Shown: positions 1 through 64,000 of the stretch, piece after piece
Layout: each line of letters begins with the position of its first letter
Numbering within the stretch: the first letter of the stretch is position 1
Virus record (IMG/VR): IMGVR_UViG_3300027747_002221
Span: 1 to 64,000 of that record
Direction: 5' to 3' (one strand)
Length of the DNA stretch: 64,000 nucleotides
Notes under the pieces: model-generated
The model's database searches: none
The model's input: only the letters and a program-made list of their open reading frames with translations
Told to the model about the DNA's origin: nothing
Made by a program: the position numbers and the translations under genes

Positions 1-579
1 TATGATTAGAATTTCAAACCATTTTATTATAAAATTTTCATAATCTTTAAAAGAAACATTTTTTTGATTTGCCTGGTTTGAACTATAAGGTTTTATTTCA
101 ACAGATTCTAATCTAGATAATAGATTAAAATTTAATATCATTTCATCTACGTCTTTTTTTATTAACTTATCCCCGGCCAACATTAGAACACAAAAAGGTT
201 TTTTAAGTAAAGCCATATTTTTCCATACTAATTCTGAATCTTGTCTACAATCAAAATCATAACTAACAGATGTATAGCATTCTTCATCCGTTGTTATATC
301 ATTTATCATTGATAAATTTGTAATAATATTAAATTTTACATTGGGGTTATATAATTTACATACTTGTTTTAAATCATAAAAGTATTTTTTAGGTAGTAAG
401 CCAACCTCACCCCCGTATAAATCTATTTGATCTATGGTTTCATATGTAGATATTTCTGATAATTTTTCATTCAATTTATCTAAATTTAATAATTTTTTAT
501 CTGATAATTGTTGATTATCTAAATAACAAAAATCACATCTAAAATTGCAATAGTACCACGGATTAATAGAAATATTCAT
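1..579 (-). CDS. Radical SAM protein (N-terminal part; runs off window edge)
   Basis: Not in ORF track. My translation from ATG at 579 (TAATG overlap with upstream stop): MNISINPWYYCNFRCDFCYL...IDLYGGEVGLLP, with CxxxCxxC and GGE motifs. Confidence 0.85.
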   Translation of the reverse strand, partial: MNISINPWYYCNFRCDFCYLDNQQLSDKKLLNLDKLNEKLSEISTYETIDQIDLYGGEVGLLPKKYFYDLKQVCKLYNPNVKFNIITNLSMINDITTDEECYTSVSYDFDCRQDSELVWKNMALLKKPFCVLMLAGDKLIKKDVDEMILNFNLLSRLESVEIKPYSSNQANQKNVSFKDYENFIIKWFEILII

Positions 580-1175
580 TAAATATCTAAATTTATAACT
601 ATTGCAAGTCGATCTTCATTACCAGTATAAGTATTAACTTCGTGCCAAATATAAGCAGGTGCTACAACCAATCTATTTTTTTTAGTTTCCACAGAAAATG
701 TTTCTGGGGGGTGAAAATGTAGATTAGAATGAAAAGCCGGATCTCTTAATATTAATTCCCCGCCGTATTGACTATTATCTATATCATTAAGATAAAAAAT
801 TCCAAATGCGGACGCACCAATATGATTATGTAAAGATTTATTTTCTCCAGTTTTCATGAAAGGTAACTTTCCTGAATTTTTAGATACCATAACTTTTAAC
901 ATATCTTTTGTCAAAATGTTTTCATCGTAAGATGATGCTAATTCATAAAAACCATCAAGAAATAAATTTTGCAACTCTCGCAAAATTGGAAACTTATTTA
1001 AATTATTTTCTGTAAATAGAGGTATCTCATCATCTATTAAAGATTTATTCGCATTATTTTGTGCCATATAATCTTTAAAAACAGTTAATGTTATTGTTTT
1101 TATTTTCTCATTCCAACTATCATCTAAAATATGATCCTTAATTACCACATTAACAGGGAATATCGTTTTTATCAC
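579..1175 (-). CDS. 2OG-Fe(II) oxygenase-like protein (TIGR02466-like)
   Basis: LHNH...GIFYL...GGELILRDP...PAYIWHEV...DRLAIVINL jelly-roll pattern; paralog of 1896..2534. Confidence 0.7.
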   Translation of the reverse strand: MIKTIFPVNVVIKDHILDDSWNEKIKTITLTVFKDYMAQNNANKSLIDDEIPLFTENNLNKFPILRELQNLFLDGFYELASSYDENILTKDMLKVMVSKNSGKLPFMKTGENKSLHNHIGASAFGIFYLNDIDNSQYGGELILRDPAFHSNLHFHPPETFSVETKKNRLVVAPAYIWHEVNTYTGNEDRLAIVINLDI

Positions 1176-1899
1176 AGGGTTCTCCTTTATAAACTTTTAT
1201 ATATTTATTATAGATTTCTTCAGCAATAAATTGTTGTCCAATCCCATTAGGATGATTATCTTTTTCTGATAATACAAATTTAGAATATTTGGATGAAAAA
1301 GTATATCCTCCAAGTTTTTTATCGGATGGCCAACCAATAATATTATTCATATTATCTATTTTATTGAAATATTTTGAGTTTAATAGTTGAGCAAAAAACT
1401 TAGTTTGATCTATATCTGTTCTAAAAATATTAACTAATGGAAAATGTATTATTGGAATTTGTTTCATCTGACAGAAATCATCAAGATAACAAATTAATCT
1501 AAGTGTTTGTTCTATACACTCCATATGCAATTCTTTTTTATCTATATGTTCCTTTAATTTTTTGGAAAAAGAATTCAATTCCTCTAAAAAATTCGGATCA
1601 TGATCTTCACAGTAAATGTTATTAATGTCATACTGGTCATACAATGATGTTTTTAATCCGTACGTCCATCCAACAACCACTAAATCTATTTTTTCAGGAT
1701 TTTCCAATATATTGGACATTAATTTGTCATACAAATAGATATTAGATGCACCTGTCTTTGAAATATTTTTAACAGGTAAATTTAATTTTTCGGATATTAA
1801 ATCTGGCCATTTTTTAAAATTAAAATCCACATCTAAATCATCATGGGGTTGCCATTTACCATCTGAATAACTAGTACCAGCAGTTAGAATATATTTCAT
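1150..1899 (-). CDS. SGNH/GDSL-like hydrolase or acyltransferase
   Basis: N-terminal AGTSYS, GASN block, C-terminal DNHPN (DxH) motif. Confidence 0.55.
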   Translation of the reverse strand: MKYILTAGTSYSDGKWQPHDDLDVDFNFKKWPDLISEKLNLPVKNISKTGASNIYLYDKLMSNILENPEKIDLVVVGWTYGLKTSLYDQYDINNIYCEDHDPNFLEELNSFSKKLKEHIDKKELHMECIEQTLRLICYLDDFCQMKQIPIIHFPLVNIFRTDIDQTKFFAQLLNSKYFNKIDNMNNIIGWPSDKKLGGYTFSSKYSKFVLSEKDNHPNGIGQQFIAEEIYNKYIKVYKGEPCDKNDIPC

Positions 1900-2534
1900 T
1901 TTCTATCTAAATCCACAACAGCACAAAATCGATCTTTTCCATAAAATTTACTAACTTCATGCCAAATATATGATGGCCCTATAATCATTCTATTTTTTTT
2001 AGTTTTAATTTTAATTTTTTGCTTAGGATGAAATCCTTTATTCGCATGAAATGCAGGATCATGTAAAATTAATTCACCGCCATATTGACTATTATCTACA
2101 TCTGACAAGTAAAATATAGCAAATGCTCTGGATGGGTGATTATGTAATCCCACTACCATATTCTTTTTTAATTCCGTAAAATTGCCGGAATCACTAAAAA
2201 ATATTTTTTTTATTTCATCTTTTGTTAGAATATTATTTTTAAAACTTGAAGCTAATTCATAAAAACAATCAATATACATATCTCGCAATTCTTTTATTAT
2301 AGGAAACATAGATGAGGTTTCCTCAGTAATAACATATGGTTTGGAAAGTTTGTGATAATCGTATGTCAATAAAAAAGTATTTTTATTATTTTTTAAATCT
2401 TTTCTCAAATCGCAATATTCACCATTTAACGATAGGGCCTTTAAAGTATTAATTAATTCGCAATTCCATTGTTCAGATTTTTCATAATCTTTTATTAGAA
2501 TATTAGTAAAAAATGGAGTTATTATATTATTCAT
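1896..2534 (-). CDS. 2OG-Fe(II) oxygenase-like protein (TIGR02466-like)
   Basis: LHNHP...FYL..DNSQYGGELILHDP...PSYIWHEV...DRF; near-identical C-terminal half to 579..1175. Confidence 0.7.
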   Translation of the reverse strand: MNNIITPFFTNILIKDYEKSEQWNCELINTLKALSLNGEYCDLRKDLKNNKNTFLLTYDYHKLSKPYVITEETSSMFPIIKELRDMYIDCFYELASSFKNNILTKDEIKKIFFSDSGNFTELKKNMVVGLHNHPSRAFAIFYLSDVDNSQYGGELILHDPAFHANKGFHPKQKIKIKTKKNRMIIGPSYIWHEVSKFYGKDRFCAVVDLDRK

Positions 2535-3627
2535 TTAATGTATAACATTTAAGATATTCTTTATTATGTCTATTTTCTAAAATAGATTGTATCAAATAGT
2601 GATTGACTGTACCCAAATCTATAGAGAAAAATGATCCTGCAGAATGCTCGAATGTGGCTTCTGTTTCAATTATTTTTTCTAAAAAATCATCCGTAAAATT
2701 TACAAAACAAGGCAAAAAATCTAGTTTATTAATATCAGATTTTACGTATGTATAAACGCTTTCCTCATTCCAACTGTTACCCGCAATATTGTTAAATTTT
2801 TTAAATAATTCTATATCATCTTTAGTTATATTACTAAAAGTAATCTCATTATTAAATGACGTATACATGAAAGGTTCCTGCCAAATTCTTTCACACGTAA
2901 AAAGTTTTGCATATTCCGAGTTATCTGTTATTATATCGTAAAAATTTTCAAAAGTATATTTCTTTGTTAAATTTAGTTTTTTAGTAAATCTTTCTGTAAG
3001 AATATGAACAAAAAATATTTCTTTTATTTCATACAAATATTTGATAAGATCTTTTTTAATTAGCGGCACTAAAGAATTTTTTAATTCTTTTTTATAACTG
3101 CCATCGTATAAATATGACGCAAGTAAATATTCCACACTAGCAAAAGAAAGAAATTCGTGAGTATTGAATTTATATTGTACAAGATTATTATATTTCTCAG
3201 AAAACTCGTTAAAACTAATATTATAGATATGATGACTTTTAGTAAAAACAGTTAGACGAAATAATAATGATTTATATATGTAATATATTTTATCTAAACT
3301 AGTTTTTTTTAAAATATTAACTAACCAAATAATTAATAGATCTAAAAATATATTTTCTTTGGCATATATAATAACTTTTGTATCCAAAGATTTTAAATAC
3401 AAAAACATTTTTTCAATAGTATCAAATGTTTTTTCTTTACCTATTATATCCTCTAAATCCATGCCCGCGGCAATTATTTTTCCATGATGATTTCCTGCAG
3501 CGGAAACTAACATATGTTCGGAAATTTTTTCAGAAATAACAATTCTATCTAAATTAACATCAATATGTGTATCATTAGAAATATATACATTATTAAATAA
3601 ATGAATTTTTTCTATCAAATGTAACAT
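2527..3627 (-). CDS. Hypothetical protein, paralog of 9113..10312
   Basis: 366-aa ORF; shares HLFxxVxxxxDxHID, RxVIS and SxExxLAxxxYD blocks with 9113..10312. Confidence 0.6.
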   Translation of the reverse strand: MLHLIEKIHLFNNVYISNDTHIDVNLDRIVISEKISEHMLVSAAGNHHGKIIAAGMDLEDIIGKEKTFDTIEKMFLYLKSLDTKVIIYAKENIFLDLLIIWLVNILKKTSLDKIYYIYKSLLFRLTVFTKSHHIYNISFNEFSEKYNNLVQYKFNTHEFLSFASVEYLLASYLYDGSYKKELKNSLVPLIKKDLIKYLYEIKEIFFVHILTERFTKKLNLTKKYTFENFYDIITDNSEYAKLFTCERIWQEPFMYTSFNNEITFSNITKDDIELFKKFNNIAGNSWNEESVYTYVKSDINKLDFLPCFVNFTDDFLEKIIETEATFEHSAGSFFSIDLGTVNHYLIQSILENRHNKEYLKCYTLNE

Positions 3628-4684
3628 CTTGTATTTTTATAACCTTTCTTATAAAATTTCCCTCATCTTCGTAAGGAGTAACCTCAATATCTAGTCCATT
3701 TGCTTCTATGATAGTTGCAGCAATTTGTTTCATAGATTTACAATGTTCCTCTACCAAACCAAACTTTTTCTGATCCTTCACAGTTTTTCGGCATCCATTA
3801 CATATTAAAAACATTGGGCAGGTATAACAGGCATTTTTCATAGTATTTAAATCGTAATCATTTGTCAAAGGAGTAAAAAAATCTCCAGACATTTCCGATT
3901 CAAAGTCTATTGGTTTTTCCTTGTCGTCTCCAAAGGATCCGCAAGAGTAATAATCTCCTTCAGGTTGCAATGCTCGTATGCTGGAATCGCAATTTCTAGA
4001 TTGAGGGCATGTAGTACCTTTGCCAGTCAATCTGCCCAACATTTGCGAAGTATTATGTTCCCAAGGATGCAGACCTGCTTTCCAAATATTTATATACTGT
4101 TTGTATATTTTAGAAAGTAGATACGGTTTTTCCTGATCTCCTGATGCCATTGCATAATTTATTTTACAAACCACATTCATTTTTTTCGCAAGTTCCACAG
4201 TCTTTAAAACAGTATCTTCATTTTCTTCCGTGATAACTGAAATAAATTGTGGTCTATACCCAATCTTATCCAACATCATATTAGAAACATCCCAAAAATC
4301 TTTTTCGGTAAATGGGGTATAGTCACCTTTTAATCGCCCATTACCATATTGAAAACTTGTAGAAACACCAACTCTAGGATTTAAAAATAAATCTGTCCAT
4401 TTTTTAGGTTGTTTATAAAATGGCCAAAGATTAGTAGTTAAAGATAGTGTGGTTGATAAATTATTTTTATCCAAATAATCTATTATATCCCAATAATATT
4501 TTGGTTTCATCATCAAAGGATCGCCACCATTAACAATAATAGTATTGGTATTCGGAAATCGTTTTAAAAATTTAAAAACATAGTCTAAATTTAAAACTGA
4601 AGTATGTTTTTCACTAATTTTAGTTGAAGAGCAGAAAGTACATTTGAAATTACATACCTCAGTTGGTTTTATAATTAAGTCCAT
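3593..4684 (-). CDS. Radical SAM/SPASM domain protein
   Basis: CNFKCTFC, NGGDP; C-terminal CPQSRNC...YYSCG...CYTCPMFLICNGC...HC auxiliary cluster motif. Confidence 0.88.
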   Translation of the reverse strand: MDLIIKPTEVCNFKCTFCSSTKISEKHTSVLNLDYVFKFLKRFPNTNTIIVNGGDPLMMKPKYYWDIIDYLDKNNLSTTLSLTTNLWPFYKQPKKWTDLFLNPRVGVSTSFQYGNGRLKGDYTPFTEKDFWDVSNMMLDKIGYRPQFISVITEENEDTVLKTVELAKKMNVVCKINYAMASGDQEKPYLLSKIYKQYINIWKAGLHPWEHNTSQMLGRLTGKGTTCPQSRNCDSSIRALQPEGDYYSCGSFGDDKEKPIDFESEMSGDFFTPLTNDYDLNTMKNACYTCPMFLICNGCRKTVKDQKKFGLVEEHCKSMKQIAATIIEANGLDIEVTPYEDEGNFIRKVIKIQDVTFDRKNSFI

Positions 4685-5187
4685 TACATTAATCCCGGAA
4701 TATACATTTCATAGCTTATTAGTCTTCTTGGGCCTGTAATATGTTTTGCTCTATGCTGAAAAATTTTATTTTGATTTAGCCACATAAAGTCTCCTCGTTT
4801 TGGATATATAACAAATTCTTCAGTTTGATTTTTAACTTGTATATTATTTCCATAGTTATCATCTAAATATAACAACAGATTAGAATTAAAATTTTTCTTT
4901 ACCATATAATCGGTGTGCCATTCTTTGGATTTAGTATCAACTCCCTGCCACATAGATTTTTCTAATAATTCTATGTTTGGAAATAATTTAGATAAGTGTC
5001 TATCAAATATTATATCATAAATTTCACTCAAATATTTTTGTGCTTTTTTATCTATGATAGGATTGTTATCTATAATGTCTTCATTCTCAGAACAATCTAA
5101 AAATACAAACTCAGAAAAATCATAATTATCTATTTCGGCAAAATGCCCTTGTATATACCCGTTAACAAAAAAATCATACGTATTCAT
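4684..5187 (-). CDS. 2OG-Fe(II) oxygenase
   Basis: WHTD (HxD)...FQHRA (H)...RRLISY (2OG-binding R). Confidence 0.72.
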   Translation of the reverse strand: MNTYDFFVNGYIQGHFAEIDNYDFSEFVFLDCSENEDIIDNNPIIDKKAQKYLSEIYDIIFDRHLSKLFPNIELLEKSMWQGVDTKSKEWHTDYMVKKNFNSNLLLYLDDNYGNNIQVKNQTEEFVIYPKRGDFMWLNQNKIFQHRAKHITGPRRLISYEMYIPGLM

Positions 5188-5726
5188 ATATTAAAATAGT
5201 AAGATGATACTATTCTTTTATTTTTAGACTTTTCTGCCCTATGTAAAAAATTATTTTTGCAATTTACCCCAATGAGCATTCCTTCTGTTGGATATATTTT
5301 AACTTCAGAATTTTTAGTTTTAAAATAAATTGCACCATCATCTTTCATATTGGAATGATATAATAAAAAGAAACAATTAGGTCCTTCGCGTAAATCATTA
5401 TGCCATACCGTTGCATCGGTGTTTACCCCTTCCCAAATGCGTCTTTTTTCTATAGTATAATCTTTAAAATATGGTTCCACAATATCTTTTGCAATCTGTA
5501 AATGTATTTGATGTAATATTATGTTATAAATTTTTATATCTTTTGGATGATAATCATTATTTTTACCTCCCTCATGTATCCAAATAATATCACTTAATAA
5601 AGGAGATATAATATCATGGTATTTTTTTCCGGTTGCTATAAAAAACCCATCGTGTGTAAATTTTTTAATTAGGTTTTTCGAATCCATATTTGTTATTACA
5701 TTCTCTGGTATATTCTGTTTCGCCAA
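5184..5726 (-). CDS. 2OG-Fe(II) oxygenase
   Basis: WEGVN...WHND...FLHRA...KRIVSSY; start may be Met at 5687. Confidence 0.72.
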   Translation of the reverse strand: MAKQNIPENVITNMDSKNLIKKFTHDGFFIATGKKYHDIISPLLSDIIWIHEGGKNNDYHPKDIKIYNIILHQIHLQIAKDIVEPYFKDYTIEKRRIWEGVNTDATVWHNDLREGPNCFFLLYHSNMKDDGAIYFKTKNSEVKIYPTEGMLIGVNCKNNFLHRAEKSKNKRIVSSYYFNI

Positions 5727-5958
5727 TAGATTCTACACCTTCAATCTCGCAAATTTTTCTATTAACTTCTCGTATTTCTTCTTTTAGTAAATTTGTATAT
5801 GGTTCCAAATTGAATATTAAATTTATATACATTTCATATTTTTCTTTATTATCTTGGCAATCGTATAAGCGAGTTATCCAAAGGTTATATAACTCTGCAC
5901 ATAAATCTCGTTCGTCACCTATTGTATTTTTTATTTTGAATAATTCTTCTGCTGTCAT
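5665..5958 (-). CDS. Hypothetical helical protein
   Basis: 97-aa ORF overlapping both neighbours in the operon. Confidence 0.5.
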   Translation of the reverse strand: MTAEELFKIKNTIGDERDLCAELYNLWITRLYDCQDNKEKYEMYINLIFNLEPYTNLLKEEIREVNRKICEIEGVESIGETEYTRECNNKYGFEKPN

Positions 5959-6458
5959 AATATATTAAAATCAAAAGATGCCACTCGGCGTTGTATACTA
6001 GATGGTGTTGCTTTATGCCAGAACTTTTTACCGTTATTTACTAGGAATAAATCTCCAGCAATTGGCTGAAAAGATTCTTCGCAATCCCCATATTTAAATT
6101 GGACTGCTCCGCCAGTTTCTAAATAAGTATTATCAAAATAATATAGAAAAAATAAATCGTACCCCTCAAACATATCAGTATGCCAACCTTGATTATCCTT
6201 ATCTACACCGTCCCACACGATAAATTTATTATATCTCGAATTATGCCAATTAGCATCTATATATTTTTCTTTTAAGTAATATGCAAATGTGTTTAATCTA
6301 TTAGTTAATTCCAAAGGAATATCTTTGATACCATTATCTCTAGATCTTTCTTCCACATTCAATAATTTAAAATCATTAATTTTTATTAATGATAGCGCAT
6401 CGGGTTCCAAAAATTTAAAAAATCCCTTTTCTTCTATATCTTTTACTATACTAGACAT
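5955..6458 (-). CDS. 2OG-Fe(II) oxygenase
   Basis: WDGVD...WHTD...GGAVQF...FWHKA...RRVASFDF. Confidence 0.72.
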   Translation of the reverse strand: MSSIVKDIEEKGFFKFLEPDALSLIKINDFKLLNVEERSRDNGIKDIPLELTNRLNTFAYYLKEKYIDANWHNSRYNKFIVWDGVDKDNQGWHTDMFEGYDLFFLYYFDNTYLETGGAVQFKYGDCEESFQPIAGDLFLVNNGKKFWHKATPSSIQRRVASFDFNIL

Positions 6459-8125
6459 GATGCCATTACCTCACTTTTAATAATCTCCAAATTATTTATT
6501 AATAATTCTTCAATAGTTTGTATTCTAAATTTGCCTAGTAACATTCTTATTGATCTAGGTTTAGAATTTTGGTCAAAAATATCATCAATTTCTTCTTGTA
6601 TAGGAATAAAATCATCTAGTTGCTTTATTATATTAAAACTAAGTTTGGCAAAATCTCCGGGTGTTATATATGTTTCAAATAAATGATAGCAATTTTTTAT
6701 TAAAAAATTACCTGCATTATTCATAAACCACATCTCTTTTATATCATCTTCAGTAAAAGAATAACAAGATTTTATCGTTTCAAAATAATTTACTTTATTT
6801 TTATACAATGTATTCCAACTATCAGACCCAGCTTCGTCTACTATATCGGAATAAACTTTTACAGTTTTAATGTTATACTTTTCTTTATAAACTTTATCGT
6901 TTAATCTAGAATCCGGAAGAAACATATAGTCATGTCTATAACTTCCCCATGCCTTAAAATTCCATATTATTTCCATTTCGTCGTAAAAATCTTGTATTGT
7001 TGAGCCTGGCATGCCCAATATTAATTCTAATGCAGGAACAGGAAAATTAAATTCTTCGCATCTATTTTTAATATGTTCACTTAATTTAATTTTATCTTTA
7101 AAAGAAAGATCAATCCTTTCTGCAACTTTCATTGCCTCATCTGATATACTTTGTATTGAAACTGTAGGCACTATAGAATTTCTAATTAGATCATTCCATT
7201 TATCATCTTTTTGGTTTTTTATTCTAATATCCGATCCAACTATATTAAACCAAGAATCAATTAATTTTTTTCTTCTATTTAAATCTTTGGATTTAACAGT
7301 CGAAATATCAGTCAGACTAAATTTATTATTCCATGCAAATTCAAATATTTCTAAATCTCTTTCTTCAAAAGCACCAAAATTTGCATCAGTTAAATATGCT
7401 CCAGTATACCCACATTTGATCATAGCTAAAATATCTCGTTTAACTATATCCAATGGCTTTTTGTAAATTTTTGTTCCTATTCCTCCACCCCATTCGCAGA
7501 ATACACATTTATAGGGACACCCCCGTGTTGTTTCCAAAACAATAAAAGGTTCCATTTGTTTTGTATAAGCATAATTTAAAATTTCAGTTAAATACTTTTC
7601 ATGTTCTTCATATACTGAATAGTTAATATCGAGTAAATATGTTTTATTTTTTTCAGATTGCAATTCCCACGATACATCTTTTTTATTAGGTTTGCCATTT
7701 GAGGTAAACCAGGAATCAATTAAATCTTCTACGAATACTTCTCCAGGTTTAGTGGGTTGGCATATAAAATCATAATCAATCCTTGATTCTAAAAATTTAT
7801 TGTCATTGGTACCAATATGCGGGCCACCTAATACTGTAATTTTATTTGAATTTTTATTTTTAATTGTTTTTGCTATATTATCTAATATATCGTAATTCCA
7901 GACATATGAAGAAAATAAAATTATATCTGCTGTTTGTATTTCTTCAATTACCTCATCTATAGTCTGATACATATCCCATTTATAAGGAGCTGGCAACCAT
8001 TCTACATTTTTAGAATATTTACCGTAACGTGTATAGTGACTTTGACATAGTAAATATGTCAAATTATTTACTAAAGACCAGTCAGCGTGAGGGGGATTAA
8101 TGAATGCTATTTTTAATTTCAACAT
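6446..8125 (-). CDS. Cobalamin-binding (B12-dependent) radical SAM protein
   Basis: N-terminal Rossmann-like FSSYVWN...VLGGPHI; ETTRGCPYKCVFC; LTDANFG. Likely start MLKLKIAFINPP at 8125 (ORF track extends to 8161). Confidence 0.82.
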   Translation of the reverse strand: MLKLKIAFINPPHADWSLVNNLTYLLCQSHYTRYGKYSKNVEWLPAPYKWDMYQTIDEVIEEIQTADIILFSSYVWNYDILDNIAKTIKNKNSNKITVLGGPHIGTNDNKFLESRIDYDFICQPTKPGEVFVEDLIDSWFTSNGKPNKKDVSWELQSEKNKTYLLDINYSVYEEHEKYLTEILNYAYTKQMEPFIVLETTRGCPYKCVFCEWGGGIGTKIYKKPLDIVKRDILAMIKCGYTGAYLTDANFGAFEERDLEIFEFAWNNKFSLTDISTVKSKDLNRRKKLIDSWFNIVGSDIRIKNQKDDKWNDLIRNSIVPTVSIQSISDEAMKVAERIDLSFKDKIKLSEHIKNRCEEFNFPVPALELILGMPGSTIQDFYDEMEIIWNFKAWGSYRHDYMFLPDSRLNDKVYKEKYNIKTVKVYSDIVDEAGSDSWNTLYKNKVNYFETIKSCYSFTEDDIKEMWFMNNAGNFLIKNCYHLFETYITPGDFAKLSFNIIKQLDDFIPIQEEIDDIFDQNSKPRSIRMLLGKFRIQTIEELLINNLEIIKSEVMASCLV

Positions 8126-9116
8126 ACTTAAAAGTCTCTTTAAAGACGCACTCACCCACATCTCTTACAATTTTTTTATAGTCATTTTTTATAAAACAAG
8201 TAAAAGGGCATTTTTTAAAATATTCACATTCGAAACAATTGTATTGATCAAAGAATTTTTGTATTATGATGGTAGAACCTAAATTTTTAGTGCTACTATC
8301 TCTTAATAAAACAGATCCTGAGCATCCGGCAGGATTAGTACCATCATACATAACTGTATAACTATTGCCTCTTGTACAGGACATTCTATTTTCTCTAGAA
8401 TTTTCTGTAAAATATGATATATTCAAACATAAAGGGTAATTATCAACCAAGTGTTTATAAAATTTTAATAGGTCTGATTCTTTTGGCATTAAGGTTTCAG
8501 AAATACTTATTGATGGTAGAAAAGAATCCCAATCGCATCTGAAATTATTATACAAATAATCAAAATATGAATCGCCCTTTATAACAGCTTCAATATTTTG
8601 TTTTGTCATTACCAAGGATATCATTTCAATTTTATCTTTAAAAATTTCTATATTATTTTTAAAGATATCAAACTGAGTATTAGTAAATCTACCATGGGGA
8701 TCGTATGATACTGATATTTTTAAATTATTTTTTTCAAGGAAATCTGAAACTTTTTTAGTTTCAAAAAAAACTAAATTTGTAACAAAATTAAAAACTAGTG
8801 TTTTTTCGGTATCCACCTTACTTTTTATTTTATCTATGAATCTTTGATATATACTTAAAAATTCTTCTTGAATCCAAATATCTTGAAATATTTCTCCACC
8901 CATTATATGTAATTTAAAATATGTAGATCTTTTATTATTATTGATCCATTCTACGATTCCTGGGACTTTGGAAAGTATTTCTTTTTCAGATGCACCTTGT
9001 GTATTGGTATGATCTTGAGGACAAAATACACACTTAAGATTGCAATGATCAAAAAGACAAATAACTAATTCTGCATAATCTATAATTTTTTTATCAATTA
9101 ATTCATAGGGTATCAT
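8097..9116 (-). CDS. Radical SAM protein with Cys-rich (SPASM-like) C-terminus
   Basis: CNLKCVFC, MGGE; C-terminal CTRG...GCSG...CFECEYFKKCPFTC...C. Confidence 0.82.
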   Translation of the reverse strand: MIPYELIDKKIIDYAELVICLFDHCNLKCVFCPQDHTNTQGASEKEILSKVPGIVEWINNNKRSTYFKLHIMGGEIFQDIWIQEEFLSIYQRFIDKIKSKVDTEKTLVFNFVTNLVFFETKKVSDFLEKNNLKISVSYDPHGRFTNTQFDIFKNNIEIFKDKIEMISLVMTKQNIEAVIKGDSYFDYLYNNFRCDWDSFLPSISISETLMPKESDLLKFYKHLVDNYPLCLNISYFTENSRENRMSCTRGNSYTVMYDGTNPAGCSGSVLLRDSSTKNLGSTIIIQKFFDQYNCFECEYFKKCPFTCFIKNDYKKIVRDVGECVFKETFKYVEIKNSIH

Positions 9117-10312
9117 TTTAGTGTAAATTTAAATAATTTTTCTCTCATTTTTTGCTGAGCTAAAGATTTAATATATGGTAAAAGTACAAAAAGTATTTGT
9201 TCTCTTAAATCAAGCGGAATATGAATCATTGCAATTTTTTCTTTAAGATTATCGTCTAAAACGTTATTATAATCTTCTTCCGACAAAATTTCTTTTCTTG
9301 CAGAATCCATATATTTAAAATTATAACTTGGATCACCATCATGGCCCGCATTTGTCAAATCTTTTATTATTAATGCTTTAGTGTCCTCAGACATCCACAC
9401 CGGCCAATTTCTAGAATCAGTCATCATTTTTGCAAAAGGAACGTTTGAAAAATCCACATCAGATGTCCCAGATGATCCTCCGGGATTACTATAACCCATA
9501 ATAGAAATAGCAAATTCATCGGTAACATTACATAAATCTTTTACATCTTTATCACTTATCAAAGATAAATCAAGCTTTGAATTCTTTCCAGGTTGATAAC
9601 TTTTAAAGTATGGCGCGCCGTCAAGATTTTTAAAATATGGGGCTTTATAAACTGACATTTTATCTAATTCTAAATAATTTTTAATTGTTTTAGAATGACC
9701 TCCCAATATTTTTTGTGCATCGTCATCCAATATATAGGTATCTATATGTTTTCTTACCTCTAAGATGTATAGTTCATATGTTCGTTTAATAAACCGTGCA
9801 AATAATTTTTTTAATTTTTCTTTTTTACTAAAGTTTCTATCATAGAATGCTGTTGCCAACATAAATTCTATAGAAGGCGAAAAATCTAAATCAGAAAAAT
9901 CAGACACCTCTGCAGTATCCCATAAGGATTTTATACGAGAAATTAAAGAATCGCACGGATTGCTATATACCTGCATTTTATGCCCATAGCAATCCGCAAA
10001 AGTTTCAAAAGAATCTTTATCCATATTCGTAGTGGATTTTAACCAAGATACTATTATCTTAGAAAAATTTTCTTCATCTGCAAATATAACAATTTTTTCT
10101 CCCTTTATAGCATAAAGGTTGCGTATAAAATCTGAAAAAGAAATGTCGCCCAACGCCTCATTCCAAGTTTTACCCGTGTTTAATGTTTTTGGATACACTG
10201 AAGCATCTTTAAGATCGTCCGTAGCATATTCTTTCGATATAACTACGCGATAATTAAAAGTGTCGATATGCTTATCTTGTTGTAAGAATACATCGTCAAA
10301 TAGGTGCAACAT
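9113..10312 (-). CDS. Hypothetical protein, paralog of 2527..3627
   Basis: 399-aa ORF; shared motifs as noted for 2527..3627. Confidence 0.6.
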   Translation of the reverse strand: MLHLFDDVFLQQDKHIDTFNYRVVISKEYATDDLKDASVYPKTLNTGKTWNEALGDISFSDFIRNLYAIKGEKIVIFADEENFSKIIVSWLKSTTNMDKDSFETFADCYGHKMQVYSNPCDSLISRIKSLWDTAEVSDFSDLDFSPSIEFMLATAFYDRNFSKKEKLKKLFARFIKRTYELYILEVRKHIDTYILDDDAQKILGGHSKTIKNYLELDKMSVYKAPYFKNLDGAPYFKSYQPGKNSKLDLSLISDKDVKDLCNVTDEFAISIMGYSNPGGSSGTSDVDFSNVPFAKMMTDSRNWPVWMSEDTKALIIKDLTNAGHDGDPSYNFKYMDSARKEILSEEDYNNVLDDNLKEKIAMIHIPLDLREQILFVLLPYIKSLAQQKMREKLFKFTLK

Positions 10313-11003
10313 TGGATTCCTCTTCTTTATTTTCTATTAATTGTAATCCTTCAGATATTCCAAAAGTTAACAAAAATAATGGGTTATTTTCGGTTGCCCA
10401 GTATGAGTATAAATTTTTTCCTCTAAACATATATTCACTGAAATATTTGGTATAAAACTTCAAATTTGATTCTTTAATCTTGCCATAGTAAATATAAAAA
10501 AGCTCATGCTTTAATAGAGATAAAAAATTTATGCCTGTTAGTTCTTCAGTTTCATCTACAGGAAATCCTTTTGCAAATTCTTGCATTTCCGGGGAATTCA
10601 CAATATACATATTAAATAGTGTTAAACTGTCTAGTTTACTTTCCCATTGTTTTATGATTTCCAAATTATCTTGTATAAAATTTTTATGGGGTATCAAATT
10701 TTCTATATCTATTTCTTTATATTCTAACAATAAATTTATTGTTAAAATTTCTAAACTTGGAATAGAACAAAGAACTGTAGAATTTAAATATTCCTTTAAA
10801 AGTTCTTCCTGTTCATTTTTATCATTAAAGCTAATATCGCATGGTATATCCAAATTAGAAATATACGTTAACAGTTTTGTGCCTTTAATTTTACTATTAG
10901 TATAATCTATTATAAATTCAACAGATTTATTTTCAAAATATTTTTTTAAATCTTCAATTGAAATAGGTGCAATAGTGTTAATTATAGTATTTGGTAAATT
11001 CAT
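10296..11003 (-). CDS. Hypothetical protein
   Basis: Likely start MNLPNTII at 11003 (TAATG coupling to stop of 11003..11638). Confidence 0.6.
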   Translation of the reverse strand: MNLPNTIINTIAPISIEDLKKYFENKSVEFIIDYTNSKIKGTKLLTYISNLDIPCDISFNDKNEQEELLKEYLNSTVLCSIPSLEILTINLLLEYKEIDIENLIPHKNFIQDNLEIIKQWESKLDSLTLFNMYIVNSPEMQEFAKGFPVDETEELTGINFLSLLKHELFYIYYGKIKESNLKFYTKYFSEYMFRGKNLYSYWATENNPLFLLTFGISEGLQLIENKEEESNVAPI

Positions 11004-11638
11004 TATCTTCTTCCTCTGGCAAAGTGGCATGCTGAATGGCATGATGCATGACAAACTGTGGCATCGTACACATAACTCTGATTTCTCGCATAATTTTGAT
11101 ACGCTGTTCTACATCTTTCCATAAAATTTTCCATTGAGTATGTAGATATTTGTAAATTTGTGTCTACTGCCCCGCGTGCAGGCGTTACATAATCACTCAA
11201 CCCCGTCTGCCCGGTAGAAAAGTTTAAATATGCTACAGCAATTACATCGTATACGAAACCCGCAGTAGGCTTAGTTCCGTTATTGCCACCAGTCCCATTA
11301 ACAAATAAACGAGCCTGGACACTTCTTATTTTGAGATACCGAGATGTAAAATAACTAAGATAAGTATGGATCCTCTCTGCAATAATTTGGTCACCGACAC
11401 CGGCAGGGTTGCCATCCATTTTCCCAATAAATGGGTCATTGGGTGGATAGTTAGGATTGTCATAATTATTGCCGCCCATATCACTAGTGGGTATAACTGC
11501 AGTCGCATATGCTGTTCCTGGGGCATATGTGGGCAAATTATTCGTACCCCAAGTCACACCCTGCCAATTGGTATACATATAGTCTTGGAATCTGCTTATT
11601 ATATTACGTTCGTTAACGGGATTGGTTAGTACCGCCAT
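11003..11638 (-). CDS. Gly/Asn/Thr-rich protein with C-terminal (CHxx)3 tail; candidate modification substrate
   Basis: Ends ...DATVCHASCHSACHFARGRR; lies immediately downstream of a rSAM/SPASM gene. Confidence 0.65.
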   Translation of the reverse strand: MAVLTNPVNERNIISRFQDYMYTNWQGVTWGTNNLPTYAPGTAYATAVIPTSDMGGNNYDNPNYPPNDPFIGKMDGNPAGVGDQIIAERIHTYLSYFTSRYLKIRSVQARLFVNGTGGNNGTKPTAGFVYDVIAVAYLNFSTGQTGLSDYVTPARGAVDTNLQISTYSMENFMERCRTAYQNYARNQSYVYDATVCHASCHSACHFARGRR

Positions 11639-12693
11639 GTTTCTTTCCTTATATTAATAATCTTATTTGATATAATATTTATACCTGCCAGAGATTTCAT
11701 TAAACTTTTTGGTGCACCACATACGTCATCTTGCCATGATAATTGGTGACAATCTCCACCACAATACTCAAAAACTTCGCAGGAATAACACCGGGTGTCC
11801 CCGCTTCTTTCACAGGCAATATTTTCTATGCGAGCAGGATTTGTTAAAAGCTGTTCTATACTATCAGTTATTTTTCCAAAATAGTTTTCTGGGGCGCTAT
11901 TTGGGCAACCTGCGATTGTCCCATCTGCATTAATTGTAAATAATTTTTCCTCACAATTTCTACAAAAAGTGCCAGATTTATTAAATCCGCTCTCAAACTT
12001 AATATATACATCTTCTAAAAAATCATTAGAAAACCATTTTCTTGCATCATACTGAACAGTTTGTTCATGCATTTTTAAAAACCATGCATCCTGTTCCAAA
12101 TTAGAAGGAAATATTTCCGGATGCAAATTTGCATTACCATTACCCGTCAATCTTTCAAATGATACTTCTTGTACTCCGAGTATTTTTATCCAGCTAAGTA
12201 AATGAATTGGGTCTATATTAATAGTATCTTTAGTTACACTAATAAAAAGCTTTACAGTTACGCTTTCATTGAGTAAAGTTTTTACATTTTTTAACCAAAG
12301 ATCAGATTGTTTAGTATTTGCAAATCTTATTTTTGGATCCCAACTTGTACCTACTCTATTTCCGAGTTGATTTTTTACAAAATTTATAATTTCAGAATCA
12401 AGTTTGTACGTCAAGTTTGTTGTTGCACACCAGGACATATTATTCCAAAGACCATTACAAGAATTATAAACCTTTTTCATTTCAGAAACAGGGACAAGAA
12501 AAGGTTCTCCGCCATGAAATTCAAAGTGTACGTTATCTAAATTTGGGGCGTAGGATTTTAGTCTGGTTATCCAATCTATAACTAAATCAGTATTCCAATA
12601 AACTTTGGCACCGTTAATACCATTAGTAAAACAATGTTTACAATTTAGGTTACAGGTTTCTGTTGTTTTTAAATAAACTAAAGCATTTTTCAT
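11626..12693 (-). CDS. Radical SAM/SPASM domain protein
   Basis: CNLNCKHC, FHGGEP; CRNC...IAGCP...CYSCEVFEYCGGDC...C SPASM pattern. Confidence 0.9.
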   Translation of the reverse strand: MKNALVYLKTTETCNLNCKHCFTNGINGAKVYWNTDLVIDWITRLKSYAPNLDNVHFEFHGGEPFLVPVSEMKKVYNSCNGLWNNMSWCATTNLTYKLDSEIINFVKNQLGNRVGTSWDPKIRFANTKQSDLWLKNVKTLLNESVTVKLFISVTKDTINIDPIHLLSWIKILGVQEVSFERLTGNGNANLHPEIFPSNLEQDAWFLKMHEQTVQYDARKWFSNDFLEDVYIKFESGFNKSGTFCRNCEEKLFTINADGTIAGCPNSAPENYFGKITDSIEQLLTNPARIENIACERSGDTRCYSCEVFEYCGGDCHQLSWQDDVCGAPKSLMKSLAGINIISNKIINIRKETWRY

Positions 12694-12705
12694 TAAACAA
12701 TTATA

Positions 12706-13176
12706 TTATATTTTAGGTAATTTGTCTATTAAAAATTTTTCCAAACCAAAACTTAGAATTAAAGATTCCTCATCATTAATTGCCTGATGTTTTGTATTTG
12801 CGGGTATGAATATTGTTTTGCCCTTATTAAGTATAATACTTTTACCACCAAGTATTAAATTTAGAGAACCATGTATGACCTCAACAAATACATCGTCGGG
12901 GTCGGTATGCTCTGGGAAACTTTTTGAATTTTTGAATGACCGAAAGGCATGGCAGGTCACTGGCCCATTGTGAGAAAATGATTTACAGTAATTAAAAATG
13001 TTTTCATTATATTTTTCCAAACCTTCAAGTTTTATACAATGATTATATACAGAATGTAAATGTCCTATATCATTAATAGTATTTTCTCTGCCTTCTGTAT
13101 CTATATAATACAATAAATGCTGTTGGTATATTAAATTATTTTCTATTATTTTTTCAAATTCTTGCAATGTTATCAT
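12706..13176 (-). CDS. JmjC/cupin-type 2OG oxygenase (YcfD/RoxA-like)
   Basis: FPEHTDPDDVF (HxD)...IFIPANTKHQA...LILSFG. Confidence 0.65.
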   Translation of the reverse strand: MITLQEFEKIIENNLIYQQHLLYYIDTEGRENTINDIGHLHSVYNHCIKLEGLEKYNENIFNYCKSFSHNGPVTCHAFRSFKNSKSFPEHTDPDDVFVEVIHGSLNLILGGKSIILNKGKTIFIPANTKHQAINDEESLILSFGLEKFLIDKLPKI

Positions 13177-13177
13177 A

Positions 13178-14848
13178 TTACATTAAGGCAATTTCAATTA
13201 TGCCTTCCTCATGTGTAGTTTTATCTTCCAATGCAATAAACCTAATCGGCAAATTATTAATATCTGTTCTTACCGCAATGCCGGGATTTGTAGATACGGT
13301 TAATAAATCGCCCTTACTACAAGTTCCGATTATTCTAATTGGAACGCGTCCTTTAAGTGCAACTGCTTGAGAATTTTCTAATTCCGAATTCATTAAGTAT
13401 GCAGGTTTATCAGAAATAACACCTATTATTCTATTGGGATAATGCATAGTTGCAATAGTTACTTCTTTTTCTCCACCTATCATAACTATGGTACCAACCG
13501 GATATTCTATATCGGTTAAATATTTTTCTGCCAAGTCAGCATAGTTTGCAGAAGTTGCTGTTCCTGAGAAGGTTGTGGCATATAAAGTATTAATTGCAGG
13601 ATTAAAGTAAAAATTTCCAAATCCGCTCACGCATGGAGTTTGTACACCAAATCCAGAAACAAAAACGGGATAGAAGTTTTGGTTGGCGCCAAGGCCAGTT
13701 ACAGAAATTGTGGTGCTAGATATCGATAATCCTGTTGCGCCAATCGGACCTGTTGCGCCAGTTAATCCCGTTGCGCCAGGTAGGCCCGGTGAACCAATTG
13801 ATCCTGTTGCGCCTGTTGAGCCTTTAGGACCCGTCGCTCCTGGGATAATGCTGGTTGCGCCAGTTGCGCCAATTCCTGTAGCACCTGTTGCGCCAATCGG
13901 ACCTGTTGCGCCAGTTAATCCCGTTGCGCCAGGTAGGCCAGTTGCACCCGTTGCACCCAATCCTGTTGCGCCCGTTGCACCCAATCCTGTTGCGCCTGTT
14001 GAGCCGTTCGCGCCGGTTGCACCGGTTGAACCTGTTGAGCCTTTCGCGCCGGTTGCCCCGGTGAATCCTGTAGCGCCAATCGGACCTGTTGCTCCTGTTC
14101 CGGTTGCGCCCGATGCACCCACTCCTGTTGCGCCAGTTAGACCCGTTGCGCCGGTTAAACCCGTTGCACCAGTTGGTCCTGTGCTCCCTGTTGAGCCAGT
14201 TGATCCCGTTGGTCCGGTTGTGCCGGTCGCACCCACAATGGCATTTCCCTGAGCACCAGTTGCACCCACGGGCCCTGTTGCGCCGGTTGGTCCTATAGAT
14301 CCTGTAGCACCGCGAAGACCTGTTGCGCCAGTGGGGCCTGTAACAATTACATTAGAACCCATAGGCCCAACTGGCCCAGTAGCACCAATAGGACCAGCTG
14401 GACCTTGCCCACCACCTAAAACGGGTAATATTGAAACAATATCGCCGGCTACTGTTGCAGTTGAAAGTATAACAGAATTAGATGTTACCGTATAGTCCGC
14501 TGCTTCTAAAGGACCACCTGGCGAAATTAAAACACCATTGACCCAGACTAAAACAGGATCAGTATTTGAATTAAATGTTAAATAAGTGCCCGCTAAACTA
14601 TTTGTTGTGTTATCAAATGTTGTTGTTGCATTTGCTGTTACATAATCATATCTAACTAAGGTTGAAGTATTTGCATCCAGCGGTGACCAATATCTTGTAC
14701 CATTTGGATCGCCCCGTAAATAATATCCAAGCGCACCCGGTAAACCTAAATTTGGTTCTGCCTGAGATAGCTGTAAGAAATTATATCTATCTAAAGATAT
14801 ATTGCCAGTTGCTGTGCGTACTTTGCCGCTTAAATTTTGTAGTGCCAT
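13178..14848 (-). CDS. Collagen-like tail fibre protein with C-terminal chaperone-like domain
   Basis: Long G-X-Y run ([10 protein letters not shown]); C-terminal [10 protein letters not shown]...GVIS..PAYLMN...ALKGRVP domain typical of large-phage fibres. Confidence 0.75.
13725..14410 (-). repeat. Collagen-like Gly-X-Y coding repeat (GATG[P/L/A/S]T)
   Basis: Degenerate 9/18-nt repeats (cctgttgcgcc, ccagttgcacc); locally GC-rich. Confidence 0.9.
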
Positions 14849-14849
14849 T

Positions 14850-15212
14850 TTACTGTAACGATGTCTCTAATAAACTTACAAGAATTTTTAAATGTGCGTT
14901 TGCGCCCGCTTTGGCAATAATAGATTGGGTTTCCTCTAATACAATTTTACCTACTATAACTGATGCTGCATCATTTTTATTAACCTCAAAACGTTTTACC
15001 AATTCTGTATCTGTAACTACTCTAAAACCATTTGTTAACACATTTGATCTATGAAATAATGTTACGTTAGCCGCTTGTTCAGCAATATTACTTACTTGGG
15101 CAGTCAATATAATTGTTGCAGTTTCTGAAGGTGTAGTATACAATATAGTATCATACGTATATAGGTTTGACGCAATCGTTTTAAATGTATTTAAGGGAAC
15201 TAGGGTAGCCAT
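14850..15212 (-). CDS. Small virion structural-type protein
   Basis: 120-aa beta-rich ORF between two fibre-like genes. Confidence 0.5.
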
Positions 15213-15221
15213 TTTTATCCT

Positions 15222-18128
15222 TTATTGTAATGCCAATATATATGGTGTCATAACTGCAAACAAACTCTTGTTAAATGTTCTACCATTAATAGTACCTGTT
15301 GCTCTATCTATTAGTAATTCATCACCAATTCTAAAATTACCTTTATGGTCTGTACTGGTATAATAAACAGAGCCACCATTTACGGAAACAACTTCGTATT
15401 CTTGTATTGGTTTTCCGCCATTAAATGGTAAAGCGGCTGTTAAAGAATTGCCTGCACCAACATATTCAAATGTGTGTGTACTTGTTTGTAAATAACTTGC
15501 TCTATGGAAATTGCCAGTACTGTTTGCAAGTGGTCTGTCAACAGCTAATATCTTTTCATCAAAAGTAATTATGCAACTATTTGCAATTAGATTAGTAGTT
15601 TCACCTACCGTATAGAAGTTACGAGTACCATTACTTATATCTGTCCAATTTAAATTAACATAAGCAATAACTTCTGCTCTAATAAAATCTCTATTTGCGA
15701 AAATTATTTTTGTAGCAAGATCAACATTGGAATTAGTATTTGCAGTCAACCCTATTGGCAGAATAGTGGTTTCTAATCCTTGCGGACCGTTTAAAATAAT
15801 ATCTGTAATATCATCTATTCTTGCACGAACTGTTGAAACTTCTGCAGCTGTTACGTTACCTGTGAAGTTTGTGTTTTGCACATATGCTGTTTGATAAGTA
15901 TTTGCTATTGTTTGTTTGTATAAAACTTCATCTATAAATGTTTTAATAAATGCAAATGCGCCAGCTGTCTGTGGTTTTTGGTTTTCAATCTGACTTAATT
16001 CGGAACTATATGCATAATTTAAAATTGCTTTAGTTACAGTTTGTCTATTAGTTTCGTACCCTAAATTACTAGACTTAATATCAAATGTAATTGAATCTAT
16101 AATTTGACCAACGTCCACAAATATAGATTTACCCGGCAAATATGTTGCATATGGATACAAATTACCAAAATACGCTGCAACCTCGGATTGCATGAAATTC
16201 TTGTTTTGCTGCAATAGATTCGCAGCATTTGTCCATGATGCCAATTGCGTATTACCATATCTATTTGGAATTATTTTATCGGTAACTGCAAATATCCCAT
16301 CAACAAATATGCTATTGTACGTACCAAATAGATTAGAAATTGCTCGAGCAGCTGTAGCATCGCCGGGTGCGCCACTAATAATTACCTGATTGTTTGCTGT
16401 TTGATATGGAACTAAAGCACTATTATCCCAAGAAGTACTATTAACAACAACATTCGTTGCTAAGTTCTTTAGATACGTCATTGCATTTTGTACTTCAACA
16501 GTTTGATCTATTAAATTATTTACACCTTGTGACCAATATTGTAGACCAGAAAATCTAGATTGAGTATTACCACCATATGCCAAATCCAAAGCAAAAGAAT
16601 CAACAATTAAACCGGTATCTCTAAAACACTTATCTTGATTATAATTTGCTATTAATATTTTATCATTTAATTTTGGTAAAGTATTACCTAGATATCTTAC
16701 AGTTCTACTTGTTAACTGTTCTAGAATTATACCGCCGTATACTCTAGTACCAACCCCGTCAGCATATAAACCATATGTACCAAACGATGAATTTGAATTT
16801 GTTATAGAGGCAAACCCGCCGGATTCCGCAAGTACAGCATATTGACAACAAATAGTAAATAATGAAACTAATTGCATATAGCCTTGATTCAATAAGTGTA
16901 TACCAATACCACCTTCATTGAATTGTGTAAACGCATCCAATACCATTGACTTTAAACCACCCACATATGCACCATTTACTCTAACGCCTGTGCCTGTAGT
17001 TGTAATTGATGAACAGTTCTGTATGTATGGACTAGTTGTAATATTGCCTGCTGAGCCATCTGGATTATAAGAAAATACTGCAGGACCAGCTTTAACGTTA
17101 TTTGGATTAGCTGCTTCGTGACCTCTAAATGTAAATCCATTTACATATGCGCCTGTGTTCATATAGAACATATCAGATGTTATATTCTGAGGAAATATAT
17201 CGCAAGTTCTTAAATCATTCCCTATTAGAGATACTCTTTTGGGAATAGTGACTGGGTTATTATATAGAGTATACTTACCTGGCATTACATGGACTGACCA
17301 TTTTTCAAAAGTCCTGGATAATGCAGTATGAATATTGGCAACAGCATTTGCCATTGATCTACCATCTAAAGCATCATTGCCACTTGTGGAAACATAAATT
17401 ATGTTTGCATTTTTTCTATTTAATTCTTTTACGATAGGTGAATTTGTTACTCTAGTATTAGTAAAGTATAAATTTGTGTTACCCTCGCGCAAATTATCTG
17501 TAGTTACATTAGCCAGATTAACATTGGATAATAGTTTAGTAATATCTCCAACAATTATAGTACCATTTGCCTGATTATAAACAATCGTTTCGTCGCCAGC
17601 ACTAATTGCTTGTCTAACTCGTTGAAAAGATACGTTAGCAGCTGCTAATGTTATACTAGTTTCTACGCCGGGAGACGTTCCAAGAATTAACCAACCATTT
17701 GAATAAGTGTTGCTACTGTACAGTAGCATTACACTATCGCCAGCACTCTTCAGTGATATCCAGGCATTAGGATATACATTTGAATTATCTGTAGATAGAT
17801 AGACAGAACCACCTGCTACATTTGCAAGTGTAAGTATTTTTACCAAACCATCCGTAGGGCTATTTGGTAAAATCGGTGTTACCGCATAAGGCCCTACATC
17901 AAATTCAGTTCTAGATTTAGTTAAACTAATAGTCTTATTAGTATCGGTGGCCTTAATTAATTGAACACCCTCTAACGTAAGGCCACCTTTTAAAATAGCA
18001 TCAACTATGTTTTTGAAGAAAATATTTGAACCTAACTTTTTGCTTATGCCCCCTTGAACTGCGTAAAAAAACGTGTCATCAGTTATATTGAGAGAGGAGG
18101 CTAAGTCGGATAACTTTAAATCTGCCAT
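15222..18128 (-). CDS. Large virion structural/fibre protein with pectin-lyase-like beta-helix
   Basis: 968 aa; IYVSTSGND, V.PGKY..NPVTIP, SPYIQNCSSI motifs; TDNLREGNTNLYFT motif. Confidence 0.65.
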   Translation of the reverse strand: MADLKLSDLASSLNITDDTFFYAVQGGISKKLGSNIFFKNIVDAILKGGLTLEGVQLIKATDTNKTISLTKSRTEFDVGPYAVTPILPNSPTDGLVKILTLANVAGGSVYLSTDNSNVYPNAWISLKSAGDSVMLLYSSNTYSNGWLILGTSPGVETSITLAAANVSFQRVRQAISAGDETIVYNQANGTIIVGDITKLLSNVNLANVTTDNLREGNTNLYFTNTRVTNSPIVKELNRKNANIIYVSTSGNDALDGRSMANAVANIHTALSRTFEKWSVHVMPGKYTLYNNPVTIPKRVSLIGNDLRTCDIFPQNITSDMFYMNTGAYVNGFTFRGHEAANPNNVKAGPAVFSYNPDGSAGNITTSPYIQNCSSITTTGTGVRVNGAYVGGLKSMVLDAFTQFNEGGIGIHLLNQGYMQLVSLFTICCQYAVLAESGGFASITNSNSSFGTYGLYADGVGTRVYGGIILEQLTSRTVRYLGNTLPKLNDKILIANYNQDKCFRDTGLIVDSFALDLAYGGNTQSRFSGLQYWSQGVNNLIDQTVEVQNAMTYLKNLATNVVVNSTSWDNSALVPYQTANNQVIISGAPGDATAARAISNLFGTYNSIFVDGIFAVTDKIIPNRYGNTQLASWTNAANLLQQNKNFMQSEVAAYFGNLYPYATYLPGKSIFVDVGQIIDSITFDIKSSNLGYETNRQTVTKAILNYAYSSELSQIENQKPQTAGAFAFIKTFIDEVLYKQTIANTYQTAYVQNTNFTGNVTAAEVSTVRARIDDITDIILNGPQGLETTILPIGLTANTNSNVDLATKIIFANRDFIRAEVIAYVNLNWTDISNGTRNFYTVGETTNLIANSCIITFDEKILAVDRPLANSTGNFHRASYLQTSTHTFEYVGAGNSLTAALPFNGGKPIQEYEVVSVNGGSVYYTSTDHKGNFRIGDELLIDRATGTINGRTFNKSLFAVMTPYILALQ

Positions 18129-18157
18129 TCTATATTTTCTTTAAATTAATCTATTGA

Positions 18158-18787
18158 TTAAGAGTTAGGAAGGATTCTATCTGCCGATGTGCCCATATCA
18201 AACGCATCAGTTTGATTCAATACACCTGTTGCATTAGCATTAAAGTTCTTTGACATTGCTACCAAGGGCTCTACTCTGTGACGAACGGAACCTTGACTTG
18301 TTGTCCATGTCTTATAGTGTACCCAACCTACAGAATTAAAACCATTTGCTTTATTGCCTGCGATATTAGCTTCATTTCTATCTATACCGTAAACATTACG
18401 AGCAGTGATAGTATTTTGTGATCTACCTGGAACTACTGTTGCATTGCCTTGTTTTGCGCCCAAACCAAATGTTCTAATCCATTTAGGTTGTTCTTGTATA
18501 GCAATATTAGCAACTGAGGTATTGCTACCAGAAAATACAGCGTCCAATGTTAAGGTATTGCTTGATATAATTGATGCAATAGTATATGTATTTTGATTAT
18601 ACGCAAGATTTATTACATTGGCATTTATCAGTAATTTATTACCAACAATAAAACCGTTTGCCGCAGTAAAAGGACTTGTGCTATTACCAACGTTTCCTGT
18701 ATTCAACGCTGTAATTACGTTTGAGTCGTTAAAGGCCTGAACTAGCACACCTACTTCTCTTCTATCTTTATTTCCCCATTGTGACAT
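18158..18787 (-). CDS. Putative virion structural protein
   Basis: 209-aa Asn/Thr/Gly-rich ORF; MSQWG start and GW..YKTW...RHRVEPLVAM end seen in T4-like structural proteins. Confidence 0.5.
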   Translation of the reverse strand: MSQWGNKDRREVGVLVQAFNDSNVITALNTGNVGNSTSPFTAANGFIVGNKLLINANVINLAYNQNTYTIASIISSNTLTLDAVFSGSNTSVANIAIQEQPKWIRTFGLGAKQGNATVVPGRSQNTITARNVYGIDRNEANIAGNKANGFNSVGWVHYKTWTTSQGSVRHRVEPLVAMSKNFNANATGVLNQTDAFDMGTSADRILPNS

Positions 18788-18843
18788 TGTATTCTCCTTT
18801 GAATGTCTTTGATCAAGCTATAGACCTTGAACTGTCTGTTAAA

Positions 18844-19890
18844 TTAAACTGTCTTAATTGTTCCTAAATGAACATACTGAATGGCCTTGCCATCTTTTTC
18901 TACAGTATACTCAACATAAGGCTCGCCAGAATCAACCATGTAATTTTCGCCTAAAACTTTTCCGCCAGACATACGAATATCTTCGAACTTGCTTTCAAAG
19001 ATTTTCTTGGTCTGTGATTCGATAATTACGTCTGTGTAATTTTCGTTGAATGCTTCTGTAGCAATTGTAACGATTTCTTGTTGGACGTCTTCGCTTGTTT
19101 GTCCAACCATAGATTGTAATGCTCTTAGATAGTCTCCGTATGTGGGATTATCTGTTACTTCTAAAACGAAATCATTATAATTGATAACAGTCTGAGAAAT
19201 ACCTTCCTTCATTGCTTTCTTTTTTGGAGAATGAGGAACACCGGTATCCTTGGGCTGCTTAGGTGGATTCTTAGTATATTCAACACCGGTTTTAGTTTTC
19301 TTAGCAGAATGGCCTGTCAATTCGCCAGGTGCCTTTGGAATTTGACTTGGCATGGACATATCAAATGCAGTACCTTTAGATCTAGATTCTTTTACAGATG
19401 AAGCATCCGATTTAACTTTTTTCTTACCACCCATTTGGTCTTTACCTAAACGACCAGCAATTACATCGCCTCTTGTAACTTTATCATATGGAGGATAGTT
19501 ATTTGCTAAATTACCATCATTACCTTCTTCTACGGTGTCTGCTTCTTCAATAGTTTCGCCATCTTTAATAGCATGCTCGTGCATTTTAGCTTTTTTAATT
19601 TTCATTGCTTCGGTTTGAATTCTGCGATTGCCATCAGGAAATTTAACGTTGTACCAGGAAATGTTTCCATTTTCATCCGGTGCAGCGTGATCTTCGGAGA
19701 TGCATTCACCTTCCCCATATAAAGAATGTTCTACATGAGTAGCGCAATAGTGTGCACCATCTACTCTGCCTTCTTCTACAGAAGCTTCTTCATTCTCAAC
19801 TAATTGTTGAGATTCTCCGCGTCTCACTTTATTAATAGCATCAAATAAGCTATTAGAGATTCTATGGTTTGTTGGATCTGGTAAATTCAT
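18844..19890 (-). CDS. Hypothetical (putative head-associated) protein
   Basis: 348 aa, charged, with repeated hydrophobic-x-E sites (LVE, VEE, IEE). Confidence 0.5.
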   Translation of the reverse strand: MNLPDPTNHRISNSLFDAINKVRRGESQQLVENEEASVEEGRVDGAHYCATHVEHSLYGEGECISEDHAAPDENGNISWYNVKFPDGNRRIQTEAMKIKKAKMHEHAIKDGETIEEADTVEEGNDGNLANNYPPYDKVTRGDVIAGRLGKDQMGGKKKVKSDASSVKESRSKGTAFDMSMPSQIPKAPGELTGHSAKKTKTGVEYTKNPPKQPKDTGVPHSPKKKAMKEGISQTVINYNDFVLEVTDNPTYGDYLRALQSMVGQTSEDVQQEIVTIATEAFNENYTDVIIESQTKKIFESKFEDIRMSGGKVLGENYMVDSGEPYVEYTVEKDGKAIQYVHLGTIKTV

Positions 19891-19914
19891 AATGGTTTCC
19901 TTCTATTGTTCTTT

Positions 19915-21387
19915 TTATTTATTAAGCCTAATATCGGCCTTTTGCTGGGGAGTGGGTTTGGTTGCAGTTACTTTTTTAATATTGTTAGATATTAAACTTG
20001 CAATACCTTCTTTAATTTTTTGTTCAGGTTGTGCAGTTTGCTGAGACATTTTTTTTGCAGATTCTCTTGCTGCCTGTGCTGCTTCGTGATCTTCACGTTT
20101 TTTCTTTTCATTGTTTAATGCCATTGCCAATCTATCTCTGGCACTATATGCTTCACCCATTTTTAAATTAAGCATTTTAGGTTTAGCCATTTTATTTCGT
20201 ATTCTTTTGGCTTGTGCTACTGCTGGATCTTGATTCTTATGACTATTGATGTAATATACTTGCCTCGATTCGTCGGTATGTTCTACTTCTTCAGGCACAC
20301 AATTCGGAACTTGTTTTCCACCTTTATTTTTTGTACCAATCATTTTATAATTATCCCAGCAAGGATCTTCGCCTTTCATTTTTTTGGCTTCATCTATTTC
20401 ACTCATCATATAATTAGCAACTGTACTAATATAATCTTCTGCAAGAGTAATTTTAGATTGAACCCATTCAGCAATATTAGTATTATCTTCCAACATATCA
20501 TGCACTCGTTGGGCATTGTTAATGATACTTTGTAGTTGACCGCGAGCCATGTCGCCCTCATAGTCATATTCTTCTTTGTCTTTGTCTTCAAAGAATAAAT
20601 CTATATCTTCTTTCATTTGTTGTTTCATAGCCTGACGAGCAAGATGTTTTACGCGACTCATTGGGGTGTGCACTGCACCAGACTTATCTTTTACGGTTCC
20701 ATCACCAGAAGTTTTCTTATATGGACCATCAAATGGAGTATCATTTTTCGTATGATCTTCATTAGCTGTCACGCCTTTCTTTCTGATGCTAAGTTTATCT
20801 GCAGGATTGCCTCCACCAAACATACCGCTAAAAGCATCGCGCGCCTGTTGTTTAGTATCTGTTTTCTGTTGCTTAGCTACTTCTTTTTTATTGGTAATAC
20901 CTTTAAGCATCTTATCAAATTTTACATCGCCGGTTGCTTCCGCCACACCATTCGAATATTCATCGAACTGCGTTGATTCCGCAGAAACTCTCAAAGCCTT
21001 GGCCGTAGGTGCGCCTTTGCTTCCAGGTTTACGCATACGTTCACCAGATCCAGCCTTAATTCTTTTTCTTTTAGCGTGTATATTATCCCATAATCCACGC
21101 TCACCCTCACCAATAACATTTGTATCTTCTGGGTATTCTACGGAGTCACCTGTATATTTTCTACCACCTTGGTAATCTTTACTTGCGCCTGACATTATAC
21201 GGTTAGCATCCTCGTCAGGATATTTGGCTTGTATTCTTTTGTTTTGTTTCATAGCCAAAGAATGCGCTTTGTGCATAGTAGGTAGGTCACCCTTTTTGTA
21301 TGCATCGTTAGAGCGATTGTGCAATTTTTCTTTTCTACTGAGCATATCTGCGTATGCTTCATTTCTTATTTTTGAAAATGTTTTCAT
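19915..21387 (-). CDS. Mosaic putative internal head protein
   Basis: N-terminal MKTFSKIRNEA; modules GLWDNIHAKRKR..., EYDYEGDMA..., DPCWDNYKMIG..VPNCVP. Confidence 0.55.
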   Translation of the reverse strand: MKTFSKIRNEAYADMLSRKEKLHNRSNDAYKKGDLPTMHKAHSLAMKQNKRIQAKYPDEDANRIMSGASKDYQGGRKYTGDSVEYPEDTNVIGEGERGLWDNIHAKRKRIKAGSGERMRKPGSKGAPTAKALRVSAESTQFDEYSNGVAEATGDVKFDKMLKGITNKKEVAKQQKTDTKQQARDAFSGMFGGGNPADKLSIRKKGVTANEDHTKNDTPFDGPYKKTSGDGTVKDKSGAVHTPMSRVKHLARQAMKQQMKEDIDLFFEDKDKEEYDYEGDMARGQLQSIINNAQRVHDMLEDNTNIAEWVQSKITLAEDYISTVANYMMSEIDEAKKMKGEDPCWDNYKMIGTKNKGGKQVPNCVPEEVEHTDESRQVYYINSHKNQDPAVAQAKRIRNKMAKPKMLNLKMGEAYSARDRLAMALNNEKKKREDHEAAQAARESAKKMSQQTAQPEQKIKEGIASLISNNIKKVTATKPTPQQKADIRLNK

Positions 21388-21827
21388 TTCTTACCTCTTA
21401 CTAATCTATCTCTTTGCAATTGCCTTACTTTAGGCAATAGTTTTGTTGGCAAATTATTCATCATAGTCATTACTTTAGATGTTCTTGCTTCAATTGAATT
21501 TTTCTCAGTAGCAGATAGACTTTTCTTGCTTCTACCCTTTAACATTTTTTTTATAATCATTCTTCTGGCATCTGTCTTAGTTCTATTTTTTAGTGTGCCA
21601 AGAGTTGCAGATCTTTTTAATTTGACTTTTCTGGCTAATGCCATTAAAACTTTTCTTGACTTTAATTTCTGACTCTTTTTAATTCGTTCCTTAGCAGAAA
21701 TATCTTCAATAATCATATCTTCTTCATCAAATAAATGTATCACATCTTCCCATTCGAGACTTTCAATCAAAGCATCGATTTCTTCTTCGGTTACTTCTTC
21801 TTTGATAAACTCTTTGAAGGATATCAT
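21384..21827 (-). CDS. Hypothetical basic protein with capsid-targeting-like N-terminus
   Basis: MISFKEFIKEE, then acidic and very basic halves. Confidence 0.55.
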   Translation of the reverse strand: MISFKEFIKEEVTEEEIDALIESLEWEDVIHLFDEEDMIIEDISAKERIKKSQKLKSRKVLMALARKVKLKRSATLGTLKNRTKTDARRMIIKKMLKGRSKKSLSATEKNSIEARTSKVMTMMNNLPTKLLPKVRQLQRDRLVRGKK

Positions 21828-22264
21828 TTTAATGTTGCTTTTAACATCCAGCCGTGTTTTTCGTGAGCAATAATTCTATCCTGTAAGAAATTAGATACAC
21901 CTAACGACGTTGCTTTATCTGCAGCATCGTATGCTCTGTGTAATGATAATAAAACCACATTGTTTGCATCAAGTAAATTTTGCATCATTGTTCTTGCATC
22001 AATTTCAGGATTTTCGTCTTTTGATACTATGGACAAATTATAAATTTTTAATAGATCATATGGAGCATATGCATCCAATGCTCTGAGATGCTCTGCAATG
22101 GTATCTATTACTGCATAAACCTCTGTATAAACCATTTCTAAAAAATGATGATATTGAGGATGATTGGGGCCTTCGACATTCCAATGATACGAATGCGTTT
22201 TAAAATACATTAAATAGGTATCGGCAAATACCCTGTTCATTGCATCAATTAAATCCTGATTCAT
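21824..22264 (-). CDS. dps: Dps/ferritin-like DNA protection protein
   Basis: KTHSYHWNVEGP...HHFLE..Y...DTIAEHLRAL...HEKHGWML ferroxidase signature. Confidence 0.9.
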   Translation of the reverse strand: MNQDLIDAMNRVFADTYLMYFKTHSYHWNVEGPNHPQYHHFLEMVYTEVYAVIDTIAEHLRALDAYAPYDLLKIYNLSIVSKDENPEIDARTMMQNLLDANNVVLLSLHRAYDAADKATSLGVSNFLQDRIIAHEKHGWMLKATLK

Positions 22265-23598
22265 ATATGATCCATTGCCTTGTGTTTTTTCATCTGATTA
22301 TAGGCTGATGTGTGTTGCTGTAATTTTGCCTTAGCTAATTGTGCTTCTGCTTCTTGCTCCATCTTATCTAATTCCGCTGCCTGCACTTCGGGATTGTTTA
22401 TAAATGTTTTGAAGGATACCAACCCCAATGGCTTATCAGGGTAACCCTGGTCGTCTATCGTTTTATCAATACCATTATAAACATTTTTATCAGATGTTAT
22501 ATTAATATCCCTGTGCGCAGTCCTTGGATCAGGAAGACCTCTGGCTACGTCAACAGAATTATCTGAAGATGTGTGCACACCTGTCAAATGATTTTCTGTA
22601 ATTTCAGCAATTCTTTTTCTTAAATTAGACATTGTAATGGTCTCCTTGCCATCGGTACTCTGTACCTCTTTTGAATTATCAGTTTCGTTATTTAAAATCT
22701 GTTCTACTTTTTGCTTAGGCAAAAATAAAACGGGTATTTGTTTTTCCATAATTTTTCTAACAGGTTTAATAATAACGGGAGTTGTCTTAGATGATTCTTT
22801 AATATCTTTGATCCAATGCTTAACGGTTTTTCCTTCTGCTATTTTGATAGTAACATAGGATGACCCTCTAAATACAATAGGCCCCTTGTCACCATTCATT
22901 GCCTCAACAACATCATCTATTTTGTAAATTTGATTGTTTATGTATGTTTCTCTAATAGGATCAATCTCTTCTTTTAAAGGAGCAGCTTTAATATGGCCCA
23001 TGATTTCATTAGCGCTTGCCTTCAACGCATCGGGCAATGCTGATCTAAACTTGGCAGTATTACCTTTACGAGCATATTCTCTAATTTTTGTGCCAGACAT
23101 TCCTGCAACACCTTCCGCATCTGGATCTCGACTACCTGCAGAAACAACTTTTATTGATTTAAATTTATAACTACCATGTGGATATTTTTTACCGTCATTA
23201 TATTGATTGAGCAAATCCTGGTAATCTTTTACTCTATCGCTACCAGCAACCACTACCAAATGCTTGTGGCCTTGTCTGTGCAATCTTGCTGCAGCATGTA
23301 GTATTGTTGGTTCTTCTTTGGAAGAACCCGAAAGTTCTGTACTTGGTTTAACTATATTATGTAAGTAACCAAGTTTTGCTTTTTGAGGTACAGGATTTTT
23401 TGCAGTTCCCTCACTATGGGATGCTACAATATGGGCGGTGCCGCCATGTTGTTGTGCGACTTCCTCAGTCTTATGGATCAATTTCTCATGACCAATCGTA
23501 GGTGGGTTGAAGCGACCAAACGACATTACTGCCGTTGATTCTTCTTCCTTTTCCTTGGCCTTTTTAGCGGCCTCATTTAGGTATTGTTTAAAATCCAT
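22261..23598 (-). CDS. HIGH-type (cytidylyltransferase-like) nucleotidyltransferase domain protein
   Basis: FGRFNPPTIGHEKL, VVAGSDR, MSGTKIR; likely start MDFKQYLNEAA at 23598. Confidence 0.75.
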   Translation of the reverse strand: MDFKQYLNEAAKKAKEKEEESTAVMSFGRFNPPTIGHEKLIHKTEEVAQQHGGTAHIVASHSEGTAKNPVPQKAKLGYLHNIVKPSTELSGSSKEEPTILHAAARLHRQGHKHLVVVAGSDRVKDYQDLLNQYNDGKKYPHGSYKFKSIKVVSAGSRDPDAEGVAGMSGTKIREYARKGNTAKFRSALPDALKASANEIMGHIKAAPLKEEIDPIRETYINNQIYKIDDVVEAMNGDKGPIVFRGSSYVTIKIAEGKTVKHWIKDIKESSKTTPVIIKPVRKIMEKQIPVLFLPKQKVEQILNNETDNSKEVQSTDGKETITMSNLRKRIAEITENHLTGVHTSSDNSVDVARGLPDPRTAHRDINITSDKNVYNGIDKTIDDQGYPDKPLGLVSFKTFINNPEVQAAELDKMEQEAEAQLAKAKLQQHTSAYNQMKKHKAMDHI

Positions 23599-23624
23599 TT
23601 GAATATAATGTTGATGCAACCTAT

Positions 23625-23632
23625 TATTTATA
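23625..23632 (-). promoter_or_regulatory. T4-type late promoter TATAAATA
   Basis: Exact TATAAATA on minus strand upstream of 22261..23598. Confidence 0.6.
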
Positions 23633-23647
23633 TGTTTAGGTATTTGG

Positions 23648-23764
23648 TTATTCCGTGTCTTTGGGTGATTGCTGTTGAGGTTTTGGATTACTAGGTAGCG
23701 GGGGGATAGGGTATGTTTTTTTAGTAGGAAATTTCCTGCCTGGGCGGTGCCTAAACCAACTCAT
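23648..23764 (-). CDS. Small Pro-rich basic ORF (38 aa)
   Basis: MSWFRHRPGRKFPTKKTYPIPPLPSNPKPQQQSPKDTE; GGAG upstream; not in ORF track. Confidence 0.4.
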   Translation of the reverse strand: MSWFRHRPGRKFPTKKTYPIPPLPSNPKPQQQSPKDTE

Positions 23765-23792
23765 ATACTACTCCAAAGTTATCCAAAATGTG

Positions 23793-23821
23793 TTGACTAT
23801 CTATTGACTCGATGTTATACT
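23793..23821 (+). promoter_or_regulatory. Sigma70-type promoter, plus strand (antisense to the region)
   Basis: TTGACT-17 nt-TATACT with TG extended -10. Confidence 0.5.
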
Positions 23822-23847
23822 TGCTATGTACCCTGTTAATACGAGCA

Positions 23848-24282
23848 TTAGCAATTCCACTTGCGTAGCGCTTTATTTATTCTTGAATCTGGGTCATGTG
23901 CAGTCTTCGCAGATGTTAATCTCTTCTTCATACCGCCCATGCGAGCACAAAAGGACTTGCGACGATTTGCTGCTTTACTTCCCTTCTTCAATTTAGATGG
24001 TTTAGTTGTAACAGCAGTTTGCAGATGCGATCCGGGATGTTCTCTTCTGTAGGCCATCACACCTGACTTGGTTAAGCCACCCGCTGGGTTTTTATATTTA
24101 GAATCTTGCCAATCCTCGGCTAAACCAAAAAGAATATCGTCATCCATATCTTTGTAGTGTTCCCAAAGAGCTTCGGAGTCAATACCTTGTTCTGCGGATA
24201 AAGTCTCTATATAGTCTTCTACTACATCAAACAATTCATCTAGTATTGTTTTTTCTTTAAGGTAAGATTTGAAATTTATCAT
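23848..24282 (-). CDS. Conserved phage protein (DUF6321-like) with capsid-targeting-like N-terminus
   Basis: MINFKSYLKEK; KNPAGGLT..G...RRKSFCARM...DPDSRINKALRKWNC. Confidence 0.6.
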   Translation of the reverse strand: MINFKSYLKEKTILDELFDVVEDYIETLSAEQGIDSEALWEHYKDMDDDILFGLAEDWQDSKYKNPAGGLTKSGVMAYRREHPGSHLQTAVTTKPSKLKKGSKAANRRKSFCARMGGMKKRLTSAKTAHDPDSRINKALRKWNC

Positions 24283-25457
24283 TTGTTTAGATTCTGACCA
24301 GAGAATCCCTCTTTGCTTCGGTTAACAACTTTAGATACAGAGCCATCTTTGTATCCAACGACAAACCCTTCTGGTTTAGCTTGTTTGCCGTTAATAGTAT
24401 GTTCCTGATTTTGACCGCTCATTTCTAATCTATCGAGTAATACATTCTTTGCCTTATCTAAACTCTTATGAGCATTAAATAGGTGTTGGAATTGATCCTT
24501 GTTCTCTTCTACTTCATGAACCATGCTATCATGGTGTGTTAGTTTCTTTTGCTTGGCAGCTGCAGTCTTTACCTTGTCAACGTCTTTTTGAAGTTTTTCC
24601 GATAGGTGTTTCTTATATCCTGCAGGATTTGGTTGTGTACCTTCTCTTACAGTTTTATTTATGTATGTCTGTAAATGCTCAGAGTGTCCTTCAACCAAGC
24701 CATCGTGGTCTCTTATTTTTGCAAAGGATTCTTTTGCATTATTAAAATGTTTTTTAAATTCTGCTTGATGTTCTGGGGTATAATTAATATTTCCTCTGTT
24801 TAACTTATTATTAAATACGTGCACATCAGGGCTAGCATGTTCAAATTTACTAGTATCAATATTGTATTCTCTTTGATCACCGTGTAGTCTAGTATGCAGA
24901 GCAACACTAATCTTAGCATTCTTTAATTTTTTCCCCTCGTCTGAATCTGCAGGAATAGAATATTTAATTAGTTGTTCTTTAGTGGACATTCTATTTCCTT
25001 TTTCTGGAAATATAGTCTTGTCTTTTTTACTGCCCATGAAGTCGCCTTGCACAACTCCATCTAACGGTGACATTATCTTTTTACCGTGCTCTAATAGTTG
25101 AGCCATTTTACCATGGAGACCGGGTTTGTCTCCAAACTTTTCTTTTAAATCTTTTTCATTAAAAGAATATCCTTTGGATGCACCTTTATATGCCACACCA
25201 AATTCTTTTTTGCCTGTATGAGAATTTATTACATGTCCCATTTCAAAAGAGGGGGAACCGTCTGCTTTAATACCTACTCTTGATACGTTGGATGGTTCAC
25301 CTTTGGCAAATTTATGTAGTTGTTCTAATCTATCTAAATCTGTATTTGATCTTGCTTTACCGTAGAAATGCTCTTCGCCTGCTAGATGTGTTAGATGTTT
25401 AATTGCGCCTGTTGTTGCTGCCGCGGCTTCAGCTAAAAATTCTGAAAATTCTATCAT
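24279..25457 (-). CDS. RNA-ligase-like covalent nucleotidyltransferase-fold protein (DUF6267-like)
   Basis: IKADG (KxDG motif I), VVQGDF (III), EGFVV (IV), KVVNR (V); N-terminal MIEFSEFLAEAA. Confidence 0.6.
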   Translation of the reverse strand: MIEFSEFLAEAAAATTGAIKHLTHLAGEEHFYGKARSNTDLDRLEQLHKFAKGEPSNVSRVGIKADGSPSFEMGHVINSHTGKKEFGVAYKGASKGYSFNEKDLKEKFGDKPGLHGKMAQLLEHGKKIMSPLDGVVQGDFMGSKKDKTIFPEKGNRMSTKEQLIKYSIPADSDEGKKLKNAKISVALHTRLHGDQREYNIDTSKFEHASPDVHVFNNKLNRGNINYTPEHQAEFKKHFNNAKESFAKIRDHDGLVEGHSEHLQTYINKTVREGTQPNPAGYKKHLSEKLQKDVDKVKTAAAKQKKLTHHDSMVHEVEENKDQFQHLFNAHKSLDKAKNVLLDRLEMSGQNQEHTINGKQAKPEGFVVGYKDGSVSKVVNRSKEGFSGQNLNK

Positions 25458-26644
25458 TGTGCTAGCTCTTTATTATGTTTGTCTAACAACTTCTTAACTT
25501 CTTGAGCATGATCTGCCTGAGATACATCTCTATGAAGATCTGGTAAAGTTGTAGATAGATTGGAATATTCTTTCATAACACTATGCTTTGGTCTGTGAAT
25601 AACTTGTGTCTTTCCGCTTTGTGTAGCAGCTATATTTATTTTACCATCCAATCTATCTAAATCTTTATTATCTAGATGTCCTAATGTTGTTACGCCTTTT
25701 AGATCATTATTATCACCGATAGTAAAAGTAGTTCCTTTATCTTTGTCTTTATTATGAATGTGTAGTGCATTAACTTTACTACTTTCAAGATATGCTCTTG
25801 TTGTTCCCTTAGGTGCATCTGTACTAAAACCATTTTCAATTACACCATTGGAATGATTTTCGTTTAGGTATTGTAGTATAGGTTTCCCGCCAACTTTAAC
25901 CTTAGATAAAGATTTTGCTAATGTTGGGTGCGTAAATTTCCATGTACGAGTCTTTTGATCAAAGTTTGCTGCCGATTGACCCATCTTTCCTCTATCTAAT
26001 TTTGATTCACCTTCAATTCTTGAGAACGGAGTCTTTATTTGTTCTTTCGGTGCTTCTTCTGAAACTTGTTTAACAACTCCTGAAAGTTTCTTTTTAGCTT
26101 TCTGACCTTTACCTTCATCGTGAGAAACGAAATCAATAGCAGTACCTGTAGAACCAGCAGATGCTGTTCCAAAGTTCTTTGCAATTCTTCCCTCAACATC
26201 AAAGCCACCTTTGGTGATTGGTGCTTTCTTTAATTCTTTAGGTGGTGCTAATTTTGATTGAGGTATTTCGCCGTGTTGTTCTGTAGATAATAATATTCTA
26301 CCTTGGTCATCGTGTCTCGCACCAGTAACTCGTACAGCAGTTCCTGCTTCGTGTGCGCCATGCGCACTTGCTAAAGTATGTGTAGTTGATTTTTTATCTT
26401 CATTATAATTTTCCCCGTGTTCGTTTTTGAACTCATCAGGTTTCATATATCTGGCAAAATTCGCAGTTACCTTCTTTCGTTGCTCTTTACTAAGAGTCGG
26501 CATTACGTAATTTCTGAGATGCCGAAGGCCTTTCTTTTCACTATCATTAATATTACCCGACATATTCTCGCGCTGGGCTTCTGATAGTAATGAATTTACT
26601 ATAATAGGAGATTCTTTAAGAAAAGCTTTGAAAGAATTGATCAT
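25454..26644 (-). CDS. Hypothetical protein, possible PD-(D/E)xK nuclease-like fold
   Basis: GFDVE...AIDF...EGESK..KMGQ; N-terminal MINSFKAFLKES. Confidence 0.45.
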   Translation of the reverse strand: MINSFKAFLKESPIIVNSLLSEAQRENMSGNINDSEKKGLRHLRNYVMPTLSKEQRKKVTANFARYMKPDEFKNEHGENYNEDKKSTTHTLASAHGAHEAGTAVRVTGARHDDQGRILLSTEQHGEIPQSKLAPPKELKKAPITKGGFDVEGRIAKNFGTASAGSTGTAIDFVSHDEGKGQKAKKKLSGVVKQVSEEAPKEQIKTPFSRIEGESKLDRGKMGQSAANFDQKTRTWKFTHPTLAKSLSKVKVGGKPILQYLNENHSNGVIENGFSTDAPKGTTRAYLESSKVNALHIHNKDKDKGTTFTIGDNNDLKGVTTLGHLDNKDLDRLDGKINIAATQSGKTQVIHRPKHSVMKEYSNLSTTLPDLHRDVSQADHAQEVKKLLDKHNKELAQ

Positions 26645-26673
26645 GGGTGTTCCATTCGAATTAAATTATATAA

Positions 26674-26681
26674 TATTTATA
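26674..26681 (-). promoter_or_regulatory. T4-type late promoter TATAAATA
   Basis: Exact match upstream of 25454..26644. Confidence 0.65.
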
Positions 26682-26698
26682 CCTACGTATACCGAGAC

Positions 26699-26724
26699 AA
26701 AAAAAGGGCGACCGAAGTCGCCCT
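26699..26724 (-). terminator. Intrinsic terminator with UUCG loop
   Basis: AGGGCGAC-TTCG-GTCGCCCT followed by T7 on minus strand. Confidence 0.85.
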
Positions 26725-26745
26725 GAAGTTACTTTTGGGGGAATA

Positions 26746-27309
26746 CTAAATTTTTTGTGCCCAGGCCTTAATAACCGGATGCAAAATATCGTCAGTGTAG
26801 TCCATTTTCATAGTATTCACAATTGCTAGAACAATTTGAATATTGCCTTTAACATACCCCTTACTTGAACTGATGCGATCTACGCTAGGGCGGAATGGAT
26901 TACGTTTCTTTTTGGTACCTAATTCCATACTGAAATCAATACCTGTTAGTGTACACTTGCTTTTACATTCATCAAATACCTTTTGAATATATTCAGGAGT
27001 AAGATTAAATCCCATTACTCGCCCATCTTTAGCTTTTGCTTTAACTCGATTCTTTAAGGCAGTAAATTCAAGCTTACCAAAGTTTTCAGGTAATGCTTTT
27101 TTTGCTCTTGCAACTTCTCGTACTTTTTTACGAATAGCTTCTTTTTGTGCAGGAGTAATTTTCTCTTTATTCTTTTGGTAGTTCCATTTACCAAATGCTG
27201 TTGCCATCTCAGCTTCTTTGTCGGTTAATGGACGTGCATCTAATGCTCTGATTTGATGAAAACGCTTTGCTTCTTTACGGATTGCTGGATCTTCAAAATT
27301 ATATGTCAT
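26746..27309 (-). CDS. Free-standing HNH-like (His-Me finger) endonuclease
   Basis: CTLTGIDF...PSVDRISSSKGYVKGNIQIV..IVNTMK. Confidence 0.6.
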   Translation of the reverse strand: MTYNFEDPAIRKEAKRFHQIRALDARPLTDKEAEMATAFGKWNYQKNKEKITPAQKEAIRKKVREVARAKKALPENFGKLEFTALKNRVKAKAKDGRVMGFNLTPEYIQKVFDECKSKCTLTGIDFSMELGTKKKRNPFRPSVDRISSSKGYVKGNIQIVLAIVNTMKMDYTDDILHPVIKAWAQKI

Positions 27310-27413
27310 AATGTTTTCAAAATCAAATAATATAAAAATTCCGCTTACGCCTTACGGAAACACTTTATTATCGTTGCGATAAAAGGTAGGGGGAAGTGTT
27401 CGTCAATCTTGCA

Positions 27414-27665
27414 TTAAGCGCGGCTAAATGCGTCTCCGCCCATCATTGCGTAGGCGGCAGCTACCATTTTGCGGTTAGGTGTACCGAGACGGTAAGCAGT
27501 TTTACCGTTCTTAGTTTGGTTAGTGTAAACAGCATAACCGTCTGCACGGAGTTCGCTGATACGGGGACGGATGCTGTCTTCAGACGATCCGGTTAAACCT
27601 GCCAATTGAGCAGGCGTAAAATTACGACCAGACTCAAGTACTTTCAAAACACGTTGTTTCAACAT
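27414..27665 (-). CDS. Winged helix-turn-helix protein
   Basis: FTPAQLAGL...SIRPRISELRADGYAVY; follows a perfect sigma70 promoter. Confidence 0.65.
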   Translation of the reverse strand: MLKQRVLKVLESGRNFTPAQLAGLTGSSEDSIRPRISELRADGYAVYTNQTKNGKTAYRLGTPNRKMVAAAYAMMGGDAFSRA

Positions 27666-27724
27666 TGTGTATCTCCATTCAAATTAAATTAAAAAAACAT
27701 AGTAATATTAATTACTATACACAT

Positions 27725-27753
27725 ATTATAATATAAAATTACAATCTTGTCAA
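27725..27753 (-). promoter_or_regulatory. Sigma70 early promoter
   Basis: TTGACA-17-TATAAT. Confidence 0.75.
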
Positions 27754-27761
27754 GGACTTAG

Positions 27762-28004
27762 TTATCCATTTCTATGATGTCTGCTCTGGCGGTTGCCTTT
27801 TGCATAGGTCTTCAAATACTCAATACCTACTGTACCGTCTTCAATTTCTTCCAACGCTCGCAGAATATTGCTTCTTGCATCACTATGCTTTTCCTTTTTT
27901 AGTTCTCGTGCTCTTGCAGTAGCAACCAAAACCATATCATACCGATTGCCTATTTTACGTACGGCATCTTCTGATGTATACCTACCCCGATCTAGATCTT
28001 TCAT
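27762..28004 (-). CDS. rpoZ: RNA polymerase omega subunit homolog
   Basis: TSEDAVRKIGNRYDMVLVATARAREL...ALEEIEDG vs E. coli [26 protein letters not shown]...ALREIEEG. Confidence 0.85.
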   Translation of the reverse strand: MKDLDRGRYTSEDAVRKIGNRYDMVLVATARARELKKEKHSDARSNILRALEEIEDGTVGIEYLKTYAKGNRQSRHHRNG

Positions 28005-28017
28005 AACTACCTTTATA

Positions 28018-28094
<77 letters not shown>

Positions 28095-28265
28095 AATTTA
28101 TTTAATTGTTTTCGTTACTATTAGTTTGTTGTTCGTTATATTGTTGAAGACGCATTTCAAATTGTTCTTCAGTCAAATTATGCCAACCTATACAAACTCC
28201 TGTTGGGCTACGACCACACCCGCATTGGGTATTTACTTCTGTCAAAGTATCTCTTGGATTAACTA

Positions 28266-28511
28266 TCATTCCATCTCCTTCTTTTTAATTTTCATTCCAA
28301 CAAATGTTCCAAAAAATGCACCTAGAATAGCAGGAATCATTAACCAATGATTCGTTGTATAATTTATAATAGCTATACTACCTAGCACATAGCAAGCCAC
28401 TGCCCATATACTAGCTTTTAATACTTGATTATGCTGTACATATCTTAAGTAATATGTATAAACTATATCGAGTAAAAAAATAGCTATAAATGTTGTTACA
28501 TAATCTATCAT
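28266..28511 (-). CDS. Small membrane protein
   Basis: Real start MIDYVTT at 28511 (the longer ORF overlaps tRNA-Leu); three hydrophobic segments. Confidence 0.6.
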   Translation of the reverse strand: MIDYVTTFIAIFLLDIVYTYYLRYVQHNQVLKASIWAVACYVLGSIAIINYTTNHWLMIPAILGAFFGTFVGMKIKKKEME

Positions 28512-28516
28512 ATTTT

Positions 28517-28602
28517 TGGTACCAGAGACGGGACTCGAACCCGTATGCCCTTGCGAGCGGCAGATTTTAAGTCTGCTGTGTATACCATTCCACCACTCTG
28601 GC
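28517..28602 (-). tRNA. tRNA-Leu(TAA)
   Basis: GCAGA-CTTAAAA-TCTGC, long variable arm, CCA. Confidence 0.92.
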
Positions 28603-28642
28603 ATTTGCTTATTATAAACTCTTTAGCTAAAAAGAACAATCT

Positions 28643-28933
28643 TTAGTCATCCAAAACATGATCCGCAACAGGCGAAACCTTATCCAAATAATTCTCTTTA
28701 TATCTTTTCTTTGATTCTTCCATATCAATGGAAATGCCAACTGAATCTTTTACTACAGTATAAACGGAATGCATAATCTTTTGTACCATTCTTTTTGCCA
28801 TGTCATCTATTACTTTATACGGATCGTCACCTGTTGCAATTCTTTGGAGAGCAAATCCATATTCATATTTACGAACTCGATCTACCCATTCTTCGAAAGT
28901 TTCATCTGGTTTTATTCTGATTACGTTGGACAT
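28643..28933 (-). CDS. Stand-alone glutamyl-tRNA reductase (HemA) dimerization-domain-like protein
   Basis: RVRKYEYGFALQRIATGDDPYKVIDDMAKRMVQKIMH fits the HemA C-terminal pattern RxxExxxAxxxLAxGxDPxxVLxxLxxxLxxKLxH. Confidence 0.6.
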   Translation of the reverse strand: MSNVIRIKPDETFEEWVDRVRKYEYGFALQRIATGDDPYKVIDDMAKRMVQKIMHSVYTVVKDSVGISIDMEESKKRYKENYLDKVSPVADHVLDD

Positions 28934-28939
28934 TCATTT

Positions 28940-29302
28940 TTAATCTTTAATTTGGCTATCGCCTGGCATTACTCTATAGTTATCTTCCACAGAATCTGGC
29001 GTGGAGACTTCTATAACTGTACCTGCTTCAATACACTCTAATTGGTGTGGCATACAAGGAACATTGTGCCATACCGCACCTTCATGCAATTCTTTTTCGA
29101 GAACTTCTGCTGTCATAGTATCAATCCAACGAACAATAAACTTGCCACTTTGTATGTACCAGGTTTCTTCTTTGTCTTTATGGAAGTGCATACTAAACTT
29201 AGCGCCCGCGTTGAAGTTCATAAACTTTCCGCAATATTTGTCATTGGTAGCCCAGATTAATTCTGAACCCCAACCTTTTGTAACCAAACCTGTTAATCTC
29301 AT
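28940..29302 (-). CDS. Cupin domain protein
   Basis: KGWGSELIW...FSMHFHKDKEETW...PHQL...EVST. Confidence 0.75.
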   Translation of the reverse strand: MRLTGLVTKGWGSELIWATNDKYCGKFMNFNAGAKFSMHFHKDKEETWYIQSGKFIVRWIDTMTAEVLEKELHEGAVWHNVPCMPHQLECIEAGTVIEVSTPDSVEDNYRVMPGDSQIKD

Positions 29303-29317
29303 TAAACTTCCTAACTA

Positions 29318-29391
29318 TGGAGCGGGATAGGAGAATCGAACTCCTGACTTGAACTTGGAAGGATCTCGTTTTACCACTAAACTAACCCCGC
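29318..29391 (-). tRNA. tRNA-Gly(TCC)
   Basis: Cloverleaf, CTTCCAA loop, CCA. Confidence 0.9.
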
Positions 29392-29883
29392 TTATGCTGC
29401 TAGCGCCGCCATAGCCATGACCTCTTTTAATCGGTCCGCGGCATAACTTGCGGCAAACGCATTTGGTTTAACCATAGGTACTACGTTACACATACCTTTG
29501 ATATAACCAACTGCTTGTTGAATAACTATAGAACTATTATAACATTCTTTAGGATTAATGTCAAGATGAATTTGAACTTCCTTGTCACCTATAACATCTG
29601 CTTCTAAAAGTTTGTGATATAATTCTGCAACTTTGTAAACTTCTGTCATTAGACGCATAGATGGTTTCCCCGCTTTTGCATCAAAGTCTATTTCAGTTTG
29701 TATTTCTCCAAAAATCTTACAACCATGGCATCCATCGATATGGACTACAATCGCAAGGGTATAATCTGCATACCATTTTCCATTGCGTCTATAGCGTTCG
29801 GAGTCTGCTCCTAAATATATTTTAGTTTCAGGACTTTGTTCTGCAATAAATCTTGTTACTTCAGCTATATCAATTTTTTTCAT
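29392..29883 (-). CDS. RNase H-like YkuK/DUF458 family protein
   Basis: IYLGADS...E..K...IHLDIN...KPNAFAASYAAD. Confidence 0.7.
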   Translation of the reverse strand: MKKIDIAEVTRFIAEQSPETKIYLGADSERYRRNGKWYADYTLAIVVHIDGCHGCKIFGEIQTEIDFDAKAGKPSMRLMTEVYKVAELYHKLLEADVIGDKEVQIHLDINPKECYNSSIVIQQAVGYIKGMCNVVPMVKPNAFAASYAADRLKEVMAMAALAA

Positions 29884-29897
29884 AGTAGCACCTTTTG

Positions 29898-29971
29898 TGG
29901 AGCGGGTAGCGAGAATCGAACTCGCGAATAAACCTTGGCAAGGTTTCAGGTTACCATTACATCATACCCGC
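29898..29971 (-). tRNA. tRNA-Gly(GCC)
   Basis: AAACC-TTGCCAA-GGTTT, CCA. Confidence 0.92.
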
Positions 29972-29979
29972 ATATTTAA

Positions 29980-30008
29980 ATTATAACACCAAACAAACAT
30001 TTTGTCAA
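29980..30008 (-). promoter_or_regulatory. Sigma70 early promoter
   Basis: TTGACA-17-TATAAT. Confidence 0.75.
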
Positions 30009-30016
30009 GCATTATT

Positions 30017-30090
30017 TGGTACCCCGTCACGGAGTCGAACCGCGGCCCTCAGTTTTGGAGACTGATGTGCTACCGTAACACTTACGAGAT
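30017..30090 (-). tRNA. tRNA-Trp(CCA)
   Basis: TCAGT-CTCCAAA-ACTGA, CCA. Confidence 0.88.
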
Positions 30091-30327
30091 ATTATTTTTA
30101 TACATAGCCATTAAGGCATCTTCTGTGGTCAAAATATCGTAGAACTCATCTTTGTCAGTTCCCGTATTATCAATTACGGATTTTTTTGATATGGATTTAA
30201 ACGCTTCATCTTCATTCTGTTGATCTTCAATTTCTCTTAGATCTCTGCCAAAAATAGCGTCCCATCTATTTTTGTATTCCTCATTGGTAACACTAAATGG
30301 TCTTGGGATAGAACCTTTTCCTGTCAT
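30082..30327 (-). CDS. Small hypothetical phage protein
   Basis: MTGKGSIPRPFSV...WDAIFG; TATAAATA at 30360-30367 upstream. Confidence 0.55.
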   Translation of the reverse strand: MTGKGSIPRPFSVTNEEYKNRWDAIFGRDLREIEDQQNEDEAFKSISKKSVIDNTGTDKDEFYDILTTEDALMAMYKNNIS

Positions 30328-30373
30328 TGCAATCTCCTAATAAATAAATGATAATAACATATTTATATCTACC

Positions 30374-30949
30374 ATGGATCCATACCTCGAGTTAGAAGTT
30401 TCTATCGACGCAACCGACGAAGAAATAAAAATACAATATAGAGCTATGGCTATGATTCATCATCCCGACAAAGGTGGAGATGAAGAAAAATTTAAACGTA
30501 TAAAAGAAGCGTATGAGATTTTATCTGATCCTATACGTCGTAAGGCATATGAAATATCTGGCGATGCAGAAACTAATTTACAAATTAGGAATGCTGCACT
30601 TGATCATATTGCTCAAATGATGGGACAAATTGTTCCCCAATTTAATTCTGAAGCTGATGATTTGTTTGCTATAATGAGACACGAAGTAAATAATATACGC
30701 CAGGGTATGATTGAAAATACAAACGTATGTGTTGGATATATGGCAAATCTACAAAAGGTTATGGTCAGAGTAAATGCCAAACATGATAAACATAATATCA
30801 TAATGGATATACTGCAAAAACAAATAGATTTTAGAAATCGAGAACACGCGGAATTTGCGCAACGTATTAAGGTTTGTGATCTTGAAATTGAAATTCTCAA
30901 AGACTACGAATATGGTTTAATAGAACGTATTCAATTGCCTGAGAATTAA
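30374..30949 (+). CDS. J-domain (DnaJ-like) protein
   Basis: MDPYLELEV...HHPDKGGDEEKFKRIKEAYEILSD (HPD motif), then helical C-terminus. Confidence 0.85.
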   Translation: MDPYLELEVSIDATDEEIKIQYRAMAMIHHPDKGGDEEKFKRIKEAYEILSDPIRRKAYEISGDAETNLQIRNAALDHIAQMMGQIVPQFNSEADDLFAIMRHEVNNIRQGMIENTNVCVGYMANLQKVMVRVNAKHDKHNIIMDILQKQIDFRNREHAEFAQRIKVCDLEIEILKDYEYGLIERIQLPEN

Positions 30950-30950
30950 A

Positions 30951-31024
30951 TGGATGCGGGAGATGGATTCGCACCACCCTCGAGAGAGCTTATGAGACTC
31001 TTCGGGTCACTAGACCTTCCCGCG
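30951..31024 (-). tRNA. Atypical tRNA-Met(CAT), initiator-like (C1:A72)
   Basis: CGCGGGA/TCCCGCA acceptor, 4-bp D-stem with 4-nt loop, CTCATAA loop, T-loop TGCGAAT, CCA. Confidence 0.7.
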
Positions 31025-31029
31025 CAATC

Positions 31030-31105
31030 TGGTGGTAATGAGTGGACTCGAACCACTAACACTCTGCTTATGAAGCAGGAAGACTAACCATTGTCCTACA
31101 TTACC
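31030..31105 (-). tRNA. tRNA-Met(CAT), elongator
   Basis: Cloverleaf, CTGC-TTCATAA-GCAG, CCA. Confidence 0.85.
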
Positions 31106-31124
31106 TATTACATAAAAATATAAA

Positions 31125-31214
31125 TGGCGGAGCGTCAGGGAGTCGAACCCTGTGAACCATTTTACCTGTTCTACGGTTTAGCAAACCGCTGCCTTACCAC
31201 CCGGCCCACGCTCC
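31125..31214 (-). tRNA. tRNA-Ser(GCT)
   Basis: GCGGT-TTGCTAA-ACCGT, long variable arm, GCCA. Confidence 0.92.
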
Positions 31215-31218
31215 ATTT

Positions 31219-31310
31219 TGGCGGAAGACGGAGGAGTCGAACCCCATCCCTGTTAAGAGAACCTGGTTTTCAAGGCCAGTCGCAGGACCAACCCCGCTGC
31301 ATCATCTTCC
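31219..31310 (-). tRNA. tRNA-Ser(TGA)
   Basis: CTGGC-CTTGAAA-ACCAG, long variable arm, GCCA. Confidence 0.88.
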
Positions 31311-31424
31311 AAATTTGTGTTAGGTATTTTTGTGTCAGGAACCTAACAAACCCCGTGAGCACAGCCCATCCTGTTTTCGTGTCAGCGGAGGCGGAATATG
31401 GTTACAGGTCCGCCCTGTTATTTA
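31311..31424 (-). ncRNA. Candidate structured ncRNA between tRNA-Phe and tRNA-Ser
   Basis: GC-rich non-coding spacer with several helices (see findings). Confidence 0.4.
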
Positions 31425-31500
31425 TGGTACCAAGAGACGGGATCGAACCGCCCACACCCGGATTTTCAATCCGGTGCTCTACCAACTGAGCTATCTTGGC
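31425..31500 (-). tRNA. tRNA-Phe(GAA)
   Basis: CCGGA-TTGAAAA-TCCGG, CCA. Confidence 0.93.
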
Positions 31501-31502
31501 AT

Positions 31503-31577
31503 TGGGTCGAGGTACGAGGATCGAACTCGTGATAGCGGAATCACAACCCGCGGTTTTACCACTAAACTAACCTCAAC
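31503..31577 (-). tRNA. tRNA-His(GTG)
   Basis: Encoded G-1:C73, GCGGG-TTGTGAT-TCCGC. Confidence 0.92.
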
Positions 31578-31583
31578 ATAGAT

Positions 31584-31660
31584 TGGCCGGCCCTGAGAGA
31601 CTCGAACTCCCAACCTCTAGTTTCGAAGACTAGCACTCTAATCCATTGAGTTAAGGGCCG
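31584..31660 (-). tRNA. tRNA-Arg(TCG)
   Basis: CTAGT-CTTCGAA-ACTAG, GCCA. Confidence 0.92.
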
Positions 31661-31664
31661 TTAT

Positions 31665-31756
31665 TGGTACCAGCGGTGAGACTCGAACTCACTCAAGAAC
31701 GCTAATCTGGCGCTAAAAGGTGTATAAGACCTCTCTGACTACCCAGTCTCGCTGGC
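31665..31756 (-). tRNA. Atypical tRNA with TAT anticodon and long variable arm
   Basis: GCCAGCG/CGCTGGT acceptor, GACT-GGGT-AGTC mini D-arm, GAGGT-CTTATAC-ACCTT, variable hairpin AGCGC/GCGTT, GTGAG-TTCGAGT-CTCAC, ACCA. Confidence 0.75.
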
Positions 31757-31847
31757 AATTAATACTGACTACCATATAGAAACACACTTGATATAGTAGC
31801 ATTTGCTATCACGGATGAACCCGAGTTTAATCAAATATGTTTTTATA
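31757..31847 (-). ncRNA. Candidate three-way-junction ncRNA
   Basis: 13-bp closing stem AAACATATTTGAT/ATCAAGTGTGTTT enclosing two hairpins. Confidence 0.45.
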
Positions 31848-31923
31848 TGGTACGGGCAGAGGGATTCGAACCCACGACCAATAGATTAAAAGTCTACTGC
31901 TCTACCGACTGAGCTATACCCGC
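31848..31923 (-). tRNA. tRNA-Lys(TTT)
   Basis: GTAGA-CTTTTAA-TCTAT, CCA. Confidence 0.93.
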
Positions 31924-32034
31924 GTTTATTGCTCTTCGTAATGCTTTGTTAGGCTTACGATGGCTACCCGCTTTTCTTTTTAAAGCCAAAACAACGAAGG
32001 GGTTACGTTGCCTGACGATTATCTTATGCTTCAT
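31894..32034 (-). CDS. Small very basic ORF (46 aa) running into tRNA-Lys
   Basis: AGGAG RBS; MKHKIIVRQRNPFVVLALKRKAGSHRKPNKALRRAINAGIAQSVEQ; not in ORF track. Confidence 0.55.
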   Translation of the reverse strand: MKHKIIVRQRNPFVVLALKRKAGSHRKPNKALRRAINAGIAQSVEQ

Positions 32035-32053
32035 TTTTATCTCCTAAAACACT

Positions 32054-32082
32054 ATTATAACATCTTTTTTAAAACTTGTCAA
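32054..32082 (-). promoter_or_regulatory. Sigma70 early promoter
   Basis: TTGACA-17-TATAAT. Confidence 0.75.
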
Positions 32083-32085
32083 ATT

Positions 32086-32159
32086 TGGCAGAGGGTACTG
32101 GGATCGAACCAGTGATGACAGAGTCAAAGTCTGTAGTGTTGCCTCTACACTAACCCCCA
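32086..32159 (-). tRNA. tRNA-Gln(TTG)
   Basis: ACAGA-CTTTGAC-TCTGT, GCCA. Confidence 0.9.
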
Positions 32160-32160
32160 A

Positions 32161-32250
32161 CAAAAAAATTATGGCAGGTGAGGTATCCACTACTCAGGGT
32201 CTAGCCCCCTTTCGTTGCCCATTCTCCTTTTACTTTCCTTACCATAAACT
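32161..32250 (-). ncRNA. Candidate structured ncRNA between tRNA-Arg and tRNA-Gln
   Basis: Closing stem TATGGTA/TGCCATA followed by a T-run. Confidence 0.3.
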
Positions 32251-32325
32251 TGGTCCGCCGAAGAGGAATCGAACCTCTATTAATAGCTTAGAAGGCTACT
32301 GTTCTATCCGTTGAACTATCGGCAG
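32251..32325 (-). tRNA. tRNA-Arg(TCT)
   Basis: GTAGC-CTTCTAA-GCTAT, CCA. Confidence 0.92.
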
Positions 32326-32330
32326 GTATT

Positions 32331-32594
32331 TTATTCTGCGACTGCCAATACATTATCCTCAGAAACTACACCGAGATACATATCGCCTTCTTTTACTGTC
32401 TTGATATTTTGCCATTGCAAATATACAATATCTCCAACTTTGACTTCTTCAACATCTGGTCCAATTGCAAGTACAGTTCCTGTCTTTGCTCTAGGATCAG
32501 CTAAAGTCTTGCCTACATAGATACCGCTTTCAGTTTCTTCTTGACGTTCCGTATCTTTAACTAGTATATTGTTTCTAAGTGGTTGATATTTCAT
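32331..32594 (-). CDS. groES: Co-chaperonin GroES (Cpn10)
   Basis: YQPLRNNILVK...TESGIYV...GTVLAIGP...VKVGDIV...EDNVLAV. Confidence 0.88.
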   Translation of the reverse strand: MKYQPLRNNILVKDTERQEETESGIYVGKTLADPRAKTGTVLAIGPDVEEVKVGDIVYLQWQNIKTVKEGDMYLGVVSEDNVLAVAE

Positions 32595-32614
32595 AGTTTT
32601 CTTTCAAGTTAATA

Positions 32615-32688
32615 TGGTGCCCCATGACAGAATCGAACTGCCGTAACCTGATTACAAAACAGGTGTAATACCATTATACTAATAGGGC
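32615..32688 (-). tRNA. tRNA-Thr(TGT)
   Basis: Cloverleaf, TTTGTAA loop, CCA. Confidence 0.9.
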
Positions 32689-32690
32689 AT

Positions 32691-32765
32691 TGGTACCTGG
32701 TGACAGTTTCGAACTGCCGACCCTCTCGGTGTAAACGAGACGCTCTACCACTGAGCTAACCAGGC
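32691..32765 (-). tRNA. tRNA-Val(TAC)
   Basis: TCTCG-TTTACAC-CGAGA, CCA. Confidence 0.93.
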
Positions 32766-32769
32766 AATT

Positions 32770-32854
32770 TGGTGGAGGTAGTTAGATTCGAACCAACTCA
32801 CCCGAAAGAACAGATTTACAGTCTGCCGCGCCTCTCCAACTGCGCCGTACCTCC
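32770..32854 (-). tRNA. tRNA-Tyr(GTA)
   Basis: GCAGA-CTGTAAA-TCTGT, long variable arm, CCA. Confidence 0.93.
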
Positions 32855-32858
32855 AATT

Positions 32859-32933
32859 TGGCTCCCCTGCGTGGGCTCGAACCACGGACCAAATGATTAA
32901 CAGTCATCTACTCTACCACTGAGCTACAAGGGA
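32859..32933 (-). tRNA. tRNA-Asn(GTT)
   Basis: ATGA-CTGTTAA-TCAT, GCCA. Confidence 0.92.
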
Positions 32934-32940
32934 ATATACA

Positions 32941-33017
32941 TGGTCCGTGTGACACGATTCGAACATGCGACCACCTGGTCCCAAACCAGGAGCTCTACCA
33001 GGCTGAGCTACACACGG
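32941..33017 (-). tRNA. tRNA-Pro(TGG)
   Basis: CCTGG-TTTGGGA-CCAGG, CCA. Confidence 0.93.
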
Positions 33018-33024
33018 ATAAATT

Positions 33025-33099
33025 TGGTGGAGGATAGGAGATTCGAACTCCTGACTGAAGCTTGCAAAGCTACTGCGTTCCCAATTACGCCAATCCCCC
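33025..33099 (-). tRNA. tRNA-Ala(TGC)
   Basis: G3:U70 pair, TTTGCAA loop, CCA. Confidence 0.9.
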
Positions 33100-33110
33100 G
33101 AATATTTTTT

Positions 33111-33187
33111 TGGTGCCCCAGGCGAGACTCGAACTCGCAAAATTTGGCTTCTAAGACCAACACGTATACCAATTCCGTCACCGAGGC
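33111..33187 (-). tRNA. tRNA-Leu(TAG) with short variable loop
   Basis: TTGGT-CTTAGAA-GCCAA, 5-nt variable region, ACCA. Confidence 0.85.
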
Positions 33188-33193
33188 AAATAC

Positions 33194-33269
33194 TGGCGGT
33201 CTTAGGGGGTAACGATCCCCACTCTTACGGCGTGACAAGCCGTCGTGCGTCCATGAACACTTTAAGACC
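33194..33269 (-). tRNA. tRNA-Asp(GTC)
   Basis: ACGGC-TTGTCAC-GCCGT, GCCA. Confidence 0.9.
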
Positions 33270-33270
33270 A

Positions 33271-33470
33271 TATTAGGATAAGCTACTGGTTTTCCGGGCC
33301 AGCCCTTAATTGAGCAGTTACTCTGTCCATCCCATTTATTCTGTCGTCTGTGTGCAGTTGGGATTCTGCCTATCAGAGCCTGAGTATTTCTCTCGCTAAC
33401 GGTTTTCTGCCACCGGATCTCTATCGCTAATCAAGCGCTATTTTAACGAAAATAGTAACGGGATCTTTTT
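33271..33470 (-). ncRNA. Candidate ~200-nt multi-hairpin ncRNA
   Basis: No ORF; at least 5 hairpins; directly downstream of a sigma70 promoter. Confidence 0.5.
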
Positions 33471-33480
33471 ACTTGTTTCT

Positions 33481-33508
33481 ATTATAACATCATTACAATA
33501 ATTGTCAA
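33481..33508 (-). promoter_or_regulatory. Sigma70 early promoter
   Basis: TTGACA-16-TATAAT. Confidence 0.7.
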
Positions 33509-33518
33509 GCATTAATTT

Positions 33519-33596
33519 TGGAACCTAGGGTCAGATTTGAACTGACGATTTTACGGATTTGCAATCCGGTGCATTTGACCGCTCTGCCACCTAGGC
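33519..33596 (-). tRNA. tRNA-Cys(GCA)
   Basis: CCGGA-TTGCAAA-TCCGT, TCCA. Confidence 0.9.
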
Positions 33597-33631
33597 ATAA
33601 ACCATTATTTTGTAGCCTGTACACAAAATAA

Positions 33632-33707
33632 TGGCGTCCCGTACCGGATTCGAACCGGTGTGAATAGCGTGAAAGGCTACTATCCTAGGCCTCTAGATGA
33701 ACGGGAC
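33632..33707 (-). tRNA. tRNA-Glu(TTC)
   Basis: GTAGC-CTTTCAC-GCTAT, GCCA. Confidence 0.92.
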
Positions 33708-33710
33708 ATT

Positions 33711-33784
33711 TGGTCCTCTCGGATGGTAACGATCCAACGTCTATCGATTATCAATCGATTGCTCTACCTTTGAGCTACAAGAGG
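33711..33784 (-). tRNA. tRNA-Ile(GAT)
   Basis: ATCGA-TTGATAA-TCGAT, CCA. Confidence 0.9.
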
Positions 33785-33846
33785 AAATGGCATGCAAATT
33801 TTAAATGAACTTTATTTAAATAGCGATCTATTTAAATTATGTGCTA

Positions 33847-33875
33847 ATTATAACACCTTTTAGTAACCTTGTCAA
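33847..33875 (-). promoter_or_regulatory. Sigma70 early promoter heading the tRNA array
   Basis: TTGACA-17-TATAAT. Confidence 0.75.
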
Positions 33876-33899
33876 GCACAGGGTTATTAAAAAATCTAT

Positions 33900-33940
33900 A
33901 AAAAGGAAAACCTCGGACTTTAGGGGTACCGAGGTTTGCT
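33900..33940 (-). terminator. Intrinsic terminator
   Basis: AAACCTCGG...CCGAGGTTT hairpin followed by a T-rich run on the minus strand. Confidence 0.7.
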
Positions 33941-33963
33941 AGATATTTAGTATAAACTATTAA

Positions 33964-34062
33964 CTAACGCGTCTCATATCTCTCCCATGAATTACGTGCA
34001 AAGGCATCTACCGGTTGATAACCGATACTGTGTCTGCATATAATCGTTTTGAGTGTTTGCAC
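33964..34062 (-). CDS. Small ORF (32 aa, GTG start)
   Basis: TATAAATA at 34086-34093, AAAGGA RBS, MQTLKTIICRHSIGYQPVDAFARNSWERYETR, then terminator. Confidence 0.35.
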   Translation of the reverse strand: MQTLKTIICRHSIGYQPVDAFARNSWERYETR

Positions 34063-34112
34063 TTTAGTCCTTTAGTCTATAAAAATATTTATACATCTCG
34101 GTACATCTGTAC

Positions 34113-34334
34113 TCAATTTTTAGAACTTTTTTTATCTAAAAAATCTAGCTTAACCTTAGTAACAACAATCTCATCACGACCAATGGCTTCAAGCCAAGTG
34201 TTTAGTCGATGGATAAGAACATCATCACTCTTAGGATTTTCAAAACTAACAGTACAATCCAAGATTGTATCGCTAGTATTTTGTTCTCTTGAACTGTAAA
34301 TTAGATTAAAGTTCTCATTGATCTTCGCTGTCAT
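34113..34334 (-). CDS. Hypothetical protein
   Basis: Likely start MTAKINENF at 34334. Confidence 0.5.
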   Translation of the reverse strand: MTAKINENFNLIYSSREQNTSDTILDCTVSFENPKSDDVLIHRLNTWLEAIGRDEIVVTKVKLDFLDKKSSKN

Positions 34335-34896
34335 ATGCTTCCTCTTCTTCTGAAATTTTTCGATTTTCTGAAATACAAAACATATCATCTAATTCCGCAG
34401 GAATCTTTTCCAAAATTTCTTCAACAGAATTAGGTATTTGGTATTCCTCTTCTGCACCCTCGGTTTCCCACTTACCGCAGAATCCAACACCTTCTTCGCA
34501 GTAATATGCTTCAACTTTGAAACCAATTAGGTCACTTAGTTTTTCATATGCTGCGATTGGAGGAGACCAGGCAGAGTCAAAATAAACGCATAACGAATTT
34601 TCGGACACTTCGTTGATTCCATGACTGTCACCCACATCCCATTTAGTACCCCATTCAGTAATACAAAAGTCATACCAACTATTATAACCATATTTGTCTA
34701 ATAGTTGCTCGCGTAACTTATCGTACTTTTCACGGTCATCACCACCATGGGTTGTGGTATCAGGATTAGTTAGTTCTTCAGGAACTGGGATAAACTCATT
34801 TAAGAATTTACCCTCAATAAAAGCAGACTCTGCCCTTTTGATAAACTCAGGATTCTCATGTGTAAGAGTCAATACATTATTACACCAATTAGGCAT
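34315..34896 (-). CDS. Conserved phage protein (DUF1281/ferredoxin-like fold family)
   Basis: MPNWCNN...WYDFCITEWGTKWDV...FDSAWSPP...YYCEEG. Confidence 0.6.
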   Translation of the reverse strand: MPNWCNNVLTLTHENPEFIKRAESAFIEGKFLNEFIPVPEELTNPDTTTHGGDDREKYDKLREQLLDKYGYNSWYDFCITEWGTKWDVGDSHGINEVSENSLCVYFDSAWSPPIAAYEKLSDLIGFKVEAYYCEEGVGFCGKWETEGAEEEYQIPNSVEEILEKIPAELDDMFCISENRKISEEEEAYDSEDQ

Positions 34897-34908
34897 GCTG
34901 CTCTCCTA

Positions 34909-35340
34909 TTAAACTAATGCTGGTTCTGCCATTACTTCGGCAAGAGTTTTGATCTCTGTAATCTCAAGATCATCTTCTGCTTTTACGGGCTTAGCAATTT
35001 TTGGTTGCTTTGCTGGAGCTTTTACTGGAGCCTTGGCGGGTGCCTTAGCTGGAGTTTTTGCTGGGGCTTTCTTAGCAGGCTTTGTTGCTGCTACAGTGTT
35101 GCCTTCTTTCTTACCCTGAGTCTCAATAATGAGTTCTGCCCATTGATTAAAAACACCGCCTACATCGAGAAGATGCTGACATGCTTCAGCCTTGGTCATT
35201 AGCTTGGGCAATTCGATAAGCTCAAGTGGGGAATGTCCACCTTTTGCTAAGATTTTAGTACGGGACACGATATCATTCGCGAAACGAACTTTGGTGATAC
35301 CGTGCTGAGTCGACACACCTGCTACTGTAAAATTTGACAT
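34909..35340 (-). CDS. Hypothetical protein with histone-H1-like K/A/P tail
   Basis: KPAKKAPAKTPAKAPAKAPVKAPAK repeat. Confidence 0.6.
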   Translation of the reverse strand: MSNFTVAGVSTQHGITKVRFANDIVSRTKILAKGGHSPLELIELPKLMTKAEACQHLLDVGGVFNQWAELIIETQGKKEGNTVAATKPAKKAPAKTPAKAPAKAPVKAPAKQPKIAKPVKAEDDLEITEIKTLAEVMAEPALV

Positions 35341-35397
35341 ACTTACTCCTTAATAATAAAAAATTAACTTCACCGAAAACTTCTGTTCTCAAACTCT

Positions 35398-35426
35398 ATT
35401 ATAACACCGATTCGATCCGGTGTCAA
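35398..35426 (-). promoter_or_regulatory. Sigma70 early promoter
   Basis: TTGACA-17-TATAAT. Confidence 0.75.
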
Positions 35427-35452
35427 GCATAAAGTTTGGCGTTGTTGTTCTT

Positions 35453-35821
35453 TCACAACACCGACTTAACTTTAGCAGAATGTTTACACATTCTGCGGAA
35501 TTGGAAGCCAACGCAATCGCAAGACACCTCACCATTTTCGGAAATGACATTATATGTCTTACCCGAAGATTTTGATTTGACTGCAAATATGCGCGCTATG
35601 CTTCTTGTTTCTGTAAAAGTATGCCCAACTATAAACTTCTTATGGATATAGGATATGGGATATTCCGGATTGCCTGTATGAAGAGACAAATAGTCTCTAT
35701 CTAACCATTTTGGATTAGGAACGACTTTGCCCTTGAAGGACTTAATGTCAAACTCCTGTCCTAGAATGTTGGACTTCCACTTAGTCGTCAATTCGATATT
35801 TGCACCTACAGAAAAGTTCAT
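35453..35821 (-). CDS. SWIM zinc-finger protein
   Basis: SCDCVGFQFRRMCKH (CxC...CKH). Confidence 0.7.
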   Translation of the reverse strand: MNFSVGANIELTTKWKSNILGQEFDIKSFKGKVVPNPKWLDRDYLSLHTGNPEYPISYIHKKFIVGHTFTETRSIARIFAVKSKSSGKTYNVISENGEVSCDCVGFQFRRMCKHSAKVKSVL

Positions 35822-35842
35822 AACCGTTTCTCCATTTTCTTA

Positions 35843-35871
35843 ATTATAACACCTTTTGATTTCGGAGTCAA
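35843..35871 (-). promoter_or_regulatory. Sigma70 early promoter
   Basis: TTGACT-17-TATAAT. Confidence 0.7.
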
Positions 35872-35884
35872 GCATTTTTTAGTC

Positions 35885-35913
35885 AAAAAAATACCCCAGT
35901 CCTTGCTGGGGTA
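35885..35913 (-). terminator. Intrinsic terminator
   Basis: TACCCCAG/CTGGGGTA hairpin plus T-run on the minus strand. Confidence 0.8.
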
Positions 35914-35924
35914 ATAATTTATTA

Positions 35925-36104
35925 TTAATCTTTCTTCTTGACTATTTCCATATCGTCTGTAAGTTCTATAATTCCTTTATCCTCAAAAAATCCTATTGTG
36001 TCTGATATTCCCTTTTGATATCCCAAAGCCTTACAAGCCCAACACGCTGCCAACAATAAAACAATCTGCACTATATCATAAAATGTAAATGTTAAATTTT
36101 CCAT
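35925..36104 (-). CDS. Small membrane protein (59 aa)
   Basis: MENLTFTFYDIVQIVLLLAACWACKALGYQKG...; AGGAG RBS; not in ORF track. Confidence 0.55.
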   Translation of the reverse strand: MENLTFTFYDIVQIVLLLAACWACKALGYQKGISDTIGFFEDKGIIELTDDMEIVKKKD

Positions 36105-36147
36105 TTCTTCTCCTTATAATTAAGTTTGAACTACATGATATATCCTA

Positions 36148-36660
36148 TCACTCATCTAAAACATTATCTTCTTCATACACAAACCAATTCTCCTGCTTCT
36201 GACGAAGATTCTTGAATTGATTATGCTCAATTAAAAACTTAGCAACTAAACTATTTTCTAAACCATACGCTTCTATTTCCCAAGGTTGATCCCAATAGTT
36301 AACATCGTCCTCGTATCTATCTCCCATCCAAACAGTAATGTATCTAGATTTAACATACTTGTCTTTCATTTCACCTTTTGCTATTTGTTTAAGATGAACC
36401 ATTTCATGTGCAAGTACTGAGAACATATGTATCTTCTTTTTCGTTCTGCAAATATCTATTTTAAAACTTCTAGGATTTGGCAACCCCTCTTCTTCAAAAT
36501 CGCAGAAACCGCCAGCTCCCAAATGATCATGTATTTTGATCTTTAATTGGATGTTCTTTTCTAGTTGCGGGGAAAGTAATTTATCAGCGAATGATTGTGC
36601 TGCTAATTTAAGTAACTTAGTTAATTCTCTATTTCTAGCTCCGTTTACACTTACTATCAT
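36148..36660 (-). CDS. HExxH metallopeptidase-like phage protein
   Basis: LAHEMVHLKQ...PWEIEA. Confidence 0.6.
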   Translation of the reverse strand: MIVSVNGARNRELTKLLKLAAQSFADKLLSPQLEKNIQLKIKIHDHLGAGGFCDFEEEGLPNPRSFKIDICRTKKKIHMFSVLAHEMVHLKQIAKGEMKDKYVKSRYITVWMGDRYEDDVNYWDQPWEIEAYGLENSLVAKFLIEHNQFKNLRQKQENWFVYEEDNVLDE

Positions 36661-36676
36661 AGGATCTCCCTTGTTT

Positions 36677-36865
36677 CTATAAATTATTTATATGTTTAAT
36701 ATAAGTTAAATCTACACCTTCAATGATTTGATGGGATTCAAGTTTACTTATGTCCTTCAATTCTTTAATGTTCATTGGAATAGGGCTATCTATTTCTTTC
36801 AAAACGACATTCGCTTTTAGTCTTAAATTTGTTTCGGACAATTTGGTATTCTTTAGTGATTGCAT
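36677..36865 (-). CDS. Hypothetical protein
   Basis: 62-aa ORF directly downstream of gp41; contains TATAAATA at 36685-36692. Confidence 0.4.
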   Translation of the reverse strand: MQSLKNTKLSETNLRLKANVVLKEIDSPIPMNIKELKDISKLESHQIIEGVDLTYIKHINNL

Positions 36866-36866
36866 A

Positions 36867-38270
36867 CTACACCCTTATTTTTGAGAAGTCTCGTTTGTTA
36901 TCTCCGAAGATGCCTTTTTGTCTATCAGTTTCTTTTGGTGGATCATATTTTATGTTGGAATCACTCAATCCCTTTTGTGCAGATTGTTCGAGATCATATA
37001 ATTTCATCTTCGCTCTATCTACACCTATCACGAATCTCTTATTCGTTGTAGGATCGTTATATCTATTCTTCAACTGTTTAACCATTAGTTGATTCATCTT
37101 TTCCATATCCTCTGTGGATATCAAGGCAAACATAAAGTCTACTGTCGCGGGCAAACCAAACGATTCAGAAGTATCTGTTAGTTCCACGTCTGTGTTACCA
37201 TACCCTCCTCTAGTAGTCTGAGTAGCAGAAAGAATAGGAACATTCTCTTCTACCGCCAGGCCCCTAAGTTCCTCAGCAATCGACTTAATTAACGTATAGG
37301 AATTAATATTAGAGCCACCCTTAAATCTAGATGATGCGCAAATATTCAAATAATCAATTACAATAAGATCAGGTTTAAACTGTTTCTTTAGTTGCAATTC
37401 ATTTAGTAATGCTTTAAAGTGCCCTGTATGTGCACCAGTAGTAGGATATTCTTTAATGATTAAGGTTCCCTCTGTCTTTGCTCTAATCTTTTCAATACGA
37501 TTATCGAAAATAGATTTAGGAAGATCCTTAAGCTGATCCATAGTAATGTTCATTAAATTTGCATCAATACGCTCTGCAATTCTTTCTTCAGCCATCTCTA
37601 AAGTAATATACAAAACATTCTTGCCTTGTGCTAGTACCGAGGCTGCAACGTGACACATAAACAAAGATTTACCAACACCCGTTCCTGCCAAACAAACATT
37701 CAACGTCTTATTAGGCATTCCGCCATTAGTAATTTTGTTAAAATATTCCAAGTCAAACGGAACTCTCGACTCTACACGGTGATAGAATTCATAACGCTTG
37801 TCTGCGCTCTCAATGTAATCATGCCCAACATTATTGTCGAAGCACACTCCTAGAGCATCCTGCAAAAGCTGAGGAATACCATCCTCAGACCTTGCTTTGT
37901 CTCTACCATCTATAATTGAAATAGATTGTAGAATAGCATTGTATATTGCTTTGTCCTTACAGAACTTTTCTGTTTCTTTATACAGCCAATCTTTATTATG
38001 GTCTGTAGGTTCAAGGTCATGTATAAGTTCTACAATTTCCTTATACTGATCTTCGTTTAAGCTTTTATCATTTTGAGCTGCAATAACCAAGGCATCCTTT
38101 GTCGGTATTACATTATACTCATCTATAAAATTCTTAATCTTATCATAAACTATCTTTTCGTTGTTGTCAATAAAGTAATCCCGCTTTAAGAACGGGATTA
38201 CTTTTCTCATAAAAACATCATCATTCGCCAGGTTCTGTAGGATTACCTTCTCGATTTTCGTATGCATCAA
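36867..38270 (-). CDS. 41: T4 gp41-like replicative DNA helicase
   Basis: LAGTGVGKS Walker A, ITLEMAEERIAERID, IVIDYLN, SESFGLPAT. Confidence 0.95.
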   Translation of the reverse strand: MMHTKIEKVILQNLANDDVFMRKVIPFLKRDYFIDNNEKIVYDKIKNFIDEYNVIPTKDALVIAAQNDKSLNEDQYKEIVELIHDLEPTDHNKDWLYKETEKFCKDKAIYNAILQSISIIDGRDKARSEDGIPQLLQDALGVCFDNNVGHDYIESADKRYEFYHRVESRVPFDLEYFNKITNGGMPNKTLNVCLAGTGVGKSLFMCHVAASVLAQGKNVLYITLEMAEERIAERIDANLMNITMDQLKDLPKSIFDNRIEKIRAKTEGTLIIKEYPTTGAHTGHFKALLNELQLKKQFKPDLIVIDYLNICASSRFKGGSNINSYTLIKSIAEELRGLAVEENVPILSATQTTRGGYGNTDVELTDTSESFGLPATVDFMFALISTEDMEKMNQLMVKQLKNRYNDPTTNKRFVIGVDRAKMKLYDLEQSAQKGLSDSNIKYDPPKETDRQKGIFGDNKRDFSKIRV

Positions 38271-38523
38271 TTGCCTTTTGTAAAATGTCTTGAATAATAA
38301 AATTTAGTGCTGCGTCAAAATTAGGTCCGCTAGCGTCTTCAACAGATTTATTTTCTGGAGGCTGGACTACATTATAGTCTAATATCAATTCTTTAGAACC
38401 TTCTTTTTCATCCAGTTCATTAATAGCAAATGCGCAACCTGCGAACTCACCATCTAAAATTTTCACGCCCCAGACTTCATTGTCCTCTGTTTTTAAAACC
38501 CATGGTTCATACTTCACTTGCAT
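38221..38523 (-). CDS. Hypothetical protein (positional gp40-like)
   Basis: Acidic 100-aa ORF between uvsX and 41, where T4 gene 40 lies. Confidence 0.45.
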   Translation of the reverse strand: MQVKYEPWVLKTEDNEVWGVKILDGEFAGCAFAINELDEKEGSKELILDYNVVQPPENKSVEDASGPNFDAALNFIIQDILQKAIDAYENREGNPTEPGE

Positions 38524-39586
38524 GTTCGAACTCCTCGCTTATGTCTATGTTTGTCATTTCTTTCCCAACCATATCAATAGATGCTACTTTATAGCGGCCT
38601 TCAATATAATCCCGGAATGCTTTTGATTGAAGAACAGGCATCCAGAATTCTTTTGTATATGTGTCTTTGACACGATACTTTTTATCTTCCACTTCGCCAG
38701 TCTTCATATCAACTTTAGAATACCAGCCATTGGATGGCTTGACAATAAATTTGCCTTCAATTGCTACATCTAATAGACCAGACCAAGTACTAATACCGCC
38801 TTCGAATGTTACTTCAACTGGGATCTTAGATTTTTCTCTTACGAATCTAGATTTCTCTACATTCACAATAAAATTATAACCTACAACCTCAGTACCATCT
38901 TTTTCCTGTTGGCGACCAATAATAAAGATGTTGTCCGCAGAATAATAAATGCCTGTTCCGCCAGATACAATCTGTTTAGGGAACAAACCAATTTCTGAAT
39001 AGGTATGATTAACAACAACCATTGGAATATCTTTGATCGTCAAATGCGGTGTTACCATTCTAAATAAAGACTTCATCTGTTTAGCACGGGTCATATCCGC
39101 AACAGACTTACCTTCAAGTGCATCATCAACTTCTTTCTTGGATGCAAGGTTACCTACAGAGTCAATACAAATAAGAACATGATCGCCGCGCTCAATATTA
39201 TTGATCTGACTCATAATATCAAACTTTAATTGTTCGATATCTGTTATAGGGGTATGTAGTACCCTGTTCGTATCAATCCCAAAACTATCGAAATAAGACT
39301 GAGGGCTACCAAACTCAGAATCATAAAACAATAAAATAGCATCTTCATATTTTTCCAGATAAGCTTTCGCAAGTAATAATGAAAAGGCGGTCTTAAAATG
39401 TTTAGAAGGTCCAGCAAAAACTGTTAAACCAGGTGTTAGTCCACCTTCTAAACTTCCCGACAGCGCCACATTGATCATAGGAACAGATGTTTGAATCATA
39501 TCTTTCTTTTGAAAGAATTTTGATTTATTTAAAACCTCTGTTTCCTTGATCGTCGAATTTTTCTTCAATTTGTCAAGTAAAGACAT
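38507..39586 (-). CDS. uvsX: UvsX RecA-like recombinase
   Basis: AGPSKHFKT, YDSEFG, DSVGNLASKKE, SGGTGIYYSAD. Confidence 0.95.
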   Translation of the reverse strand: MSLLDKLKKNSTIKETEVLNKSKFFQKKDMIQTSVPMINVALSGSLEGGLTPGLTVFAGPSKHFKTAFSLLLAKAYLEKYEDAILLFYDSEFGSPQSYFDSFGIDTNRVLHTPITDIEQLKFDIMSQINNIERGDHVLICIDSVGNLASKKEVDDALEGKSVADMTRAKQMKSLFRMVTPHLTIKDIPMVVVNHTYSEIGLFPKQIVSGGTGIYYSADNIFIIGRQQEKDGTEVVGYNFIVNVEKSRFVREKSKIPVEVTFEGGISTWSGLLDVAIEGKFIVKPSNGWYSKVDMKTGEVEDKKYRVKDTYTKEFWMPVLQSKAFRDYIEGRYKVASIDMVGKEMTNIDISEEFEHASEV

Positions 39587-39637
39587 AATAACTCCTTAAG
39601 TATGTTTTAATATTATATAGCATAATGTATTTTTTGT

Positions 39638-40453
39638 CTATTCATCTTTGCCGCACTTTGTCCTTTTAGCATTAGTCAATTTGCCAAAATCAACAGGCCA
39701 TTCTTTTCCTGGCTGCAATTCTTTACCATTTGGTGGCACAAGAAATCCGATCTTTGCTTCTTTTACAATAGCAGAAACTTGTGTTCTATATTTTGTTAAA
39801 TCATTTCCTAAATTTGGATATGGTGCAGTATGAGGAAACATCCATGCAGCATATTCATTTGTTTTTCTATTAATAACAATTTTATAATACGCGTGCGGGA
39901 CAACTACTCCGCTACCAATTTTTTTATTAGTATCATTATAGATACCACCGCCGTAAATAGTAAATGGCGAATCTAATTGGACTGCCCATCCGCGTACAGA
40001 TGTTTCTAACAATTTCCAAATTCCACGATTCAAAGATCCCGCTTGAGGTAACATATTTGTCATCAAGAAACTTTCAAATTCAACCTGAGTATCCCAGGAT
40101 AAATCCCCATCGGGTGATACGTGACCTTTGTCATATCCTGTTCCTGCATAGTCTGCAGGAACAGCGCCACCTTTAACAGATTGATCTGTTGCAAAAGCAT
40201 TTGTTCTTGCAACACACCCAAGAGCATTCTTTGGCTCCAATGTATATGCCACATATGCGGGAATTTTTGCAGGTGCATCATATGCCACAAAATATGCTTG
40301 TCGACAAATAGGCGAATATTTTTTAGCGCTATCAGCAAATCCGAATGGGCTATGTATTTTACATTGCTCTGTCGGCAATGGTTGACGTTGATCCCATGCT
40401 TGAGATCCTGTAGCAACTAATGCTACAAATAATGTTACTAATAATTTTTTCAT
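39638..40453 (-). CDS. DNA/RNA non-specific endonuclease (NucA-like) with signal peptide
   Basis: YDKGH motif, MTNMLPQ..LNRGIW..LE; hydrophobic N-terminus ending ..SQA. Confidence 0.85.
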   Translation of the reverse strand: MKKLLVTLFVALVATGSQAWDQRQPLPTEQCKIHSPFGFADSAKKYSPICRQAYFVAYDAPAKIPAYVAYTLEPKNALGCVARTNAFATDQSVKGGAVPADYAGTGYDKGHVSPDGDLSWDTQVEFESFLMTNMLPQAGSLNRGIWKLLETSVRGWAVQLDSPFTIYGGGIYNDTNKKIGSGVVVPHAYYKIVINRKTNEYAAWMFPHTAPYPNLGNDLTKYRTQVSAIVKEAKIGFLVPPNGKELQPGKEWPVDFGKLTNAKRTKCGKDE

Positions 40454-42942
40454 CCGAATAATCCTTCTAGGGTTGCTTGAGGTTTAGCCGACCATCCTAT
40501 TCCGTTTAATATTGTATTCATAGGTTCTAAGAATGACTTCTCGAACATAATATCATAATCTGCGAATTTTAGCAGATCAAATTCAGGCGGTATAATAGTA
40601 TTGAAAGCTATACAATTTTCACCGATAGTATTAGGTTCCTTAAGATATATGAACTTAATCTTATCGCCTTCTTTAATCTTTTCATATTTTTTACCAAGAT
40701 CATATTTGTCCAAGTAAAAATTATATAATAGTGCACCTCTGACATGCATTGGTGTAGCCTGTTTATATATGGCTGCTCTATCTGTATATTTACCTATTCC
40801 ATTAACTCCTCGAGGAAAGGAAATTAATTCAGGTTTCATTTTTCTATATTCTGATTCAAATACTCGTATATAATCTTGTAGTGTTTGCTCATCAGATGTT
40901 AGTGCAAGTTTAACTGCTTTACGCAATCCATCTCTAATTGGTTCGGGTGTAGAAGATCTAACAATTTCTAATCCCATAACCTTTAACTTAGGTTCTGAAT
41001 ATTTAACCCCTTCGTTATTATAGACATTTAAAGCATATCTTTTCTTAGCTACCCATACACCTGTTTCTGCGATTGCTTCTCTTTTAAAATAAATCTTTTT
41101 ATCAAAAGCATTAGTATAATCTGCAATTTGATTACAACTCTTATTTAGAATCTCCTGAATCTTACCCTCGCATATTTCATCAAGAATATCTACAATCTTT
41201 TCTGGATCTTTATCTTTATAGAATTTTTCTACAAGAGGAGCGAAGGTAACATAACAAGAATCAGTATCAGAATAGAATGAATAGCTGTGATCCTTTGTTC
41301 CGCAAATCTTATTTAGATATGCGTCAAGATCCCTGCCTACTTTCTGAATAATATACTGACCTGTTAGTGTGATGCCTTCGGCAATGTTCGAATCATAAAA
41401 TCTAAAATACTCATTTGCCCAAGCTCCGAATAACGAATTCATCTGAATCTTTCGAGCCATCTGAAAATTGTTATACTTCGATATCTCTTTTTGCCAAATA
41501 GGATTTTTAGTTTTCTCATATTCGGCTTGTGCATCAAGCATCAGCTTCTTATATTGTTTTCTATCGTCAAATAACTTTTGAACAATCTCGGGGAAGATGC
41601 CTTGTTTATCTCTTGTGAAACATCTACCGTTTGATGCCATACAATAATCCGCTTCTTGTAAATCAGATAAATCATCTTCACCTTTAAGAAGATCTTTAAT
41701 TTGTATATCAAAGTGTTTCGGATTATTGACAAGTGTTTCTGGAGACATATTATATTGCATAATAATACTTGGATACAGACTTGTTGCATCAAATGACACT
41801 ACCCAATTATACTTTCCAGGAATAGGTTCCTGCACATACGCACCTGCAATTTGTCTACCAGGTTTATCCTCACGCTGATGTACAATGATATTTTTCTTTA
41901 GTAGTTGATTATATAGAATACAATCCCAGGTTCTTACTGCAGAGAAAATATCAATATAGTTACATTTCGCATCATATGCCATTGTTAAGATAAGTTCAAT
42001 TAACTTCATCTTATCTTCAAGTTGGTCAACAAGTTCTACGTCTCGAATATTATACTCGACGAACTTCTGCCAATCCTTTTTATAGAAATCTGAAAATGAA
42101 CCATATTCCTCATAGGATAATTTTTCTTTACCTAATTCTACTTTAGCAATATGATCTAACTTATAAGATTCCTGTGCATTATAAGTAAACTTTTTATACA
42201 AGTCCAAATAGTCTAGAATAGCAATACCTAATACTTCAAAAGAAATATTTTCTTTCTTTAATTTTAGAATACGCTTTTCGTTTACAACCTTCCAAGGTGA
42301 TAATTTCTTTAAAGCATCTTCCCCTAAAATTTTAGTAATACGATTACACAGATAAGGAATATCGAAGAACTCCACATTCCAACCTGTAATGATGTGAGGA
42401 TGATCTTCTGAAATATATTCTAAAAACTCTTTTAATAAATCCGTTTCGTCTTCGCAATAAACATAAGTATGATTTTCTGCTACAGGATTTGCTTTATTTA
42501 ATCCAAATGTTACAAGTTGCTTTGTAACATAATCTTGTGTCGTAATTAATAAGACTTTCTCATTAGGATTCGCAACATCAGGAAAACCTAAGTCCGCAGT
42601 TGTCTCAATATCCAATGACCATATCTTCATTTGAAACATATCAAATTCTATATCATCTTTAAATGCAGATGATATGTATTGATATCCATAGTTTGTGTTT
42701 CCATATACAGGAAAGTTCTCAACTTCTTTGTACTGTTGGACATATTCTTTGGCTTCATTTATACTGCCAAACTCTATAGGAGCAAGATCCTGCCCATAAA
42801 CAGATTTAAATTTGGACTCCTTTGGGGAATTGACATAAAGAGTGGGCTTGAAAGGAATCCTATCCTGTACTTTATGCCCGTTATTTATCCCACGAACAAG
42901 GATACTGTTGCCATATTGATTTACGCTAGTATAAAACTTCAT
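40450..42942 (-). CDS. 43: T4 gp43-like family B DNA polymerase
   Basis: DIETT exonuclease I, SFDATSLYPSII, KIQMNSLFG, YSDTDS, KKRYAL. Confidence 0.97.
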   Translation of the reverse strand: MKFYTSVNQYGNSILVRGINNGHKVQDRIPFKPTLYVNSPKESKFKSVYGQDLAPIEFGSINEAKEYVQQYKEVENFPVYGNTNYGYQYISSAFKDDIEFDMFQMKIWSLDIETTADLGFPDVANPNEKVLLITTQDYVTKQLVTFGLNKANPVAENHTYVYCEDETDLLKEFLEYISEDHPHIITGWNVEFFDIPYLCNRITKILGEDALKKLSPWKVVNEKRILKLKKENISFEVLGIAILDYLDLYKKFTYNAQESYKLDHIAKVELGKEKLSYEEYGSFSDFYKKDWQKFVEYNIRDVELVDQLEDKMKLIELILTMAYDAKCNYIDIFSAVRTWDCILYNQLLKKNIIVHQREDKPGRQIAGAYVQEPIPGKYNWVVSFDATSLYPSIIMQYNMSPETLVNNPKHFDIQIKDLLKGEDDLSDLQEADYCMASNGRCFTRDKQGIFPEIVQKLFDDRKQYKKLMLDAQAEYEKTKNPIWQKEISKYNNFQMARKIQMNSLFGAWANEYFRFYDSNIAEGITLTGQYIIQKVGRDLDAYLNKICGTKDHSYSFYSDTDSCYVTFAPLVEKFYKDKDPEKIVDILDEICEGKIQEILNKSCNQIADYTNAFDKKIYFKREAIAETGVWVAKKRYALNVYNNEGVKYSEPKLKVMGLEIVRSSTPEPIRDGLRKAVKLALTSDEQTLQDYIRVFESEYRKMKPELISFPRGVNGIGKYTDRAAIYKQATPMHVRGALLYNFYLDKYDLGKKYEKIKEGDKIKFIYLKEPNTIGENCIAFNTIIPPEFDLLKFADYDIMFEKSFLEPMNTILNGIGWSAKPQATLEGLFG

Positions 42943-42975
42943 TAGAAAACCCTTAGATCATAAATATTAAGTAAC

Positions 42976-43004
42976 ATTATATTATAAAAACAAAGTTGTG
43001 TCAA
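42976..43004 (-). promoter_or_regulatory. Sigma70 promoter upstream of gene 43
   Basis: TTGACA-17-TATAAT. Confidence 0.7.
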
Positions 43005-43022
43005 TATAATAAGGAGAATAAA

Positions 43023-43571
43023 ATGGCCGAGACAATCAAACCGTTATCCAGAAGCGAAAAAGAAGCTCTAATAAAGGATAAAGCAGGGTGGGTAATTACT
43101 GTACTTGCAGCATTACTGGCAATCAATACTTTAATGGGCGGAAGTAATTCAAGTAAAGTTTTGAATAATACGATAGATGCGAATAATACATGGGCATTTT
43201 ATCAAGCAAAAAGTATTAAAGGTACATTAGCCGAAATGGCATATGAAGATGCTGAAAGAATACACGATAAAAAGAAAACCGAAGCTTTAAAATCAAAAAT
43301 ACAAAGATATGAATCCGATCCCGTAACAGGAGAAGGTAAAAAAGAATTAATGGCCAAAGCACGTAAGCTGGAAGCAGATCGTGCTGTAGCAAAAAGTCGT
43401 AGTCCATGGTATACTTATGCAGGGTCATTGTTACAAATTGCGATTGTTCTATTAACAGCAAGTATATTAGCTGTTAATAATAGATTATACTGGGCAAGCC
43501 TAGGAGTAGGCGCTTTTGCTATGTTATTGATGAGCCAAGCTGTATGGTTATGGATTCCTTTAATGCTATAA
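43023..43571 (+). CDS. DUF4337-like membrane protein
   Basis: AGWVITVLAALLAI...WAFYQAKSIK...LLQIAIVLLTASIL; two TM regions flanking a coiled coil. Confidence 0.6.
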   Translation: MAETIKPLSRSEKEALIKDKAGWVITVLAALLAINTLMGGSNSSKVLNNTIDANNTWAFYQAKSIKGTLAEMAYEDAERIHDKKKTEALKSKIQRYESDPVTGEGKKELMAKARKLEADRAVAKSRSPWYTYAGSLLQIAIVLLTASILAVNNRLYWASLGVGAFAMLLMSQAVWLWIPLML

Positions 43572-44393
43572 ATGGATCCATTAACACTATTTGCTCTTTG
43601 CAATGGTGCGGTAGCAGCGGTAAAAAAAGGATGTCAATTATATAAAGACATCAAAAGTGCTGCTGGTGATGTGAAAGGCGTACTTAAAGATCTTGATGAT
43701 CAGTTCCATAAAAAGTATGAGGGGAAAGCCGCGCCCCCTGAAGCTAAAAAACAATTGGCAGAAGAAAAAGCTCGTGTTACTGAACTAAATAAACGCAGCG
43801 AAGAAACATCAAATCTTTATGCAGAAATCGGCGACTATCTTGGACAATACTATGACAACTATTTTAAATGTCTAGCAGTACTGGAAGACGAGGAAACACG
43901 CAGTGCAACTGAAGTTTATACTGGCGGAGATAGTTTAGCAAAGCGCGCATTAAAAAGAGTTCTAATGCAAAAACAATTAGAACAAATGGGTAAAGAATTG
44001 CGCGAGCTAATGATATACCAAAGTCCTCCAGAACTAGGCGCTCTCTTTACTGAAGTAGAGGGTATGACTAGAAAATTAGGCGCACAACAAAAAATTCTAG
44101 TAACAAAAGAAATAGAAAAATCTAGACTTCGTAAACAAAGAATGACAATATATCAGTTTGAAATAGCAATTGGTGTTTTTAGTATAATATTTGTATTTTT
44201 TACGATGATGATGTTTATGTATATTGCCCATGATGCAAAACGGAGATGGGACAATCTAGATGATAAACCCTATCAAAAAAGATTAGAAGCAGTTAGACGA
44301 CAAGAATGGTACGACCATAAGCGCAAATTACAAGAATATGAGGATTACCTATATTTAAAAAATTCTCAAAAGGAAAATGAAACCAACAACTAA
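43572..44393 (+). CDS. Helical protein with C-terminal TM segment
   Basis: MDPLTLFAL.. amphipathic N-terminus, coiled coil, TM near residue 200. Confidence 0.55.
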   Translation: MDPLTLFALCNGAVAAVKKGCQLYKDIKSAAGDVKGVLKDLDDQFHKKYEGKAAPPEAKKQLAEEKARVTELNKRSEETSNLYAEIGDYLGQYYDNYFKCLAVLEDEETRSATEVYTGGDSLAKRALKRVLMQKQLEQMGKELRELMIYQSPPELGALFTEVEGMTRKLGAQQKILVTKEIEKSRLRKQRMTIYQFEIAIGVFSIIFVFFTMMMFMYIAHDAKRRWDNLDDKPYQKRLEAVRRQEWYDHKRKLQEYEDYLYLKNSQKENETNN

Positions 44394-44721
44394 AACCTTT
44401 TTAATAGTTGTGAGTTGTTTTGCAGGAATATTCATAGTCCCAGGAATTTTAGTATTATTACATAATTATATAAGTGCAATAATTTTTGCATCTGCAACTA
44501 TTGCATGCTTTGCTTTGGTTGGTTATTATGCATATCACGATTTATTACCAGTAATTAGACAACATGAAATAGAAGAAGAACAAATGCTACATAGATTTCA
44601 TAGTAACAAACAAATACTTGCAAGGTACAAAGCATTTAGAAGGTATTTTGACGGCGACATTAATTTAAAAGAATTAGAAAACTCGATTGAAAAACATAGT
44701 ATATTCAACAGTAAAAATTAA
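44377..44721 (+). CDS. Membrane protein
   Basis: Two N-terminal TM segments. Confidence 0.5.
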   Translation: MKPTTKTFLIVVSCFAGIFIVPGILVLLHNYISAIIFASATIACFALVGYYAYHDLLPVIRQHEIEEEQMLHRFHSNKQILARYKAFRRYFDGDINLKELENSIEKHSIFNSKN

Positions 44722-44738
44722 TTTTAAAGAAGGGCATC

Positions 44739-44888
44739 ATGCCAATAAAAAGCGCATCAAAATTATGGGTGTGGCTTGAAAAAGTAAATACAGTAAAATT
44801 TATGATCGGATCTGTACTTATTGCTACAATGGCAGCAGTAATAGCATTGACAATAGTTTGGTTTGTAACTGATCCAACTCGTTACTAA
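44739..44888 (+). CDS. Small single-TM protein (49 aa)
   Basis: MPIKSASKLWVWLEKVNTVKFMIGSVLIATMAAVIALTIVWFVTDPTRY; not in ORF track. Confidence 0.45.
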   Translation: MPIKSASKLWVWLEKVNTVKFMIGSVLIATMAAVIALTIVWFVTDPTRY

Positions 44889-44891
44889 ATT

Positions 44892-45185
44892 ATGATTAGT
44901 AAAAAAACACTTATGGGCATTGCTGCAGTTTCTACGGCAGTTGCTCCTTTGGTTTCAAATTTTGATTTTGATCTTAGAATGGCAGTAACATCTAAAGAAA
45001 GATCGTATGTAGTTGTGGAAACTGCATGCGATCTTACAAGTAAAAAATCCTCAGGCGGTCTTTTAGTATGCGATTATAAATGCAGGGATGGGGATAAAAG
45101 TCATGTAAATAGAACTTACTATAATAATTCTAGTTTTTGCCCTGCAACTATAACTGAACGAATAAAATTAACTAAAAGAAATTAA
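44892..45185 (+). CDS. Hypothetical Cys-containing protein
   Basis: 97 aa, hydrophobic N-terminus, 4 Cys. Confidence 0.45.
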   Translation: MISKKTLMGIAAVSTAVAPLVSNFDFDLRMAVTSKERSYVVVETACDLTSKKSSGGLLVCDYKCRDGDKSHVNRTYYNNSSFCPATITERIKLTKRN

Positions 45186-45514
45186 TTCTGTACAATATTT
45201 AGTGATGCATGATTCGGAGACATTGCAGATTGCTCCGAAACTATTTGAATACCTGATCCGAAAATAGATTGGTATTGATTGTAAACAGAATCTTCTAATT
45301 CCGCTTCCCAAATAACTGCTCTTTCATCTATTGTAATAGTATGATCTTTAGCGTAACCTGCGTATGGGATCAATGCCATGGAATGTTGATCAGGCGTAGA
45401 CTTAGATGAAATTAACATAACAGCACACGGGCGTGTTACTTCAATCTTTGTTTCTGAGTATTTTAATTGTCCGATGATTTCTTCACCAGTAACAAGTTTG
45501 AGTATTTTAATCAT
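45182..45514 (-). CDS. Conserved T4-like hypothetical protein (Sm-like fold)
   Basis: MIKILKLVTGEEIIG...MALIPYAGY...YNQYQSIFGSGI. Confidence 0.6.
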   Translation of the reverse strand: MIKILKLVTGEEIIGQLKYSETKIEVTRPCAVMLISSKSTPDQHSMALIPYAGYAKDHTITIDERAVIWEAELEDSVYNQYQSIFGSGIQIVSEQSAMSPNHASLNIVQN

Positions 45515-45515
45515 T

Positions 45516-45794
45516 TTATTTCCTATTATTTTGTTGGTAGGCATCCCAACCAGCCTGAAACCAATCTATACCAAAAGGATTATATAACTTTTCTAATTTG
45601 GTATCCATAAATGTTTTAGTCAATTCGGACGTCACTTCTAATTGCGTTTCTAGTGCACTATGTAAAAATGCACCTTGTGTATCTACATATTTTGTCCAAG
45701 ACTTTTTAAGATTTGGATTCTTTATGTATTTTTCAATAAACTGTTTCTTGCCATTTTGTATTGAGTCTATAGTTAGATTTACTGGATCTAGCAT
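45516..45794 (-). CDS. Hypothetical helical protein
   Basis: 92-aa ORF. Confidence 0.5.
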   Translation of the reverse strand: MLDPVNLTIDSIQNGKKQFIEKYIKNPNLKKSWTKYVDTQGAFLHSALETQLEVTSELTKTFMDTKLEKLYNPFGIDWFQAGWDAYQQNNRK

Positions 45795-45804
45795 TTTATT
45801 TCCT

Positions 45805-45832
45805 TTATTTTAAATGGGGCCGAAGCCCCATG
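45805..45832 (-). terminator. Intrinsic terminator with cUUCGg loop after hsp20
   Basis: ATGGGGC-TTCG-GCCCCAT then TTAAAAA/T-rich sequence. Confidence 0.65.
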
Positions 45833-45834
45833 GA

Positions 45835-46338
45835 TTATAGTACCCTAGATTCAGGATCTTCTGAAAGTAATTGTCTTTTAGCCTTAGTTTTTACTTCAGC
45901 TTCAGAATCTTTTACTTCAATTTTTTTTGGCTTCTTATGTTCAGGAATAATACGCTCCAAGAAAACTTTTAGCATGCCATTCATTATAGCTGCATCTTTT
46001 ACTTCAACGGTGTCTTCTAAAGCAAAAGTTCTTGTGAATGCGCGATTAGCAATTCCTTTAAATAAGAATGAGTCATCAGCGTCTTCATTATGTACATTAC
46101 CTTTGACAATCATCTTGCCATCAGCTAATTCAATTTCAATATCCTGTTTAGCAAAACCAGCAACAGCCAATTCGATAACGTAAGTGTTATCGCCTGTTTT
46201 CTTGATATTGTATGGAGGATAGTTTGGGATTGCCTTTGTTAGATCATCATGGATCTTTGATAGGCGATTGAATTGATCATCAAACCCTACAAAAAATCTA
46301 TCAAAATCTTTAGGCAGGTTATTTAAAAAATATGTCAT
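45835..46338 (-). CDS. Small heat-shock protein Hsp20 (IbpA-like)
   Basis: YPPYNIKK...IELAVAGF...GIANRAFTRTF...NGML...IPEHKKP; start MTYFL at 46338 after AAGGAG. Confidence 0.92.
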   Translation of the reverse strand: MTYFLNNLPKDFDRFFVGFDDQFNRLSKIHDDLTKAIPNYPPYNIKKTGDNTYVIELAVAGFAKQDIEIELADGKMIVKGNVHNEDADDSFLFKGIANRAFTRTFALEDTVEVKDAAIMNGMLKVFLERIIPEHKKPKKIEVKDSEAEVKTKAKRQLLSEDPESRVL

Positions 46339-46344
46339 TGTGTG

Positions 46345-46430
46345 CTCCTTAATTAAGCGAGTTAATAATGCTACCCCGAAGGCGTAGCGTTTAGTGACGG
46401 TTTTATTGGGATCCGTCAACCCTATCCCAT
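46345..46430 (-). promoter_or_regulatory. ROSE-like RNA thermometer in hsp20 5' UTR
   Basis: CTCGCT-TAATTA-AGGAG hairpin masking the SD, preceded by two hairpins (TGACGG/CCGTCA; GCTAC..TTCG..GTAGC). Confidence 0.55.
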
Positions 46431-46443
46431 CCCTGAGATATAA

Positions 46444-46887
46444 TTATTTATTGCCAGATGATAACTTTTTCTTACCAATGTTATACTTTGTTTCAAGCAT
46501 CCACTCATTTTTCTCTTTGTGAGAAATCACTTTGATTTGTGAAAGTGGTGCATAATCAGTAAAATAATCTGGGTCGTTAATTTTAATTAATCCCCAATCC
46601 ACTAGCAACTTAGCAATCGTGTTTCTTCTCTGTAAGTCATTATCTGATAGATCAGCGGTCTTCCCATCTAAGGCAAAGAGCTCTTTGAAATGAACTATAA
46701 AATAATGTCCTTGTTTGTGTAGTATATGGCAAGATTGAAATAGTGTTTTATCTTTTCTGGATGCCACACCGATTCGTGTTAGAGTTTCTCTTACCTTTAA
46801 AAAATCGTCGGGTTCTGTTAGTATTACTTCCAAGGGTTTATACCCCGGATAGTTTATACTTATCATTTCAGTACTCATTCCTGCCAC
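46444..46887 (-). CDS. regA: RegA translational repressor
   Basis: PDDFLKVRETLTRIGVAS...LFQSCHILHKQG.YFIVHFKELFALDG...RRNTIAKLL.DWGL. Confidence 0.95.
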   Translation of the reverse strand: MAGMSTEMISINYPGYKPLEVILTEPDDFLKVRETLTRIGVASRKDKTLFQSCHILHKQGHYFIVHFKELFALDGKTADLSDNDLQRRNTIAKLLVDWGLIKINDPDYFTDYAPLSQIKVISHKEKNEWMLETKYNIGKKKLSSGNK

Positions 46888-47311
46888 CTTTTGTTATTTT
46901 TCTTTTCATATCGTCAATAATCTTATCATCTAGAAGTGGGAGTACTTGCTTAGCTTTTTCTGTGCTGTAGCCATAGTATTCTTTTATAACTTCCAAATCA
47001 TTGATTTTCTCAGCCTTGATCCATTTATTGAATCTCTTCTTAGGCCTAATAATATTTATAAGAAAGTGAAATTGAAGGATCTTATCCAAATGGGGACGAG
47101 AGTTCATTTCATTGGCGGGGATTATTGTATCTGGCCCATAGGATAAACCCTTATTAATAATATAGGGGTTATATTGTTTCTCAGACCAATCATCTACTAT
47201 TAAATTTTCCTTACTGTGATGGATTGCATTAATAAAATCAAAGGGCGAAATCGCAGGAGCCTTATAAGGAACTTCCTCTATTTTTTCTACAGGTGTTCCA
47301 AACAAATTCAT
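46868..47311 (-). CDS. 62: gp62 clamp loader small subunit
   Basis: SPFDFINAI...YNPYIINKGLS...ANEMN...IKEYYGYSTEKA. Confidence 0.9.
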   Translation of the reverse strand: MNLFGTPVEKIEEVPYKAPAISPFDFINAIHHSKENLIVDDWSEKQYNPYIINKGLSYGPDTIIPANEMNSRPHLDKILQFHFLINIIRPKKRFNKWIKAEKINDLEVIKEYYGYSTEKAKQVLPLLDDKIIDDMKRKITKGGRNEY

Positions 47312-47595
47312 AGTACCATCCTTAATAAGCCTATGGTATCTATTGCAACTAACAATAAGTAGTTAGCCAACATTCCAAATGATTTCCTAGTATAAGCAGC
47401 CCAAGAATAGATAGCACAACCACAAATCCATATAGGATATAATATAAGCAAAGGAGGATTGGGAACCGTGAATGCCATTGTGATAGAGCACCCAATAGAT
47501 ATACCCCAAGCAAGACACTCCAGCATAAACCTATTAGAATTAGTCCGCCAGTCATCTCTTATCCATTCTAAAGTTGGTCTAAATAGTTCAATCAT
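47308..47595 (-). CDS. Small membrane protein inserted between genes 44 and 62
   Basis: Three hydrophobic segments; ATGA overlaps at both ends. Confidence 0.6.
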   Translation of the reverse strand: MIELFRPTLEWIRDDWRTNSNRFMLECLAWGISIGCSITMAFTVPNPPLLILYPIWICGCAIYSWAAYTRKSFGMLANYLLLVAIDTIGLLRMVL

Positions 47596-48533
47596 TTAAA
47601 TTCCACCGCTGCCATAATCTCAGTTAGACATGCTACAAGATTAATTTCTTGATCTGCACAAAATGCTGCCTTATACTGATAATCTGCAAGTAATAAGATT
47701 AACTGTGGAACTTGTTTAACTTGATCCGTCAATGTGTCGTACAACTTTCTAAAGATAGTTCCAGAATCATTGTCAATATTATTAACAACCCATGTACGCA
47801 TCTTTTTCCAATCTCCATCTTTTAAAGAAGAGACAAGTTCCTGCATATTGGATTCGCCTAAATTAACAAAGATACCTTCGTCAATTTTACCCGAGGCTGA
47901 GTATCTCTGCAATTCATTTAAGACACGTCTGTAATCAGGGAAATGCTTTTCAATTACCTTTGCGATTACTTTACCATCTGCCTCAATTTTTTCGATAGAC
48001 ATAATCTCAGTAACACGCTTAAAGAATGCTGCCGCAATCTTAGGCTTATCTGCTTTAGGTAATTTAAATTCAATAACCGCAGTACGAGAATGAAGCGGAG
48101 GAATTATTCTATTCTTAAAGTTACAAGTAAGAATAAATCTACAATTAGATGAGAACTCTTCTATAAATGCTCTTAATGCAGGTTGTGTGGAGTTAGGATT
48201 AAGATAGTCCGCCTCATCTAAAATTACAACCTTTGGCTTACCGCTGAATGATACGGTAGATGCAAACTGTTTAATCTTTGTACGAAGAACATCAATACCA
48301 GATTCTTCCGATCCGTTAATAATAAGATAATCTGTTTCTAATTCTTCGCATAATGCTCGAGCAACTGTGGTCTTGCCCATGCCCGCACCACCACATAATA
48401 GCATGTTCTGAATCTCACCCTTAGACAACATCTCTTGAAAGATGTTCTTTTGATCTGCGGGTAAGATGCAGTCATCTAGTTTGCGAGGGCGATATTTCTC
48501 AACCCATAAAAATTCATTTTCACGATATTCCAT
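47592..48533 (-). CDS. 44: gp44 clamp loader AAA+ subunit
   Basis: LWVEKYRP, GGAGMGKTT, ILDEAD, PLHSR. Confidence 0.95.
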   Translation of the reverse strand: MEYRENEFLWVEKYRPRKLDDCILPADQKNIFQEMLSKGEIQNMLLCGGAGMGKTTVARALCEELETDYLIINGSEESGIDVLRTKIKQFASTVSFSGKPKVVILDEADYLNPNSTQPALRAFIEEFSSNCRFILTCNFKNRIIPPLHSRTAVIEFKLPKADKPKIAAAFFKRVTEIMSIEKIEADGKVIAKVIEKHFPDYRRVLNELQRYSASGKIDEGIFVNLGESNMQELVSSLKDGDWKKMRTWVVNNIDNDSGTIFRKLYDTLTDQVKQVPQLILLLADYQYKAAFCADQEINLVACLTEIMAAVEFK

Positions 48534-48548
48534 AATAACCTCATAATA

Positions 48549-48848
48549 TTAATTTTTTTTCCACTTCATACCCAAAGACCAATAAATTAATCTTTTAATA
48601 ATATTTGGTCTGTTCTTAGATCGAATAGTTATTGGAGCTTGATCTAGATCAATAATAAAAGATGAAGTAGCAGCACTACCAATAGTATAAAATGCATTCG
48701 TACCATTAGCCCAACAATCAATTCGATTACCTACGTAAAGTGATTCTTTTCTCTTATTTTCTTCGTAATCTAAACAGGGTTTAAAATCTAACCCTAACAA
48801 AATTTGTTCCGTTAGGGGATAGAAATAGTCAATCTCAAACTGTTGCAT
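48549..48848 (-). CDS. Hypothetical protein
   Basis: Likely start MQQFEIDY at 48848. Confidence 0.45.
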   Translation of the reverse strand: MQQFEIDYFYPLTEQILLGLDFKPCLDYEENKRKESLYVGNRIDCWANGTNAFYTIGSAATSSFIIDLDQAPITIRSKNRPNIIKRLIYWSLGMKWKKN

Positions 48849-49011
48849 CTGGGACAGTAGTAATTTCTTTAATACGTTGTTCCAATACGTTAATTGCAGT
48901 ATTAAAATGTCCCGTGCCTTCTTCAGAGGGTTTGTAATACCGTCGAAGAGTTTCAATTTCATTCATTAAAACTGCAACATATTCTTCTCTAGATGTTTGA
49001 AAAGTGTTCAT
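48835..49011 (-). CDS. Small hypothetical protein (58 aa)
   Basis: MNTFQTSREEYVAVLMNEIETLRRYYKPSEEGTGHFNTAINVLEQRIKEITTVPDATV; not in ORF track. Confidence 0.55.
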   Translation of the reverse strand: MNTFQTSREEYVAVLMNEIETLRRYYKPSEEGTGHFNTAINVLEQRIKEITTVPDATV

Positions 49012-49013
49012 AA

Positions 49014-49670
49014 TTATACCACCGAATCAGGTTCCATTGCAATAAAATAACCCAATGGCTTTGTTGCGTGTTTAAATTGGAATGCTTTCTTTTTCGAGAT
49101 TGTAACATTATATGCATCAGGAACAATCTTAAAGTTTTCAACTGCCATGTGGCAATCAAATGAATGTTCGCTTTTACCAATAATTTTCTTATAGGTATTT
49201 GCGGTATCATTCTTTTTATCACCGATAGTCAATGTAACATTCTCGCCTTTGCTGGAGATTGTGATTGTCGGTGCACCTGTAATAGCAGCTGCCTTCATAA
49301 TCATATTAACATCTTCTGCTGTCAATTTAAATTCATAGTGTGAATCTATTTCGATTTCCTTTGCAGGTGCTGCTACAATTACGTTTGGTGCAGAATAGAA
49401 GTATTCAAACTTGCCGTTGTCCTTCGACATGGTTAAGCTTTTCTCACCAAATTCTACAGTCTGATTTTCCATTAGTGTTAGCAAAGCTAACAAAGAATTT
49501 AAATCGTATACTGCGACTTCCTCTGGAAAGTCTTCAGCAACTTCTGCTCTCGCATAAATGTTTTTTGCTGTGCTGATTGTGGATAATACCTTACCTTTTC
49601 GGATAAGAATGTTGCTGTTGATACTAGCAAAATTCTTTAGGATATCAATTGTTTCTTTACTGATTTGCAT
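49014..49670 (-). CDS. 45: gp45 sliding clamp
   Basis: ISKETIDILKNFASINSNIL...AVYDLNSLL...YFIAME. Confidence 0.93.
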   Translation of the reverse strand: MQISKETIDILKNFASINSNILIRKGKVLSTISTAKNIYARAEVAEDFPEEVAVYDLNSLLALLTLMENQTVEFGEKSLTMSKDNGKFEYFYSAPNVIVAAPAKEIEIDSHYEFKLTAEDVNMIMKAAAITGAPTITISSKGENVTLTIGDKKNDTANTYKKIIGKSEHSFDCHMAVENFKIVPDAYNVTISKKKAFQFKHATKPLGYFIAMEPDSVV

Positions 49671-49956
49671 TATTTAACTCCTTGGTTTCAATGTCATGTA
49701 CATATAATAACATCATGCTATAGTGTAACACCTTTAGTATGTCTTGTCTATTCCTTCCGGCTTTCTTTCCGTATCTTTGAACATATTTCATTACGTTCCC
49801 TGCGGTAAATCCGACACCGTGTCCATTATCAATAATAAATTCAGTTGCCTGAAATTTATTCATTGAATAATGTTGGCCGTAAGTGGCGTCGATATATTCT
49901 TTCAACTCGTTTAAAAGTTGATCTTCATTATATTTGTAGTTTATTTCTTTCTCCAT
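49657..49956 (-). CDS. DUF3310-like protein
   Basis: YIDATYGQHYS...GFTAGNVMKYVQRYGKK...DILKVLHY. Confidence 0.7.
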   Translation of the reverse strand: MEKEINYKYNEDQLLNELKEYIDATYGQHYSMNKFQATEFIIDNGHGVGFTAGNVMKYVQRYGKKAGRNRQDILKVLHYSMMLLYVHDIETKELNNANQ

Positions 49957-50672
49957 GGGTATCCATCCTTAAATTTCTTTTCCATCACACTATTGCCCCA
50001 TAAAAAGAAGTCAGCCTTGACCGAATCTTCTCTATTACCAACTCTATAATTCAATGAATATATTCCATTAGTATCATACGTAAACTCATGTTCGCGTAAT
50101 ACTTGCATTATGATACGATCTACTTCGGGTTGGTCGTCTGGATGCCTGGCCCTACGATACCATAAAGGAGATATTTGTATTGCGATAGATGTAGGTAAAA
50201 AGTATGCGCCCACATCCACAAAGAATTCTTGTTCGCTTAAACACGTATGCCATTTACCTAAGTTTTCACAATCGTCAAGACAAACATACTTACTATCTTT
50301 ATCAACAATTTTTCTTAATGAGAATGCCCAGTCATTAGTTTCACAAACTTTAACTAATGTTTCAATATGAGCAGGGTCAATGTAATTATCTTCGTCGAGA
50401 AACATCACATAATCAGAATCAACTAGATAAGGAAATGAACCATATATTCTATGACCATTATATTGGCTGTGCCCCGTATTGTGGGGCAAGGTAACTACCG
50501 TCGCGGAAGTTTCTAAATCTAATTGTTTAACCGCTTTTTCCTGAAACTCAGGCCCATCTATTACTATAAGATGTTCCACATTTTCATATGTCTGTTTTAC
50601 TACAGAATCTGCATTTTGTTTTAGGTAATCAGATCCTGTTGTAGGAGTGATTACCGTCACCTTTTTACTCAT
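49941..50672 (-). CDS. Glycosyltransferase family 2 (GT-A)
   Basis: VTVITPT...IVIDG...FLDEDN. Confidence 0.85.
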   Translation of the reverse strand: MSKKVTVITPTTGSDYLKQNADSVVKQTYENVEHLIVIDGPEFQEKAVKQLDLETSATVVTLPHNTGHSQYNGHRIYGSFPYLVDSDYVMFLDEDNYIDPAHIETLVKVCETNDWAFSLRKIVDKDSKYVCLDDCENLGKWHTCLSEQEFFVDVGAYFLPTSIAIQISPLWYRRARHPDDQPEVDRIIMQVLREHEFTYDTNGIYSLNYRVGNREDSVKADFFLWGNSVMEKKFKDGYPWRKK

Positions 50673-50674
50673 AA

Positions 50675-52048
50675 TTAAACCTTGTAATTTTGTAAGAAAT
50701 AATTTAAATCTTCTGGAGTACCAATGCCCCACATATTTTTAATCTCTTTTACACGAATCTTCTTTTCATCTAAAATTGCTTCATTGTATACCGGACAAAC
50801 ATAAAACTCATTATTTGTTCTAATATTCTTTTCTATCATTTGACTAGTATACTTAACATAGTCGCTTCCTCGTTTCCAATAATAAACACCGACGGTGGCG
50901 TTATTACTAATAACTTTTTTCTCCGCAACTTCTTTTACAAATCCATCCTCGCCGATTGAGGCATAACTCCATTTAGGATGACTTGCTTCAAATGTTAAAA
51001 TGCCACCTTCAATCGAATCTGCACTAAAAGCATACATACATGAATTAGAATCCCATTCCATATATTGATCGCTATTAGCAATTAACAATGGGTTATCATT
51101 ATCTATAAATTCTTTTGCCAATAGCGTTGTGCATGCCGCACCTTCAGTTACTCCCTCGACTTGTACTATTTTACAGTCTGGAGCTATTAAGTTCAATAGA
51201 TATTTTAAATTATATTTGTCATAATGTTCTTTTTGTACTATGAAGATATAATTGGCATCTATATTCAAATTATTAACAACAACCTGAATCATTGGTTTAC
51301 CATTAACCTCAATTAAAGGTTTAGGAAATGTGTATCCCGCAGTGGCAAATCTTGATCCTGCACCTGCCATTGGAATCAATACATTCAATTTATTATCACG
51401 CCAAGGTACCTTTGGACTGTTAGCTAATCCGTTTAGTAACATTAATTCTTTTCTTATTTTCTCCATAGATAAATCTTCGCAATTTTCTACAGGTAATAAA
51501 TGTGCTCCGCTAGCAATTGCTCCTGTCCTTCCGATATGACTATCCTCAATTATTAAAGTTTCTTTTGCAGTATATCCCATGGCAGTCATACATTTCCAAT
51601 ACATTTCCGGAAATGGTTTCGGTCTTTTAACATCCTCATTACTAACATAGTAATCTATGTATTCCAATATACCAATTTTTAATAAAGATAATTTTACTGT
51701 TTCTCTAATACTATTACTTGCAACAACTATTTTATATCCTATTTGCTTTAGTTCTGTGAATATGGATATTAATTTTTGGTCATGTGTAAAATGTTTAAAT
51801 GCATCTATGGTTGCAGATTGTTTATTTTGCCATACAGAATTAAATTCCGCTTTTGGTAATCCTTTTTCTGAATGTAGTAATTCTAATTTGGCAGTGGTAT
51901 TTAATCCATCATACTTACTTAGATGTTCCTCTCTGGTAATTACATACTTAGGATCAATTTTATTTAAAGCAGAATTCAATGCATCGTAATGAAGTTCTCT
52001 ACTATCAATTAGAACTCCATCCAAATCAAAAATTATTAATTTAATCAT
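50675..52048 (-). CDS. HAD phosphatase fused to sugar-nucleotidyltransferase
   Basis: N-terminal IFDLDGVL...IEDS; C-terminal IPMAGAGSRF..GY.FPKPLI. Confidence 0.85.
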   Translation of the reverse strand: MIKLIIFDLDGVLIDSRELHYDALNSALNKIDPKYVITREEHLSKYDGLNTTAKLELLHSEKGLPKAEFNSVWQNKQSATIDAFKHFTHDQKLISIFTELKQIGYKIVVASNSIRETVKLSLLKIGILEYIDYYVSNEDVKRPKPFPEMYWKCMTAMGYTAKETLIIEDSHIGRTGAIASGAHLLPVENCEDLSMEKIRKELMLLNGLANSPKVPWRDNKLNVLIPMAGAGSRFATAGYTFPKPLIEVNGKPMIQVVVNNLNIDANYIFIVQKEHYDKYNLKYLLNLIAPDCKIVQVEGVTEGAACTTLLAKEFIDNDNPLLIANSDQYMEWDSNSCMYAFSADSIEGGILTFEASHPKWSYASIGEDGFVKEVAEKKVISNNATVGVYYWKRGSDYVKYTSQMIEKNIRTNNEFYVCPVYNEAILDEKKIRVKEIKNMWGIGTPEDLNYFLQNYKV

Positions 52049-52971
52049 ACTCGGTTAGGTTTAAAAATTTCAAAAGGATTTACAGGAATAGGTGCCAGTC
52101 TTTGTAACGGCACATGTCTAATAATATTATTATAGTATTGTACAAAACAATCTTCGGGCGTGTGGTATGTTTCGTAGGAATTTAAACTTCTACTTCCCCA
52201 CTCCCTCCATCGTTCTTCTTCTAAAAGCCACACTATTTTATCTTTTAGATCAGAACAATCCATATTGTATTCTACATATTCATCAAAGAACATATGTCCT
52301 TTTGATATACTATCTAAAGGTAACTTAGGTTGTAAAATTGCTGCACCTGCACTTGCCGCTTCCCAAATTCTCCAGCTATCGTAACTGTTACCTGGATAAT
52401 TTACCACAATCTTAGATCTATTTAAAATATCTAAAGTTTTAGGAATATTTCTTTCATGCGAATACTTTATTGCCCAATTGATATTTAACTGTGGTTGTAT
52501 TTGAACTAATTTATCTACAAAAAAGTTTCGTCTTTGATTTGTAGGTGCTCCAATAAAACAAACATCCACATCTCTTTCCCTATTTAAATAATCGTTCACC
52601 GATGGAATAGGAAAGTGCATTGGATATATAGGACAATTATAATGTCTATTGGTGTTACTTGTCAATTCTCTATGCATAATTAAATCGGGTGATCTCGAGA
52701 ACCATCTACTAACATCTTCCGAATCTGTATCATCATGCTGAATAAAGAAACTATTCTTTAAAGAAGTTTCTAGCAATCTACTAATTATAGGTAAATGATG
52801 CGGGTCATGTAGATATGCAATTACAACTTTATACTCACAGTTAGGAACGAATGATTCTAGTTCAGGCTCTCCTATAAAATCACAGTCGTACCCAGTATTT
52901 TCTAATGATTTAAAAATAAAAGTACTATTAGGTACCCAATGGTAATTTAAAAATAAAATATCTTTTATCAT
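52045..52971 (-). CDS. GT-B-like glycosyltransferase
   Basis: DVCFIGA...RR...LNRSKIVVN..G...RIWEA. Confidence 0.65.
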   Translation of the reverse strand: MIKDILFLNYHWVPNSTFIFKSLENTGYDCDFIGEPELESFVPNCEYKVVIAYLHDPHHLPIISRLLETSLKNSFFIQHDDTDSEDVSRWFSRSPDLIMHRELTSNTNRHYNCPIYPMHFPIPSVNDYLNRERDVDVCFIGAPTNQRRNFFVDKLVQIQPQLNINWAIKYSHERNIPKTLDILNRSKIVVNYPGNSYDSWRIWEAASAGAAILQPKLPLDSISKGHMFFDEYVEYNMDCSDLKDKIVWLLEEERWREWGSRSLNSYETYHTPEDCFVQYYNNIIRHVPLQRLAPIPVNPFEIFKPNRV

Positions 52972-52973
52972 AG

Positions 52974-53615
52974 TTATTCCACTTCCATAAATTCATATGA
53001 TATTGCAACTTTGTCTCCGGCACCGTGTTTGCATTGAAAGACTTTAAATCCACGATCTATAAGCATATTGTCTAATACATCAGGATCCTTAACGTGTGGA
53101 AATTCGTATCTTATAAAAGATATTGGTATGTTTATAGTCCTAAAAATGTTATCAAGAACATCATATTCTAATCCTTCAATATCTATAAACAATCCATGTA
53201 TTTTAGTTAAGTTATATTTTTCAACCAAATACTTAAATTCTTCAACTTTAACAAGGTCAAAAATTTCAGAAGCTTCATATCTAACAAGACTACTTTGTAC
53301 ACCCGGTTCGCGGACATGATCCTCGTTATGGTAAATCTTTTCATACTCATTTGTTTTTGTCGGAACAACGGCAATATTTTCAAAGTATAGTGTACTATTT
53401 GCATCCTTATAATTTTCTTTACACCGCTCAAATACTTCAGGCAATGGTTCTACTAGTATAGCGTTGTGTTTTTGTTCTAGGAGAATAGATCGTAACCCAT
53501 ACCCCTCACACATTATTCCGTCATTTGCTCCTAGTTGAATAAACCATTGCGTTTCCCCTGGTTTTAATTGTTCCTGATTTATTCGAATTAGATTTTGAAA
53601 GTCTATAGTTTTCAT
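52974..53615 (-). CDS. FkbM-family methyltransferase
   Basis: IQLGANDG...LVEP...FIDIEGLEYDVL. Confidence 0.8.
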   Translation of the reverse strand: MKTIDFQNLIRINQEQLKPGETQWFIQLGANDGIMCEGYGLRSILLEQKHNAILVEPLPEVFERCKENYKDANSTLYFENIAVVPTKTNEYEKIYHNEDHVREPGVQSSLVRYEASEIFDLVKVEEFKYLVEKYNLTKIHGLFIDIEGLEYDVLDNIFRTINIPISFIRYEFPHVKDPDVLDNMLIDRGFKVFQCKHGAGDKVAISYEFMEVE

Positions 53616-54289
53616 ATTATTTTGTATGTTATGTTATTATCTATTTTATGTTCCGAAGGAGTACCATAATTTGAAATATAAAATTTAAGGAAGTTTACTG
53701 CGTGCGTTGGATCAACATTGTGTTTGTCGTATATGTCTTGCATATGTTTATAAAAGGTACAATACTTTTCCATTACAGTATGATTACCAAATGCTAAATG
53801 ATCTGAAAAATCCCAGCCACCTATATCGGCAGGTATAATGAGTTCATCACTTTTATATAATTCTATATTCTTATAAGCAATATCTAATCGGGTTCTTAAT
53901 ATTATATCGTATTCACTAATAATAGATTTGAATCCCTCATTAACAAGATACCATTGGTCTCGGCATCTGTTAGCCCAAAATGTTCCATGTTCTATTGCTC
54001 TTGGATCAGTAACCATTACGTCATCCGATCTGTCGTTTTGTATAAAAGGTATTTTATTTTTATTGTAATGCTCAAGGTCAAAAATAGAACATGACATTAG
54101 ATTAGGAACATCCTTGAATATATCTCTTGTTACCTCAGAAGATATTATTTCTTTAGTTAATCTATTGTCACTAACATCCCAAGTTGCTATATACACGTCA
54201 GCATTATATTTGCGTATAAGTTCTTCTATAGTAAAAAATACTTTTTCAAATGTTCTAGAAAATCCTGTTAATAAAATTGCTACTCGCAT
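53612..54289 (-). CDS. Putative glycan biosynthesis protein (GT-like)
   Basis: RVAILLTGFSR...YDIILRTRLD...SDHLAFG. Confidence 0.55.
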   Translation of the reverse strand: MRVAILLTGFSRTFEKVFFTIEELIRKYNADVYIATWDVSDNRLTKEIISSEVTRDIFKDVPNLMSCSIFDLEHYNKNKIPFIQNDRSDDVMVTDPRAIEHGTFWANRCRDQWYLVNEGFKSIISEYDIILRTRLDIAYKNIELYKSDELIIPADIGGWDFSDHLAFGNHTVMEKYCTFYKHMQDIYDKHNVDPTHAVNFLKFYISNYGTPSEHKIDNNITYKII

Positions 54290-55068
54290 AAGGCATTATA
54301 CTCATGTAAATATTGTTCTTCAGTTAAATAGCATCCGAGCCGTTGTGGTTGAAAAGCCCAATTTAAATTTATAGCTCTTGCAGTAGTTATAGTATTCATA
54401 ACCTCAAAATTGTCAATTAGTGCGTGCATTGCTAAATCGTCTGGCCACTCTGTTATATCCAACTCAGGATTAACATATCTTTTAAGTAACATTTTGAACC
54501 AAAGATTCTCAGTACAAATAGAACCATTATTTCTTAACTCGGTTATTCTATTTATATCTAATTTTGGTATGTCCTCAAATACACGACCCCATTTTAAAAT
54601 ATCTTCTCTGGTACCAACTTGAAACCAATCGTTTGCCCTATATGTAGATATATCGATATCCGACCCTGGCCTAATAGTCATCATATTACCTATTAGTAAT
54701 TTCTCATCAAATGCACTAATGTTTGTTTTTGTTTTTTTTGGATAAGTATTTCTTAATTCGAATAGGTCTCTAAAATGTAATATGTCTGTTCTAGTAACCA
54801 TTACTTCAGACCCTGTACTAACAGATACGCCTACATAATAACTTTGTGCTTGTCTAAGAAACTGTTGCACAGGCCCTTCGCCTGGATCATCCGAACAAAC
54901 AATTTTATCCACACCAACTAACCCTTGTGTAGCATGTTGTTGACTATTCCATGTACTTAAGATAAGTTCTCCAGTATGCCAACTACGAATACTATCAATG
55001 ACCTGTTGTATATACACACTAGGTCTCTTATCAAATGCAATACTACCTCTTATAACTACAGATCTCAT
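54280..55068 (-). CDS. WavE-like lipopolysaccharide synthesis protein
   Basis: SVVIRG...ELILSTW...DPG...RTD...NDWFQVG. Confidence 0.55.
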   Translation of the reverse strand: MRSVVIRGSIAFDKRPSVYIQQVIDSIRSWHTGELILSTWNSQQHATQGLVGVDKIVCSDDPGEGPVQQFLRQAQSYYVGVSVSTGSEVMVTRTDILHFRDLFELRNTYPKKTKTNISAFDEKLLIGNMMTIRPGSDIDISTYRANDWFQVGTREDILKWGRVFEDIPKLDINRITELRNNGSICTENLWFKMLLKRYVNPELDITEWPDDLAMHALIDNFEVMNTITTARAINLNWAFQPQRLGCYLTEEQYLHEYNALCE

Positions 55069-55505
55069 TTTAGTTTTCCTACAAAATCGCTACATACTCC
55101 GTAACAGTTTAAATCTTTTATTCCGTCAAGGGTAGGATTCTTCCACTCAGGCATAACACATACACTACGAGTGGTTAGATCTTTGCCGGGATATGTCCAT
55201 ATCCATTTATGACTAGTAATAACATAATCGTCATTCTGATGCCAAAAATAATTAAGTTGAGTATTTGTCAACCATCTTAGTGCTGATAAATTTTTGGCAT
55301 GTATCCAAAGACCAAACTGATTAAGAAAATCTTCTCTGATATGATAATCGGGCCTATCATGACCTAACCACAATTCACTATTCTCAACCCATAGATCAAT
55401 TTCACAATCAAAGCCTTCCTTGAGAGCAACTTTAATTTGTTCTGGTCTATTTTCTAAATTTACATTTGGCCCATCGAATAGGCCTCTATGAGCAATTAAT
55501 TTCAT
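55065..55505 (-). CDS. Short GDPD/PLC-like phosphodiesterase
   Basis: LIAHRG...EN...EIDLW...GHD...WIHAKN. Confidence 0.65.
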   Translation of the reverse strand: MKLIAHRGLFDGPNVNLENRPEQIKVALKEGFDCEIDLWVENSELWLGHDRPDYHIREDFLNQFGLWIHAKNLSALRWLTNTQLNYFWHQNDDYVITSHKWIWTYPGKDLTTRSVCVMPEWKNPTLDGIKDLNCYGVCSDFVGKLK

Positions 55506-56239
55506 TTTCTAATATAGATGTTGTTGCCTTCATATTCGAAACCATTAATTTCAAATCCTCCAGGCAGTTCTTCAAAGCCAAGCTTAAATAAAAATTCTTC
55601 TATTTCAGGTTTTAAACTTTGGCCTTCGTAATATTCCTTTAGCCCAACTTCTGTAAAAATAACCTTTACATTTTTTAGTGTTTGAGAACCACCCTTAAAT
55701 ACATCTAGTTCTCCACCCTGCACATCTACCCATAAGGCATCAACAGATTTGATACCATTAGTCATTGCCCAGTGATCTAAGGTAAGTGCTTCCACCATAA
55801 TTTCTTTTTGTATCCAATTCTGATTAAAGAAAGTACCATTCATACCGTCAATAAATTTATACTTACTAGCAGCACCTGGATTATATCCTACGCCCTGAGA
55901 TGTATCAATATCATAAAATGTTAGTGGTCCATTTTTATTGGACAAGGCTACATTATAAATTTGTATTCTATCTTGTACGTCCTTTGGAACGCTACTCTTC
56001 ATCTGAATACATTCTCTTAAATTTTGAGGGCTAGGTTCAAATGCATGAATTGTTGCTGTAGGAAAAGCATAAGCAAATTCAATACTTTGTTTTAAATGCC
56101 AACTACCTATATCCAATACTGTTTCTATTGTATCAAAATCAATATAGTCAGCAATCTGTAATATTTTAGGTGAAGCAATATTTTCTCTGCCCGAGTTTGC
56201 CCAGCCTTTTAGTCTTTCTATGTAGTGATCATTCGCCAT
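55502..56239 (-). CDS. FkbM-family methyltransferase
   Basis: VLDIGS...HAFEP...WVDVQGGELDVF. Confidence 0.85.
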   Translation of the reverse strand: MANDHYIERLKGWANSGRENIASPKILQIADYIDFDTIETVLDIGSWHLKQSIEFAYAFPTATIHAFEPSPQNLRECIQMKSSVPKDVQDRIQIYNVALSNKNGPLTFYDIDTSQGVGYNPGAASKYKFIDGMNGTFFNQNWIQKEIMVEALTLDHWAMTNGIKSVDALWVDVQGGELDVFKGGSQTLKNVKVIFTEVGLKEYYEGQSLKPEIEEFLFKLGFEELPGGFEINGFEYEGNNIYIRK

Positions 56240-56558
56240 GTTGTATTACCTTTTTATCATTGCCGCTAGGCGTCTTTACACAAACAACCGTAGTATCTTC
56301 CAAAAATACAGGATCAGAAATTTCCCAGGGTTCGACTATAAAGATATCGCCAGTTTTTAATTCCTTATCCTGCATTATCATTCTACCACTAACTAATAAA
56401 TTAATCTCTGTGGTTGTGGTGTGATAATGCATATCCCATTTTTGACCTGCAGGATGTGTTCTATAATTAACTTCAAAATCTTTAGTATGATATGCAGTTG
56501 GTTCAAAGCCTCCGACAAACCAACCATCATGCATATCTTTTATGTTTAGTATTTTCAT
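56229..56558 (-). CDS. Cupin-fold protein
   Basis: GWFVGGF...HYH...TEINLL..GDIFIVEP. Confidence 0.65.
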   Translation of the reverse strand: MKILNIKDMHDGWFVGGFEPTAYHTKDFEVNYRTHPAGQKWDMHYHTTTTEINLLVSGRMIMQDKELKTGDIFIVEPWEISDPVFLEDTTVVCVKTPSGNDKKVIQHGE

Positions 56559-57652
56559 AATCCGTAATCTGTCCAATTTATAGTATTAAATCCAGAGTTT
56601 GTAATTGCACTTATACCTACTGCTCTATCCATATCATCAATATTCATTTTATCATTAATGATGTATCTGGATCCGCCACCCACTCCCATTACTAACTGAT
56701 CCCAAGCTAACCCAAAAGAAGTTAATTGTTCTTCGGTTATTTTGCGTGTGCTTTCTTTTCTTGCGGTGACAAAGATAATCTTATGACCTTTGCTATCCCA
56801 TTCATTAATTTTGTCAACTACACCCGGTAATATTGTAGGGGCATTCTTATAGACACCGCTTATAGTATGTTCATGTTTTAATACCGTACCATCTATATCT
56901 ATGAATAATGTCTTAGGTTTATTAGTATCAAATTCACCAACCTTGCCTAAATATTTTGCGACATCTTCAGGTGTACCTAACGGAATATATGCATTATTAA
57001 TTATATGAAAAGGTAAAATTTTAGCGTCACGCAAATAATTGAATGTCTCACTAATATAGCATTCTGGTCTTCCGGATATTCTAAAAGTATCTAGTAATTT
57101 TTTTGCGCTGGTGACAAAGTCTTTCCCTCTTTTCCAATAATGGAATCCAATCAGGGCATTATCAGAAATAGGATCCTTCTCCACAACCTTAAAAATTCTA
57201 TTTAACTTTATTTCAGCAAAACTATTTTTTGGATCTTTACTCTTATATAAAACAAGAGCAGCATCGGGGTCTTTATCTTTGACCCAAGATAAAAATGACA
57301 TAGGATCCCATTTAATTATTTGATCGCAATTATAAACAACCAATGGATTATCGTTATCAATAAGATCCTTTGCAAACAATACTGTATCTGCTGCACCATC
57401 TGTAGTATTACTTATTCTTATTTCTGTATAGTCTATATTTTTGTATTCAAAGATATCTGTCAATTCTTTATTATGCTCGGGATCATCAAAATCTCTAGTA
57501 ATAAAAATGAACTTACCCTTAACATTAAAACTATCTATAGAATGTTCTATTAAAGTTTTACCATTAACAACAATTAACGGTTTCGGTTTATCTATTCCGA
57601 TTTTTTGAAATCTAGTTCCCAGTCCTGCCATAGGGATAACAATGTTTATCAT
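56555..57652 (-). CDS. Sugar-nucleotidyltransferase fused to HAD-like phosphatase
   Basis: N-terminal IPMAGLGTRF...KPLI; C-terminal FIDIDGTV...TAR. Confidence 0.8.
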   Translation of the reverse strand: MINIVIPMAGLGTRFQKIGIDKPKPLIVVNGKTLIEHSIDSFNVKGKFIFITRDFDDPEHNKELTDIFEYKNIDYTEIRISNTTDGAADTVLFAKDLIDNDNPLVVYNCDQIIKWDPMSFLSWVKDKDPDAALVLYKSKDPKNSFAEIKLNRIFKVVEKDPISDNALIGFHYWKRGKDFVTSAKKLLDTFRISGRPECYISETFNYLRDAKILPFHIINNAYIPLGTPEDVAKYLGKVGEFDTNKPKTLFIDIDGTVLKHEHTISGVYKNAPTILPGVVDKINEWDSKGHKIIFVTARKESTRKITEEQLTSFGLAWDQLVMGVGGGSRYIINDKMNIDDMDRAVGISAITNSGFNTINWTDYGL

Positions 57653-58344
57653 ACCCTTACCCAATCATTAATAAGATGAAATTGGCTGCCTCGACCAACA
57701 TCATGATAGTATAATTTCTCAGCAGTTAAGTCTAAACTATCTGCTAGATGAATTATGCTACTATCTATACAATGTATTTCTTTGGCGTTTTTAATTACGT
57801 CTGTCCAATCTAATATAGTATCGGTCAATCCTGATTCAACATAGTATATAGGCAAATCTGTTGTTATGTCTAAATTGTAAGAACCAGGACTACCTTGACA
57901 ATGTACTAAGCAATAGTCTTTATCTTTTATAAACTTATTAAAGAATTCTTTACTAGAAGAATCATCTTTCGGCATTTGAAATTTATCCCATCTATCCTGA
58001 AATTCAATACCCGACATACCATAGAATTCAATATCGAAAAATTCAGATCCGCCACCCGTATAAATTATATCTAAGTGCGGTATATCTGTACGATACTCGG
58101 CAACAAATTGTTGTTCTTTTTCATATGTCTCATAAGGAATAGATACAGGAATTACTATATCAGAGTCTTCGTATAGTTTATTTACTGTAGGCAAATTAAT
58201 ATCTTTAACCATAAGATATAATCGCTCTACATCATATTTTTCTATAAGTCCATAAACCATACCATTACATATGATGTGGTCACCTAAACCTAAGTGGTGG
58301 TGTAATACTAATTCTTTAAATTTTTCCATCGTATACAGGCTCAT
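57649..58344 (-). CDS. Putative glycosyltransferase-like protein
   Basis: HHHLGLGDHIICNG...IHCIDSS..HL. Confidence 0.45.
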   Translation of the reverse strand: MSLYTMEKFKELVLHHHLGLGDHIICNGMVYGLIEKYDVERLYLMVKDINLPTVNKLYEDSDIVIPVSIPYETYEKEQQFVAEYRTDIPHLDIIYTGGGSEFFDIEFYGMSGIEFQDRWDKFQMPKDDSSSKEFFNKFIKDKDYCLVHCQGSPGSYNLDITTDLPIYYVESGLTDTILDWTDVIKNAKEIHCIDSSIIHLADSLDLTAEKLYYHDVGRGSQFHLINDWVRV

Positions 58345-58957
58345 CGTTTTCTGTGTATGTTTGACCTATGAAATTGTTATTTTCAAAATCATATGTCTCT
58401 CTCATCCAATCTACTTCTTTAACTCCATATATTGCAGTATCGTTCATTATGTTTGGCCAAACTTTATCTCTCAAATAAAATTGATCTACCAAATATTGTT
58501 TAACGGAAATATATTCTTGCATAGCATCCTTAAGTGTACTATCCATTATTATATTCTTCTTACCCCACATACCTGCTAATATAGGAAATTCGTAGTGTGC
58601 GTCGTGGTCTCGAATAACCATATAATTATATTCGGATTCGAGCCAGTTGTCAATAAGTTCTTTTTCTCTTAAACTTAATCTTGAATCTGTGTCCCTAGAT
58701 AATATCACACCTGGATTATTGAACATCATTTCAAATCTCCAGAATGCACCAAAACTATCATCTGTTACTTCTTTAACTATTGTATTTTTAAATGCAGATA
58801 GTTTATCTATTGTTTCTTTTGGTACGGTTGCATCGTAGTAAAATACGCATTTCCATTCAGGAAATATTTCTTCTGCAAGTTCTGCATTTCTAATTGCGCC
58901 CTGAAGATATTTAGGATTATCGCCCCAAATACTAAATGTGAAGTATTTGTCTACCAT
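58316..58957 (-). CDS. Putative glycosyltransferase-like protein
   Basis: FSIWGDNPKY...WRF...SRDTDSR...RDH...ILAGMWG. Confidence 0.5.
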   Translation of the reverse strand: MVDKYFTFSIWGDNPKYLQGAIRNAELAEEIFPEWKCVFYYDATVPKETIDKLSAFKNTIVKEVTDDSFGAFWRFEMMFNNPGVILSRDTDSRLSLREKELIDNWLESEYNYMVIRDHDAHYEFPILAGMWGKKNIIMDSTLKDAMQEYISVKQYLVDQFYLRDKVWPNIMNDTAIYGVKEVDWMRETYDFENNNFIGQTYTENDEPVYDGKI

Positions 58958-59895
58958 ACAAAATTTGACTTGTGCCAATCCACAACTTCTTCCAAACAAG
59001 TATCAAAATCTGCTTCGCATGACCAACCTATACTTTTTAACTTACTATCATCTATAGCATAACGTACATCTTGACCCTGGCGCTTTTCCGAAAAATCCAT
59101 ATACTTGTCGTAGTCTGTTCCGGTGCCAAAATAATTATCTATAATTTTTCTTGCAACAACGATATTCTTTTCTTCATAGTTACCCGAGATATTATAAATC
59201 TCATTGGTAACATTTTGAGAAACAATTAAAGAAACTGCATTTGCCGTATCTGAAACATGAAGCCATGTTCTAATAGGTTCACCGTTATCGTGCATAACGA
59301 TTGGTCTATTTAAAGTTAAATTCTTGCATGCTCGTGGAATAAATTTTTCTACATATTGTCCTATGCCATAATTATTAGTTGGTCTAACAATTACGTAAGG
59401 AATATCATATGTTCTTGCCCAGGCAATAACTAACATATCTGCGGCAGCTTTAGTTGCGGAATATGGATTGCTTGGTTTTAATAAATCTGTTTCAGTATGA
59501 AACCCTGAGACTAAGTCACCATACACTTCATCTGTACTAAAGTGTAGCAGTGTCGGTCTTCGTGATTTTGGTTTTTGTTTGATGAGTTCTAATATCTTAT
59601 GAACTCCGTTGATGTTACTTCGCAGGAAAACATCTGAGCTGACAATACTATTGTCCACATGAGTTTCTGCGGCAGTATTAATAAAGTAATCACAATCAAC
59701 TAATCGTTCGATATTGTTTATATCGCAACCATCAAATTTAAAATTTTTATATTCTAGTAATTCATAAAGAAAGTCTCTATTACTAGCGTATGTTTTACTA
59801 TCTATACCATAAACATAATGACCTTCATCTAGGAATTTTTTGGTTACATGGTAACCTATAAATCCTAAACATCCTGTGACATAAAGTATTTTCAT
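58951..59895 (-). CDS. NDP-glucose 4,6-dehydratase (RmlB-like SDR)
   Basis: TGCLGFIG, AAETHVD, STDEVYG, PSNPYSATKA, TNNYG. Confidence 0.9.
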   Translation of the reverse strand: MKILYVTGCLGFIGYHVTKKFLDEGHYVYGIDSKTYASNRDFLYELLEYKNFKFDGCDINNIERLVDCDYFINTAAETHVDNSIVSSDVFLRSNINGVHKILELIKQKPKSRRPTLLHFSTDEVYGDLVSGFHTETDLLKPSNPYSATKAAADMLVIAWARTYDIPYVIVRPTNNYGIGQYVEKFIPRACKNLTLNRPIVMHDNGEPIRTWLHVSDTANAVSLIVSQNVTNEIYNISGNYEEKNIVVARKIIDNYFGTGTDYDKYMDFSEKRQGQDVRYAIDDSKLKSIGWSCEADFDTCLEEVVDWHKSNFVW

Positions 59896-60656
59896 TTCAT
59901 ATATTCTTTCATTCCGTACATAACACCATATAGATCAAAATCTGATAAAAGATCTAGCATAGTGGAATCGCCAATATATGGTTTATCACTTGTGGATTCA
60001 ACTATTATTTCTTTATCTATATTATTTATATCGCAGAATAGTTGTAAAAATTCACTCAATGTTCTTTTCTTTTTATACACGCAATCTATTTGCCTGTGAT
60101 GATAGTTGTTGTTTATAACATATTCTATAATTTTATAAAAATCGCCAATGTAGATATAATCAAATTTTCTATCATTAGTTAAAACGAAAGGACCATCCGA
60201 TGCTAAAAATTTTTTTAATAATCTACTTTCCTTTTCTTCGGAACCAAAACATCCAAACAATTTAAGATTGGTAAATTTACTGGGATCTAAATCCCTAGAA
60301 ATCATTCTTTTAGAAAAAGCATATGCGCTGTTATTGGAATAATCTTGTTCAATACCGGATCCTATATTAATGTATCTTCCAAATAAATCAGAATTGGATT
60401 TGAAATTATAATACATTGCTAAGTTTTTAGCAACTATACTTGGATCATTACTGTTAACATTTTCGTTGCCACCAAAAGTAAGACAATTTATAACGAAATC
60501 GGGTTGAGATAGTTCTAATACATTTCTTACAGCGGCAGCGTCAGTTACATCTATACCCGGTTTGGAGATAGACATTACTGCATTATTCTTTGCTAATCGA
60601 GGAGCTATGTATGAACCTATAAATCCTCCAGCACCTAAAATAAGAATATTCTTCAT
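59892..60656 (-). CDS. NAD-dependent sugar epimerase/reductase (SDR)
   Basis: GAGGFIG...YAFSK (YxxxK). Confidence 0.75.
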   Translation of the reverse strand: MKNILILGAGGFIGSYIAPRLAKNNAVMSISKPGIDVTDAAAVRNVLELSQPDFVINCLTFGGNENVNSNDPSIVAKNLAMYYNFKSNSDLFGRYINIGSGIEQDYSNNSAYAFSKRMISRDLDPSKFTNLKLFGCFGSEEKESRLLKKFLASDGPFVLTNDRKFDYIYIGDFYKIIEYVINNNYHHRQIDCVYKKKRTLSEFLQLFCDINNIDKEIIVESTSDKPYIGDSTMLDLLSDFDLYGVMYGMKEYMK

Positions 60657-61396
60657 TTTATTTTCACTATCATTTCTTTGGTTAATTCCTCATCTGAAAG
60701 GAACGGAGTCATATCATGCAGACCAGCTTGCTTGCCATTCTTCAATGCTTGCGCTGGTAAGATCTCCTGGTCTTCTAAACATTTACAATCTATAATCATA
60801 GGACCAACTGTTTCTAATAATCTAGGTAAATTATCAAGACTAGTTTTATTTTTAATAGGAGCATATTTCATACCAAAGGATGCAGCAATGTTTCTAAAAT
60901 CAGGAAACCATAATCCTGATTCAGAACTTGTACCGAATACTCGCCCATCAAAGTATTTAGATTGAGTATTTTTAATACTTAAGTAGCCATTGTTATTCAA
61001 TATAATAAACTTAATATTAAGATCATGGAGTTTTACCACAGCCAGTTCTTGAAGATTGCTCATAAAACTACCATCACCCATAATAGATACAACAGGTTGA
61101 TTACTAGCCATGCTTACACCGATTGCCGCCGGTAATGCCCAGCCCATATCTGCTTGTGCTGGGCTCGATATAAATCGTTGTCCCTGTTTAACATTTAATG
61201 CAACAGGACCAGCATAACTAATACTACCAGCATCCCCCATTAAAATGTCTTCGGGTCTACTGTGTTTATTAATAGCATCTAATACTGCGTATAAATTTAA
61301 TGCGTTATTTTCATTAGTTGCTTCCCACTCGGGTTGCATTACCGGCCAAATATTTTTCCAATGGTTACATTTATCTATCCAATGTTGATGCTTCAT
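60653..61396 (-). CDS. TPP-dependent enzyme, C-terminal (TPP-binding) half
   Basis: QADMGWALPAAIG...GDGSF..N...NN (GDG-x24-NN). Confidence 0.88.
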   Translation of the reverse strand: MKHQHWIDKCNHWKNIWPVMQPEWEATNENNALNLYAVLDAINKHSRPEDILMGDAGSISYAGPVALNVKQGQRFISSPAQADMGWALPAAIGVSMASNQPVVSIMGDGSFMSNLQELAVVKLHDLNIKFIILNNNGYLSIKNTQSKYFDGRVFGTSSESGLWFPDFRNIAASFGMKYAPIKNKTSLDNLPRLLETVGPMIIDCKCLEDQEILPAQALKNGKQAGLHDMTPFLSDEELTKEMIVKIK

Positions 61397-62403
61397 ATCA
61401 TTTCCTTAAAAAAGTCAGATAGCGACATACAAATCTTTTCATTGATAAATAGTACATCTTTCTTTAGTTCATTATCATCTATGTCAATTAGTATTTTATA
61501 ACTCTCAGGGCTAAACTGGGTTGGGTCATATCCAACAACACTAGAATTTAAACTACTACCCAATACTAATAAACAATCCGCATTCTGCATAGCAAAATTC
61601 CCTGCTCTGCTACCCTTAATACCTACCGCACCAATATTCAAAGGATGTGACCCAGGAAAGTAATCTCTTGCACCATATGTACTAACAAAAGGTAAATCAT
61701 ATGTTTCAATAAAATTTACAAATTCTTTAACTGTGTTACTTTGTCTGATACCGTAACCTGCCAAGACAACTGGTCTTTGTGCTGTATCTAGTATAGTCTT
61801 TATTCTAGATAAATTATTTCTCGTATAGGATGGGGCTGGGTCTACATATAAAGTATAATCCTCTGGCATTTGTGCTGTTTGTACATCTCCCGGAATATCT
61901 ATCCAAACAGGACCTCGACGACCTTCTTTAGCTAGGTGTATAGCATAACTTAATTGATATGCTACATCTTCGGGGCTAGTAATAAACTTACTATATTTAG
62001 TCATCCCGGCATATGTACTAACAATATCGTGTTCTTGGACACCATATTTTCTAAGACTAATACCCTTTTGCATATTGATCCAACTACTACAAGTATTTAA
62101 TCTAACATTGCCTGATAAAAATAAAACAGGGACACCATCTTGCCAGGCATTTAATACAGATGTAGCACAGTTAGTTCCCGCACATCCTGTTGTAGGATTG
62201 ACTACTGAGAGTTCACCTGTAAATTTACTCTCACCAATAGCAGCATGACCGGCACCTTGTTCATGATGATAACAGATATAACCTATCTTACCGTGCTTAA
62301 TAAAACCATCGTTTAATCCGCTAGCACCCCCGCCCATTAACCCATGGACTTTAGTAATACCTTGCTGGTATAAGTAATTAGCAATCCAATCGCATACTCT
62401 CAT
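61393..62403 (-). CDS. TPP-dependent enzyme, N-terminal and middle domains (acetolactate-synthase/YerE-like)
   Basis: HHEQGAGHAA...TTGCAGTN...GPVWIDIPGD...RPVVLAG. Confidence 0.88.
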   Translation of the reverse strand: MRVCDWIANYLYQQGITKVHGLMGGGASGLNDGFIKHGKIGYICYHHEQGAGHAAIGESKFTGELSVVNPTTGCAGTNCATSVLNAWQDGVPVLFLSGNVRLNTCSSWINMQKGISLRKYGVQEHDIVSTYAGMTKYSKFITSPEDVAYQLSYAIHLAKEGRRGPVWIDIPGDVQTAQMPEDYTLYVDPAPSYTRNNLSRIKTILDTAQRPVVLAGYGIRQSNTVKEFVNFIETYDLPFVSTYGARDYFPGSHPLNIGAVGIKGSRAGNFAMQNADCLLVLGSSLNSSVVGYDPTQFSPESYKILIDIDDNELKKDVLFINEKICMSLSDFFKEMI

Positions 62404-62410
62404 ATTTTTC

Positions 62411-63733
62411 CTAAGTAAATAAACCCATAAATCCATCTACAACTTCACCAATATATTCAATTTGTTCGGGTGTAATAACTGGACTTGTTCCATGGAAGAA
62501 TGTGTTTGTCATAACCATTGTTGCAATAGGGAAATTTGCTTTAGCATCTGCAGGATCCATAATATGAGAATACGCAGGTTGTAGCATAATATTACCAGCA
62601 AAATATGGCCTTGTCTGAATAAGTTTCTCTTCTAAGTATTCCACAATATCACTTCGTGTAAAAGGAGAACCTTTACGAATAGTTAAGGGGAATGCAAACC
62701 AACTGGGATCAGAATGTTCTTGTGGTCTAGGCAAATGGAAATACTCTTCATACTTACTATAGATATCAAATAACAATTTATAGTTACGTCTGCGTAGGAA
62801 ATGAATCTGATCTAATTTTTCTAGTTGAACTAATCCCATTGCTCCCTGCATTTCAATTGGTTTTAAATTATAACCAATTTCATCATACACATACTTGTGG
62901 TCAAATATTTCACCCGGCATTGTAGGAATCCATTCTTGGAATCGTTTACCGCAAGTACCACACTTTAGTTTGTTGGCTTCAGGACCTACACAATAACAAC
63001 CTCTGCCCCATTCTCTAAATGATCTAGCAATAACTTCTGTCTCATAAGTTTTACATGCTACAAATCCGCCCTCACCCATAGTCATATGATGTGCAGGATA
63101 AAAAGAACAAGATGCCATTTCACCAAATGATCCTAATGGCTTGCCGTCATAAGTACTACCTAAAGCATCACAACAATCTTCCAATAAGATTAAATCATAC
63201 TTATTAACTAATTCCATAACCCATCTCATATTAGGAGGATTGCCTAATACGTGAGCAAATGTAATTACCTTAATATTATGTTGCTTAATTAATTCTTCTG
63301 CTTTGGTTAAATCTAGATTAAGTGTGTCTAATTCAATGTCTAAAAATACAGGTTCAAACCCTAGTTGTAATGTAGGGTTTAGCGTTGTAGGAAATCCTGC
63401 GATTGGCATTAATACTTTAGTACCTTTAGGTAAATTATAACCTCTTTTAGAAGTCAATGTAGCCATCATAAGTAGATTGGAACTTGATCCTGAGTTTGTT
63501 AAGATACCGCGTTCTTTACCAAACTGTTTAGGGAATTCCTTCTCAAACTTTAATGACTTGTCCCCCATAACTAACCAACCATCGAGTAAAGTATCTATGA
63601 CAGACAAATACTCGTGTTCGTCAAAATAGGGGCCTGCGTAATTTACGAAATCTTTACCCGCAGTCCATGTCTTATTTGCTGCCTTATTCTGAAAATAAGC
63701 AGCTACACCATTAATGATATCTTGTTTATTCAT
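62411..63733 (-). CDS. rfbH: CDP-4-keto-6-deoxyglucose 3-dehydratase E1 (RfbH/DdhC)
   Basis: NSGSSSNL, EDCCDALG, SFYPAHH (His in place of the PLP Lys), GRGCYC...C.C iron-sulfur motif. Confidence 0.88.
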   Translation of the reverse strand: MNKQDIINGVAAYFQNKAANKTWTAGKDFVNYAGPYFDEHEYLSVIDTLLDGWLVMGDKSLKFEKEFPKQFGKERGILTNSGSSSNLLMMATLTSKRGYNLPKGTKVLMPIAGFPTTLNPTLQLGFEPVFLDIELDTLNLDLTKAEELIKQHNIKVITFAHVLGNPPNMRWVMELVNKYDLILLEDCCDALGSTYDGKPLGSFGEMASCSFYPAHHMTMGEGGFVACKTYETEVIARSFREWGRGCYCVGPEANKLKCGTCGKRFQEWIPTMPGEIFDHKYVYDEIGYNLKPIEMQGAMGLVQLEKLDQIHFLRRRNYKLLFDIYSKYEEYFHLPRPQEHSDPSWFAFPLTIRKGSPFTRSDIVEYLEEKLIQTRPYFAGNIMLQPAYSHIMDPADAKANFPIATMVMTNTFFHGTSPVITPEQIEYIGEVVDGFMGLFT

Positions 63734-63734
63734 A

Positions 63735-64000
63735 TTACCAGTATGCAAAATTAGTTTCTAAAAATTTATAATCCTCGCGCTTCTGCGCACTATCTATGGG
63801 CATAGGATACATCCAATGGTCATTGTACATATTATACCAACCTTTGTAACCATCAACCTTTGTCCATCTATATCCTAGTATACCAAAGAATATTTGTATA
63901 GCTCCACCCGTTTGAATACCTATTTTACCTTGTTGTTTAGCATAGTCTACATAAAAAGGAGACGATGTTGTTGCGCCAGAAAGTAAAACATCATAGTCAT
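63735..64000 (-). CDS. Glycan-related protein, C-terminal part (truncated by window edge)
   Basis: My translation ...GKIGIQTGGAIQIFFGILGYRW...HWMYP...ETNFAYW*; pattern seen in glycan-cluster hypotheticals. Confidence 0.5.
   Translation of the reverse strand, partial: DYDVLLSGATTSSPFYVDYAKQQGKIGIQTGGAIQIFFGILGYRWTKVDGYKGWYNMYNDHWMYPMPIDSAQKREDYKFLETNFAYW

What the first reader, a model, noticed from the sequence alone, without database searches (positions are those of the whole stretch)
59892..63733. Yersiniose-like branched 3,6-dideoxyhexose pathway with a naturally split TPP enzyme
Seen: RfbH/DdhC (His at the PLP-Lys position, Fe-S motif), then an ALS-like enzyme in two ORFs joined by an ATGA overlap with an AAGGA SD before the second, then an SDR. 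Established: in Yersinia, E1 (DdhC) makes the 3,6-dideoxy-4-keto sugar, TPP-dependent YerE adds a two-carbon branch from pyruvate, and YerF reduces it to yersiniose A. Inference: the phage makes a rare branched-chain sugar using a two-subunit YerE. No E3 reductase (DdhD) is visible in this window.
Basis: partly seen in the sequence, partly recalled or inferred. Interest (0 to 1): 0.65.

Follow-up and report, generated by a model that had tools for sequence, protein, structure and literature searches.

The report
Split YerE-like sugar-branching enzyme in phage
A large T4-like phage carries a tightly packed operon that most likely makes a rare carbon-branched 3,6-dideoxy sugar. Its branching enzyme is encoded as two genes, and that split is shared by dozens of uncultured phages.

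Summary
On the minus strand lie an E1/RfbH-type 3-dehydrase (62411-63733), a ThDP enzyme in two ORFs (N+middle domains 61393-62403; ThDP-binding domain 60653-61396, joined by an ATGA overlap after an AAGGA), a short SDR (59892-60656) and an RmlB-type 4,6-dehydratase (58951-59895).

The split is real. All 52 distinct IMG/VR relatives keep the two domains adjacent, and 75 of 83 loci have the same ATGA overlap. Both halves show dN/dS of about 0.1. Natural fused orthologues (63% identity) bridge the cut with a variable linker. A complex model scored 0.92 against 0.21 for the best control.

Both halves, and a fused orthologue, match the YerE-like enzymes JanthE and PpYerE better than any acetolactate synthase. 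They separate from E. coli IlvB, IlvI, Gcl and PoxB in a tree. Bacterial fused homologues sit in canonical ddhA-ddhB-ddhC cassettes.

Three things differ from Yersinia. No E3/DdhD, DdhA or DdhB is found in the 222-kb genome. The 4,6-dehydratase is dTDP-glucose type. The donor keto acid and the product are unknown.

This is a new variant of a known kind, biochemically untested.

The parts
62411..63733 (-). E1/RfbH(DdhC)-type PMP/[2Fe-2S] NDP-4-keto-6-deoxyhexose 3-dehydrase, 440 aa
   Evidence: NCBIfam RfbH 445.7 bits, above the 423-bit cut-off. Yersinia E1 3bcx scores 344 bits, and His sits at the H220 (PLP-Lys) position. The His and four Cys ligands are invariant in 52 homologues; the phage clade has a 5-aa insertion with one extra Cys.
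61393..62403 (-). ThDP enzyme, first subunit: PYR (TPP_enzyme_N) and middle (TPP_enzyme_M) domains, 336 aa, YerE-like
   Evidence: Pfam. Best PDB hit is JanthE 8rph at 161.9 bits, then PpYerE 5ahk at 144.8, then E. coli AHAS I at 139.5. The catalytic Glu in HHEQ is invariant. The best 120 database homologues are nearly all 335-342 aa (one each of 323 and 347 aa).
60653..61396 (-). ThDP enzyme, second subunit: PP (TPP_enzyme_C) domain with GDG...NN motif, 247 aa
   Evidence: Pfam. Best PDB hit is JanthE at 113.1 bits against 71.8 for the best AHAS. GDGS and NN are invariant. It lies directly after the N half in every related locus.
61393..61407 (-). Split junction: AAGGA (61407-61403), ATG of the C half (61396-61394) overlapping TGA of the N half (61395-61393)
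   Evidence: Sequence read. The identical ATGA overlap at the homologous site occurs in 75 of 83 loci, with a purine-rich GGAG/GAGG/AAGG core upstream.
59892..60656 (-). Short extended-SDR NDP-sugar reductase (254 aa), candidate side-chain ketoreductase (YerF role, inferred)
   Evidence: Pfam Epimerase/RmlD_sub_bind, weak. AlphaFold2 pLDDT 94.3. Foldseek best matches are GDP-fucose synthase, RMD and RmlD, TM about 0.8. Homologues occur in 35 of 52 distinct loci.
58951..59895 (-). RmlB-type NDP-glucose 4,6-dehydratase, 314 aa
   Evidence: TIGR01181 scores 292 bits (cut-off 365), against 65 bits for the CDP-glucose type. Best PDB hits are dTDP-glucose 4,6-dehydratases, 213 bits. Present in 48 of 52 distinct loci.
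56555..57664 (-). Sugar-1-phosphate nucleotidyltransferase fused to a HAD phosphatase domain (369 aa); candidate supplier of the NDP-hexose
   Evidence: Pfam NTP_transferase plus HAD families. Only a weak rmlA_long match, 62.6 bits. It is not a cytidylyltransferase (TIGR02623 15.6 bits). Its role in this pathway is inferred from position only.
49941..58999 (-). Rest of the glycan island inside the window: GT2, beta-PGM-like HAD-nucleotidyltransferase fusion, GT1-like, three FkbM methyltransferases, WavE-like protein, cupin, unknown ORFs
   Evidence: Pfam. The island continues past the window end to about 69.7 kb of the genome, with GT10 fucosyltransferase, FkbM, fcl and gmd.

Best explanation
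The operon is a phage-borne cassette for a 4-C-branched 3,6-dideoxyhexose nucleotide (yersiniose-like). The steps below are inferred from homology and gene order.

1. An NDP-hexose, possibly made by the nucleotidyltransferase-HAD fusion, is turned into NDP-4-keto-6-deoxyglucose by the RmlB-type 4,6-dehydratase.
2. The E1-type PMP/[2Fe-2S] dehydrase removes the 3-OH. The phage has no E3, so the two electrons must come from host ferredoxin or flavodoxin systems, as shown in vitro for SpnQ.
3. A YerE-like ThDP carboligase decarboxylates a 2-oxo acid and adds the acyl unit to C-4 of the keto sugar, making a tertiary alcohol. Pyruvate is the simplest candidate donor, because the window holds no donor-making gene.
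4. The short SDR reduces the side-chain carbonyl.
5. The many glycosyltransferases and methyltransferases of the 20-kb island use the product.

The carboligase is made as two polypeptides: PYR plus middle domains, and the PP domain. The cut lies in the inter-domain linker. The second ORF is translated by coupling at an ATGA overlap behind an internal Shine-Dalgarno-like site. The halves are expected to assemble into the usual dimer-of-active-sites architecture, an (alpha-beta)2.

Shown here: gene content, motifs, conservation of the split, affinity to YerE-like enzymes rather than AHAS, and a supportive complex model. Inferred: all chemistry, the electron source, the donor, the nucleotide and the target of the glycan.
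For: Domains and families.

E1 identity and ligands.

YerE-like affinity:
- JanthE is the top PDB hit for both halves.
- For the natural fused orthologue L076 the order is JanthE 255.9 bits, PpYerE 208.7, E. coli AHAS I 184.3, plant AHAS 176.
- JanthE and PpYerE are described as YerE-like in PMC12188165 and PMC12247030.
- The family separates from E. coli IlvB/IlvI/Gcl/PoxB with SH-aLRT 99.
- Features shared with JanthE and absent from the E. coli enzymes: an insertion in the PYR domain, NNxGYLSIKxTQ in place of NNxxLGMVxQWQ, and a C-terminal extension.

Context:
- E1 is present in 49 and the 4,6-dehydratase in 48 of 52 distinct viral loci.
- The fused bacterial homologue in Scalindua sits in ddhA(460 bits)-ddhB(522)-rfbH(739)-aminotransferase-TPP-SDR. 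The Zoogloeaceae locus is similar.
- The Parcubacteria homologue is followed by an HpaI-type aldolase. This matches the published logic for erwiniose (PMC9306805).

Split:
- The best 120 homologues are nearly all 335-342 aa.
- 75 of 83 loci have ATGA, 2 have TTGA and 1 has TAATG.
- dN/dS is 0.09 for the N half and 0.105 for the C half against L009.
- Fused orthologues have a 16-24 aa variable linker at the cut.
- Complex prediction gave ipSAE 0.92, with 0.21 for the best of 3 controls. That mark was reached by 58 of 80 solved complexes and 2 of 110 mismatched pairs. Partner pLDDT was 90 and runs agreed in at least 97% of contacts. The pass may partly reflect memory of single-chain homologues.

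SDR fold.

E3-independent precedent: SpnQ, a dTDP-sugar enzyme that uses ferredoxin or flavodoxin reductase pairs (PMC8987622).
Against: - No E3/DdhD-like protein (Fer2, NAD_binding_1) exists in the complete genome or in five related phage records. E1 activity therefore depends on an unproven host donor.
- No DdhA or DdhB is present, and the dehydratase is dTDP-glucose type. Whether this E1 accepts its product is unknown.
- The SDR has almost no sequence similarity to any characterised enzyme. It is missing or replaced in about a third of related loci.
- More distant split relatives (L093, L094) show no E1 within the contig stretch seen, so the family's acceptor is not always a 3,6-dideoxy sugar.
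- 32 of 52 sister loci carry a class-I aminotransferase next to the ThDP genes. Its role is unexplained and it hints at other donors or a different chemistry.
Confidence: 0.68

Rival explanations
1. Same enzymes, different branch. The carboligase uses a 2-oxo acid other than pyruvate, so the product is a longer acyl-branched sugar (erwiniose or caryophyllose type) and not a yersiniose-like C2-branched one.
For: YerE-family donors range from C3 to C8, and ErwE rejects pyruvate (PMC9306805, PMC12247030). Sister loci place keto-acid-making enzymes beside the ThDP genes: a class-I aminotransferase in 32 of 52, an HpaI aldolase in L005 and a PanB-like protein in L094.
Against: This phage has no aminotransferase, and Pfam found no aldolase among the island genes scanned. 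Any special donor would therefore have to come from the host. Pyruvate is the most economical assumption.
Confidence: 0.2
2. Without E3, the E1 homologue does not deoxygenate C-3 in the Yersinia manner. It works ColD-like, acts as a transaminase, or is idle. The ThDP enzyme then branches a different keto sugar, such as NDP-4-keto-6-deoxyglucose.
For: No E3 in the genome or in relatives. The distant split members L093 and L094 lack a visible E1. SpnQ transaminates when no reductase is present (PMC8987622).
Against: All four Fe-S cysteines and the catalytic His are invariant in 52 sequences. That is hard to explain if electron transfer were lost. E1 is kept next to the ThDP genes in 49 of 52 loci. 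Bacterial cassettes with canonical ddhA/B/C also lack a nearby E3.
Confidence: 0.12
3. The two ORFs are an auxiliary metabolic acetolactate synthase for branched-chain amino acids, unrelated to the sugar genes.
For: The best NCBIfam names are acetolactate synthase large subunits. Source annotations say the same.
Against: Scores are far below every AHAS cut-off (176.6 against 538). No small subunit is present. The tree separates the family from IlvB/IlvI. YerE-like structures outrank all AHAS. The AHAS QW motif is replaced. Sugar-gene context is constant.
Confidence: 0.03
4. The split is an assembly or sequencing frameshift, or a decaying pseudogene.
For: None beyond the bare fact of two ORFs. 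Read-level checking was not possible.
Against: The identical junction occurs in 75 of 83 independently assembled loci from many samples. The best 120 protein clusters are nearly all 335-342 aa. dN/dS is about 0.1 for both halves. Start codon and SD-like core are conserved. The C frame has a stop 4 codons upstream of its ATG, so no simple single-base correction rejoins it in the native register.
Confidence: 0.01

Closest known systems
YerE of Yersinia pseudotuberculosis and YerE-like ThDP lyases (ErwE, JanthE, PpYerE, MMAR_2332)
   Same: The PYR/middle/PP domain set, the catalytic Glu and the GDG...NN motif are shared. JanthE and PpYerE are the best solved relatives. The gene sits beside a 4,6-dehydratase, an E1 and a reductase, as yerE does. 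Bacterial members of the same family lie in ddhA-ddhB-ddhC cassettes.
   Different: Here the enzyme is encoded as two genes cut between the middle and PP domains, whereas all characterised members are single chains of about 570-620 aa. It is phage-borne. Identity to JanthE is low (about 162 + 113 bits). Donor, acceptor nucleotide and FAD content are unknown.
CDP-3,6-dideoxyhexose pathway (DdhA, DdhB, DdhC/E1, DdhD/E3) of Yersinia and Salmonella
   Same: E1 is a clear orthologue-level match, above the RfbH cut-off, with the His and Fe-S ligands.
   Different: No DdhA, DdhB or DdhD is present. The 4,6-dehydratase is RmlB-type.
SpnQ (spinosyn forosamine pathway)
   Same: It is an E1-type Fe-S 3-dehydrase with no dedicated E3 in its cluster. 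It acts on a dTDP-sugar and is served by general ferredoxin or flavodoxin reductases (PMC8987622). The phage cassette has the same logic.
   Different: SpnQ acts on a 2,6-dideoxy substrate in an actinomycete antibiotic pathway. By sequence the phage enzyme is nearer to Yersinia E1.
Two-subunit ThDP enzymes that branch sugars: AviB1/AviB2- and KbDH-alpha/beta-type (alpha-ketoacid dehydrogenase E1-like) enzymes and split-gene transketolases
   Same: A ThDP-dependent acyl transfer to a keto sugar by a heteromeric enzyme (PMC12247030).
   Different: They belong to other ThDP superfamilies with different domain orders. The phage enzyme belongs to the decarboxylase/AHAS-like superfamily, where a split YerE-like member is not mentioned in the two reviews read.
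Sulfopyruvate decarboxylase ComD/ComE (own knowledge, not tested here)
   Same: It is a decarboxylase-superfamily ThDP enzyme with PYR and PP domains on separate polypeptides.
   Different: It lacks the middle domain, has a different reaction and no sugar context.

Membership tests
YerE-like ThDP carboligases (decarboxylase superfamily) | PYR, middle and PP domains with the catalytic Glu and the GDG-X(25)-NN ThDP motif | tested here: met
   Pfam N+M in ORF 1 and C in ORF 2. E48 in HHEQ is invariant. GDGS...NN is invariant.
YerE-like ThDP carboligases (decarboxylase superfamily) | Single polypeptide of about 570-620 aa | tested here: not met
   Two ORFs of 336 and 247 aa. Natural fused orthologues of 594-614 aa exist at 63% identity.
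YerE-like ThDP carboligases (decarboxylase superfamily) | Closer to characterised YerE-like enzymes than to AHAS, glyoxylate carboligase or pyruvate oxidase | tested here: met
   The PDB ranking is led by JanthE for each half and for the fused orthologue; PpYerE ranks second for the N half and the fused orthologue but below the AHAS entries for the C half. The family is a clade apart from the E. coli anchors, SH-aLRT 99. Limits: only four anchors, quick LG+G4 tree, and JanthE and PpYerE could not be placed in the tree.
YerE-like ThDP carboligases (decarboxylase superfamily) | Groups with YpYerE, ErwE and MMAR_2332 in a phylogeny | not tested
   These sequences were not obtainable through the tools.
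YerE-like ThDP carboligases (decarboxylase superfamily) | Encoded beside genes that make an NDP-4-keto-deoxyhexose, plus a reductase | tested here: met
   E1 in 49 of 52, the 4,6-dehydratase in 48 of 52 and the short SDR in 35 of 52 distinct loci. Bacterial ddh cassettes show the same.
YerE-like ThDP carboligases (decarboxylase superfamily) | Accepts a ketone (keto sugar) as acceptor; binds FAD | not testable with these tools
   Needs enzyme assays.
E1 / RfbH / DdhC 3-dehydrase | Equivalog score, His replacing the PLP lysine, and the four-Cys [2Fe-2S] motif | tested here: met
   445.7 bits against a 423-bit cut-off. H220 and C192/193, C251, C253, C266 are conserved. The phage clade has a 5-aa insertion between the second and last Cys.
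E1 / RfbH / DdhC 3-dehydrase | Dedicated E3 (DdhD) reductase partner | tested here: not met
   No Fer2 or NAD_binding_1 in the complete genome. No NAD_binding_1 in 5 related records.
Yersiniose A pathway (ddhA-D, yerE, yerF) | CDP-glucose entry: DdhA cytidylyltransferase and DdhB CDP-glucose 4,6-dehydratase | tested here: not met
   TIGR02623 best 15.6 bits and TIGR02622 best 69.8 bits in the whole genome. The dehydratase is RmlB-type.
Yersiniose A pathway (ddhA-D, yerE, yerF) | YerF side-chain ketoreductase | tested here: inconclusive
   An NDP-sugar-reductase-fold SDR follows the ThDP genes. Homology to YerF and its regiospecificity could not be tested.
Biosynthetic acetolactate synthase (IlvB/G/I with IlvN/M/H) | Large-subunit equivalog score and a small regulatory subunit | tested here: not met
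   TIGR00118 scores 176.6 bits against a cut-off of 538. No TIGR00119 in the genome.

The most novel reading that the evidence does not exclude
A phage-typical lineage of heteromeric (two-gene) YerE-type carboligases works with an E3-independent Fe-S 3-dehydrase on a non-CDP nucleotide sugar. It builds undescribed 4-C-acyl-branched 3,6-dideoxyhexoses that these T4-like phages put on their virions or on the infected cell's surface. The variable neighbours in sister phages (class-I aminotransferase, aldolase, PanB-like enzyme, FkbM methyltransferases) would mean the branch itself differs from phage to phage.
Probability: 0.3. Interest if true: 0.75.

Novelty: new variant of a known kind. Interest (0 to 1): 0.57.

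Why it matters
C-branched deoxy sugars such as yersiniose are so far known from bacterial lipopolysaccharides and antibiotics. The papers found do not describe a phage-encoded pathway, and no cultured phage in the 50,697-record collection carries a close copy of the ThDP gene.

If the reading is right, three things follow:
- A large group of uncultured T4-like phages invests about 20 kb in making an unusual glycan, which bears on host recognition, superinfection exclusion or virion decoration.
- E1-type 3-deoxygenation commonly runs without a dedicated E3.
- Nature offers a ready-made two-chain YerE, together with natural fused orthologues for direct comparison. This could be useful to the biocatalysis community that engineers YerE-like enzymes for tertiary alcohols.

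Tried and rejected
- **No close cultured phage.** Megablast of the operon against cultured-phage records found nothing. tblastn of the N half found only hits of 32% identity or less over most of its length (one partial hit of 37%), mostly in records annotated as bacterial ilv genes or in unannotated records.
- **Few genome hits.** The genome-contig scan gave only three loci because it depends on two peptide patterns.
- **Source names uninformative.** Cluster names were only 'acetolactate synthase' or 'thiamine pyrophosphate-binding protein'.
- **Characterised sequences out of reach.** YpYerE, ErwE, YerF, JanthE and PpYerE could not be fetched as sequences. They are not in the tree and were compared only through PDB score ranking and printed alignments.
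- **Programmed -1 frameshift considered and rejected.** Such a shift would make a fused protein. But the C frame carries TAA four codons before its ATG, and no slippery heptamer lies in that short stretch. A shift at the upstream TTTTTT run would land on that stop.
- **ColD identity for the dehydrase considered and rejected.** gmd lies upstream, but the E1 match is much stronger (344 against 188 bits) and the Fe-S cysteines absent from ColD are conserved.
- **Confounded count.** tblastn counts with the 310-aa SDR cross-hit the 4,6-dehydratase, so they were not used.
- **Technical.** The first structure prediction failed and was repeated.

Full report
**Setting.** The window is the first 64 kb of a 222,055-bp IMG/VR virus record that CheckV rates as complete. 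It encodes T4-type replication proteins. Its DNA polymerase is at best 49% identical to those of Synechococcus myoviruses, so it is a distant, uncultured T4-like phage. The finding lies in a minus-strand glycan island of about 20 kb. The island runs from about 49.9 kb to about 69.7 kb of the genome and holds glycosyltransferases (GT2, GT10, a GT1-like protein), a WavE-like protein, several FkbM methyltransferases, two nucleotidyltransferase-HAD fusions, and gmd plus fcl.

**Observation.**
- The first gene (62411-63733) passes the NCBIfam RfbH equivalog cut-off (445.7 against 423 bits). It aligns end to end with Yersinia E1 (3bcx, 344 bits). The first His of SFYPAHH sits where the H220K mutant entry 3bb8 has Lys. 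That His and the cysteines C192/193, C251, C253 and C266 are invariant in 52 distinct homologues. The phage clade carries a five-residue insertion with one additional Cys.
- The next two ORFs carry TPP_enzyme_N plus TPP_enzyme_M (336 aa from the ATG at 62403) and TPP_enzyme_C (247 aa).
- The sequence reads ...AAGGAAATGATATGAAG.... The stop TGA of the first ORF overlaps the ATG of the second, and AAGGA ends 6 nt before that ATG.
- A 254-aa SDR and a 314-aa 4,6-dehydratase follow, each again with a 4-nt overlap. The split junction therefore looks like any other gene junction in this translationally coupled operon.

**Is the split real?**
- A word-indexed protein search with the N half returned 1,678 hits. 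Nearly all of the best 120 are 335-342 aa long (two are 323 and 347 aa) and all are 66-99% identical, so they are N halves only.
- Pattern scans fetched 80 IMG/VR loci and 3 metagenome-assembled bacterial loci. In every one the C-half homologue follows directly.
- Of the 83 loci, 75 have the identical ATGA overlap at the homologous site, two have TTGA, one has TAATG and six are fused (one of these was not itemised in the tally printed). A GGAG/GAGG/AAGG core is kept upstream.
- The 80 viral loci hold 52 distinct N-half sequences.
- dN/dS against the 88%-identical relative L009 is 0.09 for the N half and 0.105 for the C half.
- The six fused loci encode one chain of 594-614 aa: the Parcubacteria locus at 41% identity and five viral contigs at 63%. 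Their chains bridge the cut with a poorly conserved 16-24-residue linker between the FFxx end of the middle domain and the (E/H)WIxKC start of the PP domain.
- The cut therefore lies in an inter-domain linker. Both arrangements exist in nature. A sequencing artefact or pseudogene is excluded for practical purposes, although raw reads could not be consulted.
- A complex model of the two halves supports binding: ipSAE 0.92, with 0.21 for the best of three controls. That mark was reached by 58 of 80 solved complexes and 2 of 110 mismatched pairs. Partner pLDDT was 90, and runs agreed in at least 97% of contacts. The contacts join the HHEQ region of the PYR domain to the GDG region of the PP domain. 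The pass may owe something to the model's memory of single-chain homologues.

**What kind of ThDP enzyme?**
- NCBIfam names it acetolactate synthase, but at 176.6 bits against a 538-bit cut-off.
- Against solved structures, both halves hit JanthE (8rph) best: 161.9 and 113.1 bits. E. coli AHAS I scores 139.5 and 62.6, and the best plant AHAS scores 71.8 for the C half.
- The natural fused viral orthologue gives JanthE 255.9, then PpYerE (5ahk) 208.7, E. coli AHAS I 184.3 and plant AHAS about 176.
- JanthE and PpYerE are the two structurally solved YerE-like enzymes (PMC12188165, PMC12247030).
- An exhaustive representative search found 923 relatives at E below 1e-30. In a tree of 138 N-region sequences the whole family is one clade, separated from E. 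coli IlvB, IlvI, Gcl and PoxB with SH-aLRT 99.
- The family shares features that the E. coli enzymes lack and that JanthE shows in the printed alignment. These are a 9-12-residue insertion after SG(N/Q)V in the PYR domain, NNxGYLSIKxTQ where AHAS has NNxxLGMVxQWQ, and a C-terminal PFL..EE extension.
- No AHAS small subunit exists in the genome.
- Limits: the tree is a quick LG+G4 search with four anchors. The family members were chosen as nearest neighbours. YpYerE could not be included.

**Context.**
- Among the 52 distinct viral loci, E1 is present in 49; the three exceptions are cut by contig ends. The RmlB-type dehydratase is present in 48 and the short SDR in 35. Loci without the short SDR carry another extended SDR.
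- A fused homologue from Candidatus Scalindua (44% identity) lies in a textbook cassette. The order is glucose-1-phosphate cytidylyltransferase (460 bits), CDP-glucose 4,6-dehydratase (522 bits), RfbH (739 bits), a class-I aminotransferase, the ThDP enzyme and an SDR.
- A Zoogloeaceae homologue has nucleotidyltransferase, dehydratase, DegT-family protein and ThDP enzyme in a row.
- The Parcubacteria homologue is followed by an HpaI-type aldolase. That is the arrangement used to explain erwiniose, where an aldolase makes the 2-oxo-acid donor (PMC9306805).
- This is the strongest functional evidence that the family branches NDP-4-keto-deoxyhexoses.

**Differences from Yersinia.**
- The complete genome has no Fer2 or NAD_binding_1 protein, hence no E3/DdhD. 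Five related phage records, two of them complete with terminal repeats, also have no NAD_binding_1 protein. The two bacterial cassettes have none within 8 kb either.
- There is no DdhA or DdhB. The dehydratase is nearest to dTDP-glucose 4,6-dehydratases (292 bits on TIGR01181 against 65 on the CDP type; best PDB 2hun at 213 bits).
- The logic therefore resembles SpnQ. That enzyme is an Fe-S 3-dehydrase of a dTDP-sugar pathway with no dedicated E3, and general ferredoxin or flavodoxin reductases serve it in vitro (PMC8987622). The invariant Fe-S cysteines argue that electron transfer is still used. The donor would be a host protein; this is inferred.
- The SDR folds with high confidence (pLDDT 94.3). 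It resembles NDP-sugar reductases such as GDP-fucose synthase, RMD and RmlD (TM about 0.8). It has almost no sequence match to anything solved, so its YerF-like role follows only from position and chemistry.

**Evolution of the split.** In the tree the window lies in a 29-row clade (SH-aLRT 98) of 22 split and 7 fused sequences. Split forms sit at its base. The fused viral group is nested among split viral loci, but behind weakly supported branches. A split early in this largely phage-borne clade, followed by at least one re-fusion, is the most economical reading, but it is not proven. More distant split members (52% and 42% identity) also lie on phage-like contigs. They have 8- and 14-nt overlaps and no visible E1. 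One contig carries a fused paralogue as well, and another a PanB-like gene. PHROGs holds a 568-position family of unknown function that covers both halves.

**Literature.** Full-text searches found no paper linking yersiniose or YerE to phages, and none describing a split YerE-like enzyme. The 2025 review lists two-subunit sugar-branching ThDP enzymes only from other superfamilies, and mentions more than 200 predicted YerE-like enzymes in bacterial clusters (PMC12247030).

**Verdict.** This is a new variant of a known kind: a conserved, phage-typical two-gene YerE-like carboligase inside an E3-less, RmlB-fronted 3,6-dideoxyhexose cassette. The nucleotide, the donor, the electron source, the final sugar and its destination remain to be measured.

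Noticed in passing
L011 6845-8014 (and 31 other distinct viral loci); L090 6826-8004: A 389-392-aa class-I/II (aspartate/alanine-type) aminotransferase sits between E1 and the ThDP genes in 28 of 52 distinct phage loci, and in the Scalindua ddh cassette. It is absent from this phage's genome. Its role is unknown; it could make the donor keto acid, aminate the branch, or relate to the missing E3.
   Followed up: partly
window 28018-33784: A cluster of 25 tRNA genes on the minus strand covers most amino acids.
   Followed up: no
window 579-8161: The low-GC block (26-28% GC, against 33-43% elsewhere) is packed with 2OG-Fe(II) oxygenase-like ORFs and two radical-SAM proteins, one with a B12-binding domain.
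   Followed up: partly
window 50675-52048 and 56555-57664: There are two different fusions of a sugar-1-phosphate nucleotidyltransferase with a HAD domain. One has a beta-phosphoglucomutase-like domain at the N terminus, the other a Cof/IIIB-like phosphatase domain at the C terminus. Neither reaches any curated equivalog cut-off.
   Followed up: partly
genome 65358-69734 (L002 2359-6734), just beyond the window end: A complete GDP-fucose route (gmd, fcl) lies upstream of E1, with a GT10 alpha-1,3-fucosyltransferase and an FkbM methyltransferase. Two unknown ORFs (306 and 243 aa) co-occur with the cassette in about 15 of 52 loci.
   Followed up: partly
L093 1-481 and 7001-8771; L094 4101-6853; L005 8001-11351: Distant relatives vary in their neighbours. 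One phage-like contig has both a fused and a split ThDP enzyme. Another has a PanB-like ketopantoate hydroxymethyltransferase next to the split pair. The Parcubacteria fused gene is followed by a HAD protein and an HpaI-type aldolase. This suggests varied 2-oxo-acid donors.
   Followed up: partly
window 39638-40453: A 271-aa ORF with a signal-peptide-like N terminus lies directly downstream of the DNA polymerase gene. It was not scanned against families.
   Followed up: no
window 56229-56576: A 115-aa cupin in the island has weak Pfam cupin matches and belongs to PHROG 24762 (unknown function). It could be a sugar isomerase or epimerase.
   Followed up: no
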